From Bacteroidia bacterium (GTDB lineage: Bacteria > Bacteroidota > Bacteroidia > Bacteroidales > CAJPTX01): a stretch of 64,000 nt of DNA. The stretch is taken from positions 1,522 through 65,521 of the forward strand of contig JABCPG020000005.1 in assembly GCA_013333195.2 (NCBI GenBank), read 5' to 3'. Of the stretch, positions 1 through 64,000 are shown one piece after another. Numbering within the stretch: the stretch's first letter is position 1; the number at the start of each line of letters is the position of its first letter. The notes under the pieces are model-generated. The model did not search any database, was not told where the DNA came from, and worked only from the letters and a program-made list of their open reading frames with translations. Position numbers and translations under genes: made by a program.

Positions 1-427
1 CGGCGGCGGACGGTACGACAATCTCACGGGGATCTTTGGGCTCAGCGCCATGAGCGGCGTGGGGGTTTCATTCGGCGCCGATAGAATCTACGATGCGCTC
101 ACGGAGCTAAATGGGTTCCCGGCGGGCCTAACACGGAGCTGCGACGCGTTGCTGCTCAATCTCTCCGAAGAGACGCTGGGGATCATGCTGCGGCTGGCCA
201 ACGAGCTACGGGGGCGAGGTGTCAGAGCGTCGCTCTACCCGGACACCGAGAAGATGAAGAAGCAAATGGCCTATGCCAATCGCATCGGCGCGGCGTGGGT
301 GGCGCTGGTCGGCGAAGAAGAGATGCGGCGGGAGGAAGTGTCGTTCAAAAATATGGATAAGGGCGAGCAAGTATGCGTCCCCCTGGCAACAGCCGCGGAA
401 TGGCTGAGCGTAAGAATCAACAAATAA
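1..427 (+). CDS. hisS: Histidine--tRNA ligase, C-terminal (anticodon-binding) part; the 5' end lies outside the window
   Basis: The open frame runs from the window edge. The sequence ...LYPDTEKMKKQMAYANRIGAAWVALVGEEEM..EVSFKNMDKGEQ is typical of the HisRS anticodon-binding domain. Confidence 0.8.
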   Translation, partial: GGGRYDNLTGIFGLSAMSGVGVSFGADRIYDALTELNGFPAGLTRSCDALLLNLSEETLGIMLRLANELRGRGVRASLYPDTEKMKKQMAYANRIGAAWVALVGEEEMRREEVSFKNMDKGEQVCVPLATAAEWLSVRINK

Positions 428-454
428 ACAAGAGAAGGAGGAAAACGTACCGAT

Positions 455-1954
455 ATGGAAATGTTTGAAATCAGCCCAAGGCCCCTGACGCTCGACACGC
501 TACGGCGGCTGCTTGAGCACCCCGAAATCAAGGTAACGCTGTCAGAAGCGGCCAAGAGCCGCATACAGAAATGTCGCGACTACCTCGACAGAAAGATGGA
601 CAACGTAAACGTGCCTATATATGGCGTGACGACGGGGTTTGGGTCACTCTGCAATAAAACCATATCGCGCGGTGAGCTTTCCCAGCTGCAAGCGAACCTT
701 GTCATGTCGCACGCGTGTAGCACCGGGAGCCCGGTAGAGGAGGAGGTGATACGGCTGATGCTACTGCTAAAGGCCCACGCGCTCTCGCTAGGGAATTCCG
801 GCGTGCAGGTGGCCACCGTGGAGCGAATCCTGGATTTGTACAACCACGCGCTACTGCCGGTGGTATTCGATCGGGGTTCGCTCGGCGCTAGCGGCGACTT
901 AGCCCCACTAGCCAACCTGTTCCTACCTCTGCTAGGCATGGGTGAGGTGTATAAAAACGGCGTGCGCACGCCCATGGAGCAGGTGATGCGCGAACAGGGA
1001 TGGCAGCCCATTACGCTCCAATCAAAGGAAGGTCTTGCGCTCCTCAACGGCACGCAGTTCATGGGCGCGCATGGCGTGCTTGCGCTCATTCGCATAAAGC
1101 ATCTTTCCCGTTGGGCCGATACGATAGCCGCGCTGTCGCTTGAGGGATTCGACGGGCGGATAGATCCCTTCCATCCAAACATCCAGAGCGTACGTCCCCA
1201 CGCGGGTCAGACCGAAACCGCAGCGAATATACGCACGCTCCTCGCGGGGAGCGAGCTGATCGCGCAACCCAAGAAGCATGTGCAGGATCCCTACTCGTTC
1301 CGCTGCGTGCCGCAGGTGCATGGGGCGTGCAAGGATGCCATACACCACGTGGAACGGGTTGTGGAAACCGAGATCAACGCCGTAACTGACAATCCGACCG
1401 TATGGCCCGATGAGGATCTGGTTATCTCCGGCGGCAATTTCCACGGAGAGCCTCTGGCGCTCGCCTACGACTACCTCGCGCTGGCCATTGCAGAGCTCGG
1501 TAACATCTCCGAGCGCCGCGTGGCGCAGCTTATCCTAGGGCTTCGCGGGCTTCCGGAGTTCTTGGTGGCAAACCCCGGGCTCAACAGCGGTTTTATGATT
1601 CCCCAGTACGCCGCCGCGGCAATGGTGAGCCAGAACAAACAGCTGGCGACCCCGGCGTCGGTGGACTCCATCGTGTCGTCGAATGGGCAGGAGGACTTGG
1701 TATCAATGGGCGCGAATGCCGCCACAAGGCTACTACGGATGATTGATAACCTTCAGCGCATCCTGGCAATAGAGCTCATGAATGCCGCGCAGGCACTAGA
1801 GTTCCGCCAGCCCGCAAAGACCTCGCCCAAGCTCCGGCCGGTGGTCGCGGCTTTCCGTGAAAGGGTAAAGGCCTTCGATGAGGATAGAGTGATGTACACT
1901 GAGATTGAGCGGAGTGTGGAGTTCCTCCAGCAGACGCAAAGCCCGCTCGCGTAA
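455..1954 (+). CDS. hutH: Histidine ammonia-lyase
   Basis: 499 aa. It has the MIO-forming motif GSLGASGDLAPLA, and the length and overall pattern fit HAL/PAL family proteins. Confidence 0.93.
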   Translation: MEMFEISPRPLTLDTLRRLLEHPEIKVTLSEAAKSRIQKCRDYLDRKMDNVNVPIYGVTTGFGSLCNKTISRGELSQLQANLVMSHACSTGSPVEEEVIRLMLLLKAHALSLGNSGVQVATVERILDLYNHALLPVVFDRGSLGASGDLAPLANLFLPLLGMGEVYKNGVRTPMEQVMREQGWQPITLQSKEGLALLNGTQFMGAHGVLALIRIKHLSRWADTIAALSLEGFDGRIDPFHPNIQSVRPHAGQTETAANIRTLLAGSELIAQPKKHVQDPYSFRCVPQVHGACKDAIHHVERVVETEINAVTDNPTVWPDEDLVISGGNFHGEPLALAYDYLALAIAELGNISERRVAQLILGLRGLPEFLVANPGLNSGFMIPQYAAAAMVSQNKQLATPASVDSIVSSNGQEDLVSMGANAATRLLRMIDNLQRILAIELMNAAQALEFRQPAKTSPKLRPVVAAFRERVKAFDEDRVMYTEIERSVEFLQQTQSPLA

Positions 1955-1958
1955 AAGC

Positions 1959-2384
1959 ATGGGGCGAATCGTTGCACTCGACGTTGGGCGTAAGCGCACA
2001 GGCATAGCGGTGAGCGATACGCTGCACATCAGCGCCAACGCGTTGGCTACATGCGCGACGGGCGGCCTGATGGATTTTTTGCAGACGTACGCAGCGCACG
2101 AGCCCATAGATACCTTTGTGGTAGGCGAACCACGCACCGAGCATGGGGCGCCCTCAGAGGCGATGGTCTACGTTCGTCAGGTAGTGACGCAACTGAAAAA
2201 GAGGTTCCCTGACATCCCTGTGGTACTCCACGATGAACGCTACACCTCACGCCTCGCGCAGCGCACCATCCTAGAGGCCGGGATCCCGAAGATGAAACGC
2301 CGCGACAAGGCACTGGTGGACAGGGTGAGCGCCACCATCCTGCTGCAATCATACATGGAAATGCAAGACATAAGAAAAGCATAA
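1959..2384 (+). CDS. ruvX: Putative pre-16S rRNA nuclease / Holliday-junction-resolvase-like YqgF
   Basis: The start was trimmed to the ATG at 1959, 4 nt after the hutH stop. The N-terminus MGRIVALDVGRKRTGIAVSD is the YqgF signature. The stop overlaps the def start (TAATG). Confidence 0.85.
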   Translation: MGRIVALDVGRKRTGIAVSDTLHISANALATCATGGLMDFLQTYAAHEPIDTFVVGEPRTEHGAPSEAMVYVRQVVTQLKKRFPDIPVVLHDERYTSRLAQRTILEAGIPKMKRRDKALVDRVSATILLQSYMEMQDIRKA

Positions 2385-2938
2385 TGGTACTACCAATATA
2401 CGTATACGGATCGGGAGTGCTGCGGCAGAAAGCGGAGCCCGTGCAAGAGGGCCACGAGGGGCTAGCGGAGCTGGTGCAAAATATGTTCGACACCATGCAG
2501 GGCGCTGAGGGCGTAGGCCTGGCAGCCCCACAGATTGGGCTTTCGCTCCAACTATTCGTTGTGGATGCCACCCCCTTCGCCGAGGAAGACCCGAGCCTCG
2601 CAGATTTCCGACGGGTATTCATCAACAGCGAGATTACCCCGCTCGAGCGGAAGGAGAGCTCCTACGAGGAGGGCTGCCTAAGCCTAACCGGCATCAACGA
2701 GAAGGTAGTACGCCCGGAGGGCATACTCATCCGCTACCTCGATGAGCGCTTTGAGGAGCACACCCAGGAGTTCCATGGAATCGTGGCCCGCATCGTGCAG
2801 CATGAGTACGACCACACGCAGGGTTTAGTATTCACCGATAGGACGAGCGGCCTACGCAAACAAATGCTCCAGAGCCGGCTAAAGGGGATGGCGCAGGGCA
2901 AAGTGAAAGCGAAATACCCGATAAAAATAAGGAATTAA
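2384..2938 (+). CDS. def: Peptide deformylase
   Basis: All three PDF motifs are present: GLAAPQIG, EGCLS and HEYDH. Confidence 0.93.
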   Translation: MVLPIYVYGSGVLRQKAEPVQEGHEGLAELVQNMFDTMQGAEGVGLAAPQIGLSLQLFVVDATPFAEEDPSLADFRRVFINSEITPLERKESSYEEGCLSLTGINEKVVRPEGILIRYLDERFEEHTQEFHGIVARIVQHEYDHTQGLVFTDRTSGLRKQMLQSRLKGMAQGKVKAKYPIKIRN

Positions 2939-3033
2939 AAAACGATTTTTGTGCTGCTTTTTGTGGTGTTCAAATATATTCTTAACTTTGTAAAGAAATA
3001 GCGTGTGAGACTCACACATAGAAAGCCAACACC

Positions 3034-3291
3034 ATGGGGACACCAATCACATTCAACGAGCTGCGACGCATCAAGGACATGCTACCCGAGGGCACGATGC
3101 GCGAAATAGCTCATCGGCTAAACATCGATGTAGAAACAGTGCGCAACTACTTTGGCGGTACGAATTTTGACAAAGGGGAAGCAACGGGGCTTCATGTAGA
3201 GCAGGGGCCCGATGGGGGCGTAGTCATACTGGACGACCCCAAAATTCTCGACATGGCTCGGAAGATTCTCAAGGAGCAGGGAAAAGAGTAG
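3034..3291 (+). CDS. Small hypothetical protein, possibly HTH-like
   Basis: 85-aa ORF preceded by a TAACTTTG -7 box at 2983. The segment MREIAHRLNIDVETVRNYF looks like a helix-turn-helix. No specific family recognised. Confidence 0.45.
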   Translation: MGTPITFNELRRIKDMLPEGTMREIAHRLNIDVETVRNYFGGTNFDKGEATGLHVEQGPDGGVVILDDPKILDMARKILKEQGKE

Positions 3292-3541
3292 CGGCGCAAC
3301 GCAGCAGCTGGAATACGCAACACCCCACCCTCCGGTAAGTACCGCACGAACATCTACCAAGCGGAGTGGCGTAGCTTTGCTGCACATCTGCTAATACTAA
3401 CGAAAACAGAATAAACAGGGAGGTCCAGTGCCGGGAATCGGCGCAGGGGCGGGTCTTTCCCGTGGGTCAAGTGCCCAAACGTGGTGGGAAAAATCAAGCC
3501 AATTCTAGGCCCCCATAGGAATTAAGAAAATCGATAAGGGT

Positions 3542-5272
3542 ATGACACTTTCGAATATACCGCTCCTGCGACGTTTACGCCTCACAGGCCTCGTTCTAGC
3601 TGGGATGATGGTGGCCATGGCACTCGTAGTGTGGCTGCGAAGCCACTCGCTGGAGCAGAAATCCAACCAATACACCATTTTTGGCGATATCTACGTAGGG
3701 GTATCCACACTGCAAAACGCGGCGCAAAGCTACGTCTACCTGGAAAAGCACGTGGATGCGCAGGAAAAAGCCATTAAAAAGGCCTCGGAGGGACTTCATG
3801 AAATAACCGAACACGTGCTAACCCAAAGCCAGAACACGCAGCTGGCGCAGGAGGCGAAGCAATACGCAGAGAAGACCACGGCCCTACTGTCGCTGATGGA
3901 TAAGCTTGTGGCGGGCCGCCGCGTATACTCGCAATGCAACGAAGCGCTATTCGCACCGCAATTCGCCATAATAACGCGGCTATACGAAATCAAGAATGCC
4001 AAAACGCGGGCGCTGGTAGAGTCGGGCTATCGAAACATATACGCCTACAGCCTAGCCGGAGCGCTAGAACTTGACTACATAAGCAAAGGCACCGAGGACT
4101 ACCTATCGGCCGTGGCCAACATAGAGGCAACGGGTGAGGACACATTCATGCTCACCCCGCTACAAAACAGCAATTCCAGCTTTGTCAATCTTCATAACGC
4201 CCTCGCGGAGATACAAGGCTACCAGAACCAGATTGGTACTCTCTTCACCGACATATCCGATGGGCTAAAACGTCTCACCGCGCAGCGCGTGAGCCTAATG
4301 TCCCGCGGCAATACGCTCAATGGGATTGTGATGCTATGCATGGACCTCGCGATAATGCTACTCACCGTGGCGGCGCTCGAACACCTAGGCCGCGACTGGG
4401 GACGAGGCGTCGCGACGGTGTCGAACACCCTCGACGAGATGTCGCAGGGAGACCTCAACGCAGGGAATGCACAAACCCAGCGATTCCACGCCCGTAAGGA
4501 CGAGCTAGGGCATCTCATTACCGCCACCTCGAGATTAAATACCAAATTGCAAGAGGTGGTGCAAGAGGTCGGGAATCACAGCGAAATGGTGAACAACACC
4601 GCGGTGCTAATGTCGAAACTCGCAGTGACGCTTGCCGAAGGCGCAAACGCGCAGGCGAGCGGAACGGAAGAGGCGAGCAGCGCCATCGAAGAACTTTCGG
4701 CAGGCATTGACATGAATAGCGAGAACAGCCTTGCAAGCGGGCAAAAAGCGCAACGAGGGCTCGACAGCATGAAGGAAATTGAGAAAGAAATCAGAACCAC
4801 CAACGAGAGCACCGAGGCGGTGGGCGCCCGGATCAATGTGATTGCCGAGATTGCAAATCAAACAAACATTTTGGCGCTCAACGCCGCGGTAGAAGCGGCC
4901 CGCGCTGGAGAGAATGGGCGTGGATTCGCGGTGGTGGCCGCCGAGGTACGAAAACTGGCAGAGCGAAGCAACGAAGCAGCGCGGGAAATTGTATCGCTAG
5001 TCGACCAACTGGTGAGAGCATCGCGTGAGGCTGGTGAGAACTTCAACGCGGTGATGCCCGAAATTCAGCAAACCGCCGATTTAGCGCAGACCGTGGCCAA
5101 TACGAGCGAAGAGCAACGTAACGGGATGCACCAAATCAACCTTGCCGTGCAATCGCTCAACGAGGTGACCCAACGCGTGGCCAATGAGAGCAATCAACTC
5201 ACGGAAACCGCGAGCAATCTCGTAAAGGGGGGAGAGGGGCTAAAGCAGGCCGTATCCTACTTCCATTTGTAA
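3542..5272 (+). CDS. Methyl-accepting chemotaxis protein (paralog 1 of a tandem pair)
   Basis: 576 aa with two TM segments flanking a roughly 230-aa helical sensor domain, then a HAMP-like linker. The MCP signalling hairpin core is [45 protein letters not shown]. Confidence 0.9.
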   Translation: MTLSNIPLLRRLRLTGLVLAGMMVAMALVVWLRSHSLEQKSNQYTIFGDIYVGVSTLQNAAQSYVYLEKHVDAQEKAIKKASEGLHEITEHVLTQSQNTQLAQEAKQYAEKTTALLSLMDKLVAGRRVYSQCNEALFAPQFAIITRLYEIKNAKTRALVESGYRNIYAYSLAGALELDYISKGTEDYLSAVANIEATGEDTFMLTPLQNSNSSFVNLHNALAEIQGYQNQIGTLFTDISDGLKRLTAQRVSLMSRGNTLNGIVMLCMDLAIMLLTVAALEHLGRDWGRGVATVSNTLDEMSQGDLNAGNAQTQRFHARKDELGHLITATSRLNTKLQEVVQEVGNHSEMVNNTAVLMSKLAVTLAEGANAQASGTEEASSAIEELSAGIDMNSENSLASGQKAQRGLDSMKEIEKEIRTTNESTEAVGARINVIAEIANQTNILALNAAVEAARAGENGRGFAVVAAEVRKLAERSNEAAREIVSLVDQLVRASREAGENFNAVMPEIQQTADLAQTVANTSEEQRNGMHQINLAVQSLNEVTQRVANESNQLTETASNLVKGGEGLKQAVSYFHL

Positions 5273-5289
5273 GGCAAGATTCTACAAAC

Positions 5290-5327
5290 CCATCTACAGC
5301 GGCCAGACATCCTGGCGCTGTAGATGG
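5290..5327 (+). terminator. Stem-loop downstream of MCP paralog 1
   Basis: A perfect 12-bp stem, CCATCTACAGCG (5290-5301) with CGCTGTAGATGG (5316-5327), lies 18 nt after the stop codon. There is no clear T-tract. Confidence 0.5.
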
Positions 5328-6269
5328 CAGCGGGGCGCCTCTCGAATAGGGCGAAAGAGATGGGAATGCCGCTGCATAACGTACCCCCATGCGTCCACAT
5401 AGGAGATGGACATGCATTAAGCCTCTAGATGAAGCTGGCAGCAAACACCCCCCCAAAAAAGTGTCCAACCTCCCTCCGCGAAGGGTTGCCGCCTGGGTAA
5501 AGGCTCTAAGCCCCGTAACCATTCAACGCGAAACACCCGCGGGGTATACATTCAGTTCAATAACCCTAACACTCTGCCGGAAGGCACCATGCTCGGGAAA
5601 ACCAATAAACCAAGGAGAAACGAACGCCTTACGCTTTTAGGAAGAAGAACACAACGAGCCATCCCCCCAGATACTCCCACCGCACCACCGCGCCGACAAA
5701 ACATCCATCGGATAATCCTAAAGGGAGCAGAACCACGCTGAGCGATCCTTTTCTAAAAATGGAGCATGAAAAGATCGTGCGATAGGGCTGAATACTAAAT
5801 TTCCGTAAGGCTAACGATACACATACTAGAAGATTAACGAAACGTTGCTAGCTGCAATAACGTAGATTACCCAAAGGTACGCGTAGCACAACGCAACAGA
5901 ACCTTTACGCCCCTAATGGGTACCCCAAAAACAGGGGAGGGTAAAACGGCACATAAAGCAAAGACCCCACACAACGTATCTAAAAAACAAAAAAACCTGA
6001 ACAAATAGCAACGACATGCGTATTACGAGAGGAGAGAAAGAAACGAAATTAGCATATATTCAAGAAGACAACTGCTGAAGAAAGCAAAACCGATACGCAC
6101 GAGTAGCGATTCCTCGGTTCATGAAGATTCGTCACATATACCCCCAAACCACGCGCAGCGAGAGATGAAGGGAGCAGACCACACGCGAACCGCGGACCAC
6201 GCACGCCAATCCGCCAGCCAATCGCCACTCGGCCAAAATCCCTAAAGAGAACTAGCAAAGAGAACCGGC

Positions 6270-8000
6270 ATGAAACTTTCAAATCTTCCATTACGACAAC
6301 GGCTACGCCTGACGGGCGCAGCGCTAATTGGAATGATGGTGATAATGGCGCTCGTGGTATGGCTACGCAGCAAGACGCTAGAGAAAGAATCCGACCAATT
6401 CGCGGTGTTCGGCGATGTGTACGTGGAGGTGAGCACCCTACAGAACACCGCGCAGAGCTACATCTACCTTAAGAAGCACGTAGAGGCACAAGCAAAAGAG
6501 ATTACGGCCGCCACGGCAAGGCTACGCGACGTTTCGAACCAGATGGTAGTAAAGCACCAGCACTCGGACCTGGCGCAAACAGCGAATTCTCTCCACGAAA
6601 AGATAGACGAGCTAATTAGGGCGGTGAACGAATGGGAAGAGGAACGCATGGCCTACGCGGAACGCAACGAAGCGTTGATAGCACCACAACACGCAATGAT
6701 TCTGAAAGCACCACGCATCCAAAACGAAAAGACGCGGGCCCTAGTGGAATCAGGGCATCTCAATATATACACCTACTACTTTGGCGGCACAATGGAGTAC
6801 AACTACCTACAAGAGGGCATTTCGGACTACCGCGCGGCTGAAGAGAACATCAAGCTTACCGGCGATGATACATTCATGCTTGGCCCGCTACAAGACAATA
6901 ACACCCGGCTCGTGGACCTACAAAAATCGCTCGACGCGCTTCAACGTTGCAAAGAGGGGACAGCACACCTATTCACAGAAATAACGGATGAGCTGCGCAC
7001 CTTTACCGCTCGCCGAATGAACCTACTCACGCGGGGAAACACGCTGAATGGGATAATCATGCTATGCATGGATCTGGCGATAATGCTGTTTACTCTATTC
7101 ACCCTCGAGCACTTAGGGCGCAGCTGGGGACGCGGAGTATCGGAGGTGTCGCGGATGCTCAATGGGATGTTCAACGGAGACCTGAGCAGCACCCACCACA
7201 TAGCGTTCCGCTTCCAACAGCGGGAGGACGAGCTGGGGCATCTCGCCCGCGCCACATCGGGATTGAGCGGCAAGCTGCGAGAGGTGGTCCAGGAGGTGAG
7301 CCGCCATAGCGAGATGCTTAACGCAACGGCATCGCAGATGTCGGCACTAGCCGTAACCCTCTCAGAGGGGGCACACACGCAGGCAAGCGGCGCGGAGGAG
7401 GCCAGCAGCGCCCTTGAGGAGATGACGGCAGGCATTGACATGAATAGCGAGAGCAGCATAGCGAGCGGGGAAAAGGCCAAAGAAGGCCTACAAAGTATGC
7501 AGCAAATCCAGCGGGTGGTAGAAGAAACGGTAAAAAGCACCGAGGCGGTAGGAACGAAAATTGGAGTGATAGCAGAAATCGCGAATCAGACCAACATTTT
7601 GGCCCTCAACGCGGCAGTAGAGGCCGCACGCGCGGGCGAAAATGGGCGGGGATTCGCGGTGGTGGCGAGCGAGGTACGTAAGTTGGCCGAACGGAGCAAC
7701 GAGTCAGCGCAAGAAATTGTAGAACTCGTGGGGCGGCTCGTGCAAACCACGCGCGCAGCGGGCGCGGACTTCAACGTTGTGCTACCCAAGATACAACAAA
7801 CAGCAGAGCTCGCGCAAGCAGTGGCCAACACCAGCGCCGAGCAGCGCAACGGCATGCACCAGATTAGCCTCGCGGTGCAAACCCTGAACGAAGTGACGCA
7901 ACGCGTAGCCAACGAAAGCAACCAGCTCACGAAAACCGTCCGGAATCTGGTAGCGGGGGGCGAAAGCTTGCAGCGCGCCGTGTCGTACTTTCACCTCTAG
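6270..8000 (+). CDS. Methyl-accepting chemotaxis protein (paralog 2 of a tandem pair)
   Basis: 576 aa and collinear with the 3542..5272 product over its full length. It has the same signalling core, [45 protein letters not shown]. Confidence 0.9.
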
Positions 8001-8035
8001 CCCAATAGGGGAGAGCGAAGGACGCACTGCAATAG

Positions 8036-9379
<1,344 letters not shown>

Positions 9380-9403
9380 ACGGTTCATCATCTCAACCCA
9401 AAG

Positions 9404-9446
9404 AAGGCAGCGGGGCAATAGTGCAGGCAGCCCCGCTGCCTTTTTT
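9404..9446 (+). terminator. Rho-independent terminator after eno
   Basis: A 13-bp GC-rich stem, AAGGCAGCGGGGC (9404-9416) with GCCCCGCTGCCTT (9430-9442), is followed by a T-run that, together with the last two stem bases, reads TTTTTT. Confidence 0.8.
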
Positions 9447-10084
9447 AGATTCGGAAACCGTGCACACGTAGCAATCCCAATAGCGGCACGGCGGTTCACC
9501 ATGCACGCGCTGAACCCAAAAGAGCCTCCCCCGGTTCAAGATGGCGACGACACTCCCAAAGACAGAGCCTCAACTACCAAACATGCCCATACCCCGCGCA
9601 GAAAAGAAACACCACCACCAACGCAGGCCTGAAACAACGACGTTAAAAAAAGCCGACACGCACGAGCCAATCGATATGCGACGCAAAGAGAGAAGCCCAT
9701 GTGAAATGGAACAATAAGCGCATTCGCACGCACTGTCCTCCCGAAGAGGATAACACACCGCCCATTTTAAACTGCCGGAACGCGCATAAAAATCATTCGG
9801 ACCGCGCAAAGGGACTGAGGGTGCAACACCTGACATTTAGAACTTTCATTCCCCATACGAAACGCGCACAGCCTTCCAATTTGTGCCAAAACCTGAGAAT
9901 CCCTACTAACGTCCACCAGAAGCTTACCCACACGCAACAACCTTCCCGCGATACGCCTATTTCCCACTGCGACCAGCTAAGCGTCGAGAAGGAGAGGGCA
10001 GAAGACGTTGCACCCACCAAGAACTAGCGAATCACCGCCAACTACAACCCAACCCCGCCACAGCACTACAATCCGCTAGCAGAA

Positions 10085-10744
10085 CTACTCCACACGCTTA
10101 AGCCCATCCACATCAAGCAATCGATACCGATTACGCTCGCAGCGAAGGAGCTGCCGCACCTCGAGCGAACGCAATGCTCTATTGAACGTCCCCCGGCTTA
10201 AACCGGCAAATGAGGCCAACGCGGACTGGTCGAGCGGGCACTCAAAGGAGCTATTGGCATAGACACGCTCGGCAAGATCGAGCAAGAGATAGGCACACCT
10301 TCCCTCCGCCGACTTTTCTCTAAATGCGGCCAAGTGGGTAGCGACAACACGCGCATCATCCGCGGCGGCCAACGCTAAGGATAGCGCCAACCTAGGCGAA
10401 GCATAGGCAGCACGCATCAACTCGTCGCGCGGCAGCAACGTCACCGAAGCATGCGATAGCGCGAAGATGGACAGCGGAGCGCCATTAGCATTTAGGCAAA
10501 AGGGTAGCGCCAACCAACGCCCCGCGGGAAGCAAGTCCACAAGCGAGCTGGAAGCCCCAACTGAATACGCGGCGAACCCATAGGACAGGAAAGCAACGCG
10601 TGGCGGGGGAAGCTTCACCTGCAAAAGCTCTTGGCCAGGCTTTAACTCAACAAACTCCGCCGCATGGGTTAAGGATGCCGCAAGATTTGGCGGCAGCGCA
10701 GCGCGGAGAGGGGGAACAGCGTCAAACAGCGCCAAAGCATCCAT
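10085..10744 (-). CDS. Crp/Fnr-family transcriptional regulator (divergent)
   Basis: 219 aa. The C-terminal segment DQSALASFAGLSRGTFNRALRSLEVRQLL is a Crp-type HTH. The N-terminal effector domain is only weakly recognisable. Confidence 0.6.
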   Translation of the reverse strand: MDALALFDAVPPLRAALPPNLAASLTHAAEFVELKPGQELLQVKLPPPRVAFLSYGFAAYSVGASSSLVDLLPAGRWLALPFCLNANGAPLSIFALSHASVTLLPRDELMRAAYASPRLALSLALAAADDARVVATHLAAFREKSAEGRCAYLLLDLAERVYANSSFECPLDQSALASFAGLSRGTFNRALRSLEVRQLLRCERNRYRLLDVDGLKRVE

Positions 10745-11140
10745 TACGTTAAAACATTATCTCGAACAAAGATACAAAGAACGCTGATACCACCGTATCC
10801 ACCGACCCATCCCCACGCCTACCCCTACGCTCCGCGCCGCTGTAACCCCTCGCAAGGCCATGATTCTCACAGAACGCAAGCACAACGACAGCCCCCAATT
10901 CCCACAGACCAGGTTTCCACAGCGCGCATATAGCGCAACGCTAATGCGTAAATCTGTAAGAGGACCCGCCCCACTCCAACCCTCCAGAGAGATGCACGGC
11001 ATCGTCAGCCGCTTTTATCGGACAGTACAAAAGGCCGAAACCAAAGTAGGCTACGGCCTTTTTATGCCCTACTCCCTCGGGCGATAGATATGTGAGAAAT
11101 AAGATCGCACAGCCCTACTTGGGTCAGCCTCCACTACTCC

Positions 11141-11935
11141 TCACCGCTCGTTCCCTTCAGTTGATTCCGTTTCCGAAGCACTACCATCCTCTTCCAACGT
11201 TTTCCCAGCCTGGCGCTCGCAACGGTTCTTACAAGTTTTACACAGCTCCGTTATGTTTTTTAGCTCTCTCGCCTGAGCTACAGTACCATTAAAGATTTCG
11301 TCCGTTCGGCTTGTGTTAATATGCGGGCAATCGGCATAAATATGGTAACGGTTGCCCGCCTTCGTCCAGTAAACGCTATTTTTTCCTGTCAACGCCTCAA
11401 TCTCATTGGTCTGCTGCGTGTACTGCTCCACGGAAGGAGGATTGAAGTCGATGCCTAGGACGGTGGCGATGAGCAAAGCTACAATAGCGACTGCCCCCAA
11501 GATACCCTTCTGCTTACCCTGCAAATTTTTATCCGTGAATATAAATATAACCAATGGAAGGAAAGCAACGACAGCGATGATCGCCCCAAGTTGGTTTTGG
11601 ACAAAGAATCTAAACTTGTCCTTCGTCGAAGCAGGGTCAAGACGATTCGCTTTTTTCCAGAGCAGCGATCCAGCTACAGCGAGCGCAAGATCCACCACAA
11701 TGAAAACGATAAGCCACACCATACTAACCGGCGGACGCTTCAAAAGGACTATAGCACCCACTTCCGCCGCGATGGCCATTACCCAAAGCAACGCGGCGAC
11801 AAGACGAAGGGTGGACGCCCGCCCTTTACTTTCTGCAGTTGGCGTAAAGACACGCGAATTATCAGATGCCATATGCCCCCGCGTCGAGTTCTCTTCAATC
11901 CTTGTCACCCTCTTCGATGTACCATTAGTATTCAT
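11141..11935 (-). CDS. Hypothetical polytopic membrane protein with a Cys/His-containing C-terminal domain
   Basis: 264 aa with about four hydrophobic helices, followed by the soluble tail YWTKAGNRYHIYADCPHIN...ELCKTCKNRC. No family recognised. Confidence 0.55.
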   Translation of the reverse strand: MNTNGTSKRVTRIEENSTRGHMASDNSRVFTPTAESKGRASTLRLVAALLWVMAIAAEVGAIVLLKRPPVSMVWLIVFIVVDLALAVAGSLLWKKANRLDPASTKDKFRFFVQNQLGAIIAVVAFLPLVIFIFTDKNLQGKQKGILGAVAIVALLIATVLGIDFNPPSVEQYTQQTNEIEALTGKNSVYWTKAGNRYHIYADCPHINTSRTDEIFNGTVAQARELKNITELCKTCKNRCERQAGKTLEEDGSASETESTEGNER

Positions 11936-12111
11936 AATTTACCACCTTTCCTTTTTACGTTTCCCATAAATACCCTACGACCGAAGGGCTGGCAAAGATA
12001 CGTGTAACTATTTAGTCCGCAAATCTGTAGGGGGAGAGTACCGCTCTCACAAACGCCCCCCATCACTCGCCCTACGAGACGAGAATAAAACCAGCACCAT
12101 ACAAAAGGGGG

Positions 12112-13845
12112 CTATTCCTCCACGTGATAATAATTCAAGAGCGCATTGAGCCGCTCAGCGGTAGCCTGCAAGCCATCCGCGCTGGCAGCCAACTCCTCAC
12201 TGCTGGCTGCATTCCCCTGCGCCACCTCCGTTAGCTCCTGCACAGACGAATTAATTTGATCCGTTCCGATACGCAACTGCTGCACAGCAGCACTCACCTC
12301 CTGGGTAAGTCTACTTGCCTCCTGTAGTTCCGGGGTAATCGCATTAAACTGCTCTTTGGCCGTCTCAGCAATTTTTACTGCGTTTAGCACCATGCTCACC
12401 ACCTCGTCAGCAGCCTTCGCGCTCTGCTCCGCCAACTTACGCACCTCGATAGCTACCACCGCGAACCCTTTACCATACTCCCCCGCCCTTGCCGCCTCAA
12501 CAGCAGCATTCAGGGCCAAGATGTTGGTTTGCCGCGCTATACCATTCATGACCCCTATACGGTCACCAATAGAAGCGATCACCTGAGCGCTCTGCTGGGT
12601 GATCTGATTGAGGCGCGTCAGAGACTCCATACTCTTCGCGTTTATCACTTCGCTTTGCTTCGCATTATCGCTTGTCTGCAGCATACTTGCCGTCATCTCC
12701 TCAACAGTGCTACTCACCTCCTCCGACTCCGAGGCCTGCCGGGAAGCACCCTGAGAAATCGCAGCCGCCGACTGGGTGAGCTGCACATTCGCTTCCATAA
12801 GCGCAGCACCCACCCGGTGCATGGCACTAACGATCTCTCTCAATTTTTCGCCCAACCCACCTACGCTACGAACCATAACACCGATTTCATCGCCACGCTC
12901 CTTCATGCTTCGCGCATCATTCAAACGCACAATCCGCCCATCACGGAAGTTTTCGAGAATGGAAGAAACCGTTTTCACAGGATGCGCCAAATCTTTAGCC
13001 AGCAAACGGAGAAGGAGGAATAGCACAATGGCGACAAGAGCGTAAGCAACACCATACACAAACAATGCCCTCCTTTGGCTCCGCTCAACGATACGTAACT
13101 GAACCTTTTCCGCATTCGCCAACACCGCCTCAATAGCACCTAGACGATCGTACACCAACTCATGCAGCGAAAGAAAGGAGATCATCTGTCGATTCATCTC
13201 TTCGGCGGAATCTCCTAACTTAACCAGTTCCGCCCTTACTGAAGGTGCCTTTTCGCCCACCTCGCTGCAAATGCCCTTCAGCTGGGCCATCATAGAGGCA
13301 TATACATCCTCATCTATCTCTTCCTCATACAGATAACCTAGAATATCCGCTGAGAACATTGCATAGACTCCTATAATATGCCTATCCGCACCTGCCGTTA
13401 CAAGAGCCTCTGCCCCTGCCCTTAACTTCTCTTCCAAAGAAGCAACCTTCGAGCTGCAAATACTATCAGCACTCATATAAGCCTGAAGCAAATCTGACAG
13501 AGAATCGATGAGCGGCGCGATTGGATCGATTGCAGATTGCACCTCATTAGAACTAACCGACATAGAAAGAGAATCGGTTTTGCGCAAGACATCATCAAGG
13601 TAACGCTTCAGCATTCGCTGCTTCTCCGCCTGCCCCTCCTCGCTCCTCGAAGATGCGCCCACGTAGCTAGCGAGCGGCAGTAGCGTGGAGGAAACAGCAG
13701 CCAAATTACTCTGCACACGAATCCTAGCAGAGCTCGATTTGTCAGAATAGACTGCCAGAGCCACAACGGCAGTGAGCAGGAGGAACGAGATAGCACTATA
13801 AATTGCTAACTTTCCCCGTATGTTTAACTTGCGATACAAATTCAT
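12112..13845 (-). CDS. Methyl-accepting chemotaxis protein (third copy, divergent sensor domain)
   Basis: The start was trimmed to the Met at 13845 ([24 protein letters not shown]), giving 577 aa. The signalling core is [40 protein letters not shown]. Confidence 0.88.
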
Positions 13846-14230
13846 GACGTATCCGGGCAAAAGATTATGATTACGCCTCACGAAATTAGTGAAATAACAC
13901 ACAACAAGACGCTACTACAAACGCATTTTAAATTATGCAAAATCCTATCAAAATGAGCCTCAACTGATTGTGCAAAAGAAAAATTTTATTACAATCCCAA
14001 ATCAAGTCAAATTTCGAGTGTCGGTGCGTGAAAATTTTGTTTTCGAATGGGCATAATGCGCGTGAAATGGGAATGCCAAGTGCCGCACGTGAAACGAAAA
14101 GACACTGCGCAGAAATACCAATAAATGATGATGCCCCCATCCTACGCGACTCGTAATTTTGCACCCTGGAGCGGGGTGCGTAAAAACGCACAGATTCCCG
14201 CGTTCGGATAAATAAAAACAGAGTGGACGA

Positions 14231-14992
14231 ATGGATAGAAGAATGAAAGGGATTGTAAAGTTAGCCACCGTGGCTGGGCTAATAGCCATCACGGCAGGCA
14301 CCTCCCATGGGCAGCACGTAGGCGATATATGGTGCTCCGACGGAGAGTACAGGACTCCCAGCGAGTATAAGGCTGCAGCGGGCAGCATAACGGCGAAGGG
14401 CGTTGTCTACTGGATGTCGCCCACCGGGGAGCCTAATGGCAACCGCATGGTGGCACTTAAAGACACAAAAAAGTGGGAAAAGAACAGCGAAGGGAAAGTC
14501 ATCGGGCTAGGCTGGAGTGGAACGGACAACACCGCGGATGAACTCCCGGAGGCGATGGAACTTTCCTACGATGCAGACCAGGAGCCAGGAAGCGAAGTAC
14601 TCGGAGTGCATGGGATTCTACGGAGCGAATGGAACGGTAAATCGAACACCACCACCCTACGCGAGCTGAACGCCCAAGGAAAGCCGTACCCGGCAGCAGC
14701 ATCCATCTCTGACGAGGACTTCACTGCAGGCTGGTTCATGCCGTCAATGCCCGAGCTGGTAATGCTAGCAGCGCAATACCGCGCTGTGGCAGAAGCGCTG
14801 CAAGCTGTAATAGAGAAGGAGGGAGAGACCTTTGCCGCCCAAATGCAATACAGCATGTATTACAGCAGCAGCATAGAGAAAGTGAATAAAGGCGCATTTT
14901 ACCTAAAAGGGTCTGGCGGAATCCGTGTAGATGCAGCATCCGATAGGAAATACGCGATCAATATGGGCGTACGAGCGGTACGCGCATTTTAA
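14231..14992 (+). CDS. Secreted hypothetical protein, DUF1566-like
   Basis: It has an N-terminal signal peptide. The segment GWFMPSMPELVMLAAQY resembles the W-x-LP-x-x-x-EL core of DUF1566. It is paralogous to the N-terminal half of the next gene. Confidence 0.55.
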   Translation: MDRRMKGIVKLATVAGLIAITAGTSHGQHVGDIWCSDGEYRTPSEYKAAAGSITAKGVVYWMSPTGEPNGNRMVALKDTKKWEKNSEGKVIGLGWSGTDNTADELPEAMELSYDADQEPGSEVLGVHGILRSEWNGKSNTTTLRELNAQGKPYPAAASISDEDFTAGWFMPSMPELVMLAAQYRAVAEALQAVIEKEGETFAAQMQYSMYYSSSIEKVNKGAFYLKGSGGIRVDAASDRKYAINMGVRAVRAF

Positions 14993-15030
14993 CCCCAACC
15001 CCAAAAAGAGTAACGATAGGGAAGAAGAAT

Positions 15031-16470
15031 ATGATACGGACGTATAAGCAGCAAGCAACAAAGTGGGTAGCACTACTGATATTCCTGCTAATCAGCGCGC
15101 ACGCATTCATCCCGGCGGCGGCGCAAGAGAAAGGGAAAATAGGGGAACTCGTCACCTTTGAGGATGGGAGCAAGGGGGTGCTTATCCAGGTAGAACGCGA
15201 TGGGCAAAGCGGCTGGGCAATAGCATTAAGGAATGCAGGGACCTTTAGTTGGGCATCTCAGGCGACAGAAACAGCAACGAACGCGCTCAACAAAATCCTC
15301 ACGGAGAGGAGCGAGTCGAAACGTGCGCTTAACGATATGCTTCCCCTGCTGAGAGACACAGCGGGATACGCAGCTACCCAAGCCATTCGTGCGGCAGCAG
15401 GAGGAAATAGGGAGAGCTACCCAGCGGCATTCGCCGTAGACTTCGATCACGGCTGGTATCTACCGACTGCGGGGCAAATGTTCATCGTATATTCACTAGA
15501 ACCATTCATAAAAAAGGCGTTGGAGGATAATGGGGGAGAGGTGATCGCAGGGTCATACTGGACTAGCACACCATACAACGCACGGTGCGCATGGTATCTC
15601 GACGCGCAACTAGGGATATATGAGGATCCCAATGGAGACGGATACAAAACAAAACAATACTTCGTACGCGCCATGCGGCACTGGCAAGCTTCGAAGCCCG
15701 CCAGCACCTACACGCTCGCGTTCGACGGTAACGGCGCCACGGAGGGCGCGATGCAACCGCAAACCGTCAACGTCGGGGAATCCCTCACGCTGCCAAAGAA
15801 CACGTTCAAGCGCAGCGGCTTCGAATTCCTGGGGTGGAGCATGAGCAGCACCGCCACCGAGGCATCCTACACAGATGGGCAGGCCGGGGTAGACCTAGGC
15901 GGGGGAAAGGGCGAGGTTAAAACCCTCTACGCCGTGTGGAAGGCCACGGCTGCGCCCGCCAGCACCTACACGCTCGCGTTCGACGGCAACGGTGCCACGG
16001 AGGGCGCGATGCAACCGCAAACCGTCAACGTCGGGGAATCCCTCACGCTGCCAAAGAACGCGTTCAAGCGCAGCGGCTTCGAATTCCTGGGGTGGAGCAT
16101 GAGCAAAAGTGCATCAACCGCTTCATACACCGACGGGCAAGCCAACGTACTTATAGAAAGCTCGAAAGGCGCGGTTAAAACCCTTTACGCCGTATGGAAA
16201 AAAGGCCAAACATCAACCTCCATCGAGAGCGCACTTCTATCCTCAGCGCAGAGCTTGGTAAACCCGTTCCGCGACTGGCTAACAATCGTGCACCTCAACG
16301 CAGCCAATAGGATTGAAGTCTACAGCATCCTAGGAGAAAAGCTCTACGATAGGGAGTTACAGGGAGCGGAGCGAATGGAAATAGCAACCAGCGAATGGGA
16401 AAGCGGCTTGTATATCGTTAGGATACATGCGAAAGACGGAACGAAGGTTCTTCGAGTAGTAAAACGGTAG
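15031..16470 (+). CDS. T9SS-secreted protein: DUF1566-like domain, two Listeria-Bacteroides-type repeats and a Por C-terminal sorting domain
   Basis: It has a signal peptide and the DUF1566-like segment GWYLPTAGQMFIVYSL. An 86-aa repeat (TYTLAFDGNGATEGAMQPQTVNVGESLTLPKN.FKRSGFEFLGWS...YAVWK) occurs twice. The C-terminus ...IEVYSILGEKLYDRELQGAERMEIATSEWESGLYIVRIHAKDGTKVLRVVKR fits a T9SS CTD. Confidence 0.75.
   Translation: MIRTYKQQATKWVALLIFLLISAHAFIPAAAQEKGKIGELVTFEDGSKGVLIQVERDGQSGWAIALRNAGTFSWASQATETATNALNKILTERSESKRALNDMLPLLRDTAGYAATQAIRAAAGGNRESYPAAFAVDFDHGWYLPTAGQMFIVYSLEPFIKKALEDNGGEVIAGSYWTSTPYNARCAWYLDAQLGIYEDPNGDGYKTKQYFVRAMRHWQASKPASTYTLAFDGNGATEGAMQPQTVNVGESLTLPKNTFKRSGFEFLGWSMSSTATEASYTDGQAGVDLGGGKGEVKTLYAVWKATAAPASTYTLAFDGNGATEGAMQPQTVNVGESLTLPKNAFKRSGFEFLGWSMSKSASTASYTDGQANVLIESSKGAVKTLYAVWKKGQTSTSIESALLSSAQSLVNPFRDWLTIVHLNAANRIEVYSILGEKLYDRELQGAERMEIATSEWESGLYIVRIHAKDGTKVLRVVKR
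15696..16211 (+). repeat. Intragenic tandem duplication, period 258 nt, two copies
   Basis: The first roughly 153 nt of each copy (15696.. and 15954..) differ at only 3 positions by eye. The remainder of each unit is much more diverged. Confidence 0.85.
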
Positions 16471-16491
16471 TAATCGACGCACCTAATAAAC

Positions 16492-16529
16492 GCGCGCCAC
16501 CACTGCAAGGCAGTGATGGCGCGCTTTTT
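16492..16529. terminator. Terminator hairpin between convergent genes
   Basis: GCGCGCCACCACTG (16492-16505) pairs with CAGTGATGGCGCGC (16511-16524) with one mismatch, followed by TTTTT. It sits between the stops at 16470 (+) and 16542 (-). Confidence 0.75.
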
Positions 16530-16541
16530 ACAAGTCAGACG

Positions 16542-19478
16542 CTACTCTTCTAGAGAAATTGCGAAGAACCCATGCTCCGCACGCCTCGAGAACTTACGGA
16601 AACAGGAACGTAACATCTGGGGCGTTATGCTCGTGAGTACGACTTCATAGCTATCAAGCTCATCAAACGTTGCGCCTTCTTCCACCGAATTAACGAGCCA
16701 ATCCCTCCAAGCGGTAACCGCGTAGGGGGTAAGCTCACGCCCCTTAGATGCTAGGAAAGCCTGCCTGTACCCATTCAACCTCTCGTAAGAAATCTCTTTC
16801 TTTGCTAAAGCCCGCAATGCCGCTTCCGACGCGCCACGCGCCTTGCTAAGTTGGCTAGCATCGCAATCACCATCAACGATCAATGCAAAGGTTTTCGAAC
16901 CCATCATGTCATAGCGGATGGAGACAAAAGGAGAATAAACTATTTGCTGCTCCATCCGGAGCGTACGCAACGCCTCGTCCTGCAACGCATCGCGCATGAG
17001 TTTCAAAAGAAGCGATCCTCGTAAACCTCCCTCAAACACATCGCCCCTCCAGAATGAAATGAATGTCGCCAACCCTTCTTTTGGCGATTCGAACGGTCGC
17101 TTCGGCTTCCACTTAATGGATTTTCCAGAATTCTCCGCCTCCTTATACCGTAAGTCAAAATTCTTTGCGAAGGTCGCAGCGATTGTATCCTCCCCCATAG
17201 GTCCAATGGCAATGATCTGCAGGCCCTCTCCAATAGTAAAAAGAGACTCGTAGTAACTACTCAACTTCTGAATATCCACCTGCTGCCACACATCTGCAGA
17301 TGGGTCGTCCACGCTAAATTTCGGGTCAACAAGGCGAGTGGTAAATGCGTTGATGCGCTGCGCAGGGAGCAGCGCACGCTTAGCAGCCACATCACGGCGC
17401 GCACCTCGAATGGACTCCATGCGCAGAGAATCGAACGCAACGGTGTCCCACGAAACATTTACTAACCTATCACGCAGCATACGCACAGCCAGGTCCAACC
17501 GTCGGCTAGGGCAAACCATCATAACACGGTGGGCTGCCGGCCCACTGATAAAAAGCTGAGAAATCCCTTCTTGGTAGAATATGCTATCCTGGGCAGAAAG
17601 CGGCAGCTGCCCGGCTATACTCAATTCGAAAGCGCTACCCAAAGCCTCTTGAACCGCGCGAGGATACAAAGAGGTATCCAGGAGCCCACCGCGCCACGAA
17701 GCCACTACGTAGACCGTACTGTCATCGGTATCCATTCGCTTCGCCAGAATGGGAATCCCGCTGTTAATCCGGTAAAGCGTAGCGTTAAGCGTTGGGAAAT
17801 GCTTAATACGGCTCGGCTCCGAATCTGGCAAAAGGGGATTTAAATAGCGGTTGGGAATGTTTATCTTTCTCCCTTCTCGCTGCTCCTCCCGATGAGATAG
17901 AACGGCCGAAACCGAAGAATCCGAAGCCATACGCTCCGCCTTCGCAATGGAAATCGCAAGTTGGTGGTTCTCCAAACTACCCCCTTCTACATCAGCCACT
18001 AGAGGCATACCCTGTGGCACAACGGCCTGCAGCATTCGGCGCCATGCCGTAGAATCCATCCTGCTTATAGTATCGCGAAGCCACGCCACCTCCAGTTCCG
18101 AGGCACCCCCCTCAACCTCCACAAGCGCTTCATCCACCATCCTGTCGGCAGCTTCAACCGCCAGAGTGGGTAAGGAAACCTGTTCAGCTATACTCAGAGC
18201 CTTATCCCGTAGCAGGAGAAAAAGCTTCGAATCGTTGCAATGGCGAGCAATCCCATAAACAACGCTCAGGGCGCGCAGCACAGCGGTATCAAGCCGTGCC
18301 GCGGCATGGTAGGATCCTTCCAGGCTAATGAATCCCTCGCGGTTAAGATACCAATCAACGCTAAAGCTCATTCTACTACCATGCAGATGGAGCTGGCTAT
18401 TGATAACCGAAGCGCAGGTCTGAATGCACACATTGCGCAACCAGTCGCCGCAAGAGGTCTGGACTCCGTACCTGTATGGCCAGTAAAGACTCACCCTACA
18501 AAGACTATCCTCCGCTACAGGCGTGGCTGAAAAGCTGGGTACATGCGTCAAAAAAATATCGAGATTCGGTTGCTCTACCAGCTCCCTCGGCGCAGGGATA
18601 TCCGCCAGCATCGCCTTCGCCAGCCGGTAGCACTCGGCTGTATCTATGGGGCCCGCCACGATTAGCGTCGCCGCACTCGGCGAATAGTGCCGTCGATAAA
18701 AATGGGCGAGACGCTGTTCGTCGATCCGCTGCACCCGCTCGTGCCGCCCGATTGGAAAACGGGAGTAAAGGGGATTTCCCGCTAACTTCGCCTTGCTCAA
18801 TGGGTCTGCTGAAGCAAAATCAGCAATTTCCCGAGCGATGACTCCCCTTTCGCGCTCCACATGCTGCCGTTGAAATTGCATTTCAAACATCCAATGGCGC
18901 ACAACCCGCAACGCTTGCAGCATGGCAGAATCATCGCCGGAAGGGATGGAAAAGGAATAAACCGTACGGTCATACCCAGTATACGCGTTGAAATCCGAGC
19001 CGTAACGGTTCCCATACCCTGTTAGCGCGCGCATAATCCACTCGGGAGCAAAGGCCATGTGCTCAATGAAATGCGCCACACCTTCATCTGCATCCGACTC
19101 GTGCGCAGACCCAACCCGCATTACCAAGCGCACCTCCGTTCGCTCTTGCACCCCATTCCGTGTTGGGTAAAGCGCAAGCGTAAACCCATTGGGCAACGTG
19201 TAGCTCTTACCTAACGGCGTAAGGGCAGATTCCGAACGCAAAGGCACCTCGCCAAAAACGTCCACAGGCCATAGGAGCAGGAATGAAATAGGCAGAAGGC
19301 TAAGCCTCCGTCGCACCCATAGCGCAAACACCAGTAGATTTACGCAAGATTTACAAGTGGCATTCATCAATCGTACACATAGTTTTAAATTACCGCGGAG
19401 GCAATGCGCATATACAGCGCAACGACCCTCGCAACCCTGCGCCGCGGGCAGCATTTCCATAAAATCCATCACCTCCAT
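16542..19478 (-). CDS. M16-family (insulinase/pitrilysin-like) zinc peptidase, double-length form
   Basis: It has the inverted zincin motif HFIEHMAF (HxxEH) near the N-terminus and about 940-978 aa spanning two M16 halves. The start is uncertain: the Met at 19367 (MNATCKS...) immediately precedes the signal-like hydrophobic segment. Confidence 0.85.
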   Translation of the reverse strand: MEVMDFMEMLPAAQGCEGRCAVYAHCLRGNLKLCVRLMNATCKSCVNLLVFALWVRRRLSLLPISFLLLWPVDVFGEVPLRSESALTPLGKSYTLPNGFTLALYPTRNGVQERTEVRLVMRVGSAHESDADEGVAHFIEHMAFAPEWIMRALTGYGNRYGSDFNAYTGYDRTVYSFSIPSGDDSAMLQALRVVRHWMFEMQFQRQHVERERGVIAREIADFASADPLSKAKLAGNPLYSRFPIGRHERVQRIDEQRLAHFYRRHYSPSAATLIVAGPIDTAECYRLAKAMLADIPAPRELVEQPNLDIFLTHVPSFSATPVAEDSLCRVSLYWPYRYGVQTSCGDWLRNVCIQTCASVINSQLHLHGSRMSFSVDWYLNREGFISLEGSYHAAARLDTAVLRALSVVYGIARHCNDSKLFLLLRDKALSIAEQVSLPTLAVEAADRMVDEALVEVEGGASELEVAWLRDTISRMDSTAWRRMLQAVVPQGMPLVADVEGGSLENHQLAISIAKAERMASDSSVSAVLSHREEQREGRKINIPNRYLNPLLPDSEPSRIKHFPTLNATLYRINSGIPILAKRMDTDDSTVYVVASWRGGLLDTSLYPRAVQEALGSAFELSIAGQLPLSAQDSIFYQEGISQLFISGPAAHRVMMVCPSRRLDLAVRMLRDRLVNVSWDTVAFDSLRMESIRGARRDVAAKRALLPAQRINAFTTRLVDPKFSVDDPSADVWQQVDIQKLSSYYESLFTIGEGLQIIAIGPMGEDTIAATFAKNFDLRYKEAENSGKSIKWKPKRPFESPKEGLATFISFWRGDVFEGGLRGSLLLKLMRDALQDEALRTLRMEQQIVYSPFVSIRYDMMGSKTFALIVDGDCDASQLSKARGASEAALRALAKKEISYERLNGYRQAFLASKGRELTPYAVTAWRDWLVNSVEEGATFDELDSYEVVLTSITPQMLRSCFRKFSRRAEHGFFAISLEE

Positions 19479-19744
19479 CAGGGCGCGAATGTCGGCATAA
19501 TCGGTGTGCTAGAACACTTTCGAAAACATCTTTCTCGATTGTCTCTCCCTACGAACACCCCATAAAGCTCAAAGTAAAAAGGAACTAACAGGGGGAACGG
19601 GTACAGATTTCCTACTAAACCGCTGTAAAAATATCACAACTATTGGGGGGGTGCGACAAATAGAAAATGTCGTTACTTCGCGGCAACATCTCTTAATAGA
19701 ATGTTCAAGTTCTTTTCATCAACGCGCATACCCCCTTTTATAAT

Positions 19745-22700
19745 GTGAAATCTTTACGTCGATACCTTCGGATATTCTTAGCGATGCAAGCCTGCGTGTT
19801 GGCATCGGTGTGCCTCTTACGGGCGCAGTATGTAACAGGCGTAGTGAAAGATGCCAAAGGTCCCGTTGAGGGTGCCTACATACGCTTCTCACCGCGCGGT
19901 GGTGCCACGGTGAGCGACCAGGATGGGCGATACAAGCTACGCGTACCTGAGAACCACGATTCGCTGCGATTAATATGCCAATGCATAGGGTATAGCACCC
20001 GCAACGTAGCGTACAACGGTGGGCTCAAAGTGGACTTCTTCCTCACTGAGGAATCAACGGACATCCAGCAGGTCGTGGTACGTTCAAAGGCCAACATCAA
20101 CGCCGTCGATGTGCGCACGCGCACCGGGAACGTAGAGAAGGTCAATCTGCAAACCGTGCAATCCAAGCCCGCATCTAATCTCGGGCAAGCATTGCAGGGG
20201 ATGATACCAGGCCTACAGGTAACCACGAAAGGCTCGCTCGGCACCCCCCCGGAAATACGGGTTCGCGGAACCTCCTCATTTCGAAGCGGCAACGCGGCCA
20301 ATCAACCGCTCTACGTGCTGGATGGGCAAATCATCTCGGCGGAAACGTTCCTCATGCTCAACCCGGAAGATTTAGGAGAGATAAAAATCCTTAAAGATGC
20401 TGTGGGCACCGCGCTGTACGGCATTCGCGCAGCCAACGGCGTGGTAGAAATCAGCAGCCAACGCTTCACAGGCGAGGAGCTACGGGTAAGCTACCGCGGG
20501 GAAGCGGGTGTTACGTTCCGAGGAAAACGCCCCGTGGAAATGATGGATAGCGAGGAAAAGTTAGAGCTTGAACGATTGCTCAAAGCAACCTCCGCCCCGG
20601 GCTACTTCTACAGCGAGGAGCGTATACGCAAGGAGTACCCTGGCGACCCCGATATTGAAAATAGAGTTGCAACCGGGCGGCGCATACTCGACTCACTCAG
20701 GAACGTACACACCGATTGGTACAGAGAGCTAGTACGGCCTAGCTACTACCACCGTCACACCCTATCGCTGCGCGGTGGCAAGGATCGAACCGCGTACAAC
20801 CTCTCCGCCGGATTCATGCAGCAGGGGGGACAACTCGATGGGAATAGCACGCTGCGCGGCACCATGCGCCTCGGCGTAGAGCAACGCTTCAATGAGAGCG
20901 CGGTGATGGCATTGACGGTAAGCGGAGGGTACGCCCGCGTAGAAACGCCATGGGGGAGCAATTACAACCCAATCGAAATGGTGTACAAGCTCAACCCGTA
21001 CGAGAGCAAAGACTCCCCCTCGCTTTGGTCCTACGGCAGAGGGCAGCGGTACAACGATCTCGTGGGGCAGTTTAAAAAGCAGGGGGAAACGAAGAATATC
21101 GGTGCATTCTCTAGCTTCAACTGGAGAATCGTGGGGGGGCTAACGCTTGACGCTACCTGCGGTCTAGATCTATCGCTGGATGAGAACCTACTCGTCACGC
21201 CTCCCACAGCCTACAGCGAAATCAGTAGCGGCGTAAGCCCGGAGCAGCGAGGCGCGCTGCAGCAGAGTAAAAGCGTCAACCTCAACGTCACCTCTGGGCT
21301 CCGCCTCGGCTACACCAACACGTGGGGCATCCATGAATTCACCGCGGGGGGTGATGTAGACTTCCACACGGATATGCGCGACGAGCTAGGCGTGAAGGGG
21401 TATGGGCTTTCAGGGAATATCATGTCCGCCGCTGCCATTGATAACTCGCTAACAGGCGCCAGACGCCCCTCTACGTACGCAACCAAATACACGCACCGCG
21501 ATATTGGCCTAGGGCTTTTGGTGGGATACACATTGCTGGGACAATACGATATCTTCGGCTCAGTGAAATTTGATGCCTCCTCGCTCTTACCCAAAGCGCA
21601 ACGCTGGAACCAAGCGTGGGCGGTAGGCATAGGCTGGGATATAAAGGGGTATCCCGTGGTTAAAAATCTCACGTGGCTCTCCACCCTCAAACTGCGTGCC
21701 TCCATGGGGTATACCGCAAACCTTAACGGCGTCTCAGCGGCAAGCACAATAAACACATTCACCTACGACAACACCACCTACGCCCACATCCGGCCCATGA
21801 CGCTCGAGGCGCTCGCAAACCTAGGGCTAAAGGCAGAGCAGAACGAAATCTACGACATCGGCCTCTCGCTAGGTTTCCCAAGAGTAACCCTCTCCGTATC
21901 GGCGTACCGCCGTATTACAAAGGAGGCCCTGCTCGACGTCCCCATCCCTCCAAGCCTCGGATTCTCCACGCAGCTACAAAATATCGGTTCGCTACGCAAC
22001 GAGGGGATCGAGCTAAACGCGCAAATCAACGCGGTAGATCTCGATAACTGGAGATTATCGTTTTCCGGCAACATGAGCTACAACCGTAGCAAAGTCCTAT
22101 ACCTCAATGGAAAACCACGCATCTACTCTTCGCTCGAGGCGGTGGTGCCCGACTACGAGGTTGGGCAACCCATTGATGGGCTCTGGGGCCTCGAATGCCT
22201 AGGCATCAATCCCCTGCATGGCTACCCCGTGTACAAGGACCATGAGGACCAAGAGCAGAATGTTTACCACACGTTCCTTCGCGAAGATTACATCTGGCTA
22301 GGGCACGCCACCCCCCCCATTTCCGGCGGGTTCTCCATCTCCTGCGGCTGGAAGAACGTATCGCTCGATTGCAACTTCTACTACTGCGCGGGGGCCAAAC
22401 GCATGATCTCGTACGCCTACGTGCGCGACGCCTCGAATGCCAATCAGAACGCGATAAAAAACCAGGTTCAAAACACCTGGTGGCAACTCGGCGACGAGGG
22501 AAAAATCTACCCAGACCCCAATATGCTCTCGTTAGGCTATGACAACGTGCGCAACGTGCCCAACACACGGACCGTACGTCGCACCGACTTCATCAGGCTC
22601 TCCGGCATCTCGCTCAGGTATCGCTTTGATGAACGGTTCCTTAACCTCATGCACAACGTGATTTCATATGGACACTTCGCGTTGCACGCAGCCAACCTCT

Positions 22701-22798
22701 TTACAATCACTCCATTCATGGGGGGCGACCCCGAAACGGGGAACCTCGTGGCCCCGCTAGCGCCCGTTCTCACCTTTAACCTATCTTTAAACTTCTAG
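19745..22798 (+). CDS. SusC/RagA-family TonB-dependent outer-membrane receptor
   Basis: 1017 aa with a GTG start. After the signal peptide comes a carboxypeptidase-regulatory-like domain (YVTGVVKDAKGPVEGAYIRF), then a plug region (LQGMIPGLQV, PLYVLDG, VEI) and an aromatic C-terminal residue (F). A SusD-like gene follows directly. Confidence 0.9.
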   Translation: MKSLRRYLRIFLAMQACVLASVCLLRAQYVTGVVKDAKGPVEGAYIRFSPRGGATVSDQDGRYKLRVPENHDSLRLICQCIGYSTRNVAYNGGLKVDFFLTEESTDIQQVVVRSKANINAVDVRTRTGNVEKVNLQTVQSKPASNLGQALQGMIPGLQVTTKGSLGTPPEIRVRGTSSFRSGNAANQPLYVLDGQIISAETFLMLNPEDLGEIKILKDAVGTALYGIRAANGVVEISSQRFTGEELRVSYRGEAGVTFRGKRPVEMMDSEEKLELERLLKATSAPGYFYSEERIRKEYPGDPDIENRVATGRRILDSLRNVHTDWYRELVRPSYYHRHTLSLRGGKDRTAYNLSAGFMQQGGQLDGNSTLRGTMRLGVEQRFNESAVMALTVSGGYARVETPWGSNYNPIEMVYKLNPYESKDSPSLWSYGRGQRYNDLVGQFKKQGETKNIGAFSSFNWRIVGGLTLDATCGLDLSLDENLLVTPPTAYSEISSGVSPEQRGALQQSKSVNLNVTSGLRLGYTNTWGIHEFTAGGDVDFHTDMRDELGVKGYGLSGNIMSAAAIDNSLTGARRPSTYATKYTHRDIGLGLLVGYTLLGQYDIFGSVKFDASSLLPKAQRWNQAWAVGIGWDIKGYPVVKNLTWLSTLKLRASMGYTANLNGVSAASTINTFTYDNTTYAHIRPMTLEALANLGLKAEQNEIYDIGLSLGFPRVTLSVSAYRRITKEALLDVPIPPSLGFSTQLQNIGSLRNEGIELNAQINAVDLDNWRLSFSGNMSYNRSKVLYLNGKPRIYSSLEAVVPDYEVGQPIDGLWGLECLGINPLHGYPVYKDHEDQEQNVYHTFLREDYIWLGHATPPISGGFSISCGWKNVSLDCNFYYCAGAKRMISYAYVRDASNANQNAIKNQVQNTWWQLGDEGKIYPDPNMLSLGYDNVRNVPNTRTVRRTDFIRLSGISLRYRFDERFLNLMHNVISYGHFALHAANLFTITPFMGGDPETGNLVAPLAPVLTFNLSLNF

Positions 22799-22800
22799 CC

Positions 22801-24246
22801 GTGCGAATCCTCAGAAAAATTGGACATCCGCTCCTACTCCTGCTGGCTGCCCTCCACGCAGGCTGCTCTCTCGACATCCCCATGGAGGATAAAGTGAGCG
22901 ACCCCAAGGCCATCTCTACCATCTCCACCATGCAAAGGGCCACCGCGGCCGCGTACTACTCCTACTCATGGCATAGCTACGACATCGTCTTTTCCATCCT
23001 CGCGGAGGAGTTCCAGCCCTCAACATGGCTTTCGCACCAGCCCGCTGACCGATTACGCTACCAGTGGGACGAGCGCAGCCTGCGCGATGAGGCCATCAAT
23101 CTCTGGACAGACCACTACCGAACCATCATGCTCTGCAACACCGTCCTCGAACGGGTGAAAGACGTCACAGCCTCCACCGGCGCGGAACGCTTGCAGCGTA
23201 ACGCCCTGCAAGGGAGCGTCATGCTACTCAAAGCGCGATGCTACCTACAACTGCTACAAATATTCGCCGCAGCACCCACAGGAGGCGACTTCTCCGGCGA
23301 GGGAATCATACTTCGCGACAAAGTGGTTTTCGAATTGCGACCGAGAAGCAGCGTAGAAAAATCGTTACGCACCATCGAAACGCTCATTTCAGAGGCGCTC
23401 GAACTTTTGAAAAACAACCCTGTAACCACCGAGGGGCAGGGCAGCTCCATCAACTGGCTCGACTACCACGCGGGGCTATTGCTACAGGCGCAAACCGCCC
23501 TATGGAAAAATGATTTCAACGGCGCTCTCAACGCCGCGAATGAACTGCTCAACCTAAAAGGGACTCTCATCGAAGGGAATGCAAAGGCGCGCTACGAGGC
23601 CATGTGGACAGCCAAAGGGGCCGGCGATGCCATCTACGCGTACGACCAAACCGACAAGCAACGCGGCGTACGCCTCTACATCAACGCCATACAATACGAC
23701 TCCGACAATGGCGACCTCTTCAACATCGCTGCCGGAACGGAGCTAGCGGCCAGCGACGTGCGCAAGCAGTTCTACGAAATACCATTCTTCATGCCAAACG
23801 GTGAGCAGGCGACGCTATGGGGAAAATACAACTACCTGAATCGGAATCGCATCGATTTCTTCCAAACCTACGACCTACGCGCCACGGAAGCCCTTTTCAT
23901 AAAGGGGGAATGCCTCGCGCAGCTAGGAAGGGAGCAGGAGGCCCACACCGAGCTAAACCGGTGGCTAAAAACCCTTAAAAGCCCGCCCCTAGATGCTTCC
24001 TTAACGGGCGACCCCTTGATACGCCAAATCCTACGCCTCAAAATGCAGGAATTTCGCGGCGAGGGCACCAGCTATTTCGACATCAAGCGGATGCACTGGC
24101 CCATAGCGCGCCTCCAAAGCAACGGGACCCCGGAGGGCAGCAAAATTGAAGCGTCCGACTTCCGCTGGGTATGGCCCATCCCAAGAACAGAGATACACGC
24201 CAATTCCGACTTGCGGCAGAACCCAGGCTGGGAGTCCGAAAGATAG
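22801..24246 (+). CDS. SusD/RagB-family outer-membrane lipoprotein
   Basis: 481 aa starting 2 nt after SusC. It has a lipobox (LHAGC) and TPR-like helical content; the size and position are typical of SusD partners. Confidence 0.85.
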   Translation: MRILRKIGHPLLLLLAALHAGCSLDIPMEDKVSDPKAISTISTMQRATAAAYYSYSWHSYDIVFSILAEEFQPSTWLSHQPADRLRYQWDERSLRDEAINLWTDHYRTIMLCNTVLERVKDVTASTGAERLQRNALQGSVMLLKARCYLQLLQIFAAAPTGGDFSGEGIILRDKVVFELRPRSSVEKSLRTIETLISEALELLKNNPVTTEGQGSSINWLDYHAGLLLQAQTALWKNDFNGALNAANELLNLKGTLIEGNAKARYEAMWTAKGAGDAIYAYDQTDKQRGVRLYINAIQYDSDNGDLFNIAAGTELAASDVRKQFYEIPFFMPNGEQATLWGKYNYLNRNRIDFFQTYDLRATEALFIKGECLAQLGREQEAHTELNRWLKTLKSPPLDASLTGDPLIRQILRLKMQEFRGEGTSYFDIKRMHWPIARLQSNGTPEGSKIEASDFRWVWPIPRTEIHANSDLRQNPGWESER

Positions 24247-24312
24247 GTGTAAACACAAACCGCTCCTTAACCCGCCACAAACCGAAATTTTTAAATAAGA
24301 GAGGGCCAAGCT

Positions 24313-25545
24313 ATGCGAAGAATACACACCCACCTCATCTCGATAACCCTACTCGCGTTCTGCCTATGCTCTGCGTGCAGGGAAGAAATCGATTATCGCG
24401 AATATACGGGTAGCAATGAGATTAAAGTTATCGCCGAGGAAACCGCTCTCACCCCCCAGCTTAACGATACGATTTCGGTAACCATCCTACGGGCCGTGGC
24501 GAAAGAAACGCAGGAACTAACCATTTCCGTAAACGATGACCCCGAGGGGTTCATCGAGTGCCCCACCGGCGTCTACTTTGAAGGTTCTGCACGCAGGACG
24601 ACATTTTATGTAACTCTAAAAAAGGGGATTACAGTCAGTAAAACTTTCTGGCCATCGCTGGCCATCGCGCTTCGCCCGCAGGGGAAGCCCTCAAAGCTAT
24701 ACCTAAGCGTCAGCAAGAGCAAACCCCAATATGCCCCCACAGAGGCGGAAAAGAACCTCATTGCCCTCTGGGAGAGTAGGGGTTACCCTCTCGGGAAGAT
24801 CCTGGGGAAACATCTACCGGTCGAACTCACCGTGAGCTGGCCCGCCAATGGGGGACTCGTGGACTTCAGGGACGCCGGGAGCAGCAGCTATAGGGGAGTG
24901 ACGATGCTCTCCCTGTCGCCGGTGGCAACGCAAGACTCCCTCGTGCTAAAATTCGATTGGAACGCGCTGGGACTCACCGAATTTTTCTATTTCGCCCTAC
25001 GTAAAATGACCATTGAGAACGATGAGTTCTGGCTAAGCCCCGGCGCAAACCCGCTCGTTGGAAAAGTGATGAAACTAATCGACTGGAATCGGCAATCGCA
25101 CGAGGAATTCGAATGCTCTCTCGATAGCGTGGCCATCGGCGCCAAGGATGCCAACGGCATCTCCAGGGTGAACACCATGCACGAAAATTTTAAAGACAAC
25201 ACGACCAACCCCGAGTATAACACCCCCTTCAACTTTCAGTACTCCGCCTGGGACCGCCTCCTGCACCTGATTCAGGCAGGCGATCCAACCGCCATCGAAT
25301 GCCAGGCCTCAATGGACACACCGTTCCCCAAACGCCACTTGAATACCGTCGACTTCCATCACTCCCGCAACCACGATCGGCTCCCCCCGTACGTGAGCGA
25401 ATACGACGACAAACCGCTACGGGAACAACGCGTATCCATCGACTGGAACACCGGCATCTTCTCGTTCGACATCCAAACGGGCCTCACCGACGTTACGAGC
25501 GACTACATTGACATCAAAGGGACCATCCAACTACCGTTAAAATAA
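24313..25545 (+). CDS. Hypothetical surface lipoprotein (third gene of the SusC/D unit)
   Basis: 410 aa with a lipoprotein signal (LLAFCLCSAC). Its position matches accessory surface-binding lipoproteins of Sus-like loci. No family recognised. Confidence 0.6.
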   Translation: MRRIHTHLISITLLAFCLCSACREEIDYREYTGSNEIKVIAEETALTPQLNDTISVTILRAVAKETQELTISVNDDPEGFIECPTGVYFEGSARRTTFYVTLKKGITVSKTFWPSLAIALRPQGKPSKLYLSVSKSKPQYAPTEAEKNLIALWESRGYPLGKILGKHLPVELTVSWPANGGLVDFRDAGSSSYRGVTMLSLSPVATQDSLVLKFDWNALGLTEFFYFALRKMTIENDEFWLSPGANPLVGKVMKLIDWNRQSHEEFECSLDSVAIGAKDANGISRVNTMHENFKDNTTNPEYNTPFNFQYSAWDRLLHLIQAGDPTAIECQASMDTPFPKRHLNTVDFHHSRNHDRLPPYVSEYDDKPLREQRVSIDWNTGIFSFDIQTGLTDVTSDYIDIKGTIQLPLK

Positions 25546-25694
25546 TCGAATCCAACGAGCCCCCCAGAGGCCATCGTCCAGAAAAGAAAAGTCTAACGTT
25601 TCAACAAAAAGCAACGGCTGAACGTTACAATTCGGTTGTGCCCTAGTCAACAGCCAACACTAACACACTAAAGAAGAGGACACAGAGTTTCATC

Positions 25695-28600
25695 GTGCTA
25701 ATGAATATGAAAAAGAAAAAAATCATTGCTATCTCCATAGCATGCCTCATCGCCGCCGGCGCGGTGGTTGCATGGCTTGCCTACCCGCGCCGGGTAGTGG
25801 TGGGATTCGCCAACACTCCAGAATTCATGTACAGCCGTATCGCGCAATCGGCCGACGCCGAGAACGTGGAAATCCGCAAGGTCAAAAACGTTAAGGAGTA
25901 CGCCGACTGCGACGCCGTATTCACCTTCGGCATGGGGCTGGACTGGGGCGAAGAGGAGAGGGCCGCCGTGCAAAAACTCATGGATAAGGGCCTGAAGCAC
26001 ATGACCCTAATGGCGCCGAATGCCGACAACAACATCTCCAACCTCGACTCGACGCAACAGTACACGTTCCTCGAATTCTTTGATAACGGCGGAACGGCGA
26101 ATTTCCGGAATGCGCTCTACTACGTACGCGAGAATGTACTAGGTAAGAAGCTTCGGAACGGCGCCGCCCTTGGCGAAGTTATCCGCTATGGTAGCGATGT
26201 GCTCTTCTCCAAAGATTCCGACGACCTCGCGTTCAACAGCGTCAAGGAGTACGAAGCCTATTACCGGGAGCACGGAATGAAGCCGGGCAAACCCAAAGTG
26301 GCAGTGTTCACCAGCATCATTAGCCCGTTCAACAGCGACAGGCAGTACCTCAACGAGATTCTACAAGGCCTTGAAAACGTTGGCTTCAACGTGTACGGCG
26401 TGAGCGCATGGACGCAAAAGCTTGAAATCTTGCAGGAAATCTCCCCGGACCTCGTGGTGGTGTTCCCCCACGGACGATTCGCCATGGGGAACTCGCAGGC
26501 CCTAATAGATTGGCTAAAGACCCGCAACATCCCCATGCTTGCGCCCCTAACGCTCACCACCCTACGCAGCGAATGGGAAAAAGACCCCAAAGGCATGGTG
26601 GGAGGCTTCTTGAGCCAGAGCGTGGCGGTGCCAGAACTCGACGGGGCCATCGAACCCTTCGCGCTCACCGCGCTGGAGGAGGAAAATGGGCTTCAGGTAT
26701 TTAAAACAATCCCTGGCCGTCTCGAGCAATTCTGCAATCTCGCAAAAAAGTACGTCGCCCTACAGAAAATGCCTAACAGCGAGAAAAAAGTCGCGATCTA
26801 CTACTACAAAGGCCCCGGGCAGAATAGCCTCGTCGCGCAGGGACTCGAAACCCTACCCTCGCTCTACAACACGCTCTTAAGCCTTCGCGAGGCAGGATAC
26901 AACGTCGCAGGGCTACCCGAAAACTTAGCAAAATTCAAAGAGGATGTCATGCAGCGCGGCGCCCTATACATGAGCTACGCCGAGGGAGCCCTGGGAAATT
27001 TCCTCACGAGCGGAATGCCCGCCTTCGTCCCCACAGACTCTCTAACAAAATGGATCGAAAAAACATTCCCCGCGCCCATCGTTGACAGCATACGCAGCCA
27101 CTACGGGAAAGAACCCGGCGTATACTACGCGTACGAACAGAATGGACAATCGGGCATCGGGGTCCCGCGCATCGAGTACGGCAACGTGGCCATCCTCCCG
27201 CAACTCGGCACCGGCGCAGGGGAGGTGGATTTCAACATGGTACACGGCTCCATCGCCGTGCCGAGCTATCCCTACATCGCCTCGTACCTATGGACTCGGA
27301 ACGCCTTTCATGCCGACGCGCTCATCCACTTCGGCACGCACGGCAGCCTAGAGTTCATTCCTGGTAAGCAAATCGCCCTGAGTAGCAACGACTTCTCCGA
27401 CAGGCTCGTCAACGACATCCCGCACATATACTACTACACAACCGCCAACGTGGGCGAAGCAATCATCGCGAAACGTCGGAGCTACGCGCAGCTCGTAAGC
27501 TACCTCGCCGTGCCTTTCATGGACACAGAGCTTCGAAACGACCTCGCGAAAATCAACGGCCTCATCGAGAAGTACCTCAGCAATAGCAAAGACGACGAAC
27601 AGCTAAGCCTAAAAATCAAGGCAGAAGTGCTTAGCGCCGGTTTTCACCGCGACCTAAAACTCGACAGCGTGGCAAGTAAACCCTACAGCCGCACGGACAT
27701 CCAGATAGTCGATAATTTCCTTAGCGAGCTGATTTACGCCAAAATCCCCGGAGGGATGTACACCACCGGCGTAAGCTTTAGCAATGATCGGATCATGCGC
27801 AGCGCAAGGTTGCTGAGCGTCGATCCCATCGCTTACGGGCTAAGCTACCTCGATCTCGCCCGCGGAAAAATTTCAAACGAACAGTATAAAAACGAAGCGT
27901 ACTTCCGCCACCACTACCTACCCATTGCCTCGCGCCTAGTGGAGCGACTCCAGCAGTCATCATCAATCGACGTGACGCAGGAAATGCAACGGCTGGGCGT
28001 AACGAACGCGGAGCTTCTCGCGCTCGAGCAGAACCAGCGCAAAATGCCAGCAGGCATGGCCGCCATGCAGCAGGCTATGGCTCGTATGGCGAAGAGCATG
28101 GCGAAAACCAATGGCGCCGCCCCGCACCCCACCGCGGCGACACAGCCCCCCCATGGGCCTAACGCCCACCCGGGCGCCATGCCTCCGCATGGGCAAATGG
28201 ACCAGACGCAGAAGCCCCAGGGGCACCCCGAAGCAACCACCGATGGGGCAACAGGAGCAACCCCGCCCTCCCCAGACTCCACGCATGGGGCCCAACGCCC
28301 CGCCACCCCGGCACACCCTCAAAAAGATCCTAGCGCAACCCCCGACGCGCAGAAGGCACAGGGACACCCGGGTATGCCCCCGCAGCACCACCCGACAAAC
28401 GGAGCGAGTACACACACCCAGCACTCCGGAACCGCAACGGACGGCGCCACAGGGGCAACTGCAACCAACCAGGACGCAGCGCGTAACCCCCAGCATGGTG
28501 CTACTCCTGCCCACCCGCAGAACGGAGGCAACGCCCCGCACGGCGCGCAAATGCCGAAAGGACACCCAAACACTCCCGCTGGCGCAAGCGCAATGCAGCA

Positions 28601-30386
28601 CCCGGGCGGTATGCCTCCGCATGGCGCCAAAGGGCAACAGGAAGCGGCGAATGCAAACGCCCAGGGCAACGCAGCCAATACCATAGGTGAAAAACAGCTC
28701 GAAGCCCTCGAAATGCTACGCGACGGCATCGCCAAGGTAAAGCACTACGAGCATATGCTCCGCGTGAGCCCCAAGATCGAGCTAACTTCACTTCAGAACG
28801 CGCTCAACGGAGGATACACGCTTCCATCCCCGGGTGGCGACTACATATCCGACCCGCAGGTTCTACCAACCGGGCGTAACCTGTACTCCATCAATCCGGA
28901 AAACACTCCCTCAGCAAAAGCGTGGGAAAGGGGAAAGGCTTTGGGAGACGAGCTTATAGCCGACTACCGTAGCCGGCACAACGATGCCTACCCTCGCAAG
29001 GTGAGCTTCACGCTCTGGAGCAGCAGCTTCATCGAGAGTGAGGGTACAACCATCGCTGAAATTTTCTACCTCCTCGGTGTGGAGCCCATCCGCGACCGGA
29101 TGAATCGCGTGCTCGACGTTCGTTTAATGGACGAGCAGGAGCTTGGGCGCCCCCGCATCGATGTGGTGGTGCAGACATCAGGGCAGCTGCGCGACATTGC
29201 CGCCTCCCGGCTATTCCTCATTCAGAAGGCCGTGCAGCTCGCGGCGGAAGCACCCAAAGGCCAATGGGGCAACGAGGTGGCGCAAGGCATTGCGGATGCC
29301 GAGAAAATGCTGCTCGAAAAGGGCCTAACGCCAGCAGCAGCCCGCTCGCTAAGCCAGGCGCGCGTATTCGGTGGCCTTAATGGGAGCTACGGCACCGGGA
29401 TACAACCCATGGTGGAGGCCGGCGACCGGTGGGAAGACCGCAGCGAAATCGCAAACGTCTACCTCCACAACATGGGGGCCATCTACGGCAGCAGCGAAGA
29501 GTGGGGAAAATTCACTGAGGGTGCCTTTGCCGCTGCGCTGCTAAACACCGATGCCGTGGTGCAACCGCGGCAGAGCAACACGTGGGGCGCGCTAAGCTTG
29601 GACCACGTCTACGAATTTATGGGTGGACTCACGCTGGCCGTTAGAGAGGTAACGGGCAAAGACCCGGAGGGTTACATGAGCGACCTGAGAAATCGACACC
29701 GCGCACGCACCCAAGAGCTGAAGCAGGCTGTAGGCGTCGAGGCGAGGACAACGATTCTGAACCCCGCCTACGTGCGAGAACATCTTAAGGAAAGCGCCGG
29801 GGCTGCCGATGCAATTGCGGAAACCATTCTCAACACCTACGCGTGGAACGTAATGAAGCCCAGCATTATCGACAAAGAGCTATGGGACGGCATCTACAGC
29901 ATGTATGTAGCCGACGATAAGAAGCTCGGGACCGTTGAATTCTTCACCCGTGAAAATCCCGCGGCGCTACAGGAATTTACGGCAGCCATGCTCGAAACCG
30001 TGCGCAAAGGCATGTGGAAGGCATCAGCCGAGCAGATTAAACAGATTAGCGAGCTGCACACGGCATCGGTGGCCGCGGCGGGCGCAGGCTGTAGCGGTAT
30101 GGTGTGCGACAACGCCAAACTTCGCGAATTCATCGCCCAGCAGCTGCCCGCGGAGAAGCGCGAAGCGTATAAAAAGGCAATCGCCTCCGTGCGGGAGCAG
30201 CAGGCGCTGACGAAAGAGCAGGAGGGCCGAGCCAAAGTGCTGACGAAAGAGAGCAAGGCCGAAACCCATGGCCAGACGGCAACGCAACGCGAGGAGAACA
30301 GCAACGCGCTGCTATGGGTAGTGCTCGCGTCTGTGGCCATCGTGCTGATTGCCGTTCTACTCGTAACGCGCAAGCGCAAAAAGTAA
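25695..30386 (+). CDS. CobN/Mg-chelatase-family protein (HmuS-like), membrane-tethered, with a His/Pro/Gln-rich insert
   Basis: About 1560 aa. CobN-type blocks lie on both sides of the insert (e.g. HFGTHGSLEFIPGK, VLPTGRNLYSINP, FTLWSSSFIESEGT, VVQPRQSNTWGALSLDHVYEFMGG). There is an N-terminal hydrophobic anchor and a C-terminal TM helix followed by RKRKK. The start could be the GTG at 25695 or the ATG at 25701 or 25707. Confidence 0.9.
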   Translation: MLMNMKKKKIIAISIACLIAAGAVVAWLAYPRRVVVGFANTPEFMYSRIAQSADAENVEIRKVKNVKEYADCDAVFTFGMGLDWGEEERAAVQKLMDKGLKHMTLMAPNADNNISNLDSTQQYTFLEFFDNGGTANFRNALYYVRENVLGKKLRNGAALGEVIRYGSDVLFSKDSDDLAFNSVKEYEAYYREHGMKPGKPKVAVFTSIISPFNSDRQYLNEILQGLENVGFNVYGVSAWTQKLEILQEISPDLVVVFPHGRFAMGNSQALIDWLKTRNIPMLAPLTLTTLRSEWEKDPKGMVGGFLSQSVAVPELDGAIEPFALTALEEENGLQVFKTIPGRLEQFCNLAKKYVALQKMPNSEKKVAIYYYKGPGQNSLVAQGLETLPSLYNTLLSLREAGYNVAGLPENLAKFKEDVMQRGALYMSYAEGALGNFLTSGMPAFVPTDSLTKWIEKTFPAPIVDSIRSHYGKEPGVYYAYEQNGQSGIGVPRIEYGNVAILPQLGTGAGEVDFNMVHGSIAVPSYPYIASYLWTRNAFHADALIHFGTHGSLEFIPGKQIALSSNDFSDRLVNDIPHIYYYTTANVGEAIIAKRRSYAQLVSYLAVPFMDTELRNDLAKINGLIEKYLSNSKDDEQLSLKIKAEVLSAGFHRDLKLDSVASKPYSRTDIQIVDNFLSELIYAKIPGGMYTTGVSFSNDRIMRSARLLSVDPIAYGLSYLDLARGKISNEQYKNEAYFRHHYLPIASRLVERLQQSSSIDVTQEMQRLGVTNAELLALEQNQRKMPAGMAAMQQAMARMAKSMAKTNGAAPHPTAATQPPHGPNAHPGAMPPHGQMDQTQKPQGHPEATTDGATGATPPSPDSTHGAQRPATPAHPQKDPSATPDAQKAQGHPGMPPQHHPTNGASTHTQHSGTATDGATGATATNQDAARNPQHGATPAHPQNGGNAPHGAQMPKGHPNTPAGASAMQHPGGMPPHGAKGQQEAANANAQGNAANTIGEKQLEALEMLRDGIAKVKHYEHMLRVSPKIELTSLQNALNGGYTLPSPGGDYISDPQVLPTGRNLYSINPENTPSAKAWERGKALGDELIADYRSRHNDAYPRKVSFTLWSSSFIESEGTTIAEIFYLLGVEPIRDRMNRVLDVRLMDEQELGRPRIDVVVQTSGQLRDIAASRLFLIQKAVQLAAEAPKGQWGNEVAQGIADAEKMLLEKGLTPAAARSLSQARVFGGLNGSYGTGIQPMVEAGDRWEDRSEIANVYLHNMGAIYGSSEEWGKFTEGAFAAALLNTDAVVQPRQSNTWGALSLDHVYEFMGGLTLAVREVTGKDPEGYMSDLRNRHRARTQELKQAVGVEARTTILNPAYVREHLKESAGAADAIAETILNTYAWNVMKPSIIDKELWDGIYSMYVADDKKLGTVEFFTRENPAALQEFTAAMLETVRKGMWKASAEQIKQISELHTASVAAAGAGCSGMVCDNAKLREFIAQQLPAEKREAYKKAIASVREQQALTKEQEGRAKVLTKESKAETHGQTATQREENSNALLWVVLASVAIVLIAVLLVTRKRKK

Positions 30387-30391
30387 GTTTA

Positions 30392-31111
30392 ATGGCGGAC
30401 CTACTGCTCTCACTAAGCCTTTTGGGCGTGGTATCTCTCGTTTTCCGTGAGGTATATCGGAGGGAGTGGCTTCGGGTGGCGCATGGGGTGGTCTACGCGG
30501 CTTTGCTGTGGATTGCCCACCCCATGCTCCTCGAAACGAGCAAAAAAACGCTCGACATCTACCTCTCCAGCGCCGGCGTGCAGACCAACCTACTACTGCT
30601 CCTTAGCGTCGACTTAATACTCCACGCGGGCAGCATAGCAAACTGGCATTTAAGGGAAGCGCACCGCTCGGGAGCATTACGCCCCGCGTGGGACCTCGCG
30701 GAGGGCGTAATGCGCGTTGCGTGCCGCATCGCGTACTACATCCCCCCGCTCTGGCCCGCAGCCTCCCTGGTGTACATTCGGCTAGCGCTGCTTTATGCCT
30801 GGCCCGGGGTATCCTTCGAGGGGGTAACAGTGGGCCTCATGGCCGTAGCCGTTGCGCTTAGTAGCCTCGCGCCCTGGCCGCTCCGCGGATTGAAGGCACG
30901 ACCAGAAATATCGTACGCCCCCATGGCTTCGGCCGTGCTGGCTTTTCTCCTAGCGCAGCTCTTTGCGCCCGGCGCAATGGCCATCGCGCCCAACCACAGC
31001 TATTTCGATAAGACGCAACTCCTAGGGAGCCTACTTTTCCTAGGCGCATTAGTCCCAATCGTGGCAGCCGCGTACTGGCTACGTATGCGTAACCGTTCTG
31101 AAAATAAATAG
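30392..31111 (+). CDS. Polytopic membrane protein (position equivalent to HmuT)
   Basis: The start was trimmed to the ATG at 30392, 5 nt after the CobN stop. The product is 239 aa with about 6 hydrophobic helices. No family recognised. Confidence 0.6.
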   Translation: MADLLLSLSLLGVVSLVFREVYRREWLRVAHGVVYAALLWIAHPMLLETSKKTLDIYLSSAGVQTNLLLLLSVDLILHAGSIANWHLREAHRSGALRPAWDLAEGVMRVACRIAYYIPPLWPAASLVYIRLALLYAWPGVSFEGVTVGLMAVAVALSSLAPWPLRGLKARPEISYAPMASAVLAFLLAQLFAPGAMAIAPNHSYFDKTQLLGSLLFLGALVPIVAAAYWLRMRNRSENK

Positions 31112-31121
31112 AAAGAAAAAT

Positions 31122-31760
31122 ATGGATTTCGTATCAAATGTCATGTTCTGGATCTCCAACAGCCTGCTCGTCCCGGTGATGGTAGGGCTCGTGTTACTGT
31201 TCTTACTCTCTCTCGTTATGATTGGGAGCCTGCTGGCGGAGCAACAGAAGCAACGGCAAAAAAAAATCAAGTACGAACACCTGTTCCAAGAGCTGGGTAG
31301 CAGCAGTAAATTGCTGCACCTAAGGCAGTCGCTCAGCAATGCAGCCAAAAAGCAAGCCTTTGAGGGGGTAGCCCTCGCGCTCTTCGACGCATCCCCAGCG
31401 CAACGCGACCTGCTAATCGGCGATTTCGAACTGCGCCAGCAAAAAAGCAACACGAAGGGGAAACTCCTCGCGAAGTTCGGCCCTATACTCGGGCTTATGG
31501 GAACGCTTATCCCCATGGGGCCGGCGCTGGTGGACCTAAGCACAGGGGAGGTGGCAAGCATGGCGTACAACATGCAGGTGGCCTTCGCAACCACCGTTCT
31601 CGGCATGTTTTCCGCAGCTGTGGGGTACTTTTACCTTCAACTCGTGACTCGCTACCAACACCAGGATCTCCTCTGGCTGGATTACCTCAACGAAAGTCTA
31701 ACAGAGCACATACCAACGGCAGAGCAGAGCAAAGAGGCAAGCAACACCCTAGCACAGTAA
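31122..31760 (+). CDS. MotA/TolQ/ExbB-family proton-channel protein
   Basis: 212 aa with an N-terminal TM and two C-terminal TM segments. The segment FGPILGLMGTLIPMGPAL matches the ExbB/TolQ G-x-x-GT-V/I-x-GM type motif. Confidence 0.8.
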   Translation: MDFVSNVMFWISNSLLVPVMVGLVLLFLLSLVMIGSLLAEQQKQRQKKIKYEHLFQELGSSSKLLHLRQSLSNAAKKQAFEGVALALFDASPAQRDLLIGDFELRQQKSNTKGKLLAKFGPILGLMGTLIPMGPALVDLSTGEVASMAYNMQVAFATTVLGMFSAAVGYFYLQLVTRYQHQDLLWLDYLNESLTEHIPTAEQSKEASNTLAQ

Positions 31761-31769
31761 AAAAACATC

Positions 31770-32102
31770 ATGAGAAAGGGAAGAAGAAACTTTTCATACG
31801 AGGAGGAAGATCCTTCATCGTTGCTATCCAACCTGTTCGACGTGGCGATGGTCTTCGCGGTAGCCCTCATGGTGGCGCTCGTCACCAAATTTAACATGAC
31901 TGAGGTGTTTAGCAAAGAAGACTACACGATCGTGAAGAACCCCGGCAAAGATAACATGGAAATCCTCGTGAAGAAGGGAGAAAAGATAGAACGCTACCAG
32001 GCGAAGGACCAAAATTCCACGGAGGGCAAAAGCAAAGGGAAACGTGTGGGAATTGCCTACGAGCTTGAAAATGGCGAGATTATATACGTCCCTGAAGAGT
32101 AG
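31770..32102 (+). CDS. Small single-TM ExbD-like / DUF2149-like protein
   Basis: 110 aa with one TM (LLSNLFDVAMVFAVALMVALV, like the ExbD N-terminus) and a short soluble tail. It lies immediately downstream of the MotA/ExbB-like gene. Confidence 0.6.
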   Translation: MRKGRRNFSYEEEDPSSLLSNLFDVAMVFAVALMVALVTKFNMTEVFSKEDYTIVKNPGKDNMEILVKKGEKIERYQAKDQNSTEGKSKGKRVGIAYELENGEIIYVPEE

Positions 32103-32125
32103 GGCTAACGCATTCTGCAAAACGT

Positions 32126-32157
32126 AATCGGCTAGCGGATCGCTAGCCGATTTTTTA
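32126..32157 (+). terminator. Rho-independent terminator closing the CobN-ExbB-like operon
   Basis: A perfect 12-bp stem, AATCGGCTAGCG (32126-32137) with CGCTAGCCGATT (32141-32152), has a GAT loop and is followed by a T-run. Confidence 0.85.
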
Positions 32158-32420
32158 TTCCAAACCGCACGCACGGGACGGCAAAAAAATTAGCACTCAC
32201 CCCGGGCGAATGACCGATTAAAACAGATTCACGTTTCGGAACCCACCAGCACCGATAGCCCCTTGCAACCGGGACGAAAGAGCACCCAAGGGGAACAAAA
32301 CCTAAAGGGACCTCTTGGCGCACGCGCCTTTCTGCGCATCCATACCACGGCAATAGTCCCTCTCAACGCGCCGAGCAACGCGCGCGAGCCGCCCCGGCTT
32401 CGCATCAAAGTCATACCTTC

Positions 32421-32468
32421 TTCGCATCAAAGTTGGTTTTCTGCAGAGAAAACCAACCTTGATGCGAA
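32421..32468. repeat. Palindromic repeat element, copy A
   Basis: TTCGCATCAAAGTTGGTTTTC-tgcaga-GAAAACCAACCTTGATGCGAA forms 21-nt arms with 1 mismatch. An extra half-arm copy, CTTCGCATCAAAGT, lies at 32398-32411. The same arms recur at 58567-58616. Confidence 0.85.
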
Positions 32469-32660
32469 GGAGGTGCAAATTTGGCGCGGAATAAGAGGAA
32501 CCGCAGGCCGCGCCAAGCGCGATTAAGCTAGCATTACAATACGCAAAGAAATTTTAAGGGCTGCCAACCAACCACAAGGTACAGCAGCACCCAGAAGGGC
32601 AAACATGCCGTCAGATTTCAGCAGCACCCGGCCCCATACGAAAAGAAATTACCGCAAGGT

Positions 32661-35399
32661 CTAAATTTCGCCCCACCTTTTCGCCGCCGCCACGTCCACC
32701 ACCAGCGGGACCCGCAGCTGCACGGCGGCGCGCATCCCCTCCTGCAAAATGCTTTTTACCGCCTCCACCTCCCCGGCCGGGGCATCAACAATCAACTCAT
32801 CGTGCACCTGCACTATCAGCTTAGCCCCGAGCCCCGCGTTGGTAAGCATCTTCAGCACCGCCACCATAGCAATTTTCATAATGTCCGCCGCCGCCCCCTG
32901 AATGGGCGCATTGATGGCATTCCGCTCGGCCGCGCCACGGAGATTTGCATTGCGGGAATGGATGTCCGGCAGCCAGCGCCTACGTCCAAAAAGGGTTTCA
33001 GCATAACCCGTTTTTTTCGCTTTCTCTATGCTCCCCCGCATATAGTCGGCCACGGCAGGATACATGGCAAAGTAATCCTCGATAAGCCTTTGCGCCTCGC
33101 CCATCGCCATACCGAGCTGCTGCGAGAGGCCAAAGGCCGAAATGCCATAGATCATACCAAAGTTCGCCCGCTTGGCGTAATCGCGCTGCAGCGAGGTGAC
33201 ATCCTGCATGTCCACCTTAAAGATGCGCGCGGCGGTAGCCGCATGGATGTCATGCCCAAGCTGAAAATCGTGCACCATATTCGGATCACCGCTCAGGTGG
33301 GCCATGATGCGCAGCTCGATTTGCGAATAGTCGGCCGAGACGAGCGCCCCATCCGGGAAGCGGGAGACAAACGCGTCGCGTATGCTTTTCCCCTCCGCGG
33401 AGCGCACCGGGATATTCTGAATGTTTGGATTGCTAGAGGAAAGCCGCCCGGTAGAGGTTACCGTTTGATTGTAGTGCGGATGGATGCGCCCCGTAACGCT
33501 ATTCACAAGTGCCGGAAGGGCATCCACGTAGGTAGATACCAGCTTCTTTTTTTCACGATAGGCCAATATCGCCTCAATGGCCGGATGGCGGTGCGCGTAT
33601 TTACGGAGCTCCATCTCACTCGTATCGTACTGCCCGGTCTTGGTTCTTTTCGGCTTTTCAGCCACCTTAAGGCCATCGAATAGCAATTCTCCCACCTGCC
33701 TCGGGGAGTCTATATTAAAATCGCCAGTCCCTGCCAGCTGCGCCACCCTCCCTTTTAGCGCATCGATCTCCGCGTTAAATTGCTGCCGCAACGCATCGAA
33801 ATGGGCGAGATCCACGGAAAGTCCGTTCCACTCCATATCGGCAAGCACCGACACCAAGGGGCCCTCCGTTCGCTCGTATAGCCCCGAAAGCCTTTGCGCA
33901 TCAAAAATCTTTTTCAGCGCGTGGTACAATTGCAGCGCGATATCAGCATCCTCGGCAGCATAATCTACTAGGCGTTCGAGGGGCACCGCGTACAGGTCGA
34001 TTTGCTCAGGCTTCACATTGGGGTTCAACGATTCGTAGGGGACAGGAGAGTAGTTCAGCAACTCCATGGCGACATCGTTAAGGCCGTGGCGAGCATCCGG
34101 ATTAACCAGATAGTGCATAACCATCGTATCGTATATACGCCCCTTCACAATGATACCCGCATCGCGCAGCATGAGCAGATCGAACTTGAGGTTATGCCCC
34201 ACAATCGCGACATTCCCATTGGCAAGAATTCTTTGCAGCCGCGCCCGCCACGCATCGGGGATCTCACCCTGCCGCGCCAGCGGGATGTAGTACGCCCTGG
34301 CAGGCACGGTGGAAAACGATACGCCCACAACTCGGTTCTCATGCAGCGTAAAGCCCGTGGTTTCGGTGTCGAGCGCAATGGTATCGGCTCCCTCCAGCTC
34401 ATCGCAGAGGGCAGAGAAGGTCGCGTCGTCAACAACCGCCAGGTACTCGTGCGGCGTAGAAGCGATCGTGGCAAACGCGCCCATCTCCCGGGGAGCGCTC
34501 CTCTCAGGATGCCCCCCGAAGAAAGTGGCTTCGATATCGCGTCCCAGCGCGTTGAAATGCAGCTCAGCCATTATAGCTTGCACCGTGGCGACATCCACCG
34601 CCCCGGGCTCATAATCACCCAAATCCGTAGATATTGGGGCGTTCGTGCTGATAGTCACAAGCTCCCGGGCCAGCGCGAGCTGCTTAGCATTCGCATCGAT
34701 AGCCTGGCTTAGTTTCGGCGTGAGGCGGGCAATGTTGCCGAGCACCCGCTCAATAGAACCGTACTTGGCGATCAGCTTCGCGGCGGTTTTCTCCCCCACG
34801 CCGGGCACGCCCGGCACGTTGTCAGACGCATCGCCCCATAGGGCGAGAATATCACGGAATTGGGACGGCTCCGCGATGCCATACTTCTCACGCACCGTCT
34901 GCGCCGTCACGCGATCCACCCCTGCACCCGAGCGGGAAGGCTTTAGCATTTCGACATGATCGGTCAAGAGCTGCTGGTAGTCCTTATCCGGAGTGAACAA
35001 AAAAACTTTTGTGTCGCAAGATCCCAGAGCCGCCGCGATGGTCCCTAGGAGGTCGTCGGCCTCGTAGGAAGGTACCTCCACCACCGGTATTCCGAGCGCG
35101 GGAAGCAGCCTACGCAGCACCGAGGCCCCGTAGATTATAGGCTCCGGCGTTTCTTCCCGGTTGGCCTTATACTCCGGGTAGAGCGCATGGCGAAAGGTGG
35201 GTTGCGCGAGGTCAAACGCCACTGCCAGATGGGTAGGCTGCTCCGCGTGCACGCAATCCAAAAGCGTGCGCATAAAGCCGTAAACCGCCGAGGTGTTATG
35301 CCCCTCGGGCGTAATGAGGGGCCGGTTGACGAAAGCGTAGAACGACCGGTAGAGCAGCGCGAAGGCATCAATGGCAAGTAATCGATTAGCGTATGGCAT
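32661..35399 (-). CDS. polA: DNA polymerase I
   Basis: 912 aa with a 5'-nuclease N-terminus, a 3'-5' exonuclease region and pol motifs DYSQIELRIMAHLSGD and QVHDELI. Confidence 0.97.
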   Translation of the reverse strand: MPYANRLLAIDAFALLYRSFYAFVNRPLITPEGHNTSAVYGFMRTLLDCVHAEQPTHLAVAFDLAQPTFRHALYPEYKANREETPEPIIYGASVLRRLLPALGIPVVEVPSYEADDLLGTIAAALGSCDTKVFLFTPDKDYQQLLTDHVEMLKPSRSGAGVDRVTAQTVREKYGIAEPSQFRDILALWGDASDNVPGVPGVGEKTAAKLIAKYGSIERVLGNIARLTPKLSQAIDANAKQLALARELVTISTNAPISTDLGDYEPGAVDVATVQAIMAELHFNALGRDIEATFFGGHPERSAPREMGAFATIASTPHEYLAVVDDATFSALCDELEGADTIALDTETTGFTLHENRVVGVSFSTVPARAYYIPLARQGEIPDAWRARLQRILANGNVAIVGHNLKFDLLMLRDAGIIVKGRIYDTMVMHYLVNPDARHGLNDVAMELLNYSPVPYESLNPNVKPEQIDLYAVPLERLVDYAAEDADIALQLYHALKKIFDAQRLSGLYERTEGPLVSVLADMEWNGLSVDLAHFDALRQQFNAEIDALKGRVAQLAGTGDFNIDSPRQVGELLFDGLKVAEKPKRTKTGQYDTSEMELRKYAHRHPAIEAILAYREKKKLVSTYVDALPALVNSVTGRIHPHYNQTVTSTGRLSSSNPNIQNIPVRSAEGKSIRDAFVSRFPDGALVSADYSQIELRIMAHLSGDPNMVHDFQLGHDIHAATAARIFKVDMQDVTSLQRDYAKRANFGMIYGISAFGLSQQLGMAMGEAQRLIEDYFAMYPAVADYMRGSIEKAKKTGYAETLFGRRRWLPDIHSRNANLRGAAERNAINAPIQGAAADIMKIAMVAVLKMLTNAGLGAKLIVQVHDELIVDAPAGEVEAVKSILQEGMRAAVQLRVPLVVDVAAAKRWGEI

Positions 35400-35447
35400 T
35401 GAAAATATTTATTTCGTGAAAAGCCGTTGCGAAGTTACAGAAAATCG

Positions 35448-35455
35448 TATATTTG
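35448..35455 (+). promoter_or_regulatory. Bacteroidota -7 promoter box (TAnnTTTG)
   Basis: TATATTTG lies 26 nt upstream of the ATG at 35481. Confidence 0.5.
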
Positions 35456-35480
35456 CCGACCCAAGAATAGAGTTATAGCC

Positions 35481-36959
35481 ATGGTTCTGAGCAGCTATAC
35501 AGTGCTTTTCGCGACAGCAACCTTTGGGATCTGCACGGTGTCGCTGCTGTTCCTGTTCGTCAAAAGCGTCTACCAGCTGGCGCAGGCGAACATGGCCATA
35601 ACGTACGAGGGCATCCTCGCGCAGCGCACCGAGGAGCTAGTTCGCGAGCGTATCAAGGTTGACAATTTACTGCAACGCGTTCTCCCCGAGCAGACGATTA
35701 ACGAGTTGCAGCAGCGTGGGAAAGTGGCCACGGAGCGGCACGGCATGGTCTCAGTGCTCTTTGCCGACATTGAGGGCTTCACCATGATAGCCGACAGCAT
35801 CAACCCCGAACGGCTCATCGATTCGCTCGACCGTTTTTTCTTCAACCTCGACGACATAACCAAACGCCACGACCTAGAAAAGATAAAAACTATCGGCGAT
35901 GCCTACATGTGCGCGGGGGGCGTGCCCAAGCATAACCACACGAACCCCATCGACGCGGTGCTCGCCGCGCTTGAAATGCAGGAGCACATGAAACGGCTCA
36001 ACCTCGCGACGAACTCTAGCGACAACTCCTGGGGGCTTCGCATCGGGGTGAACACCGGGCAGGTCATCAGCGGCGTGGTAGGGCGCGACAAGCTTTCCTA
36101 CGACATCTGGGGCTCCGGGGTAAACCTTGCGAGCCGCATGGAGTCCTCAGGGGAAGCGGGGCGCGTCAACATATCCTACTACACGCACATGCTCGTTAAA
36201 GACTTTTTCGACTGCACGTGCCGCGGCGAGATGCCCGTAAAAAACAAGGGGCGCGTCAAGATGTACTTCGTTGACGGCATCAAGCCGGAACTCAGTCAGG
36301 ACGGTAAAGGCCTCACCCCCAACCGACTATTCACGCTAAAGCTACAGCAGCTACGACTCCTCGATGTGGAGGACTACGCTTTGAATCTCCTCGAGAACAA
36401 CCTGCCCAGCGACCTATACTACCACAACGTAAAGCACACCCTCGACGTTTACACCCAGGCAGAGCTAATAGGACGAAACGAAGGGGTGAGCGAAGAGGAT
36501 CTTCTAATTCTTCGCACCGCCGCGCTCTTCCACGACATTGGGCACATCGCCGACTACCAAACGCATGAAGAGATAGGGGTGAGAATATGCAGCGATGCGC
36601 TGCTGCGCTTCCACTACACCCCGGACCAGATTAAAGCGGTTTGCAACCTCATCATGGCCACCAAAATGCCGGTGCACCCCGAAACGTTGCTAGAAAAAAT
36701 CATTTGCGATGCCGATTGCGATTACCTCGGCCGCGATGACTATATCCCTGTGGCGAACAAGCTCTACGACGAGCTGAAGGTGCGCGGCCTCGCGGGAAAT
36801 CTATCCGACTGGGTAAGACTTCAAATCGATTTCCTACGCGCGCATAGATACTACACCCAAACGGCAGTAGAGCAGCGCGAGGAAAATAAACAGCAGCAGC
36901 TAAGCAAGCTCCTCGAATGGTACCACAAGGCGCAGGAAGAGGAGAAGGCGAACAGATGA
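35481..36959 (+). CDS. Membrane-anchored class III adenylate/guanylate cyclase fused to an HD-domain phosphohydrolase
   Basis: The start was trimmed to the ATG at 35481. After an N-terminal TM comes the cyclase core (VSVLFADIEGFT...KIKTIGDAYMCAGG...GVNTGQVISGVVG...DIWGSGVNLASRMES). The C-terminal HD domain shows HNVKHTLDV and AALFHDIGH. Confidence 0.85.
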   Translation: MVLSSYTVLFATATFGICTVSLLFLFVKSVYQLAQANMAITYEGILAQRTEELVRERIKVDNLLQRVLPEQTINELQQRGKVATERHGMVSVLFADIEGFTMIADSINPERLIDSLDRFFFNLDDITKRHDLEKIKTIGDAYMCAGGVPKHNHTNPIDAVLAALEMQEHMKRLNLATNSSDNSWGLRIGVNTGQVISGVVGRDKLSYDIWGSGVNLASRMESSGEAGRVNISYYTHMLVKDFFDCTCRGEMPVKNKGRVKMYFVDGIKPELSQDGKGLTPNRLFTLKLQQLRLLDVEDYALNLLENNLPSDLYYHNVKHTLDVYTQAELIGRNEGVSEEDLLILRTAALFHDIGHIADYQTHEEIGVRICSDALLRFHYTPDQIKAVCNLIMATKMPVHPETLLEKIICDADCDYLGRDDYIPVANKLYDELKVRGLAGNLSDWVRLQIDFLRAHRYYTQTAVEQREENKQQQLSKLLEWYHKAQEEEKANR

Positions 36960-37028
36960 GCGGGCAGTTGCGAATCTGAAATCAAACCTATAAACGGAAC
37001 TTGGCCGTAGTAAACAAAAAAAGATTTG

Positions 37029-37036
37029 TACCTTTG
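37029..37036 (+). promoter_or_regulatory. Bacteroidota -7 promoter box (TAnnTTTG)
   Basis: TACCTTTG lies 34 nt upstream of the ATG at 37070. Confidence 0.5.
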
Positions 37037-37069
37037 CAACAGGTGGGGAGTGGCGAACTGTAATTCTAG

Positions 37070-37993
37070 ATGGCGATGTCGGAAGATTTAAAGAAGGTAA
37101 TCCTAGTACCTTGGGACTTCAGCGAAAATAGCGAAAAGGCGCTAGCGCACGCGTATCAACTCGCGCAGATGGTGGGCGACAACGTAATGCTCGTGCACCT
37201 CATCAAACGCCCGCGCTTTTTAATTGGCAATGGCGCGAAGAGTAAGTTACACGCCCTTGAGCAGGAGGCGCATGAGAAGCTAAGGGGGGAGGCGGAGCGC
37301 CTGTCGAAGCAGCTGGCCGCGAAGCGGGAAGAGCTGCGCATCTCGTTGGAAGAGGAGGCATACCAGAGCCGCCAGGTGTACGAAGTTACGATTCTACCCT
37401 ACGTCCTCACCTATCGGAACCTATCGAAGGACCTCGCGAAGTTCTACTCGCAGATGGGCGTAAACCTCGTGGTGGCCACAGCAACGTACCAACTCGGAAA
37501 CAAGAAGAGCATTAATCTGGTCGAGGCGCTGCGCAAGGTGGAGTCCGAAAGGCTCACCACGGTGCCATTCATCCTTGTGAAAGAGTTCCCCACGCATCGG
37601 TACTACACCGACGTGGTGCTACCCCTCGATTCTAGCAAGAACTTTAAGGAGTCCATACGCTGGGTAGCGTTCCTCTCCAGCTACTACCACTGCAACGTTA
37701 ATATCATCAAGGCCCCCGCGCTCAACGCGAGCATGAAGCAGGGCATCACGAGCAATACCTACTTCACGAAAAAGGTGCTCGATGCCTCCAATGTGGTCTA
37801 CGGAATTAAAAATGCGGACCGGAATAGCGAATTCCTTTCGGAGATTGAAAAGTTTGTCAAGGAAATCGACGCGGACATGGTGCTGGTAATGGCCGACCGT
37901 GTCAACCGCATTTTCCCGCGTGGAGAGATAACGTTCGATGTGCCCGTCATGCTGATCAATCCGTTAGCCAAGCGGAAGCAGTACTTCTACTAG
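37070..37993 (+). CDS. Universal stress protein family protein (tandem USP-like domains)
   Basis: 307 aa. The segment KKVILVPWDFSENSEKALAHAYQLAQMVGDNVMLVHL is a typical USP N-terminus, and the second half has a similar alpha/beta pattern. Confidence 0.7.
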   Translation: MAMSEDLKKVILVPWDFSENSEKALAHAYQLAQMVGDNVMLVHLIKRPRFLIGNGAKSKLHALEQEAHEKLRGEAERLSKQLAAKREELRISLEEEAYQSRQVYEVTILPYVLTYRNLSKDLAKFYSQMGVNLVVATATYQLGNKKSINLVEALRKVESERLTTVPFILVKEFPTHRYYTDVVLPLDSSKNFKESIRWVAFLSSYYHCNVNIIKAPALNASMKQGITSNTYFTKKVLDASNVVYGIKNADRNSEFLSEIEKFVKEIDADMVLVMADRVNRIFPRGEITFDVPVMLINPLAKRKQYFY

Positions 37994-38035
37994 CGCGACG
38001 CATCCTGACATCCCCACACGAATGCAGCCAAGCGT

Positions 38036-38425
38036 ATGAACGGAGGGCCGGGTCGCTACACGCCAATGCGAGTGATGGCAAAGTGGGGGCGCGTCGCCCT
38101 GCTGGTGGCCATAGCTGCCGCGTTGGCCTTCACGCTCCTCACGTCGTTCATACCCTCATTGCAGGCCTACCGGTACGCCTCCGCGCGCGTGCTCACGGCT
38201 ACCGTAGGGGTTTGCGGCGTTGCGCTGGGGGGCGAAGAGTGGGGGCGATGGTATGGCAAGGTAGCCGCCCTCGCGGGCAGCCTTATCCTGCTCGCCTTTT
38301 TCGTTCCGCAGCTACCGGGAGGATTGTACATTATGACCGGCTGCACAGCGACCATCCTCATCTTCTTGATTGCCGGCTACGGCAGGAAGGAGCGGGCGGG
38401 AGAGAGCAAACGGAGAGTAGAGTAG
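38036..38425 (+). CDS. Hypothetical small membrane protein
   Basis: 129 aa with about 4 hydrophobic helices. It was preferred over the overlapping alternative-frame ORF 38083..38448, which is Arg/Gly-rich and not protein-like. Confidence 0.4.
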   Translation: MNGGPGRYTPMRVMAKWGRVALLVAIAAALAFTLLTSFIPSLQAYRYASARVLTATVGVCGVALGGEEWGRWYGKVAALAGSLILLAFFVPQLPGGLYIMTGCTATILIFLIAGYGRKERAGESKRRVE

Positions 38426-38500
38426 GGGAGAAGAAAGCTAGATTTTAGGATAACGCAAAAACAATAATCGAGTTCCTTTTGCACTTCTCCAATAAAGAAT

Positions 38501-38508
38501 TACCTTTG
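38501..38508 (+). promoter_or_regulatory. Bacteroidota -7 promoter box (TAnnTTTG) in front of a decayed reading frame
   Basis: TACCTTTG. No intact ORF with a usable start codon follows it. Confidence 0.35.
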
Positions 38509-38509
38509 C

Positions 38510-39190
38510 GGCCGTATTCTACTGAGAAAAGCAACCGAGATCCCGATTATAACATTGAAATTCCGGCATCCGAGGTGAAATCCAAACCTCTCTCCAATGG
38601 AGACGTAGAATATACCTTCACGTTTAACATCGCAGAAAATCTCGGTACTTCCAGCGACTTCGTCCTAGTCGCGCGGGTGGAAGATGATAGTAACCAACGT
38701 GTGAAGGGTAGTATCGAATCCTTTTAAACTTCGCCCATTACGATGGTTATGACTACGGAAGGGACGAAAGGCTGCATATCAATCTTGAACCCAAAGATGG
38801 GAACGCCCGGTGGAATCTAAACTTCATAGAATTGCTTGTAGTATGAATTTACGAAAGCTAACCCTAGGTTCTACACAAGGGTAACAATTCTGGAAGTAAA
38901 ACGAAGACAAAATGGAGCGCGCATGGGGCGGTGAAGGTGCACGCCAGCGATTGGGTAGAACCCAATGCAGATGTAACTGCACACAGGGAATAGGAACCCG
39001 ATATCCAGCGATAAAACAGATGCAAAGGGTTCGGTCCGCTTGAATTTTAACGCAAAGGAAGTGTACGACTTTCCTTCTGAACCGCAGAGGTTACATATGC
39101 CGATGGTCAAACCCGCCCATTTTCTAAAAGAAAAATCTATCTCGGAGAAAACGAAGCAGCCACGAAGTGAACCTTTTCATTGAATAGGGT
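38510..39190 (+). pseudogene. Possible decayed gene: protein-like fragments interrupted by a frameshift and in-frame stops
   Basis: One frame reads ...NIEIPASEVKSKPLSNGDVEYTFTFNIAENLGTSSDFVLVARVEDDSNQRVKGSIESF*. Another reads FAHYDGYDYGRDERLHINLEPKDGNARWNLNFIELLVV*, then KWSAHGAVKVHASDWVEPNADVTAHRE*. A further frame reads NAKEVYDFPSEPQRLHMPMVKPAHF.... The segment is AT-richer than its flanks. No family recognised. Confidence 0.2.
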
Positions 39191-39267
39191 AAACGGAAGG
39201 GGCGTGAGGATTAACCATCACGCCACTTCCGCAACGCCCATCGCCACCTCGGAAGGCAGCAACAACC

Positions 39268-40668
39268 CTATAGACTCCCTATCATTTTTGAAGGTACTAC
39301 CCACTCGTCGAATTCCGCCTCGGTGAGATACCCCAACGCTAGAGCCGCCTCCTTAAGCGTGGTGTTCTCCTTATGGGCCTTTTTCGCTATGGCCGCAGCC
39401 TTCTCATACCCTATATGCGTATTCAACGCCGTCACAAGCATAAGAGAATTCTTAAGGTGCTGGGCCACCGACCGCTCGTTGGGCTTTAGCCCATCGATGC
39501 AATGAATGGTAAGCGACACCGCGGCATCTCCGAGCAGACGGGCCGACTGTAAGAAGTTGGCAATCGTCATCGGCCGGAACACATTCAGCTCGAACTGCCC
39601 CAACATCCCCCCGCACGTGATAGCCGCATCGTTCCCTATCACCTGCGCGCAAACCATGGTCATCGCCTCAATCTGCGTGGGATTCACCTTGCCGGGCATA
39701 ATGCTCGAGCCGGGTTCATTTTCTGGAATTAGAATTTCACCGATACCACTCCGCGGGCCGGATGCCAGCAGGCGGAGATCGCTACAAATCTTCATTAGCG
39801 AAACGGCCAGCTGCTTAAGCGCGCCGTGCGCCTCCACAATGGCATCATTGCTGGCCAGCGACTCAAATTTATTTTGCGCGGAAACAAAAGGGAAACCCGT
39901 AAGCTGCGCAATAACCTCTGCAACACGCTGCGCGTACCCCTTCGGGGTATTGATCCCGGTGCCCACGGCCGTACCGCCCAGCGCAAGCTCGCTAAGATGG
40001 GGAAGGGCGTTTTGCAAGGCTCGCATACCATGGTCGATCTGCGAAACGTAGCCCGAGAATTCTTGCCCCATGGTGAGCGGGGTGGCATCCATCATATGGG
40101 TACGCCCAATCTTCACCACATTCCTCATCTCCTCGCTGCGCGCGGCCAGCGAATCGCGGAGCCTCTGCAGCCCCGGCAATGTGACCTCCATAAGCTTCTT
40201 ATAGGCCGCAATGTGCATCGCGGTGGGGAAGGTATCGTTGCTCGACTGCGATTTGTTAACATCATCGTTAGGATGAATAATCGTTTTCCCCTCACCGAGA
40301 CGATAGCCCTTAAGCTGTAGCGCCCGATTGGCAATCACCTCATTCACATTCATGTTGCTCTGCGTGCCAGACCCCGTCTGCCAAATTACCAGAGGGAACT
40401 GTGCCCACAGCTTACCCGCAACAATCTCATCGCAAACGCTACTAATAAGATCACGCTTCTCTTCTGAAAGCACCCCAAGCTCGCAGTTGGTAATGGCCGC
40501 CGCCTTCTTAAGGTAGGCAAACGCCTCGATGACCTCACGCGGCATACTCGCCGGCTCCCCAATCTTAAAGTTCATGAACGAACGCTGCGTCTGCGCGGCC
40601 CACAACCTATCCGCGGGCACCTGCACATCGCCCATCGTGTCATGCTCAGTTCTATAGTCCATATACAT
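39268..40668 (-). CDS. fumC: Fumarate hydratase, class II
   Basis: 466 aa with the signature [13 protein letters not shown] and aspartase/fumarase family blocks throughout. Confidence 0.95.
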
Positions 40669-40800
40669 ACAGTATTAGATTCCGTCTCTACTACACGGCA
40701 CAACGCGCCCGCAGCGCAAGGCTGCCCTCCGCCCCATGCTCTCGGCAAAGATAGCTATTTATTCATTGTTTTTGCTCCCCCTTGGGAGCAAAATTTTAGC

Positions 40801-40808
40801 TACCTTTG
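40801..40808 (+). promoter_or_regulatory. Bacteroidota -7 promoter box (TAnnTTTG)
   Basis: TACCTTTG lies 26 nt upstream of the ATG at 40834. Confidence 0.5.
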
Positions 40809-40833
40809 CGTACGTAGAAAGGGAGAAACGCTG

Positions 40834-42903
40834 ATGGAGAAGAAGACAACAATCACTAAAGAACTAATCTCACCGAGAAGCATCGCCGTTATAGGGGGAT
40901 CTGACGACCTGTATAAACCGGGGGGGAGGGTGCTCGAGAACCTTCGCACGCACGGTTTCAAGGGGGAGTTGATGGTGGTAAACCCAAAATGCGATGAGGT
41001 GCAAGGCGTCAGGTCCTACCATAGAGTCGAGGATCTCCCCCAGGTGGATCTGGCAGTTATGGCCATCGCCGCGAAGCATTGCCCGCACGCCGTTGAAGTA
41101 CTCGCCCGAGAGAAAGGGACAAAGGCCTTCGTCATCCTCTCCGCGGGATTCCATGAGGAGGGCGAGGAAGGGGCAAAGCTGGAACGGGAGATTGTCGATA
41201 CGGTAAACGCCCATGGCGCATGTCTAATTGGGCCCAACTGCGTAGGGATGATGAACGCCAACCACACCAGCGTCTTCATACGCCCAATCCCAAAGCTCAA
41301 CAGCAAGGGGGTAGACTTCATCACGGGTAGCGGGGCAACAGCCGTATTCATAATCGAACTCGGCATCACGCAGGGGTTGAGCTTCTCCTCCGTATTCTCT
41401 GTGGGCAACAGCGCGCAGCTGGGAGTGGAAGACGTGCTGGAGTATCTCGATGAAAGCTACGACCCCGCGACGAGCTCCCCGGTGAAACTCCTCTACGTGG
41501 AGAGTATCACGAATCCCCAAAAGCTGCTAACGCACGCCCGCTCCTTGGTACGCAAAGGCTGCCACATCGCGGCGATAAAGGCCGGGACATCCGCGGCGGG
41601 AAGCCGCGCGGCAAGCTCCCACACCGGCGCCCTTGCAAGCAGCGATGTGGCGGTAGATGCCCTTTTTAAGAAGGCGGGAATCGTGAGATGCCGCAGCCGC
41701 CAAGAGCTGCTCTACGTGGCATCCATCTTTACGCTACCAGAAATACGCGGCAAGCGTTTCGCCATTATCACACATGCCGGCGGCCCCGCCGTAATGCTCA
41801 CCGACGCCCTGTCTGATGGAGGCCTGGAAGTACCTAAGATAGAGGGACCCGCCGCGGATGCGCTGCTAGGCAAACTCTACGACGGATCCTCCGTGGCGAA
41901 CCCCATCGACTTCCTCGCCACTGGCACGGCGGAACAGCTGGGCGAAATCATCGATGCCTGCGAAACCCAATTTGAGGTGGACGCAATGATTGTCATCTTT
42001 GGAAGCCCGGGGCTACGCCCGGTGTACGACGCGTACGACGTCATCCATGAAAAGACACGTAGCTGCCGAAAACCGATATTCCCTGTACTTCCGTCGCCCG
42101 TAAACGTTGCCGACGAAATAAAGACGTTTGTGGCTAAGGGAAATATCTTTTTCCCCGAGGAAGTGGTACTCGGCGATGCCCTTTCGCTGGTGCTCCGTAC
42201 GCCAAGACCTCAACCCGCGCATGTGACGCTCCCCACGGTGGACGTGCAACGGATACGTAGCATAGTCGACAGGGTGGGCAACGGCTACCTCAAGCCTTCC
42301 GATGTGCAGGGCCTGCTCGACGCGGCGGGAATCCCACGCGCGGGCGAAGCCGTGGTAACAACCGTACACGATGCCGTGGAGGCAGCTAAAAACCTCGGCT
42401 ATCCAATCGTAATGAAGGTCGTGGGCCCTGTGCATAAGTCGGATGTGGGGGGCGTTGTGCTTGGCATTGACAATGAAGCAACGGTCGTGCGTGAGTTCAC
42501 CCGTATGATGCAAATTAAAGAGACCACTGCTATCCTAATGCAGCCGATGCTCTCGGGTACAGAACTCTACATCGGGGCAAAACGCGACGATAAGTTCGGG
42601 CATCTCGTGCTGTGCGGCCTCGGCGGAATATTCATCGAGGTGCTAAAAGACGTGCAGGCTGGCCTTGCCCCGCTCTCCATCGATGAGGCTAAGGGGATGG
42701 TGGACAACCTACGTAGCGTGAAGATTCTTGACGGCGTGCGAGGGCAAGCGGCCATCGGGCGTGAACGACTGGCAGAAATTGCAACCCGCGTATCTACCCT
42801 AGTCACAACAGCCCCGGAGATCTTTGAGATGGACCTCAACCCCCTTCTTGGCAATGCGAATGGAATCGTTGCGGTTGACGCTCGCATCAGGATTGAAAAG
42901 TAG
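40834..42903 (+). CDS. Acetate--CoA ligase (ADP-forming) family protein (CoA-binding, succinyl-CoA-synthetase-like and ATP-grasp domains)
   Basis: The start was trimmed to MEKKTTITKELISPRSIAVIGGS, a CoA-binding Rossmann N-terminus. The segment GPNCVGMMN is present, and the C-terminal ATP-grasp region reads YPIVMKVVGPVHKSDVGGVVLGI. Confidence 0.88.
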   Translation: MEKKTTITKELISPRSIAVIGGSDDLYKPGGRVLENLRTHGFKGELMVVNPKCDEVQGVRSYHRVEDLPQVDLAVMAIAAKHCPHAVEVLAREKGTKAFVILSAGFHEEGEEGAKLEREIVDTVNAHGACLIGPNCVGMMNANHTSVFIRPIPKLNSKGVDFITGSGATAVFIIELGITQGLSFSSVFSVGNSAQLGVEDVLEYLDESYDPATSSPVKLLYVESITNPQKLLTHARSLVRKGCHIAAIKAGTSAAGSRAASSHTGALASSDVAVDALFKKAGIVRCRSRQELLYVASIFTLPEIRGKRFAIITHAGGPAVMLTDALSDGGLEVPKIEGPAADALLGKLYDGSSVANPIDFLATGTAEQLGEIIDACETQFEVDAMIVIFGSPGLRPVYDAYDVIHEKTRSCRKPIFPVLPSPVNVADEIKTFVAKGNIFFPEEVVLGDALSLVLRTPRPQPAHVTLPTVDVQRIRSIVDRVGNGYLKPSDVQGLLDAAGIPRAGEAVVTTVHDAVEAAKNLGYPIVMKVVGPVHKSDVGGVVLGIDNEATVVREFTRMMQIKETTAILMQPMLSGTELYIGAKRDDKFGHLVLCGLGGIFIEVLKDVQAGLAPLSIDEAKGMVDNLRSVKILDGVRGQAAIGRERLAEIATRVSTLVTTAPEIFEMDLNPLLGNANGIVAVDARIRIEK

Positions 42904-42915
42904 CTATCCGAAACG

Positions 42916-43077
42916 ATGGAAGGGCATAGCGGAAGGAGAGGCCACGCATTTAGCCCAGCAGAGTGGCTTCTCATCGGAATGATTCTCTTCGGCATCGCGC
43001 TAGTTGCCCTGCGCTGGGACTACATTCGCCACGAGGTGAATGAGAGCGTCAAACGCTACATTGAACGGGGCGAATAG
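42916..43077 (+). CDS. Possible 53-aa single-TM protein (below the ORF-track cutoff)
   Basis: The ATG at 42916 lies 13 nt after the previous stop. The product MEGHSGRRGHAFSPAEWLLIGMILFGIALVALRWDYIRHEVNESVKRYIERGE has one clear hydrophobic helix and is followed by a strong hairpin. Confidence 0.3.
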   Translation: MEGHSGRRGHAFSPAEWLLIGMILFGIALVALRWDYIRHEVNESVKRYIERGE

Positions 43078-43083
43078 CGAAAA

Positions 43084-43129
43084 AACGGCTGTGGCGAAGA
43101 GGACTAAAGTTCCTTTCGCCACAGCCGTT
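43084..43129 (+). terminator. Long perfect hairpin downstream of the acetate-CoA ligase / small ORF
   Basis: AACGGCTGTGGCGAA (43084-43098) pairs with TTCGCCACAGCCGTT (43115-43129), giving a 15-bp perfect stem with a 16-nt loop. There is no T-tract. Confidence 0.55.
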
Positions 43130-43331
43130 CAATATGTAGAATCTCTTAGACCATTCTACGGTCGTCATGCCTTGCATCCACGCAGCAAATATTTTAGACA
43201 TCCGATAGCACGTTTCGCCCACCATGAAAGATGCGTATTTCGCATCGGATAATGTCACGGTAAGCATAAGGGACGAGAATGCCCCTTCAGCGTCTAACCG
43301 TTTTAAACAACCACACATTCTCTCTTCAACC

Positions 43332-43934
43332 ATGCCAAAAGACGCATCGTCCCAAGGGGAAGAACACCTAGCTAAAGACGTTGCCGAAACGCTTACCACG
43401 CTGCGTAGGGGCGGCACTATTTTATACCCCACCGATACTATTTGGGGCATAGGGTGCGACGCCGCCAATGCAACCGCTATCGCCTCTATTTACCGCATAA
43501 AGCGTCGCGCGATAAGCAAAAGCCTTATTGTGCTAGTATCCGATTTAACGATGCTCGCACGCTATGTCGGGGTAAACGCATGCGCAGCCGCGGAGGAATA
43601 CGCACGCGCCGAGAGGCCAACCACCGTAATTTACCCTTCCGCCAAAGGCCTGGCCGAGGGTGTAGCATCGAGCGATGGGAGCGTTGGGATACGCATAGCG
43701 AGGCATCCATTTTGCGAGGCGCTTATCAGGGAATTAGATGGAGCTATAGTCTCTACTTCGGCCAATATTTCCGGGCACGCACCGCAAGGCGCAGGTCTGG
43801 AAAGCGTGGAAGAGGAGATTCGCAATAGCGTCGACTACATTGTAAACGAACGTGAAGACACCGCTAAAGGGCTAAATCCATCTAGAATCGTTCGACTACT
43901 CGCCGGAGGCTCCGTGGAAATACTACGTGAATAG
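43332..43934 (+). CDS. tsaC: L-threonylcarbamoyladenylate synthase (YrdC/TsaC type)
   Basis: The start was trimmed to the ATG at 43332. The YrdC-domain motifs GGTILYPTDTIWGIGCDA and STSANISG are present. Confidence 0.85.
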   Translation: MPKDASSQGEEHLAKDVAETLTTLRRGGTILYPTDTIWGIGCDAANATAIASIYRIKRRAISKSLIVLVSDLTMLARYVGVNACAAAEEYARAERPTTVIYPSAKGLAEGVASSDGSVGIRIARHPFCEALIRELDGAIVSTSANISGHAPQGAGLESVEEEIRNSVDYIVNEREDTAKGLNPSRIVRLLAGGSVEILRE

Positions 43935-43964
43935 ACCGAAGGGCGGAAACCTACATAATTTTAG

Positions 43965-43972
43965 TACATTTG
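43965..43972 (+). promoter_or_regulatory. Bacteroidota -7 promoter box (TAnnTTTG)
   Basis: TACATTTG lies 52 nt upstream of the ATG at 44024. Confidence 0.45.
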
Positions 43973-44023
43973 CGCGAAAAATGTGCGGGAAGATTACGGC
44001 CATTGACGGCGAAAACCAAGATT

Positions 44024-44980
44024 ATGAAAAACATACTAATACTCGGAGCCGGTGGTCAGATTGGCTCAGAGCTGACTCCCCATCTACGTAGCATCTATGG
44101 CGACCACCACGTTGTGGCGACCGATGTACGCCCGAATGAACGCCTAGCCCAAGCGGGACCTTTCGAAACGATTGACGCTCTAGACGCGCGGGCCGTGGCG
44201 GACATGGTGAAGAAATACGAAATCGATGCGATTTTTAACCTCGTGGCCCTGCTCTCGGCCAAAGGGGAAGAAAACCCGCAACTGGCATGGAAAATAAATA
44301 TGGGCGCCCTTCTAAACACGCTTGAAGTAGCGCGTGAGGCTAAGGCATCCGTATTCACTCCTAGCTCCATCGGGGCCTTCGGGAACTCCACACCAAAGGA
44401 CGGTACTCCCCAAGACACCATCATGCGACCGAACACCATGTATGGGGTGTGTAAAGTGTCTGCGGAGCTACTAGGCGACTACTACCATTCCCGTTTTGGC
44501 GTGGATACGCGAAGCGTCCGGTTCCCAGGCATCATCAGCAATGTCACTCTACCCGGCGGGGGCACAACCGACTACGCTGTGGAAATCTACTACGCAGCCG
44601 TGAAGGGTGAAACGTTTATCTGCCCAATTCCTCAAGGCGTGTACATGGATATGATGTACATGCCCGACGCGCTGGACGCCATCGTTCAGCTCATGGAAGC
44701 CGACCCCGCTAAGCTTAAACATCGCAACGCCTTTAACCTTGCCTCCATGAGCTTTGAACCCGGTGAAATCCTACGAGCCATCCAGCGGGAAATCCCTGAA
44801 TTTAAAATGGAATACCGGATTGACCCCGTAAAAAAAGCCATTGCGGAGTCGTGGCCCAATCGCCTCGATGATTCCGCGGCTCGCAGCGAATGGGGATGGA
44901 AACCAAAATGGGACCTCCCTTCAATGACAAAAGATATGCTGCGCGCCGTGGAAGAAAAGAAGAAACGCGGGGAAATTTGA
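44024..44980 (+). CDS. NAD-dependent epimerase/dehydratase-fold protein, SDR-type L-threonine 3-dehydrogenase-like
   Basis: The start was trimmed to MKNILILGAGGQIGSEL (Rossmann fold). The catalytic YGVCK (YxxxK) motif is present, and the block PGGGTTDYAVEIYY is, as I recall, characteristic of extended-SDR threonine dehydrogenases. Confidence 0.75.
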   Translation: MKNILILGAGGQIGSELTPHLRSIYGDHHVVATDVRPNERLAQAGPFETIDALDARAVADMVKKYEIDAIFNLVALLSAKGEENPQLAWKINMGALLNTLEVAREAKASVFTPSSIGAFGNSTPKDGTPQDTIMRPNTMYGVCKVSAELLGDYYHSRFGVDTRSVRFPGIISNVTLPGGGTTDYAVEIYYAAVKGETFICPIPQGVYMDMMYMPDALDAIVQLMEADPAKLKHRNAFNLASMSFEPGEILRAIQREIPEFKMEYRIDPVKKAIAESWPNRLDDSAARSEWGWKPKWDLPSMTKDMLRAVEEKKKRGEI

Positions 44981-45015
44981 TCCTCCTCGTCACCATTCTA
45001 TCAGAACGAAAATGC

Positions 45016-45047
45016 CCTGTCTCTCCAAGAGAGGCAGGACTTTTTTT
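45016..45047 (+). terminator. Rho-independent terminator
   Basis: CCTGTCTCTC pairs with GAGAGGCAGG (10 bp including one G-U) around a CAA loop, with the run TTTTTTT at 45041-45047. Confidence 0.75.
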
Positions 45048-45063
45048 AAATAAAAACAATCCT

Positions 45064-46203
45064 ATGCCCAACAGGCCCATACGCGTCCTACACGTCATCA
45101 ACTCGCTCAAGCGAGGCGGAGCCGAAACGCTTCTGAGAAATTTCCACCATGCCATTGACCCAGCCCGCGTGCAGTTCGACTACCTGCTCTCCTTCCCTCT
45201 TGAAACCGATTACGAGGCGGAGGTAAAACAACTCGGAGGAAGAATTTATCGCGTCGCGTATAGAAGCGAATCTACTTTGGGGAAATTCTCATTCCTCTGC
45301 CGTCTCTTCCTCTTTTTGCTAACGCACCGGTACCAAATTATACACGTACACCTCGCGCCGCAAGCCGCGCAGTGGCCCTTGCTCTTTGCAAAAATACTCC
45401 GCTTCGAACACCGCATAATCCACTCACACAACATCAACACTTCAAAGGAGGAGTCCTCCGCCTCCCTCGATAAAATAAAAAAACGCCTATCGCGATACGC
45501 AACAGACTACTACGCTTGCAGTAACGAAGCTGCGACCTTCCTTTTTGGAAGCGCAGCCACGCGCAATGGCAAAGTGGTGGTACTTACAAATTCAATCGAC
45601 GCGAAGCAATTCATCTACAGCAAAATGAACAGAGCCGCCATCCGTAAAAAGCTTGGAATAGAGACAGGCTGCGTTGTGCTCGGCTCAACCGCAAGGCTCG
45701 AAAAGCAGAAGAATCACACGTTCATGCTACAAATCATGTCGCAACTTCGAAGCATGGGCAACCGTTGGATCCTCGTGCTTGTAGGCGATGGTTCGCTCGT
45801 CGGCGCCATAAAGGACGAGGCTAAAAGGCTTGGAATCTCGGACATCGTTAAGTTGGTCGGGGTCTCGGATTCAGTCAACGCGTATCTTTCCGCCTTCGAC
45901 CTACTACTCATGCCGTCGCTCCACGAGGGCCTACCGTTAGCCGCTATTGAGGCGCAAGCGGCGGGGCTTCCAATCCTCGCCTCTGAAAACAGGGTAACCA
46001 AGGAGGTATGCTGTACCAATCTTGTGCACTTCCTCCCGATAGAAGATGGCGCGCTTGCCTGGGCGCAATGGATAGCCAACTTTACACCCATCCCACGGAA
46101 GGAGGGGGAAATCCCCCATGGGCAATGGTCAGACGGCTACGACAGCGCCGCCTCATCACGCGTGCTTACCGATAGATACGAAAAGATGCTGGGGCTATCT
46201 TAA
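45064..46203 (+). CDS. Glycosyltransferase family 1 (GT-B)
   Basis: The start was trimmed to MPNRPIRVLHVINSLKRGGAE. The C-terminal segment EGLPLAAIEAQAAGLPILAS is an E-x7-E region. Confidence 0.85.
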   Translation: MPNRPIRVLHVINSLKRGGAETLLRNFHHAIDPARVQFDYLLSFPLETDYEAEVKQLGGRIYRVAYRSESTLGKFSFLCRLFLFLLTHRYQIIHVHLAPQAAQWPLLFAKILRFEHRIIHSHNINTSKEESSASLDKIKKRLSRYATDYYACSNEAATFLFGSAATRNGKVVVLTNSIDAKQFIYSKMNRAAIRKKLGIETGCVVLGSTARLEKQKNHTFMLQIMSQLRSMGNRWILVLVGDGSLVGAIKDEAKRLGISDIVKLVGVSDSVNAYLSAFDLLLMPSLHEGLPLAAIEAQAAGLPILASENRVTKEVCCTNLVHFLPIEDGALAWAQWIANFTPIPRKEGEIPHGQWSDGYDSAASSRVLTDRYEKMLGLS

Positions 46204-47270
46204 CGACGCGCATACATCGTTTCATAGTAGCGGGCATACTCCCCCGTAGTAACGCTGTTAAGCCACTCTTCATGGGCCAAATACCAATCCACGGTAAGCT
46301 TCAAACCCTCATCAAAACCCACCTGCGGATGCCACCCCAACTCTGCATGGAGCTTTGAAGAATCCATGGCGTAGCGCAAATCGTGGCCGGCCCTATCCGC
46401 AACGTACTCAATCAAATCATCTGAAGAGCCAACCGGCCGATTTAATGCCGCATCCACCAAGCGTATTAGGCTTTTCACCAGATCTATATTCCGCCTCTCA
46501 TTACTCCCGCCAATATTATAGGTCTCCCCATCCCTTCCTTCGCGAAATATTAAATCAATGGCGCGTACGTGATCCTGCACGTAGAGCCAATCCCGCACAT
46601 TTATCCCTTGCCCATAGATAGGTAGCTTCTTCCTATTTTTTATATTATTGATTATCAGAGGAATGAGCTTCTCTGGAAACTGGTATGGGCCATAGTTGTT
46701 GGAGCAATTCGAAATCACCGCGGGTAGACCGTAAGTATCGTGGTAAGCCCTAACAAAATGATCGCTACTCGCCTTGCTCGCAGAATACGGTGAACGGGGA
46801 GAGTAACGGGTCTCCTCCGTGAATGGCGAGTCCGTCATCGAAAGCGAGCCGTACACCTCGTCCGTCGAAATATGGTAAAAGCGTTTCCCTTCAAAATTTC
46901 CATCCCAACTGGCACGCGCCGCGTTCAGTAAATTCAGCGTGCCAAACACATTGGTGCGTGCAAAGGCCAGTGGGTCAACGATTGAACGATCCACGTGGCT
47001 TTCAGCCGCCAGATGTATCACACCGTCAATTCTATACTCTGCAAACAGCCTCTCCAACAATGGGCCATCGCATATATCACCCTTCACAAATCTATAATTA
47101 TCCGCTCGCTCTACCTCCTTAAGATTCTCTAAATTCCCAGCGTACGTCAACGCATCAAGGTTCACTATAAGATAATTTGCATGTTGCTCCACAAGGTGAC
47201 GCACCAAATTCGATCCTATAAATCCAGCTCCCCCAGTAACTAGAATTCGGCGAACAAACTGCTCTTTCAT
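46200..47270 (-). CDS. rfbB: dTDP-glucose 4,6-dehydratase
   Basis: 356 aa with ILVTGGAGFIGSN, YSASKASSDH (YxxxK) and the typical RfbB C-terminus. Its stop codon overlaps the convergent GT stop codon. Confidence 0.93.
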   Translation of the reverse strand: MKEQFVRRILVTGGAGFIGSNLVRHLVEQHANYLIVNLDALTYAGNLENLKEVERADNYRFVKGDICDGPLLERLFAEYRIDGVIHLAAESHVDRSIVDPLAFARTNVFGTLNLLNAARASWDGNFEGKRFYHISTDEVYGSLSMTDSPFTEETRYSPRSPYSASKASSDHFVRAYHDTYGLPAVISNCSNNYGPYQFPEKLIPLIINNIKNRKKLPIYGQGINVRDWLYVQDHVRAIDLIFREGRDGETYNIGGSNERRNIDLVKSLIRLVDAALNRPVGSSDDLIEYVADRAGHDLRYAMDSSKLHAELGWHPQVGFDEGLKLTVDWYLAHEEWLNSVTTGEYARYYETMYARR

Positions 47271-47463
47271 GGCAAATAATATCCTATTAAAACTCTTAAA
47301 ACAACGTAACTTCTCACAACCTCTAGAAAAACATCAAGCGCGAAATAAAGGAACAGACGTAACGGGATTCAGGAAAAATGAACAAATAGAGAAAATCCCC
47401 AAGACACCATGCGAAGGTAGCGTAAAAAATTCAGATGTACATATGAAAACTACGTAACCTCTC

Positions 47464-48669
47464 CTATTCCACCTCTACGCCTAGCGCCCTTACAGCCCGC
47501 TGGTACACTCCCTGCAAATAGGCTATCGCCATGCCGTAATTCACCACCGGGACTCCCTGGCGCGTCAGCTCCTCCACGCGTCCACGCACCATTCTCGGAG
47601 TACTCATGCATCCGCCACAGATGAGAGCAAGACGGAACCGCGACAAATCCTTCGGTAAGCTACCCAGCCCCGACACAAACTCGTACGACAGGGCGCAACC
47701 GACACGCTGATCCATCCACCGCGGAATTTTAACCCTTCCAATATCTTCGCACGTCACCTGGTGCGTACACCCCTCCACAATCAACACCCTATCGCCACAT
47801 CTCAGATCATCAATCTCTCGCGCCCCACGCAAATACGCATCAAAGTTACCTTTCTGCCGCGCCAGCAGCATGCTAAAGCTCGTCAAGGGAACTCTTTCTG
47901 GTATCCTTTCCGCCACCCACGAAAATATTTGACTATCCGTCACAACCAACGCCGGTTGAACCTGTAAAAGCGACAACGCTAACGACAATTCCGTTTCTCT
48001 AACAATGAGAGGAACCGCTCGTACATCCAACGCTGCCCGCAGCGTTTGCACCTGCGGTAGTATAAGCCTTCCCGCCGGGGCTGCACCATCCAATGGAGCC
48101 ACTAGCAGTACCGCATCGCCGGCACGCACCAACCCATCTAACAGCCCCATAGGCTTAGTCCCCTTCTGCAACGTCTCACCTACAATTGTTAGCAGCGCAT
48201 CGACGCCAAGTCCCTGTACTGCGCTCACTTCAATGGGTTGCCCAGCACCGCAGCGGAGAAGCTTTGCCTGGAGGTCGGCAGGCATAACCGCCTGATCAAC
48301 TTTCGTCGCTACCAGTAGGAAAGGGGTACTAGCCTCCATGAGAAGCGCCAAAATCTCTTCCTCAGGGGCACCCCATGCATCAGCAGTAAAGAGCAGCAAA
48401 GCCAAATCTACCTGACGCATCGTGTCTATCGTGGCGGATCGACGTTCCGCTGCCAACGCTGATAAATCGCAAAATCCAGCCGTGTCAACGAAAACCACTG
48501 GGCCTGCACCCTTCACCTCAACCGTTTTGCGCACCGGATCTGTCGTAGTGCCAGCTTGCTCGCTTACGATAGAAACCTGTTGCCTCACCATCGCGTTGAG
48601 CAGAGCACTCTTCCCAACATTTGCCCTTCCGTATAGTCCAACGTGCGGACGTATCTCTCTTGCCTCCAT
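47464..48669 (-). CDS. hydF: [FeFe]-hydrogenase H-cluster maturation GTPase HydF
   Basis: The start was trimmed to the Met at 48669. It has an N-terminal GTPase (GRANVGKSALLN, DTAG) and C-terminal cluster-binding residues (EGCTHQ ... ICGGCM). About 401 aa. Confidence 0.8.
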   Translation of the reverse strand: MEAREIRPHVGLYGRANVGKSALLNAMVRQQVSIVSEQAGTTTDPVRKTVEVKGAGPVVFVDTAGFCDLSALAAERRSATIDTMRQVDLALLLFTADAWGAPEEEILALLMEASTPFLLVATKVDQAVMPADLQAKLLRCGAGQPIEVSAVQGLGVDALLTIVGETLQKGTKPMGLLDGLVRAGDAVLLVAPLDGAAPAGRLILPQVQTLRAALDVRAVPLIVRETELSLALSLLQVQPALVVTDSQIFSWVAERIPERVPLTSFSMLLARQKGNFDAYLRGAREIDDLRCGDRVLIVEGCTHQVTCEDIGRVKIPRWMDQRVGCALSYEFVSGLGSLPKDLSRFRLALICGGCMSTPRMVRGRVEELTRQGVPVVNYGMAIAYLQGVYQRAVRALGVEVE

Positions 48670-48762
48670 CTTTACCTGCACTCCTACATGCCACCTATCC
48701 AAAAAGACTTACATAAATTTACCTTTCCCTCCAGCGGTACGGCTAACCACCACGCCATCAAA

Positions 48763-50064
48763 CTAACCTCTCCTTACCAGTGCTTGCAAATCTTTCCAGA
48801 AATCTGGGTAGGATTTCTCCACCGCCTCACAACCCCCGATCCGCACCCCCCGATCGCTTAGCATTCCCGCAGCTCCGAGTACCATTGCGATACGATGATC
48901 TCCATAGGCCGACACTTCACCACCTCCACGCAGAGAGTTCACCCCCTCCACGACTAGCTCGTCACCCTCCAATCTCACCCTACCTCCTAGCTTTGTAAAC
49001 CCCTCAACGAGCGCAGCCGCTCTATCGCTCTCCTTACCCCTCAACCGTTGCGCACCGCCTATCCTGCTCTCCCCATCAGCCTTCGACGCCAGCAGCACGA
49101 GCGCAGGAATTAAATCCGGGCAATCCCCAGCATCGAAAACGAAGCTTCGCGGTCTTGCTCCGCTCCCGCTAATTGTCAACACTCCTCCCGCATCCCAGGA
49201 ATAGCACACCCCGGCGCGCTCCAATGCCAACCGTATAAGGCTATCCGGCTGCAACGAATCCCGCTGCAAATTTACTAGCCTCACGCACCCTCCGTAGGCC
49301 GCCGCAGCGATAAAAACTGCTGCCGCGCTCCAATCCCCATGCACCGCCATGTCGCCATGCGCACGGTACGTCGCGCCCGATGGCACAACAAAAATATTGC
49401 GCACGCGCCGTTGCACCTCCACGCCGAAACTCGCCATCATCGCCACCGTCATCTCTACATACCCGCCACTCGGAACTTTCTCCACCCCCACGCGCACCTC
49501 CCGCCCTAGAAGCGGCGCCGCCATCAGCACCCCCGAGAGCGGTTGCGATGACTCCAATGGTGGGAGCGTAAAAGAGTAGGGCGGTTTCGGCAGGACATAC
49601 CCAAATTTCAGCGTATCTCCCTCCGTAGAATGCAGCATACGCACTGCATCCATCGATTCGCGTAGCCCGCGTTGCGGCCGACCGACCAGCGAACCTTCCT
49701 TACGTATACTCCCGGTCAACCCTTGAAACCCCGCCAAAAAGGGTATCGTCCGTAGCGCAAAGCCCGATTCCCCAGCAGATAACCCTCCTGCGCAGCGCCA
49801 CCTTCCACCCCGTATCTCAATTTTACCTCCTGGCTCGCTACGCACATCCACGCCGCAACGCGCAACCGCCTTCACCACCGCCAACGTATCTGCGCATAGT
49901 CCAGAAAAGTCCAAATACGTAACCCCAATCGCCACCGAGCCCAGCAGCACAGCGCGGAGCTGTTCGCTCTTCGAATCCGGCACCCGCAACGTCCCGCTCA
50001 GCACGCCCGGCTGAATCGTGATACTCTTCCCCATAGCTTCCTCAAAATAGGAAGGGGAGAGCAC
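48763..50064 (-). CDS. aroA: 3-phosphoshikimate 1-carboxyvinyltransferase (EPSP synthase)
   Basis: 433 aa. The N-terminal segment VPDSKSEQLRAVLLG matches the (L)PGSKS-x-x-R motif. The two-domain repeat pattern and the segment YGDHRIAM near the C-terminus also fit. Confidence 0.88.
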   Translation of the reverse strand: MLSPSYFEEAMGKSITIQPGVLSGTLRVPDSKSEQLRAVLLGSVAIGVTYLDFSGLCADTLAVVKAVARCGVDVRSEPGGKIEIRGGRWRCAGGLSAGESGFALRTIPFLAGFQGLTGSIRKEGSLVGRPQRGLRESMDAVRMLHSTEGDTLKFGYVLPKPPYSFTLPPLESSQPLSGVLMAAPLLGREVRVGVEKVPSGGYVEMTVAMMASFGVEVQRRVRNIFVVPSGATYRAHGDMAVHGDWSAAAVFIAAAAYGGCVRLVNLQRDSLQPDSLIRLALERAGVCYSWDAGGVLTISGSGARPRSFVFDAGDCPDLIPALVLLASKADGESRIGGAQRLRGKESDRAAALVEGFTKLGGRVRLEGDELVVEGVNSLRGGGEVSAYGDHRIAMVLGAAGMLSDRGVRIGGCEAVEKSYPDFWKDLQALVRRG

Positions 50065-50107
50065 GAGAACATGCGCCCCCCTTCGTATGCCGCCAGGCTA
50101 GCAGCAG

Positions 50108-51775
50108 CTAAAATAGCCCCGTTATATTACCATCATCGTCAATATCAATTTTTTCAGACGATGGTATCTCTGGCAGACCGGGCATCCGCATAATTTCCCC
50201 CGTAATAGGAATTATAAAGCCAGCCCCTGCCGCAATCTCTATACTCCGTACCGTCACCACGAAATCCTTCGGCCTCCCGAGCAGCTTTGGGTTGTCCGAC
50301 AACGACTTTTGCGTCTTGGCCATACACACCGGCAACTTGTCTAACCCAAGCTCATACACCGTCTTCAAATCCTTCTTGGCTGCCGCTGTGTAATCGATAT
50401 GCACCGCGCCATACACCTGCGTAGCTATCGTCTCTATCTTCTTCTCCGGCGTCCACTCCCAATCGTAGAGGGGCGTGAACTCGCTGGTGCAATGCTCAGC
50501 CACATTGACCACCAACTCCCCGAGCTTCAGCGCGCCCTTGCCACCTTCTCCCCACACATTCACCACCTCCACCGGCACGCCCAGCTCGGCGCACGTCTCG
50601 CGGATAACCTGCAGCTCCTCCTCGGTATCGCTCGTGAAACGATTCATCGCCACCACCGGGCAAATACCGAAAAGCCCCATGTTCTCCACATGCTTTTGCA
50701 GGTTCGAAATCCCTTTTTTCAACGCAGGAACATTAGAGGTCGAAAGCTCCTTTAGCGACGCACCCCCATGGTACTTCAACGCCCGCACCGTGGCCACTAG
50801 CACCACCGCATCCGGGCGTAGGCCTGCCGACTTACACTTTATATCCATGAACTTTTCAGCCCCTAGGTCGAAGCCAAAACCAGCCTCCGTCACCACAAAA
50901 TCGCTATGCGACATCGCCATCTTCGTAGCAATCACAGAGTTCGTCCCTTGCGCTATATTGGCGAATGGCCCCCCATGGATTATTGCCGGTGTATTCTCTA
51001 TTGTCTGCACCAGGTTGGGGAGTATCGCATCTTTGAGCAGCGCGGCCATGGCGCCCTCCGCGTGCAAATCCCGCGCGTACACCGGATTCTTATCGTAGGT
51101 AAATCCCACAAATATATTACCAAGCCGTTGCTTTAAATCGCTTATACTCTCCGCGAGGCAGAGGATTGCCATAATCTCGGAAGCGGCAGTAATGTCAAAA
51201 CCCGTTTCGCGTGGTATTCCTGACCCCGTGCCCCCAAGCCCTACAATCACATGCCGTAGCGAACGATCATTCATATCCATAACCCGTTTCCAGCTCACCG
51301 TGCGGGGATCTATTCCCAATGAACGGGTCGTGCTTTGGATATTATTGTCGATAAGCGCCGCCAGCAGATTATGCGCCTTCTCTATGGCTGAAAAATCACC
51401 AGTGAAATGGAGATTTATATCCTCCATCGGCAGCACCTGCGAGTAGCCACCGCCCGTTGCTCCGCCTTTAACGCCAAACACCGGACCCAGCGAAGGTTCG
51501 CGAAGAACCACCGTTGTCTTCTTCCCCAGCTGATTCATCGCCTGCGAAAGCCCTATTGACACCGTCGTCTTGCCCTCCCCGGCGGGTGTCGGCGATATCG
51601 CCGACACTAGTATGAGCTTTGCCTTCCGCAACTTCTTGGAATCCAAAAAACGCAACGGGATTTTTGCCTTATATTTGCCGTACTGAATTATATCATCACC
51701 AGCAATGCCAAGCCTCTCCGCTATCTCTGTAATCGGTTTCATCTTTGCGCCGTGCGCAATCTCCATATCTGTCAT
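50108..51775 (-). CDS. fhs: Formate--tetrahydrofolate ligase
   Basis: 555 aa with PTPAGEGKTT (P-loop of FTHFS) and VATVRALKYHGG. Confidence 0.96.
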   Translation of the reverse strand: MTDMEIAHGAKMKPITEIAERLGIAGDDIIQYGKYKAKIPLRFLDSKKLRKAKLILVSAISPTPAGEGKTTVSIGLSQAMNQLGKKTTVVLREPSLGPVFGVKGGATGGGYSQVLPMEDINLHFTGDFSAIEKAHNLLAALIDNNIQSTTRSLGIDPRTVSWKRVMDMNDRSLRHVIVGLGGTGSGIPRETGFDITAASEIMAILCLAESISDLKQRLGNIFVGFTYDKNPVYARDLHAEGAMAALLKDAILPNLVQTIENTPAIIHGGPFANIAQGTNSVIATKMAMSHSDFVVTEAGFGFDLGAEKFMDIKCKSAGLRPDAVVLVATVRALKYHGGASLKELSTSNVPALKKGISNLQKHVENMGLFGICPVVAMNRFTSDTEEELQVIRETCAELGVPVEVVNVWGEGGKGALKLGELVVNVAEHCTSEFTPLYDWEWTPEKKIETIATQVYGAVHIDYTAAAKKDLKTVYELGLDKLPVCMAKTQKSLSDNPKLLGRPKDFVVTVRSIEIAAGAGFIIPITGEIMRMPGLPEIPSSEKIDIDDDGNITGLF

Positions 51776-51794
51776 ACAACTAGTTAACTTTTAA

Positions 51795-52859
51795 ATGAAC
51801 ACCATGCATCTACCGTTCCCTGTTCCCACGAACATCCCCCAAAGCCTACGCCACACCCTCCACCCTGCTAAACGTATTCAACTAAAAAAAGTTTTAGCAG
51901 CGCTCGCATTGCTGCTACTTTTGAACCCTTTCACCGCGTGCCGTAGAGACGTTCCCCCCAGCCAATGGCGCGAAACGCTTCGTCTCGCGCGGCTCGACCA
52001 CCTACTTATGCGTGAAGGGGGAGGCGAGGGGATCATGGCCACCGACAGCGCCTTCGGTACGCTTTGGTGTAGGCTTTTACACTTTGAAGGCTCAGAGCGC
52101 TTCGCCGCTTATCTCAACGCCTTCGCGGCCGATTCCTCCATGCAGTCACTCCAGGATTCCATCGAGTACGCCTTTCCCGTCGGTAGCGAACCCGCAAAAC
52201 CTCTCGAAGAAGGTTTTGCATGGCTTCATAGCCACATGCCATCCATCGATATCCCGCGCATATACTTCATCAATGGGGGCTTTAATGCTCCCTGCATGAT
52301 GGATACCTCCATGCTCGGCATCGCCCTCGACTGCTTTCTCGGGCAGAATAGCTCCTACTACGAAAAGCTACAGGTCCCGCAGTACATCCGTAGGAATATG
52401 TCTCCAGCCCGCGTTGCACCCGCTGCCATCATCGGATGGCTGGACGAAATGTATACCCCCTCCGTCAGCTTGCGCACGGTTCTCGATTTCATGCTCTACC
52501 AGGGAAAACTGCTCTACATCGCGCGGCAGGCCCTCCCAAAACTCGCGGAAAGCGTAGTCCTAGGCTTCTCCAAGGAGGAAATCGCATGGCTCGAAAAGAA
52601 CGAAGCCAACATGTGGCAATACCTTTCCGAAAAAAATGTTCTTTTTGATACAAACCCTTTAATCATCAATCAATTCACAGGTCCAGCCCCATTCACACGT
52701 GCCTTTGGCAACGATTCTCCCGGCCGAGCCGCTGCCTGGCTAGGATACCGCATCATCGAGAGTTATTGCAATGCGAATCGCTCCACCCCCATTGAACGCC
52801 TATATTTCAGCACCAACGCGCAGCAAATCTTGGGCAACGCCAAGTACAATCCAAAGTAG
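51795..52859 (+). CDS. Lipoprotein, GldB-like (gliding-motility-associated) / DUF2268-like
   Basis: 354 aa with a lipoprotein signal (LLLNPFTAC). The size and the segment LDCFLGQNSSYYEKLQVPQYIRRNM resemble GldB-family proteins from memory. This was not verified. Confidence 0.45.
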   Translation: MNTMHLPFPVPTNIPQSLRHTLHPAKRIQLKKVLAALALLLLLNPFTACRRDVPPSQWRETLRLARLDHLLMREGGGEGIMATDSAFGTLWCRLLHFEGSERFAAYLNAFAADSSMQSLQDSIEYAFPVGSEPAKPLEEGFAWLHSHMPSIDIPRIYFINGGFNAPCMMDTSMLGIALDCFLGQNSSYYEKLQVPQYIRRNMSPARVAPAAIIGWLDEMYTPSVSLRTVLDFMLYQGKLLYIARQALPKLAESVVLGFSKEEIAWLEKNEANMWQYLSEKNVLFDTNPLIINQFTGPAPFTRAFGNDSPGRAAAWLGYRIIESYCNANRSTPIERLYFSTNAQQILGNAKYNPK

Positions 52860-53069
52860 GATTCACTAACTCACCCCATAAAAGGTCGCATATGCGCATT
52901 CAAGCTCTCTGCAAACTGAGCAACTCGGCATCATGACGAACAGCACTACAGAACCCGCGGTACAGCGCGTACCGGCCATGGGTCCTCCAGCCCTTACGTC
53001 TGGACGCACGTTGCGGAACAATCGCAAGTTCCTCCATTCCTCCCTCTCGCGCCTATTAACCTTCTACCC

Positions 53070-54662
53070 ATGATTAAACGATTCGCCATTCAAATCCGTT
53101 CCTTTTTTGCCGAGAATGGGATTAGAGTACCTCTATTTCTGCTAGCCGCTGCATTGCTTTGGCTCGTCCCCGAATTCCTAAACTTCGCCTCTTTCCGTTG
53201 GTTTCGTCCGCGCGCCGCCATCAGCTTCCTCCTCTCTTTTTCCGCCTTCCTTCTCCTTGCGTACTATCTACGCACCATTCTCGCCAAAGTGATTGCCTTC
53301 CTGTTTTTAGCGCTGGTCTCCGTAAACATGGGACTACTCACAGCATGTCTCTACCTATGGCAAAGCGATTTCACCGTATCGGAATTCCTCGCGCTCACGC
53401 ACACATCACCAGGAGAAATACGCACCATGGCGCCCGCCATAATGCCCTACGTGGGGGTCGCCCTAAGCTTTTTTATAATAGCCTGCACACTTCTCGTCTG
53501 GGGCCATCGGGTAATCCGCGCCGCCAAGCGCAGAGAGATAGTTAAACGAGTGGGATTCATAACCCTTACCCTCACCCTTTGCATCACGCTCATCGGTTGC
53601 CCCATCCTGAGCCTACTCCATAGGGACTCAAGGACAGCCGAAAGGGTTTGGCATACCACGCCCCTCTACTTTTTTGCCGCCGTGAACGAGGGTATAAATA
53701 TACAAATCCGTTTGCGGCAGGTGCAAAAATATAGCTCTACAATCCAGGCACCAACTGTACTCCCCAACAGCACTCGCAACGTAGTAGTCATCCTCGGCGA
53801 AAGCGCCCGGCGCGATGCCCTTTCCCTTTACGGCCAGCAATACGCTACCACACCCATTATCGACGCGCAAATCGATAACCTACTCATCTACGACAGCGCC
53901 GTCGCCTGCGCGCCCCATACTCTCTACGCCATCCCCCCCATGCTCTGCTCCGCGCTGCCCAGCACCTCCTTCAATCCACGCGATATGGCCAACAACGTCA
54001 TCCATCTGGCCAATCTATCCAATATCTGGACCACCTACTGGATCTCCAACCAAGGAAAATATGGGGTTCACGATTCTGAAAACGGCATAATCGCCGGGTT
54101 CTCCAAACGGCAGCACTGGATGCTCCCCACCTACCAACACGACGGGGTGCTACTCCCATTTCTCGACTCCGCGCTACACGATGACAGTCCCAAAAGACTG
54201 ATATTCATCCATCTGGCCGGCAGCCACACCCCAGCCCATGATCGTTTCCCAAAGCAGTTTGCTCGCTTTACGCTTACTGATCAGGAACTCGCCGATTACC
54301 TTAACAGCGTGCTGTACACCGACTACATCATCGGGGAAATTTATCACCGGCTGGAAGATTCACCTTCCATCGTTATCTACCTCTCCGACCACGGCCAATC
54401 GCGCATCAACGGGCATTTCCTACATCACTGGAGCAAAAAAGGCGTGGATGTCCCCCTATTCATTTGGCATAGCCAAAGCGTCGACTCTACCTTCAAGCGC
54501 CACGGGCATATACAGCAACCCACCTCCACCAGCGATCTTTTCGAATTGCTTAAATTTTATCTCGGAATTCAAACTCTCGACCGCAAACCGGACAACACCG
54601 ACCTCACGGTGTGCGAACCCGACAACGCAACCACCTACCGCCAGCTCCCGGAGGGTAACTAG
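53070..54662 (+). CDS. Phosphoethanolamine transferase (EptA/sulfatase-family, lipid A/LOS modifying type)
   Basis: 530 aa with about five N-terminal TM helices, then a sulfatase-fold domain with VVVILGESARRD, HLAGSHTP and YLSDHGQS. Confidence 0.85.
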   Translation: MIKRFAIQIRSFFAENGIRVPLFLLAAALLWLVPEFLNFASFRWFRPRAAISFLLSFSAFLLLAYYLRTILAKVIAFLFLALVSVNMGLLTACLYLWQSDFTVSEFLALTHTSPGEIRTMAPAIMPYVGVALSFFIIACTLLVWGHRVIRAAKRREIVKRVGFITLTLTLCITLIGCPILSLLHRDSRTAERVWHTTPLYFFAAVNEGINIQIRLRQVQKYSSTIQAPTVLPNSTRNVVVILGESARRDALSLYGQQYATTPIIDAQIDNLLIYDSAVACAPHTLYAIPPMLCSALPSTSFNPRDMANNVIHLANLSNIWTTYWISNQGKYGVHDSENGIIAGFSKRQHWMLPTYQHDGVLLPFLDSALHDDSPKRLIFIHLAGSHTPAHDRFPKQFARFTLTDQELADYLNSVLYTDYIIGEIYHRLEDSPSIVIYLSDHGQSRINGHFLHHWSKKGVDVPLFIWHSQSVDSTFKRHGHIQQPTSTSDLFELLKFYLGIQTLDRKPDNTDLTVCEPDNATTYRQLPEGN

Positions 54663-54805
54663 CCTAAGTGAAGCTTAAAAAGCGTGCCCTGCAAAGCTAA
54701 CGCCCTGAAGGGGGCTAAGCCCCAACGATTCTTTCCGAATGGGCCTCCGGTAGGGTAGCCGTACTTTTCCCAAGCCAACCGATTCACACAACTCAGGATA
54801 CCCAA

Positions 54806-55489
54806 CTACCGAGGGGCTTCAAACAAACGCGCATCAATCGGCTCATTTATGAGTATCTTCTCCGCTTTCATCGTGACCGTCGCAATGCCTTGCTTGAACT
54901 TCATCTTGAAAGGAACCATTACGCCGGACACCTTACGGTAGTCCAAAAACGTTACTTTCAAATTATCTTCATTCACCAACCCGCGCAGCAACCCGGTATC
55001 TTTTGATAGATATATTGTTTCTTTATCCTCCCCCAACTTGACTACCCAGCACTGCTCATCCCCATATTTTTCTTCGCCCAGCAAGCGCGCTTTCCCAGCT
55101 TCCCAAGCGGGTATTCCAAAAGGAAAAGGTTGATTTAGCGCGCTATCTACCGCGCTGCGCTTCATAGGTTTCACAACCATTTTTCCCTCTTTCCCGCTAG
55201 CCTTCCATCCCCCCGTGTCCCTCGCGCATTCGATCATCCACCCCACAAAAGGAGCCTTCACCTTGAGGTAGTATGCCTTTCCTGTCTCTACGTACGTCGT
55301 GATGGGGATCGACATGAAAAATGTTTTCGCCACTTGCTCCATATACCAACTCTTCATACTCGACGCATCACCCATGGCTCGGGCGCTCGCGGCTAAAATG
55401 CTTTCTACATCCTGCCCCCAGCATACCGTGCAGCGCATCGCCAAAGCAATAGCCGCAACCCATACCAACACACCCTTTCTTGCAAACAT
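54806..55489 (-). CDS. Secreted hypothetical protein, LolA-like / lipoprotein-sorting-fold candidate
   Basis: 227 aa with a signal peptide and a beta-rich composition. Its resemblance to outer-membrane lipoprotein-sorting (LolA-like) domain proteins is only an impression. Confidence 0.45.
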   Translation of the reverse strand: MFARKGVLVWVAAIALAMRCTVCWGQDVESILAASARAMGDASSMKSWYMEQVAKTFFMSIPITTYVETGKAYYLKVKAPFVGWMIECARDTGGWKASGKEGKMVVKPMKRSAVDSALNQPFPFGIPAWEAGKARLLGEEKYGDEQCWVVKLGEDKETIYLSKDTGLLRGLVNEDNLKVTFLDYRKVSGVMVPFKMKFKQGIATVTMKAEKILINEPIDARLFEAPR

Positions 55490-55510
55490 ATTTTTTCCTT
55501 CTCACCGAGC

Positions 55511-55792
55511 CTACTCCGACCTTCCCTCCTCTTGCTCCCTCTGCGCCGCATCCAGCTGCCGACGCTTTAATGCAAAAAAATCATCGAGCGCCATCTGCAG
55601 CAACTCCTCCGGCTTACAACGCTGGTAGCTCGCGAGCATTCGTAATTTCTCCACAGACTCTTCACTAATGGCGATACCGCTATCGCCCCCTAAGAACTGC
55701 TGCGACTCCGCATTTTTCGTATCGCTAAAATGCACCGTCTGCGATTGCAACGCGGTTTGTATATCCCTAATTGTCTGACGCTTCTTAGCCAT
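55511..55792 (-). CDS. Small acidic protein translationally coupled to the ParA-family gene (possible partner/adaptor)
   Basis: 93 aa from the Met at 55792 (MAKKRQTIRD...). Its start overlaps the upstream gene's 3' end by 8 nt. It has a basic N-terminus and a helical, acidic C-terminus. It is not ParB-like. Confidence 0.5.
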   Translation of the reverse strand: MAKKRQTIRDIQTALQSQTVHFSDTKNAESQQFLGGDSGIAISEESVEKLRMLASYQRCKPEELLQMALDDFFALKRRQLDAAQREQEEGRSE

Positions 55793-56546
55793 TTCCCTGC
55801 CTCTCAATTTCTTTCGCCAACGCCCTATAATCCTCCGCGCCCCGGCTCTTCGGCGCGTACTCTAGTATCGACTGATGAAATGCTCCGCACTCCATCAGTG
55901 AAATATCCTGACGTATATACGTTTCATATAATCTATTCACCGTCAACTCATTCTCGGACAGACTCTTTATCACCGCCTTGCTGAAGTTAGTGCGCGGATC
56001 GAATTTCACGAAAAGTATTCCCCCCAACTCCAGCTTTGCGTTCATCCGCATTCGCACCTTTTTCGCCGTCTGCAATATCCTATCAAGCCCTATGAAAGCA
56101 AAATTTTCAGCCTGCATCGGCACAATGTACCGATCTGCGGCCACCAGGGAAGCCACCGAAAGCGTCCCTAGGCTCGGGGGGCAGTCAATCAACACGTAGT
56201 CAAAATCATTTTGCACCGGCTCTAAATGCTCTTTAATGAGGAACTCCCTCCCCGGCTCATTGTTGAGCTGCTGCTCGTAGGTAAGCAGCAATGGCGTAGA
56301 GGGTACTATCCACATTTTCTCGACCCTTCGCGCCGCCTCTTTAATCGAGCTGGTCCCATCGCATAAAAGGCCCGCGTGCTGCTCCGCATTGGCTACACCA
56401 AGGGCCGATGATAGGTTGCATTGGCTATCCATGTCTAGCAAGAGCACCCTTTTCCGCTTAGCAGCCAACGCAGCGCCCAAATTTATGGTAGTAGTGGTTT
56501 TACCTGTCCCCCCCTTGTTGTTAATGATTGATATAACCCGCGCCAT
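55785..56546 (-). CDS. ParA/Soj-family (deviant Walker A) ATPase
   Basis: 253 aa. The N-terminus ISIINNKGGTGKTTTTINLG is a deviant Walker A, and LLLDMDSQCNLS and DYVLIDCPPSLG are also present. Confidence 0.88.
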   Translation of the reverse strand: MARVISIINNKGGTGKTTTTINLGAALAAKRKRVLLLDMDSQCNLSSALGVANAEQHAGLLCDGTSSIKEAARRVEKMWIVPSTPLLLTYEQQLNNEPGREFLIKEHLEPVQNDFDYVLIDCPPSLGTLSVASLVAADRYIVPMQAENFAFIGLDRILQTAKKVRMRMNAKLELGGILFVKFDPRTNFSKAVIKSLSENELTVNRLYETYIRQDISLMECGAFHQSILEYAPKSRGAEDYRALAKEIERQGNG

Positions 56547-56895
56547 ACTACACCCCTATATTTTTATGCAACGAACAACGTCTCGAATTTTCCCCTCGCT
56601 CCTCACGCTTCCACGCGCTAAAGGTATGCATTATTTTTTAATCCTTCGCGTACGCTACAAAGCGCGCTGCACCTTTCAGCAGGAAACCACCCACACCAAA
56701 ACACGCCGCGAACGCCTATCCACCAATTAAGAAAAAATGGTGTTCGTGAGATTCACAGCATACATATTAACACTCATCAGTAGTACAATGTGATAGTGAA
56801 ACATACATACCTTTCAACGCTTTACGGTGGGCAGGCACGCATCAAATATTCTCTCCGTCAGGGATAGCCCGCGCGCTGCCAGCAGCATCCATCGC

Positions 56896-58245
56896 CTAGC
56901 GCTCGCTAAAATATCTCGTTACACGCTCCAACGCGCTGCTCTGCGCAAAAACCACAGCACGATCGCCAGCCTCAACCACAGTTTCCCCCGTGGCTATCAG
57001 CGATTTCCCATCATGCACTATCCCCCCCACAATAGCCCCCCGCGGAAAATTTAAATCCTTAAGACGGCCCCTGGTTACAGCCGCCCGCGGCTGCGCCACC
57101 AGCTCCAGCACCTCTGCATCTGTCCCCATAAGGCATCGCATATGCGTAATATCTCCACCCAGCGTGTATCTATATATACGCGCCGCCGCCACGAGCTTTT
57201 TATTCACCACATTATCTATACCCATGCGCATAGCCAAATTCATATACTCCAGATTTTCTACCTCCGCTATTATTTGCCTTACCCCCAGCTGCTTAGCCGC
57301 CATGCCCATCAGGATGTTCGTCTCCGAATTTCCCGTCACGGCCACAAAAGCATCCACGCTATCAAGCCCTTCACTCTGCAAAAATTTCACGTCGCGCCCA
57401 TCCCCATGCAGCAACAACGTTCTGGTAAAAAAAGGTTCCAGCTGCTTACATTTTTCCGCGTTGCTCTCTATCAGTTTTATGGACTTCACCCGATCCTCCA
57501 AATCCAAACACGTGCGGGCACCCATACGGCTCCCCCCCACCACCATCAGACGCTCTACCTGCTGCAACGACCCAACCACACGTTTACGCCATGCATCCAC
57601 ACCCTTTTGGTTGGCGATAACGTACACCACATCCCCATTCTGCAACTCGCAATCCCCATTCGGTATATGCGTATCCATGTCCCGAAGCAACGCTACCACC
57701 CGAAACGCCAACTCACCGAACGACTTATCCACCCGCTTTAGCGACATGCCGCAAAGACCCATATCCGACGTTATACGGAAGGAGGTCAATACCAACTTCC
57801 CATCAGAGAAATCAATGTATTCCCGCCCCCCCATCTCGCCAAGCATACTGATTATGGTTTGCGACGCCAATTTTTCAGGGTAAATCAGCGAATCGATACC
57901 CATTTCCCTAAACAAGGCTTGATTCTTTAATGACAGATACTCATTGTTGTCAATGCGCGCCACAACCTGTTTAGTCCCCATACGTTTCGCCAGCATCGCG
58001 CCGATAATATTGGTCTCCTCCGCGTGCGCCACCGCTACAAATAGGTCTGTTTTTTCCACGTGCGCAGATTTTAGCGTGGTGGGAGAGGTCACCGACCCCT
58101 GAAGCGTCACCACATCTGCCACCTCATGCAGCTGCTGCAAATTGCTCTCCTCAGGATCTATCGCCACAACGTCATGCTTCGCGTCCGAAAGCATCGTTGC
58201 TAAATGTGTACCCACCTCCCCAATTCCAGCCACTATAATTCGCAT
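56896..58245 (-). CDS. trkA: Trk system potassium uptake protein TrkA
   Basis: 449 aa with two RCK/NAD-binding halves (MRIIVAGIGEVGTHLA and LMVVGGSRMGARTC). Confidence 0.93.
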   Translation of the reverse strand: MRIIVAGIGEVGTHLATMLSDAKHDVVAIDPEESNLQQLHEVADVVTLQGSVTSPTTLKSAHVEKTDLFVAVAHAEETNIIGAMLAKRMGTKQVVARIDNNEYLSLKNQALFREMGIDSLIYPEKLASQTIISMLGEMGGREYIDFSDGKLVLTSFRITSDMGLCGMSLKRVDKSFGELAFRVVALLRDMDTHIPNGDCELQNGDVVYVIANQKGVDAWRKRVVGSLQQVERLMVVGGSRMGARTCLDLEDRVKSIKLIESNAEKCKQLEPFFTRTLLLHGDGRDVKFLQSEGLDSVDAFVAVTGNSETNILMGMAAKQLGVRQIIAEVENLEYMNLAMRMGIDNVVNKKLVAAARIYRYTLGGDITHMRCLMGTDAEVLELVAQPRAAVTRGRLKDLNFPRGAIVGGIVHDGKSLIATGETVVEAGDRAVVFAQSSALERVTRYFSER

Positions 58246-58566
58246 TATCTTCCTTTCCCTTTCTTCCTAACCGATTGATTGCAAAATAACCTTTTTGTCG
58301 ACAACTCAACAGAAACTTTAGCGTGGAGCGCGAAGTAAGTTCTTTTTTTCGGCGCCACCCAAATAGATTCACAATGCCATGCGTAGAAAATAAAATAGCA
58401 ATGCCTCATCATCAAATGATGCACCATTCTACCGTAAAATGAAAAAATATTAAATATTACGCAAAAATATTTCGAGTGGCAATTCTCTTAAAGCATCCAT
58501 CCCTGTAGTTCCGCACCATCCTATCCCAGCAAACCTACTACTTATATCCTATCTAATAGGCACCAA

Positions 58567-58616
58567 ATTCGCATCAAAGTTGGTTTTCTTCGGGAAAAAC
58601 CAACTTTGATGCGAAT
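58567..58616. repeat. Palindromic repeat element, copy B
   Basis: ATTCGCATCAAAGTTGGTTTTC-ttcggg-AAAAACCAACTTTGATGCGAAT forms a roughly 22-bp stem. The arm sequence is the same as copy A at 32421-32468. Confidence 0.85.
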
Positions 58617-58709
58617 TGTGTCCCTCATTGAATGCTCTTTACCTCCATTATGCCACACAATGAGAGCCAAGTACCGACACGCATTGCGCCGACATAGAGC
58701 CAGCAGCTA

Positions 58710-58717
58710 TAATTTTG
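58710..58717 (+). promoter_or_regulatory. Bacteroidota -7 promoter box (TAnnTTTG)
   Basis: TAATTTTG lies 36 nt upstream of the ATG at 58753. This supports the trimmed start of the next gene. Confidence 0.45.
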
Positions 58718-58752
58718 CAGCATCAGTGAAAATCAACGATTTTACAGTAAAT

Positions 58753-59379
58753 ATGGGACACTATAAATTGCAGCGGCCCTCCTGGAATCCACGTGGCCAA
58801 GAAATAAAGTACGTAGTCAAGGAAAGAATCCTTACGCGGGGTTGGCCAAAAACGTACCACGACGCCAAAACGTTGAAGCAACAAAGGCAGAGGGGAAGGG
58901 TGGAGCAACTAAACCTATTCCTACCCAAGCTAAAATCCCTCCTTGCTCTTGGGTATAGCAGAGGAAATAAACCCAACGGTCGCGCGGTCGGAAGCTACCA
59001 AATGGCATTCAGCCAGGCGCTCCACGACTGCTTTCCACGAGATGGAATGGGGAACTCCATCCAAATGGAAAACCTTCGACTCACGGATGGAAATGCTAAC
59101 CTCCCAACAGGGCTGCTCATAAAATCGAATAATGGCATAATAGTTATTTCATGGGAACGAATAGTAGTACAAATAAATAGAATAATACTATTCGCAGCTA
59201 GAAATACAAAAAGTAAAGCGTGGTTCACGCAAAGCGTACACGTAGAATCCAACTGCAACAGTGCTGCCATCCGAATGCCGGAAAGCTGGCTCTCGCAAAA
59301 CATTGAATGTTGGACGGCCTTCCTACCAGAGGGTAGTAGGCTAAAAACAGCCACACAATACGTGCGCCTCACGTGCTAA
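58753..59379 (+). CDS. Hypothetical protein (Bacteroidota-type, possibly DUF6266-like)
   Basis: 208 aa from MGHYKLQRPSW. The longer ORF-track start at 58606 lies inside the palindromic repeat and upstream of the promoter box. The family assignment is a recollection only. Confidence 0.5.
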   Translation: MGHYKLQRPSWNPRGQEIKYVVKERILTRGWPKTYHDAKTLKQQRQRGRVEQLNLFLPKLKSLLALGYSRGNKPNGRAVGSYQMAFSQALHDCFPRDGMGNSIQMENLRLTDGNANLPTGLLIKSNNGIIVISWERIVVQINRIILFAARNTKSKAWFTQSVHVESNCNSAAIRMPESWLSQNIECWTAFLPEGSRLKTATQYVRLTC

Positions 59380-59566
59380 AATTCTGTAATAAAAATATTT
59401 AATAGCATGTAACAATTCCAGAGAACCCGTTTGATTGGCTACAACATTAGCCGCACAGCGCGCTCACAGGTACAGTAAGGCTGCACCCCTCAGCGTACGG
59501 CATCGCCCCCATAGCTACGAGCGCAAAAATTGGTAACTTCGCGTAGGGGAAATCAACCATTCCGAA

Positions 59567-60535
59567 ATGCACATAGAACAGCACATCAAGGAAATTCTTA
59601 GGCAAAACGCTTTCGTAGCCATCCCGGGAGTGGGAAGCTTTCACCGCGTATACAACCCAGCGTATGTAGAAACAGACAGTAACACCATTTTCCCCCCTTC
59701 CTACACCATCCTCTTCGATTCGCAAAGAACATTCGATGATGGTGCTATGGCTAGCTACATTGCTAATACCTTTGGCGCCAGCGCGCACGATGCCGAATGC
59801 TGCGTGCAGGAATGGGTATCAACGGTCGAAGCACGACTGGCCTCGAAAGAAACCATATATTTCGATGGCCTCGGCTCGCTCAGCAATTCTGGCGATTCTC
59901 TCACCTTCGCCCCCTTACCCCAAGATGAGCTCGCCACAATTTACTATGGGCTTACCCCATTACCCCTACCAAGTAAAATATTACATACGAAGAGCAAAAA
60001 AAATATAAAAAGGAAACGCTACGCAATAGTTATTCCAATTGCGCTAACCCTGGCCTGCGCAGGCGGGTATGCCGCTTACCAGTTCCTCGATTGGCCCTAC
60101 ATCATATCCCTATGGCCCTGGAACAAGGGGTCAAACATGCACACCGCCTCTAGCACCCCTCCCACCAATGCTTCGGCCATGCCAATCACCACACCCACGA
60201 AGGCTATCGACTCTGTAGTAGCCCCCTCCACGACCCAAGCTGCACTCACCCTCGTTGACAGCACGCTACACCAACGCAATGCCCTGCAACCTGTAGAGAA
60301 TAGCATTACCTACTACATCGTGGCTGGAAGCTTCAGAAGCAGTGAAAATGCGCAAAAACAGATTAGAGAGCTTCTAAGTATGGGCTTTAAAGACCCAAAA
60401 ATTCGTAGAGAAAATGAATTCTACCAAGTTTACATTGCCTACTACACAAGCCTTCCCCTTGCGCAAGCGAAGCTCAACGAATTATGGAATCAGCATGGAG
60501 AACAATTCTGCTTCCTCAAAAGGGTAAAACAGTAG
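59567..60535 (+). CDS. SPOR-domain protein with an HU-like (HU-CCDC81-type) N-terminal domain
   Basis: 322 aa. The N-terminus reads IKEILRQNAFVAIPGVGSF..., followed by a central TM. The C-terminus YYIVAGSFRSSENAQKQIRELLSMGFKDPKI..EFYQVYIAYYTSLPLAQAKL is a SPOR fold pattern. Confidence 0.75.
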   Translation: MHIEQHIKEILRQNAFVAIPGVGSFHRVYNPAYVETDSNTIFPPSYTILFDSQRTFDDGAMASYIANTFGASAHDAECCVQEWVSTVEARLASKETIYFDGLGSLSNSGDSLTFAPLPQDELATIYYGLTPLPLPSKILHTKSKKNIKRKRYAIVIPIALTLACAGGYAAYQFLDWPYIISLWPWNKGSNMHTASSTPPTNASAMPITTPTKAIDSVVAPSTTQAALTLVDSTLHQRNALQPVENSITYYIVAGSFRSSENAQKQIRELLSMGFKDPKIRRENEFYQVYIAYYTSLPLAQAKLNELWNQHGEQFCFLKRVKQ

Positions 60536-60548
60536 AGCTAAAAGGGAG

Positions 60549-60806
60549 ATGGCAAGGGCTGTTAATACACCACGCGAAAAGCTGTCAATGGCATTGTTAA
60601 TAACTCGCAATAACAAACAAAAAGTTTATTTGGAATTTAAGAACGTCGAACCGATTGGGAAATTCTACGTAAGAAGCAAGCAAAAGAATTTACTTTTTCG
60701 CGCAACTTTTCAACAAGATATTCGCCCCAAAAAGACTTCTAATGGATATGTAAGTGAATTTGCAATTAACCGTATTTCACGTAAAATGAATACACATTTT
60801 CTATAA
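60549..60806 (+). CDS. Doubtful small hypothetical ORF
   Basis: 85 aa in an AT-rich segment with no recognisable motif. It may be non-coding. Confidence 0.2.
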   Translation: MARAVNTPREKLSMALLITRNNKQKVYLEFKNVEPIGKFYVRSKQKNLLFRATFQQDIRPKKTSNGYVSEFAINRISRKMNTHFL

Positions 60807-60964
60807 AACTCACCGAAAATCACCGTTTTTTATGTGAAATACGCCCTAAAATAGAAAACGGTTATAAACGCCTTTTAGGCTATTTAACACAGTTAATAGA
60901 ATATCACTATCATAACTAACCCTTTTTATGAAATTTAATTAAAAATATAATAGTCAGGGAGAGG

Positions 60965-62011
60965 ATGAAGGAACATAAGGGGCAGTCATCGCAAAGGGAC
61001 GAAAATTATAGGCAGGAGGGGATTATTGAAGAATCCGATGGCCAAATCCGTCCTCGTCAATTTAACGATTTTGCAGGGCAGGAGAAGATTCTAAAAAATT
61101 TGCGCGTTTACGTTCTTGCGGCGAAGGAGCGAGGCGAGCCGTTGGACCATGTGCTGTTCCATGGGCCTCCCGGGTTAGGAAAGACCACGCTGGCCCAAAT
61201 AGTTGCCAACGAGCTTGGCGTAGGTATCAAAATGACGAGCGGCCCCGCTATTGATAAGCCTGGGGATTTGGCTGGCATTCTCACGAACCTCGCGGTAGGG
61301 GATGTCCTTTTCATCGATGAAATCCATCGCCTTTCTCCCGTGGTGGAGGAGTATCTATACTCTGCCATGGAGGATTTCAGCATCGACATCATTATTGATA
61401 AGGGTCCCTCCGCGCGTAGTATCCAGTTGGGTCTTAATCCGTTCACCCTTGTGGGAGCCACCACGCGGAGCGGCTTGCTTACTGCCCCCTTGAGGGCGCG
61501 CTTTGGAATTAACTTCCTTCTAGAGTACTATGAAACTGACGTTATTGCATCGATTGTGCGGCGCTCATCAACTATTCTTAATGTGAAAATCGATGATGGG
61601 GCTGCGCAGGAGATAGCGCGAAGAAGTAGGGGCACACCGAGGATCGCGAATGCGCTACTGCGCAGGGTGAGAGATTTTGCGCAGGTTGAGGGGAGTGGCG
61701 ATATCGATTTACCCATTGCGCAGTACTCGTTGGATTCGTTGAGTATCGACTGTTTGGGCCTTGATTTGATGGATCGTAAAATTCTTCTTACCATTATCGA
61801 TAAATTTGCGGGTGGCCCCGTTGGGCTAAATACGATTGCGACGGCTGTAGGGGAGGATGCGGGTACGGTTGAAGATGTCTACGAACCCTACTTGATTAAA
61901 GAGGGTTTTTTGAAACGTACTCCCCGCGGGCGAGAGGTTACCGCGTTGGCGTACGAGCATTTTGGGCGTCAGCCTATGTTTAAGCAGCGCTCAATTTTCG
62001 ATGACTTCTAG
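60965..62011 (+). CDS. ruvB: Holliday junction branch-migration helicase RuvB
   Basis: 348 aa with [14 protein letters not shown] (Walker A), [10 protein letters not shown] (Walker B) and [18 protein letters not shown]. Confidence 0.96.
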
Positions 62012-62786
62012 CCGGTGAGTCTTTGTTGTATTTGTAATTCCTTCTTTTCCGCGAGTATTTATATTTATTTCCCTTTACGTGTGGTGCTGCTTGATTGTTT
62101 GTTGAACGAATGTGGGTGTGCGATTGTGCGTTTACTGCTTGGGGCTTCATTTTTACCTCATGCCACTTTGTTGATTCTTTAGGGAGAGCGTGCGATTTAT
62201 TTTAGCGGAATTGCACCATTCGCTTGATAGGGTAGGGGAAGCGAGTCTGTGGTGACGATACATATTTATTCTTCAGGTTGGTCAACGTTTTTGCTGGAAG
62301 TGCTGGTGGGCCTTGATTCGCTTTAGCTGATTCTCTTTACTTTTTTAGAGAATGGTTGCTTTTTTCTGCGCGGTGATTTCTCTTTACATGTTCATTTCTT
62401 TGTTGTTCTACTTAGCTACTTTTTTGCGTTCCGCGGAAAATTGGGGCTTCGCGTGGTTGTTTTTCAAATGGCTAGTTGCTTGGGGTGTGCCTGTCGACCA
62501 CTTTGTGTGGTGTTCACATTGTTGCTTGCGCCTAATTACCTAAATTGAGTTTTTATGGAATTATAGAGTGTTTTTAGCTTAGGTGCGTGCTGACTTTGGT
62601 ATTTTGCGTTTTAGGTTTTATTTATTTACTGCGCGATAGTTCTGTGTACAGCGTTTAGCTTTACCATTTGCAGTTGCGGTTGTGTGAATTATTTTTTAAT
62701 TGTGCGGAACGCCTTTTATCCTTCAGTTTATGCGGTTTGAATTTATTTCTATACACTAGCAATAACTCCTGTTTGATGATATTGAG

Positions 62787-62802
62787 TGTTCCACGTGGAA
62801 CG
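62787..62802. other. parS-type site 1
   Basis: TGTTCCACGTGGAACG has a perfect 14-bp palindromic core, GTTCCACGTGGAAC. It matches the symmetric parS variant TGTTCCACGTGGAACA at 15/16 positions. Confidence 0.7.
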
Positions 62803-62937
62803 CAAATACTACGGCAGGGGAGGTAATTTATTTCGTGTGACGTGCTTGGGTGTAGATTCTCCTTGGCTGTTTGAACCGTGCGAATGCCCTTTATTTTTGA
62901 GGTGGAAGGATACTATTTTCTTGCTTGTTCGTTATGG

Positions 62938-62953
62938 TGTTTCATGTGGAACA
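62938..62953. other. parS-type site 2 (degenerate)
   Basis: TGTTTCATGTGGAACA has one central C>T change relative to parS-type palindromes. Confidence 0.55.
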
Positions 62954-63081
62954 TTAAGCGTGCGACCCGTGTTGGGTGGCTTTCTTCTCTGGTTGCAAGG
63001 TTGGTTTCCTTCTTCCCGCAGGGGTTGAGACACCCATCTTTAAAGTGCAGTTGATGTGATTTTCCGGAATGCGTGTTGCTG

Positions 63082-63097
63082 CGTTTCACGTGAAACT
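63082..63097. other. parS-type site 3
   Basis: CGTTTCACGTGAAACT has a core, GTTTCACGTGAAAC, identical to the consensus parS TGTTTCACGTGAAACA. Confidence 0.75.
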
Positions 63098-63180
63098 TCT
63101 GCGCGGTGCGTTCACCGTGGGGAGCTGCATGGCTTTCCTTGCGAGGAGTGCCGGGTAATTTTGATGCTGGTTGGTGGTTG

Positions 63181-63196
63181 CGTTTCACGTGAAACA
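63181..63196. other. parS-type site 4
   Basis: CGTTTCACGTGAAACA matches the consensus parS at 15/16 positions. Confidence 0.75.
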
Positions 63197-63572
63197 CGAA
63201 TTGGGGTATTGGGTTTGAGTGCGCGGAGGTCCCCATTGGGCAGGGTTTGGTGGAGTTACGTTTTTCTGCATGGGAACGACGCGTTTCTAGCGGTATAGTG
63301 GTGCTGATGTTTTAGAGGTGGTAATTCCGTCACTTTAGTTCCAAGAGTTTGGTTTTTCCGCTTTGTGCGCATATGCTTCGGTGGGCGGTTGATGGAGGCA
63401 GGGGGTGGCGATTCGCTATGGGGCGGTGGGTGGTAGAAGGGTGCATGAGTTCGGCGTTGGGCGGATGGCATTGCTCAGGATGGAGCTTGGTGCTATCCAC
63501 CGGTCGATGTGACCATTGCTGGGAAGGGCTTATGTGTGGAGAAGAAGATTTTTGGATAATAGGATGTCTAGT

Positions 63573-64000
63573 TTATTCGTGGGACGTTGCCATACCCTCC
63601 AAAAAATTCCAAACGATGGAGGCTTTCTTGCTGCCTACCAGTTTTATCAATGGGTCTAGCCCTTCCCTTTTTACGTTTTCTAGACTCCCGTACGCTCGAT
63701 ATATGGTTTTAATGGTTTCTTTCCCTATCCCATCTAGCTCGCTGAGAACGGAATGTTCAGTCTCCTTTTGGTGTTTCTTCCTGTAGTGGGTTATGCCAAA
63801 TCGGTGTGCCTCGTCCCTTAGGCTTTGCATAAGCTTTAGCTCATCGCTCCTCTTATCGAGGTAAATGGGGTAGGGGTCGTTCGGGAGGTAGATTTCTTCC
63901 AGCTTTTCCGCCAGCGCAACGATAGGCAGCTTATCAATGAGATTCAATTCCTTGAGGGTTTCTACGCCGATATGTAGCTGTCCCTTCCCCCCATCTAGAA
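63573..64000 (-). CDS. uvrC: Excinuclease ABC subunit C, C-terminal part; the 5' end lies outside the window
   Basis: The frame is open to the window edge. An endonuclease V-like region (LMQSLRDEAHRFGITHYRKK) is followed by the (HhH)2 tail ELDGIGKETIKTIYRAYGSLENVK. Confidence 0.88.
   Translation of the reverse strand, partial: LDGGKGQLHIGVETLKELNLIDKLPIVALAEKLEEIYLPNDPYPIYLDKRSDELKLMQSLRDEAHRFGITHYRKKHQKETEHSVLSELDGIGKETIKTIYRAYGSLENVKREGLDPLIKLVGSKKASIVWNFLEGMATSHE

Follow-up and report, generated by a model that had tools for sequence, protein, structure and literature searches.

The canonical hmuYRSTUV operons of Porphyromonas gingivalis and Bacteroides thetaiotaomicron encode HmuS, whose dechelation of haem is NADH-dependent, and HmuU and HmuV, which have been assigned to powering import (PMC12583661). 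In P. gingivalis, the CbiK-like protein IhtB is also a proposed haem dechelatase (PMC12094164). In Proteobacteria, M16 proteases of the PqqL/FusC type act alongside TonB-dependent transporters that take up whole proteins in iron piracy (PMC6793856), and both FusA/FusC ferredoxin uptake and YddB/PqqL have been described as pirating the iron of a protein that they import (PMC6793856, PMC6071955). The published survey of such protease-associated import systems covers Proteobacteria only (PMC6793856).

Here we describe a locus that combines elements of these systems within a 64-kb stretch of DNA, the whole of which was analysed and is called the window below. ORF calling placed seven plus-strand ORFs in a row at 19745-32102, with products of 1017, 481, 410, 1563, 265 or 239, 212 and 110 aa in order and gaps of 2, 66, 149, 5, 10 and 9 nt when the fifth gene is started at 30392. 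The initial annotation had listed the same seven co-directional genes with this spacing and a closing terminator, and the ORFs, gaps and stem were all re-derived, but it overlooked a divergent minus-strand M16 gene belonging to the same conserved cassette. The seven ORFs are genuine conserved genes and did not arise by chance. The features of the locus are as follows.

16542-19478, minus strand: M16 zinc peptidase of the PqqL/FusC type, long (~920-980 aa), PF00675 and PF05193, divergent from susC
19479-19744, no strand: intergenic region separating the divergent M16 and susC genes, presumed to contain promoters, sequence inspected
19745-22798, plus strand: SusC/RagA-family TonB-dependent outer-membrane transporter, TIGR04056, 514 bits (cutoff 368)
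22801-24246, plus strand: SusD/RagB-family surface lipoprotein, PF14322 and PF07980
24313-25545, plus strand: DUF4929 lipoprotein, PF16283, 6.5e-41, 141 bits
25546-25694, no strand: intergenic gap of 149 nt between the DUF4929 gene and hmuS
25695-30386, plus strand: hmuS, orthologue of the haem dechelatase HmuS, anchored in the membrane and belonging to the CobN/ChlH superfamily, by 9d26 and PF02514
28041-28724, plus strand: low-complexity His/Pro/Met-rich insertion of HmuS, about residues 783-1010, at the site of the B. thetaiotaomicron methionine-rich insertion
30392-31111, plus strand (ORF open from 30314): hmuT, polytopic membrane protein, assigned by identity to canonical operons
31122-31760, plus strand: hmuU, MotA/TolQ/ExbB-family proton-channel protein, PF01618, 1e-8
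31770-32102, plus strand: hmuV, single-TM-helix DUF2149 protein, PF09919, 5e-33, 114 bits
32126-32152, plus strand: intrinsic terminator at the end of the gene row, 12-bp stem with 7 G-C pairs, 3-nt loop, then TTTTATT

Judged from sequence, the locus appears to consist of two modules, module A (the M16 gene and susC-susD-DUF4929) and module B (hmuSTUV). In the clade of the window, module B has lost its hemophore gene hmuY and its receptor gene hmuR at the locus and stands head-to-tail behind module A. The genes hmuS, hmuT, hmuU and hmuV are orthologous to those of the canonical hmuYRSTUV operons and closely spaced in an identical order, whereas SusC/SusD/DUF4929 and the divergent M16 gene replace hmuY and hmuR, neither of which was found at the locus or elsewhere in the 64-kb window.

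The 1563-aa protein matched the solved Bacteroides HmuS haem dechelatase (PDB 9d26) with E = 0 and 1295 bits, versus ~350 bits to ChlH and 312 bits to CobN structures, and its alignment conserves the counterparts of B. thetaiotaomicron Met79 and His254 in the haem site and of the catalytic His538. It carries hydrophobic segments at both termini, and its insertion, a family trait of HmuS (PMC12583661), holds 13 Met, 18 His and 33 Pro in 228 residues and is the longest among the 16 HmuS proteins compared; the canonical insertion is mainly Met, while that of the window is His/Pro-rich. A tandem-repeat check of the DNA encoding the insertion returned none of note. The protein is an HmuS orthologue and no cobaltochelatase. 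The product of the next gene (265 aa if started at 30314, 239 aa if started at 30392, the second ATG) had no match in a Pfam search, but can be assigned as HmuT because it is 39-41% identical to the product of the gene following hmuS in the canonical operons L022 and L023; within the clade of the window, identity is 63-72%. HmuU and HmuV share 56-57% and 76-77% identity, respectively, with their canonical counterparts. The proposal of the initial annotation that the last four genes form an hmuSTUV-type unit is thus borne out by the HmuS score and by the orthology of hmuTUV. Its further idea, that the ExbB/ExbD-like pair might energise the dechelatase, stands beside published work in which HmuS dechelates with NADH and HmuU and HmuV are assigned to import (PMC12583661).

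The front end resembles a peptide importer. SusC has plug, barrel and CarboxypepD_reg domains; its nearest solved structure is RagA, which imports peptides in P. gingivalis (6sli, 2e-64, 221 bits, full length), and the remaining SusC-homologue structures, which we take to be glycan transporters, score lower (58-152 bits). The FRAP and NPNL haem-receptor motifs were sought in SusC and were absent. Like RagAB, the locus has a SusC/SusD-type pair and no carbohydrate-active enzymes; unlike RagAB, it also has an M16 protease of its own and an extra lipoprotein, DUF4929, and its SusD matched distant SusD-superfamily structures only, with no specific similarity to RagB. The DUF4929 protein, lipidated at Cys22, was modelled by AlphaFold2 (pLDDT 77) as an N-terminal Ig-like domain followed by an alpha/beta domain; a Foldseek search matched the Ig-like domain only and gave no informative structural match. 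It shows no detectable similarity to HmuY (hhalign probability 18%, covering the signal peptide alone) and is apparently not homologous to it. Across the DUF4929 proteins compared, Cys22 and Tyr398 are invariant, and no His or Met that could act as a ligand is conserved. The family is small, with 187 clusters at E<=1e-10, and DUF4929 was not mentioned in the literature searched.

The M16 protein, which probably starts at a Met near 19367, has its zinc motif HFIEH at residue 136; among solved structures it is nearest to PqqL of E. coli (6ofs/6oft, E 1e-27) and to 6b03/6b05/6brs. By analogy with PqqL/FusC, it is presumed to be periplasmic. As in the FusA/FusC and YddB/PqqL systems, a TonB-dependent transporter gene adjoins a gene for a ~100-kDa single-chain M16 protease; in contrast to them, the transporter is of the SusC/RagA type with SusD and DUF4929 lipoproteins rather than of the FusA/YddB type, and neither a FusB-like TonB nor an ABC transporter was found at the locus.

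An M16 orthologue adjoins the SusC/SusD/DUF4929 trio at 18 of 22 related loci. The trio is the core of a conserved, previously undescribed cassette whose constant partner is the M16 protease and not hmuS. Carriers include Bacteroides, Prevotellaceae and one Flavobacteriales MAG; SusC of the window is 41-45% identical to that of the Bacteroides and Prevotellaceae cassettes, and SusD, DUF4929 and M16 are orthologous and adjacent there. With its nearest solved SusC relative RagA, its lack of carbohydrate-active enzymes and its origin in a pre-existing cassette, the trio is no newly recruited glycan-type Sus importer, contrary to the earlier proposal. Compared with the Bacteroides and Prevotellaceae cassettes, the lineage of the window has the M16 gene inverted, lacks the ChaN-like gene (PF04187) that closes the cassette there, and carries hmuSTUV after DUF4929. 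The PF04187 product is related to the Campylobacter jejuni haem-binding protein ChaN (2g5g), and its gene is present in most other taxa and missing from the clade of the window. PF04187 proteins form part of the Tiki superfamily, whose members also include proteases, so that the ChaN-like gene supports a haem link only softly.

In Hoylesella (L012, L014), the cassette differs from that of the window by an added gene, 14 nt 5' of susC, for a periplasmic CbiX/CbiK-like class II chelatase carrying a signal peptide; a remnant of this gene is present in L017 and its end at the locus edge in L020. This recalls the concept behind IhtAB/FetB of P. gingivalis, where a TonB-dependent receptor is joined by a CbiK-like putative haem dechelatase, a chelatase relative that would run backwards, whereas the dechelatase of the window is of the class I HmuS type and no CbiX/CbiK-like gene was found in the window. 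In B. faecis-type genomes, a complete hmuYRSTUV operon adjoins the cassette divergently, likewise in L026 and L028. The cassette thus meets tetrapyrrole genes independently in Hoylesella and in B. faecis-type genomes, and the tetrapyrrole link that the initial annotation drew for the trio gains independent backing from the ChaN-like gene, the CbiX-like gene and the neighbouring hmu operon.

The order M16(-)/SusC/SusD/DUF4929/hmuSTUV is kept in four species-level lineages: the species of the window (L024 and L048, 99-100%), L005/L006 (HmuS 76-80%), L021 (HmuS 74%, with a different downstream flank) and L104 (74%), seen in part, whose contig begins inside susC and shows SusC-SusD-DUF4929-HmuS-HmuT-HmuU. 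Across these lineages DUF4929 has diverged to 45-61%, and the DUF4929-hmuS gap is 51-149 nt (51-96 in the relatives) and holds no terminator. The nearest relatives of HmuS outside the clade (51-64%; L022, L023, L105) have hmuY-hmuR upstream, so the trio occupies the hmuY-hmuR position within the clade, as first proposed. Among the other metagenome hmuS loci with sufficient upstream sequence, hmuR lies directly 5' of hmuS at 57 of 66; a SusCD trio precedes hmuS in the metagenome set at only two loci, both from the window's own species. The fusion is rare and limited to one clade.

The likeliest reading, which we consider slightly more probable than not, is that the locus imports a haem-bearing peptide or protein, degrades it and then dechelates the haem; we infer both this substrate and its hand-over between modules. 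At the cell surface, SusD and DUF4929 would bind a peptide carrying haem, a small haem protein or possibly haem alone, and SusC would import it in a TonB-dependent manner. The M16 protease would then break down the polypeptide in the periplasm, inner-membrane HmuS would take out Fe(II), leaving protoporphyrin IX, and HmuT, HmuU and HmuV would work as in canonical hmu operons. HmuS and HmuTUV orthology, conservation in four lineages, the canonical hmuY-hmuR of the nearest outside relatives, the repeated ties of the cassette to (de)chelatase and ChaN families, the PqqL/FusC type of the protease and the likeness of SusC to RagA support this reading. An hmuSTUV unit behind a peptide-type importer with its own protease suggests a new route by which one group of uncultured gut Bacteroidia could obtain haem iron from proteins.

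A less probable but serious competitor is that the modules are independent neighbours, a RagAB-like importer that takes up peptides or proteins as nutrients, or serves some other protein substrate, beside an hmuSTUV unit that receives haem via a TonB-dependent receptor encoded elsewhere, and that the arrangement persists only as the four lineages are fairly close kin. No hmuS accompanies the cassette core in the sister lineage L001/L007, in Prevotellaceae loci or in the Flavobacteriales MAG, and the core is therefore independent of hmuSTUV; conversely, hmuSTUV stands alone with no adjoining receptor in the Bacteroides L103 type and can thus presumably be fed by receptors encoded elsewhere. The similarity of SusC to RagA and the lack of haem-related similarity in DUF4929 also fit separate modules. 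Modules A and B may be co-transcribed. The 149-nt gap shows no plus-strand terminator, no -7 promoter motif and no stable RNA structure (z = 0.44), although an internal promoter may sit there. A search for a shared regulatory motif for iron or haem found none. No Rfam riboswitch lies upstream of susC (19479-19744), and in the window the M16/susC intergenic region has neither a classical Fur box nor an exact Bacteroides -7 motif; 5' of susC, L005/L006 have near-matches and L021 an exact match. Against independence, the block of L021 is intact despite its rearranged downstream flank and DUF4929 identity of 45%, and the trio sits exactly where hmuY-hmuR are absent. Three independent arrangements also tie the cassette to hmu or chelatase-family genes, and most taxa add a tie to ChaN-like genes. 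Since these genes fill only a few kb and the genomes several Mb, we consider such links unlikely to arise by chance.

It is improbable that the locus handles some other tetrapyrrole or complexed metal, for instance a corrinoid or a metalloporphyrin without iron, and so resembles the BtuS-type hmu-like loci of Bacteroides fragilis that are under B12-riboswitch control. CobN-like paralogues have been reported in hmuY-less hmu-like operons behind cobalamin riboswitches (PMC10100974), the HmuS insertion is unusually His/Pro-rich, and the CbiX-like partner in Hoylesella is from a cobalt/iron chelatase family; yet no cobalamin riboswitch was found in the whole window, even with a permissive threshold in leader regions, the three HmuS site residues are conserved, and the nearest outside HmuS relatives belong to canonical hmuY-containing operons. 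The reading of the large protein as a biosynthetic subunit, either CobN of a cobaltochelatase or ChlH/BchH of a magnesium chelatase, the former being the identity that the initial annotation had named as fatal to its proposal, is effectively refuted, for although PF02514 matches (902 bits) and public sources label homologues 'cobaltochelatase subunit CobN', no cobS/cobT or chlI/chlD lies within the 64-kb window, the protein falls far under the cutoff of every NCBIfam CobN/BchH equivalog (e.g. 603 vs 1248) and favours HmuS over CobN and ChlH structures, its membrane anchors and insertion are HmuS traits, and hmuTUV directly follow its gene.

The locus is an hmu variant in which the hemophore and receptor genes are replaced by a protease-associated SusCD-type importer. 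It comprises seven co-directional ORFs with gaps of 2, 66, 149, 5, 10 and 9 nt (taking the ATG at 30392 as the start of the fifth gene), and the gene row is ended by a 12-bp G+C-rich hairpin with a T-run at 32126-32152, all as located in the initial annotation, whose family labels for the seven genes also agree with the Pfam and NCBIfam scans. An M16 peptidase gene lies on the divergent flank and polA on the other flank, and the remainder of the window consists of housekeeping genes, including GldB and a T9SS-tailed protein.

Features of the locus (window coordinates).
16542-19478, minus strand: M16 peptidase gene, divergent flank
19745-22798, plus strand: SusC/RagA (TIGR04056, 514 bits; cutoff 368)
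22801-24246, plus strand: SusD (PF14322 and PF07980), 2-nt gap from susC
24313-25545, plus strand: DUF4929 lipoprotein (PF16283)
25695-30386, plus strand: CobN-Mg_chel protein, hmuS, 1563 aa (PF02514, 902 bits)
30392-31111, plus strand: membrane protein, hmuT (no Pfam hit)
31122-31760, plus strand: MotA/ExbB, hmuU
31770-32102, plus strand: DUF2149, hmuV

The four distal genes form an hmuSTUV unit, in which hmuS is followed by genes for a polytopic HmuT, a MotA/ExbB-family HmuU and a DUF2149 HmuV. Against PDB structures, the HmuS protein scored 1295 bits with the solved B. thetaiotaomicron HmuS (9d26), ~350 with ChlH and 312 with CobN. The three smaller proteins share 39-41% (HmuT), 56-57% (HmuU) and 76-77% (HmuV) identity with those of canonical hmuYRSTUV operons, which encode the hemophore HmuY, the receptor HmuR, the dechelatase HmuS and HmuT/U/V. 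The HmuS match and these identities bear out the hmuSTUV-type unit that had been proposed from the sequence. The HmuS family is defined by Met79, His254 and the essential His538 together with a methionine-rich insertion (Nath et al. 2025, PMC12583661), and all three residues (B. theta numbering) are aligned in the window HmuS, in TFGMGL, FPHGR and HFGTHGSLEF, respectively. At the site of the domain IV methionine-rich low-complexity insertion, the window protein carries an insertion of ~228 aa (residues ~783-1010; window 28041-28724), which is the longest of the 16 HmuS compared, the closest relatives having 147-163 aa. This insertion is unusually His- and Pro-rich (13 Met, 18 His and 33 Pro), exceeding the other 15 HmuS in this respect too, GC over it reaches up to 0.61, and no significant tandem repeats were found in it.

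Neither hmuY nor hmuR was detected at the locus or in the window by tblastn, and in contrast to the reference HmuS set, the window locus does not contain a complete six-gene hmuYRSTUV operon. The complete operon was used by the authors as a conservative criterion for choosing that set (PMC12583661), and this criterion is no biochemical requirement. In published work, HmuS converts haem to protoporphyrin IX and Fe(II) in an NADH-dependent reaction, and the role given to HmuU/V is to power import (PMC12583661); the earlier suggestion of a chelatase driven in reverse by an ExbB/ExbD-like pair is not supported by the current literature. HmuS and hmuSTUV are already known.

At the front end, the gene for a SusC/RagA-subfamily TonB-dependent transporter is directly followed by that for a SusD/RagB lipoprotein, which constitutes a SusC/SusD pair. 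Among solved structures, this SusC is nearest to RagA, the peptide importer of P. gingivalis (221 bits over the full length), and other SusC homologues score far lower. No glycoside hydrolase or regulator gene was found in or beside the locus, which contains no carbohydrate-active enzymes. Therefore, the front end is a peptide/protein-type importer with a protease, and the glycan-type Sus importer that had been envisaged at first is not borne out. The haem-receptor motifs FRAP/NPNL are absent in SusC, and exact matches to them are also missing in two true HmuR sequences, which makes this a weak test.

The M16 protease carries the HxxEH zinc motif, and, of the solved structures, E. coli PqqL and 6b03/6b05/6brs lie closest to it; the latter three we take to be Pectobacterium FusC. 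A long single-chain M16 protease of the PqqL/FusC subfamily adjoins a TonB-dependent transporter in 18 of the 22 related loci. In Proteobacteria, proteases of this type are paired with TonB-dependent protein importers in iron piracy (PMC6793856, PMC6071955), and the survey of protease-associated import covered Proteobacteria only (PMC6793856). The window locus is akin to the Fus and YddB-PqqL systems in that a PqqL/FusC-type M16 protease is encoded beside a TonB-dependent transporter, but its transporter is SusC/RagA-type rather than FusA/YddB, and the locus has no TonB-like or ABC transporter gene. The listed M16 ORF starts ~37-65 codons upstream of the alignment start of all homologues, and translation probably begins at the Met at ~19367; the divergent intergenic region would then be enlarged to ~377 nt.

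The DUF4929 family is small, since a search of 1.84 billion representatives yielded 187 clusters at E<=1e-10, and no mention of it was found in the literature searched. In a Foldseek search against the PDB, its AlphaFold2 model (pLDDT 77) matched a generic Ig-like domain at the N-terminus only, with no whole-protein structural match. Comparison with the HmuY profile gave a probability of 18% that covered the signal peptide only, PF14064 was not matched, and the invariant candidate ligand residues are limited to the lipidated Cys and one Tyr. Giant proteins (1800-6500 aa; P0225, P0230, P0231, P0252 and others) carry 10-30 copies of the N-terminal Ig-like domain (residues ~30-140). Because it recurs in these proteins, the Ig-like domain is a repeat module in wide use and is distinct from the C-terminal domain, which is specific to the family.

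DUF4929 neighbourhoods were collected by looking up three contigs, by scanning a single genome for each species and by running tblastn with the window proteins. The co-directional order SusC-SusD-DUF4929-M16 peptidase-ChaN-like (PF04187) was found in Bacteroides (B. faecis loci L009, L010 and L011), and the same order on one strand was found in Hoylesella/Prevotella (L012-L015, L017 and L020) and in a metagenome contig (L003). In two loci (L018/L019), the unit is SusC-SusD-M16-ChaN without DUF4929, a separate convergent DUF4929 copy lying ~3 kb off, and Segatella salivae (L016) has a lone DUF4929 gene only. In the wider lineage of the window, the cassette has no ChaN-like gene, and its M16 gene is inverted, being transcribed away from susC. 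Across this recurrent unit, it is thus the M16 protease that constantly accompanies the trio; the initial annotation had recognized the trio, but missed both this partner and the wider distribution of the cassette. The literature search found no relevant paper linking ChaN, SusC and M16, or one pairing SusD with hmuS, and the SusC/SusD/DUF4929/M16/ChaN cassette appears to be undescribed.

The fusion of the trio to hmuSTUV is rare and limited to a single clade. The closest HmuS relatives (74-80% identity; L005/L006, L021 and L104) and further loci of the window's species (L024/L048) all have the same gene order, and the gap between the DUF4929 gene and hmuS is 51-149 nt across the fused loci. 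In L021, the downstream flank consists of DUF389, Crp, enolase and MCP genes instead of polA; therefore, the eight-gene block outlived a rearrangement over a period in which DUF4929 identity fell to 45%. The next HmuS relatives (51-64%; L022, L023 and L105) have canonical hmuY-hmuR upstream, so that the trio sits where this pair sits in them, consistent with the replaced front end that had been proposed. In the metagenome scan, 80 hmuS loci were returned, and the 66 with >=2.5 kb of upstream sequence were counted. Directly 5' of hmuS, an hmuR-type receptor is encoded in 57/66 loci (52 of the 57 also with hmuY), the SusC/SusD/DUF4929 trio in 2/66, both from the window's species, and neither in 7/66. 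In the sister lineage (L001/L007), the M16 gene on the minus strand, SusC, SusD and DUF4929 are followed by unrelated genes without hmuS, which makes the fusion a derived condition particular to the window's clade.

Six of the seven loci with neither front end belong to a stand-alone Bacteroides hmuSTUV subtype (exemplified by L103, 8659-21973, and recorded also in L056, L064, L070, L071, L098 and L100), which has an HmuS of ~1360-1395 aa with a short insertion, no hmuYR and a hemerythrin-LuxR regulator upstream. On its 3' side, a convergent operon encodes a TonB-dependent receptor, a ferric-reductase-like membrane protein, an unknown 449-aa protein and a ChaN-like protein, and no riboswitch was found in L103. 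Operons consisting of hmuSTUV only are not counted in the supplements of PMC10100974. The cassette and hmuSTUV are not strictly dependent on each other. Among the other hmu loci, the hmuY-hmuR pair is tandemly duplicated in the otherwise canonical operon of L023 (4719-9976), and L035/L036 (~14830-15380) have an HmuY-like gene placed after hmuS and before hmuU, not upstream.

Three independent arrangements tie the cassette to (de)chelatase or haem genes, the first being the hmuSTUV fusion in the window's clade. In Hoylesella, 14 nt separate susC from an upstream gene for a 298-aa CbiX/CbiK-like class II chelatase bearing a signal peptide (L012, 4615-5511; L014, 4607-5500); the corresponding gene is decayed to fragments in a Prevotella MAG (L017, 5214-5498), and its end is present at the locus edge in L020. 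In P. gingivalis, the CbiK-like IhtB/FetB, a lipoprotein that binds haem, has been proposed to be a reverse ferrochelatase (PMC12094164). In B. faecis-type loci (L009, L026 and L028), the cassette is divergent to a complete hmu operon ~2 kb away, in which hmuY, hmuR, hmuS and the following genes come after a calycin gene. Where the cassette is missing from that site (L031, L033, L066 and L074), a cation-efflux (CDF) gene abuts an Asp-Al_Ex permease gene; its presence or absence at one exact Bacteroides site thus marks the five-gene cassette as a self-contained insertion or deletion. The strain behind the B. thetaiotaomicron iron-stimulon tables may be without the cassette at this site. Moreover, most cassettes end in a ChaN-like gene related to the haem-binding ChaN of C. 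jejuni (2g5g, E 2e-6), which is soft evidence for haem only, because the family also falls within the Tiki protease superfamily.

The most likely sequence of events, which we favour with slightly better than even confidence, is import of a haem-bearing peptide or protein or of haem, proteolysis by M16 and dechelation by HmuS. SusD and DUF4929 would capture a haem-bearing peptide, a small protein or haem itself, which the RagA-like SusC would import. The M16 protease would break down the polypeptide in the periplasm, the membrane-anchored HmuS would remove Fe(II), and HmuT/U/V would act as in canonical operons. The main rival, that the two modules are independent neighbours, is rather unlikely in our judgement. 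The cassette and hmuSTUV are each found alone elsewhere, and DUF4929 has no haem-related features, both of which speak for independence, as does the lack of detectable shared regulation: no classical Fur box (>=11/19) was found in the two intergenic regions of the window or their clade equivalents, and the Bacteroides -7 motif TAnnTTTG is absent in the DUF4929-hmuS gaps, with scattered matches only upstream of susC. No RNA structure was detected in the 149-nt gap (z = 0.44). We infer that three independent juxtapositions are unlikely to arise by chance, because the genes fill a few kb of multi-Mb genomes. If the modules were independent, the locus would merely be an hmu operon minus its receptor genes beside a peptide importer.

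A corrinoid or other metalloporphyrin substrate is quite improbable. Rfam searches matched no riboswitch, of the cobalamin or any other class, either across the window with the gathering threshold or within 19300-25800 with E<=5, and in this the locus differs from B12-riboswitch-controlled hmu-like (BtuS-type) loci, which have a cobalamin riboswitch upstream. A biosynthetic chelatase (CobN/ChlH) is effectively excluded, since the protein falls below the cutoffs of all nine NCBIfam CobN/BchH equivalogs and is far closer to 9d26. The clustering with true cobaltochelatases that the initial annotation had regarded as telling against its reading was not seen, as judged from the HmuS-like scores, the failed equivalogs, the missing riboswitch and the absence of cobS/cobT or ChlI/ChlD partner genes within the 64-kb window.

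More tentatively, the cassette with its ChaN-like, CbiX-like or hmuSTUV add-ons may be a Bacteroidota counterpart of the proteobacterial Fus and PqqL-YddB, in which SusCD would import an entire small haem protein or a haem peptide, a dedicated M16 protease in the periplasm would free the cofactor and a dechelatase (HmuS, or the CbiX-like protein in Hoylesella) would take the iron. If so, no earlier SusCD system would have been dedicated to cofactor piracy in place of glycan or peptide uptake, and the reading would provide a function for DUF4929 in common gut/oral Bacteroides and Prevotella relatives. For haem-iron acquisition in gut/oral Bacteroidota, the dechelation step was settled only in 2025 (HmuS), and entry routes for haem are known only for the HmuY/HmuR pair. 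The comparative pattern leads to a testable haem/iron-piracy hypothesis for the uncharacterised cassette and DUF4929, which if true would mean that protease-associated import, described for Proteobacteria, also operates with SusCD-type transporters. The cassette also occurs in cultivable Bacteroides, Hoylesella, Segatella and Prevotella, beside other haem-/chelatase-family genes.

In the flanks, a 510-aa fusion of an adenylate/guanylate cyclase catalytic domain and an HD domain is encoded directly after polA (35427-36959, plus strand), and this neighbour is also present in L005, one of the fused loci. Three proteins with a methyl-accepting chemotaxis (MCP) signalling domain are encoded at 3542-5272 (plus), 6270-8000 (plus) and 12112-13902 (minus), two of which are exactly 576 aa, in a genome that is otherwise Bacteroidota-like (GldB, T9SS tail). 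To our knowledge, MCPs are unusual in Bacteroidota; L021 also has one MCP gene near its copy of the locus. Over 58001-64000, GC falls from ~0.53 to 0.46, and the AT skew reaches -0.36 in the final 2 kb, unlike the remaining window.

What the first reader, a model, noticed from the sequence alone, without database searches (positions are those of the whole stretch)
62787..63196. Tight cluster of four parS-type palindromes in a non-coding region
Seen: TGTTCCACGTGGAACG (62787), TGTTTCATGTGGAACA (62938), CGTTTCACGTGAAACT (63082) and CGTTTCACGTGAAACA (63181). Three have perfect 14-bp palindromic cores and one has a single central change. Centre-to-centre spacings are about 151, 144 and 99 bp. Established: the ParB/Spo0J binding site parS has the broadly conserved consensus TGTTNCACGTGAAACA, and the symmetric variant TGTTCCACGTGGAACA occurs in some proteobacteria. 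parS sites mark the origin-proximal region and load SMC/condensin. Unusual here: chromosomal parS sites are more often dispersed and frequently intragenic, whereas this is a plasmid-centromere-like tetrad inside a 1.56-kb gene desert, with no parB in the window. The six-frame ORFs across it (FHVKR, FHVER and VSRET peptides) are translations of the palindromes.
Basis: partly seen in the sequence, partly recalled or inferred. Interest (0 to 1): 0.7.

Follow-up and report, generated by a model that had tools for sequence, protein, structure and literature searches.

The report
Origin-adjacent chromosomal parS array
Four copies of the bacterial "centromere" sequence parS sit in a non-coding spacer about 2 kb from the likely replication origin of an uncultured Bacteroidia chromosome; this is a real, conserved example of a known kind of element, not a new one.

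Summary
Four parS-type palindromes lie at 62787, 62938, 63082 and 63181, in a 1,561-bp non-coding gap between the convergent genes ruvB and uvrC. They are the only such sites in the 64 kb.

The array is conserved. Every relative with this gap (four species-level lineages, eight loci) has 4-6 sites in it and none elsewhere in 18-64 kb. Between species nothing else in the gap is conserved. Across 33 sites, 10 of 14 core positions are invariant. The variation falls at the tolerated Y/R position and at the central CpG.

GC skew flips from negative to positive about 1.9 kb to the left of site 1. The cumulative minimum is at nt 60922, in the 430-bp stretch upstream of ruvB. The array therefore sits beside the probable origin, which fits ParB loading sites that form the partition complex.

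The gap has no DnaA-box cluster, no known RNA family and no plasmid or phage similarity. No parB lies within -61 to +10 kb, and I could not test whether the genome encodes one.

The nearby Soj-like parA is paired with a small ribbon-helix-helix protein rather than ParB. This pairing holds across Bacteroidales.

Verdict: new member of a known kind, of modest interest.

The parts
62787..62802 (.). parS site 1, TGTTCCACGTGGAACG (perfect 14-bp palindrome built from GTTCCAC half-sites)
   Evidence: The same position in conspecific strains reads CGTTTCACGTGAAACG.
62938..62953 (.). parS site 2, TGTTTCATGTGGAACA (central CpG>TpG change; hybrid half-sites)
   Evidence: Kept at the same position in L082-L084 and L166. 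It lies in a block that is almost 100% conserved between strains.
63082..63097 (.). parS site 3, CGTTTCACGTGAAACT (perfect consensus core)
63181..63196 (.). parS site 4, CGTTTCACGTGAAACA (perfect consensus core)
   Evidence: It shares 17-22 nt including upstream flank with site 3, which suggests local duplication.
62423..62441 (.). Decayed fifth site: TTTGCGTTCC-GCGGAAAAT. It shares the TTTGCGTTCC flank with site 1 (reverse strand) but lacks 2 central bp (palindrome TTCCGCGGAA at 62429-62438).
   Evidence: (I4). The strains differ by an indel exactly at its centre.
62012..63572 (.). Non-coding spacer between the 3' ends of the convergent genes ruvB and uvrC. It is G+T-rich on the + strand (GC skew +0.28, AT skew -0.39) and is the fastest-evolving stretch of the locus.
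   Evidence: No Rfam or tRNA match. No plasmid or phage similarity.
60965..62011 (+). ruvB, left flank of the spacer
   Evidence: Pfam RuvB_N, AAA_lid_4 and RuvB_C.
63573..64000 (-). uvrC 3' end (cut by the window end), right flank of the spacer
   Evidence: Pfam UvrC_RNaseH_dom. Full-length uvrC is seen in L083.
60536..60964 (.). Candidate replication origin. This A+T-rich intergenic stretch contains the cumulative GC-skew minimum (nt 60922) and an inverted pair of DnaA-box-like words, TTATTAACA (60595-60603, - strand) and TTTTCAACA (60707-60715, + strand), 112 bp apart.
   Evidence: 'orf85' (60549-60806) is not conserved as a protein in L002.
59567..60535 (+). HU-CCDC81 + SPOR protein gene, directly left of the candidate origin. 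This clade is predicted in the literature to tether the nucleoid for partitioning in Bacteroidetes.
   Evidence: Pfam; PMC5499826.
55785..56546 (-). Soj-like parA, 6.2 kb left of the array
   Evidence: Pfam AAA_31/ParA. Best PDB matches are chromosomal Soj proteins. It is 57-66% identical to the ParA of many Bacteroidales.
55511..55792 (-). 93-aa partner of ParA: basic flexible N-terminal tail plus a ribbon-helix-helix domain. It is not a ParB.
   Evidence: No Pfam or NCBIfam hit. AlphaFold model shows strand-helix-helix at pLDDT 87-96. The top Foldseek hits are mostly RHH proteins. Homologous small ORFs follow this ParA type in 5 of 5 outgroups.

Best explanation
The four palindromes are working chromosomal parS sites, a compact centromere array placed next to the replication origin of an uncultured Bacteroidia chromosome.

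Proposed mechanism, by analogy with characterised ParABS systems: ParB dimers recognise each 16-bp palindrome, bind CTP, close into clamps and slide onto flanking DNA. Four loading sites within about 400 bp should give a high local loading rate and a dense partition complex beside the origin. That complex would be segregated early and would probably recruit SMC/condensin.

The array sits in a transcription-free spacer between the 3' ends of two convergent genes. This spares coding sequence, and it may also help confine ParB clamps (speculative).

The array changes by local duplication and decay of sites, while selection keeps the number at about 4-6.

Shown here: the sites exist, they are conserved, sequence constraint is confined to them, and they lie beside the skew switch.

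Inferred only: ParB binding, spreading, SMC loading and any effect of convergent transcription.
For: (1) Two sites match the universal parS core exactly and two differ by two bases each from GTTTCACGTGAAAC. They are the only matches in 64 kb.

(2) Conservation. Conspecific strains L082, L083, L084 and L166 keep four sites at the same positions. Three other species (L002; L162-164; L165) have 4-6 sites in the same ruvB/uvrC gap and none elsewhere in 18-21 kb.

(3) Every word of 9 nt or longer shared by the four species' gaps, and all but one 8-mer (the A/T tract AAAATAAA), is part of parS. After masking parS only A/T tracts recur.

(4) Across 33 sites, 10 of 14 core positions are invariant. Variation is limited to T/C at position 4, A/G at position 11 and central CpG transitions. 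The half-sites are GTTTCAC (46), GTTCCAC (15) and GTTTCAT (5). GTTTCAC and GTTCCAC are the two half-site forms reported to be bound by ParBs (PMC7022226).

(5) Within the species, core divergence is 3.6-7.1% against 12.7-17.2% for the rest of the gap.

(6) Origin proximity. Third-codon and intergenic GC skew is negative for every gene (one is about zero at +0.02) up to 60535 and positive from ruvB through 10 kb beyond the window. The cumulative minimum is at 60922, and it falls in the same intergenic stretch in 6 of 8 loci.

(7) Background rate. In 2.33 Mb of other Bacteroidota DNA there are only two sites with up to 1 mismatch and one locus with a pair. Those sites lie in intergenic DNA next to mnmG/gidA, so the consensus is in use across the order.
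Against: No ParB gene lies in the 64-kb window or in the next 10 kb. I could not search the rest of the genome, so the cognate reader is assumed and not shown.

The neighbouring parA is paired with an RHH protein, not ParB, so the local gene context does not supply the expected partner.

The origin is assigned from skew alone. No canonical DnaA-box cluster was found anywhere in the window.

There are no binding, localisation or Hi-C data.
Confidence: 0.8

Rival explanations
1. The palindromes are bound by a different protein, not canonical ParB. Candidates are the locally encoded ParA-partner RHH protein (which would make this a type-Ib-like centromere) or a ParB paralogue or CACGTG-reading regulator.
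For: No parB lies within -61 to +10 kb. A Soj-like ParA with an RHH partner is encoded 6-7 kb away, on the other side of the candidate origin. RHH dimers do read short palindromes (established knowledge, e.g. the MetJ met-box). No other repeat array that could act as the RHH protein's centromere was found upstream of parA.
Against: The sites match the universal HTH-ParB parS consensus at all constrained positions. That match would be a remarkable convergence for an unrelated fold. The ParA-RHH module occurs in 5 of 5 outgroup Bacteroidales loci with no parS-like site within 9-21 kb. Isolated parS sites occur elsewhere, next to mnmG, without that module. The module and the sites therefore do not co-vary.
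Confidence: 0.07
2. The gap is the replication origin itself, and the palindromes are origin elements (for example binding sites for an initiator or regulator), not a centromere.
For: The gap is the largest non-coding region near the skew switch. Its left part is A+T-rich (GC 0.35 at 62.5-62.8 kb; 0.28-0.36 in L002). parS and oriC are commonly neighbours.
Against: DnaA-box counts in all four species' gaps equal the shuffled expectation, and no non-parS motif is shared. The whole gap, and ruvB, already carry right-replichore composition. The cumulative skew minimum lies about 1.1 kb left of the gap, in a different intergenic stretch that does have conserved DnaA-box-like words.
Confidence: 0.08
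3. The sites are non-functional repeats: relics of a tandem repeat or small mobile element, or chance palindromes.
For: In L002 three to four sites lie in a 210-bp tandem unit (2.6 copies at 76% identity). In the window, sites 3 and 4 share flanking bases. A decayed copy exists at 62429.
Against: The flanks decay while the 14-bp cores stay intact across four species. No copies occur elsewhere in 64 kb. There is no plasmid or phage similarity. Chance is excluded, with 0 of 100 shuffles reaching the observed count.
Confidence: 0.03

Closest known systems
Origin-proximal chromosomal parS clusters of the ParABS system (e.g. Caulobacter crescentus; Pseudomonas aeruginosa parS1-4; Bacillus subtilis)
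   Same: The same 16-bp consensus with the same tolerated degeneracy. Several sites are grouped close to the origin. The expected role is ParB nucleation, spreading and SMC recruitment (PMC5815017, PMC4368675, PMC7022226, PMC4536313).
   Different: This array is much tighter: four sites in 410 bp, against five in 5 kb in Caulobacter and kilobases to tens of kilobases in Bacillus (PMC5815017). The sites lie in a dedicated non-coding spacer between convergent genes, not inside genes. parB is not adjacent. The host is an uncultured Bacteroidia, a phylum for which my literature searches found no experimental parS/ParB work.
Iterated plasmid centromeres such as F sopC (tandem 43-bp units, each with a SopB-binding inverted repeat)
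   Same: Several copies of a palindromic ParB-family binding site in non-coding DNA. In L002 the sites sit in a tandemly repeated 210-bp unit. Copy number changes by duplication and decay.
   Different: The array is on a chromosome with housekeeping genes. It is not adjacent to a parAB operon. In the window the spacing is irregular (151/144/99 bp) with no detectable tandem unit. It has no similarity to any plasmid record.
Borrelia burgdorferi split system: ParA/ParZ plus ParB/parS/SMC (PMC9712426)
   Same: parA forms an operon with a small non-ParB gene that has a conserved basic N-terminal peptide. parS is present near the origin. parB is not in the parA operon.
   Different: The partner here is an RHH protein with no detected similarity to ParZ. 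It is widespread in Bacteroidales and not confined to one lineage. No functional data exist, and whether ParB here has lost its ParA-stimulating peptide is unknown.
Type Ib plasmid partition modules (ParF-ParG of TP228; delta-omega of pSM19035)
   Same: This comparison concerns the neighbouring parA module only. It has a small Walker-type ParA followed by a small protein with a flexible N-terminal tail and an RHH DNA-binding domain.
   Different: The ParA is closest to chromosomal Soj proteins. No iterated centromere repeats were found at the operon. The module is chromosomal and vertically conserved.

Membership tests
Chromosomal parS centromere (ParABS) | 16-bp inverted repeat matching tGTTNCACGTGAAACa | tested here: met
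Across 33 sites in the lineage, 10 of 14 core positions are invariant.
Chromosomal parS centromere (ParABS) | Location in the origin-proximal domain | tested here: met
   The GC-skew sign change and cumulative minimum are at nt 60922, 1.9 kb from site 1. The origin is inferred from skew only.
Chromosomal parS centromere (ParABS) | Sites under purifying selection compared with their surroundings, and confined to the locus | tested here: met
   Only parS words are shared between species' gaps. Core divergence is 3.6-7.1% against 12.7-17.2% for the flanks. No sites occur elsewhere in the 64-kb window (72 kb counting the L083 extension).
Chromosomal parS centromere (ParABS) | Cognate ParB (ParB N-terminal CTPase domain plus HTH) encoded in the genome | not testable with these tools
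   ParB is absent from the window and from the next 10 kb. The rest of the genome could not be reached.
Chromosomal parS centromere (ParABS) | ParB binding, CTP-dependent spreading and SMC loading at the sites | not testable with these tools
   This requires ChIP-seq, EMSA or Hi-C.
Plasmid-type iterated centromere (sopC-like) | Regular tandem repeat units, each carrying one binding site | tested here: inconclusive
   L002 has a 210-bp unit (2.6 copies by TRF). TRF finds nothing in the window. Only sites 3 and 4 share 17-22 nt.
Plasmid-type iterated centromere (sopC-like) | Lies next to its parAB operon on an extrachromosomal replicon | tested here: not met
   The flanking genes are housekeeping genes (polA, eno, aroA, ruvB, uvrC). 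parA is 6.2 kb away with four genes in between. No plasmid or phage similarity.
oriC located inside the 1.56-kb gap | Cluster of DnaA boxes plus an unwinding element at the skew switch | tested here: not met
   DnaA-box counts equal the null in four species' gaps. There is no shared non-parS motif. The skew minimum is about 1.1 kb left of the gap.
Type Ib ParA / RHH partner module (for parA 55785-56546 and the 93-aa ORF) | Small Walker ParA without an N-terminal HTH, followed by a small RHH protein with a flexible tail | tested here: met
   Pfam and PDB matches for ParA. The AlphaFold model shows strand-helix-helix at pLDDT 87-96. Foldseek top hits are RHH proteins, best probability 0.95, but E-values are weak for so small a domain.
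Type Ib ParA / RHH partner module (for parA 55785-56546 and the 93-aa ORF) | Iterated centromere or operator repeats at the operon | tested here: not met
   The only conserved block upstream of parA is promoter-like. No conserved iterons were found.

The most novel reading that the evidence does not exclude
In this lineage, and perhaps in many Bacteroidales, partition duties may be split as in Borrelia. The Soj-like ParA would be driven by its small RHH partner (a ParG/ParZ-like adaptor with a conserved MAKK...I..IQ tail). An unlinked ParB would use the expanded, origin-adjacent parS array mainly as an SMC-loading and origin-organising platform. The array expansion (4-6 sites where other Bacteroidales have 1-2 next to mnmG) would be an adaptation to that role.
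Probability: 0.15. Interest if true: 0.6.

Novelty: new member of a known kind. Interest (0 to 1): 0.3.

Why it matters
The array gives a precise, conserved landmark for the centromere and the probable origin in an uncultured Bacteroidia lineage (its contigs co-occur in the same assembly accession series as Candidatus Bacteroides periocalifornicus). My literature searches found no experimental work on chromosome segregation or oriC in this phylum.

The array is a clean natural example of parS copy-number turnover (duplication, decay and tandem units) under selection for several closely spaced loading sites. That bears on how ParB-CTP clamp loading rate scales with site number.

The side finding may matter more. 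The standard "chromosome partitioning ParA" of many Bacteroidales is paired with a small RHH protein, not with ParB. If that holds generally, it would change how ParABS annotations in this phylum should be read.

Tried and rejected
- DnaA boxes (TTATCCACA, up to 1-2 mismatches) in the window, in L002 and in four species' gaps: no enrichment.
- De novo search for any second conserved motif in the gaps: only A/T tracts.
- Rfam at gathering and permissive thresholds, and tRNA/tmRNA: nothing.
- Sigma-70 promoter and terminator scan of the gap: no promoter-like sites, terminators at the chance level. The promoter model does not suit Bacteroidota in any case.
- Plasmid and phage similarity of the gap: none.
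- CACGTG as a restriction-type word: not unusual in the window (20 against about 13 expected).
Nothing found.
- Sequence search of the 98-aa ORF against PDB, Pfam and NCBIfam: uninformative.
- Centromere-like iterons upstream of parA: none conserved.
- I first read the symmetric double change at site 1 (GTTCCAC...GTGGAAC to GTTTCAC...GTGAAAC) as covariation. I dropped that reading because hybrid sites are common, so the two half-sites vary independently.
- Livny et al. 2007 (PMC2168934) could not be retrieved.

Full report
**1. Observation**

The four sequences are present as quoted, with cores at 62788, 62939, 63083 and 63182 and spacings of 151, 144 and 99 bp. Allowing 2 mismatches to GTTYCAYGTGRAAC, they are the only matches in 64 kb: 8 strand-matches against 1.54 expected, and no shuffle out of 100 reached 8. 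The other 11 half-sites in the window are at chance density.

The sites lie in a 1,561-bp gap between the stop codons of ruvB (60965-62011, +) and uvrC (63573 onward, -). No gene is called in the equivalent gap of public contigs. Rfam and tRNA scans are empty.

**2. Organism and context**

GldB, SusC/SusD and a Por secretion tail place the window in Bacteroidota. RuvB's closest relatives are uncultured Bacteroidia. The nearest named relative is Candidatus Bacteroides periocalifornicus at 74%. The window carries housekeeping genes (polA, eno, fumC, aroA, def), so it is chromosomal.

Neither parB nor dnaA is in the window or in the 10 kb beyond it, which I could read from same-species contigs.

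**3. Comparative evidence**

Three metagenome contigs (L082-L084, 95-97% nucleotide identity) and L166 belong to the same species, or nearly so. All keep four sites at the same positions.

Three further species-level relatives were examined: L002 (RuvB 84%), L162-164 and L165. The last two were reached through homologues of a small ORF. All have the same gene order and a 977-1,920-bp ruvB/uvrC gap with 4-6 sites. None has a site elsewhere in 18-21 kb.

Between species the gaps cannot be aligned. Every shared word of 9 nt or longer, and all but one shared 8-mer (the A/T tract AAAATAAA), is part of parS. After masking parS only A/T tracts recur.

Within the species the gap is the fastest-evolving stretch, at 68-95% identity per 100 bp against 96-99% in most coding windows. 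Even so, core divergence is 3.6-7.1% against 12.7-17.2% for the rest of the gap.

Across 33 sites, 10 of 14 core positions never vary. Changes occur only at T/C (position 4), A/G (position 11) and the central CpG. The first two give the two half-site forms, GTTTCAC and GTTCCAC, that ParBs are reported to bind (PMC7022226).

The array turns over. L002 has a 210-bp tandem unit carrying sites. Sites 3 and 4 of the window share flanking bases. A decayed copy lacking two central bases sits at 62429.

The next outgroup, L003, has the same convergent ruvB/uvrC pair. Its gap is only about 170 bp and carries no site.

In 2.33 Mb of other Bacteroidota DNA there are only two sites with up to 1 mismatch and one locus with a pair. 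Most of the sites found, at up to 2 mismatches, lie in intergenic DNA beside mnmG/gidA, with uvrC 2 kb away in two loci. The consensus is therefore in use across the order, and this lineage has an expanded array.

**4. Origin proximity**

GC skew is negative across the left 60 kb and positive from ruvB onward. It stays positive for 10 kb beyond the window in L083 and 7 kb in L002.

Skew at third codon positions and in intergenic DNA removes coding-strand effects, and it gives the same picture. Every gene up to the HU/SPOR gene (end 60535) is negative (one is about zero at +0.02). ruvB, the gap and all the downstream genes examined are positive.

The cumulative minimum is at nt 60922. It falls in the same HU/SPOR-ruvB intergenic stretch in 6 of 8 loci.

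That 430-bp stretch is A+T-rich. It holds an inverted pair of DnaA-box-like words (TTATYAACA and TTWTCAACA) at a fixed spacing of 111-112 bp in four species. A corresponding inverted pair of TTATGAACA words aligns at the same place in L003. Three of the window's four matches to TWTTNAACA fall there.

I treat this stretch as a candidate oriC of moderate confidence. By contrast, the 1.56-kb gap has no DnaA-box enrichment, and all of it already has right-replichore composition. The array therefore begins about 1.9 kb to the right of the probable origin.

**5. The neighbouring parA**

A Soj-like ParA (55785-56546) is encoded 6.2 kb to the left. It is followed by a 93-aa protein (55511-55792) and not by parB. 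The protein has no family match.

Its model shows a low-confidence N-terminal segment carrying the conserved basic MAKK motif, followed by a confident strand-helix-helix module. The top structural matches are mostly ribbon-helix-helix proteins, including PutA-RHH, CopG, Arc and ParG.

This ParA is 57-66% identical to the protein annotated as 'chromosome partitioning protein' in many Bacteroidales. In five of five outgroup contexts it is followed by a small ORF (82-106 aa), homologous in the three I aligned, and never by ParB. None of those loci has parS nearby.

The module is therefore a Bacteroidales-wide feature and is independent of the array. It recalls the ParA/ParZ plus ParB/parS/SMC split of Borrelia (PMC9712426). 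Nothing here tests that idea.

**6. Mechanism**

The best-supported reading is a chromosomal centromere. ParB nucleates at the four sites, loads as CTP clamps and builds a dense complex beside the origin, which is segregated early and probably loads SMC. These steps are inferred from characterised systems.

The position between convergent 3' ends keeps the array out of coding and promoter DNA. In Borrelia, ParB spreading is reported to fall where transcription converges on it (PMC9712426). The arrangement could therefore help confine ParB, but this is speculation.

**7. Comparison and novelty**

Tight origin-proximal clusters are known: five sites in 5 kb in Caulobacter (PMC5815017) and four near oriC in P. 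aeruginosa (PMC4368675).

Three things are particular here. The array is compact (410 bp). It occupies a dedicated, rapidly evolving non-coding spacer. It shows sopC-like tandem growth in one relative.

It meets the sequence, position and conservation criteria for a chromosomal parS locus. The ParB and binding criteria could not be tested. It is a new member of a known kind.

**8. Limits**

ParB was not found, and the genome could not be searched as a whole. The origin rests on skew and weak DnaA-box-like words. The RHH assignment rests on a model built from a shallow alignment (9 sequences), with weak Foldseek E-values.

Noticed in passing
window 55511-56546 (-); L167-L171: The Soj-like 'chromosome partitioning' ParA of many Bacteroidales (57-66% identical) is followed by a small ORF of 82-106 aa, and never by ParB, in all five outgroup contexts and in this lineage. 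The window's 93-aa version models as an RHH protein with a basic tail, and the three outgroup ORFs I aligned are 28-41% identical to it. The family has no Pfam or NCBIfam model.
   Followed up: partly
window 60536-60964: Conserved intergenic element upstream of ruvB. It is an inverted pair of DnaA-box-like words (TTATNAACA type) at a fixed 111-112-bp spacing in four species, followed by an A+T-rich variable stretch. A corresponding inverted pair of TTATGAACA words aligns at the same place in L003. It coincides with the cumulative GC-skew minimum (nt 60922) and is a candidate oriC. 'orf85' (60549-60806), which is called here in public contigs, is probably not a gene.
   Followed up: partly
window 59567-60535 (+): An HU-CCDC81 (two domains) + SPOR protein gene lies directly beside the candidate origin, with conserved synteny down to L003. 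This clade was predicted to tether the nucleoid to the envelope for partitioning in Bacteroidetes (PMC5499826).
   Followed up: partly
window 3542-5272 (+), 6270-8000 (+), 12112-13902 (-): Three methyl-accepting chemotaxis protein genes (Pfam MCPsignal) in a genome that otherwise looks like a gliding/T9SS Bacteroidia. To my knowledge MCPs are unusual in this phylum. The first two are 576-aa ORFs of identical length, possibly paralogues (not compared).
   Followed up: no
L011 19493-19545; L014 3090; L025 3123: In other Bacteroidales, single or paired parS sites lie in the intergenic DNA next to mnmG/gidA. In L014 and L025 the order is uvrC, apt, parS, mnmG. This suggests an older link between parS and this neighbourhood.
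   Followed up: partly
L010 9723; L090 3419: A parS-like word with 2 mismatches (GTTTTCACGTGGAACG) is conserved inside what looks from its N-terminal sequence like a phenylalanyl-tRNA synthetase alpha gene in two unrelated contigs. It could be an intragenic parS or a coding coincidence.
   Followed up: no
L001 (Logan SRR11562277), corresponding to window 57054-63321: The only Logan contig carrying the identical RuvB ends inside the gap, about 125 bp after site 4. This may be an assembly break caused by strain variation or by the repeated sites.
   Followed up: no
window 46000-64000 and L083: The replication-strand skew is very strong. Third-position GC skew reaches -0.54 on the left and +0.56 on the right, and AT skew also flips sign. 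Skew-based origin mapping is unusually sharp in this lineage, whereas L003 shows little skew.
   Followed up: partly
window 25695-30386 (+): A 1,563-aa CobN/Mg-chelatase-family protein gene lies directly downstream of a SusC/SusD/DUF4929 cluster (19745-25545). The pairing is odd and was not examined.
   Followed up: no
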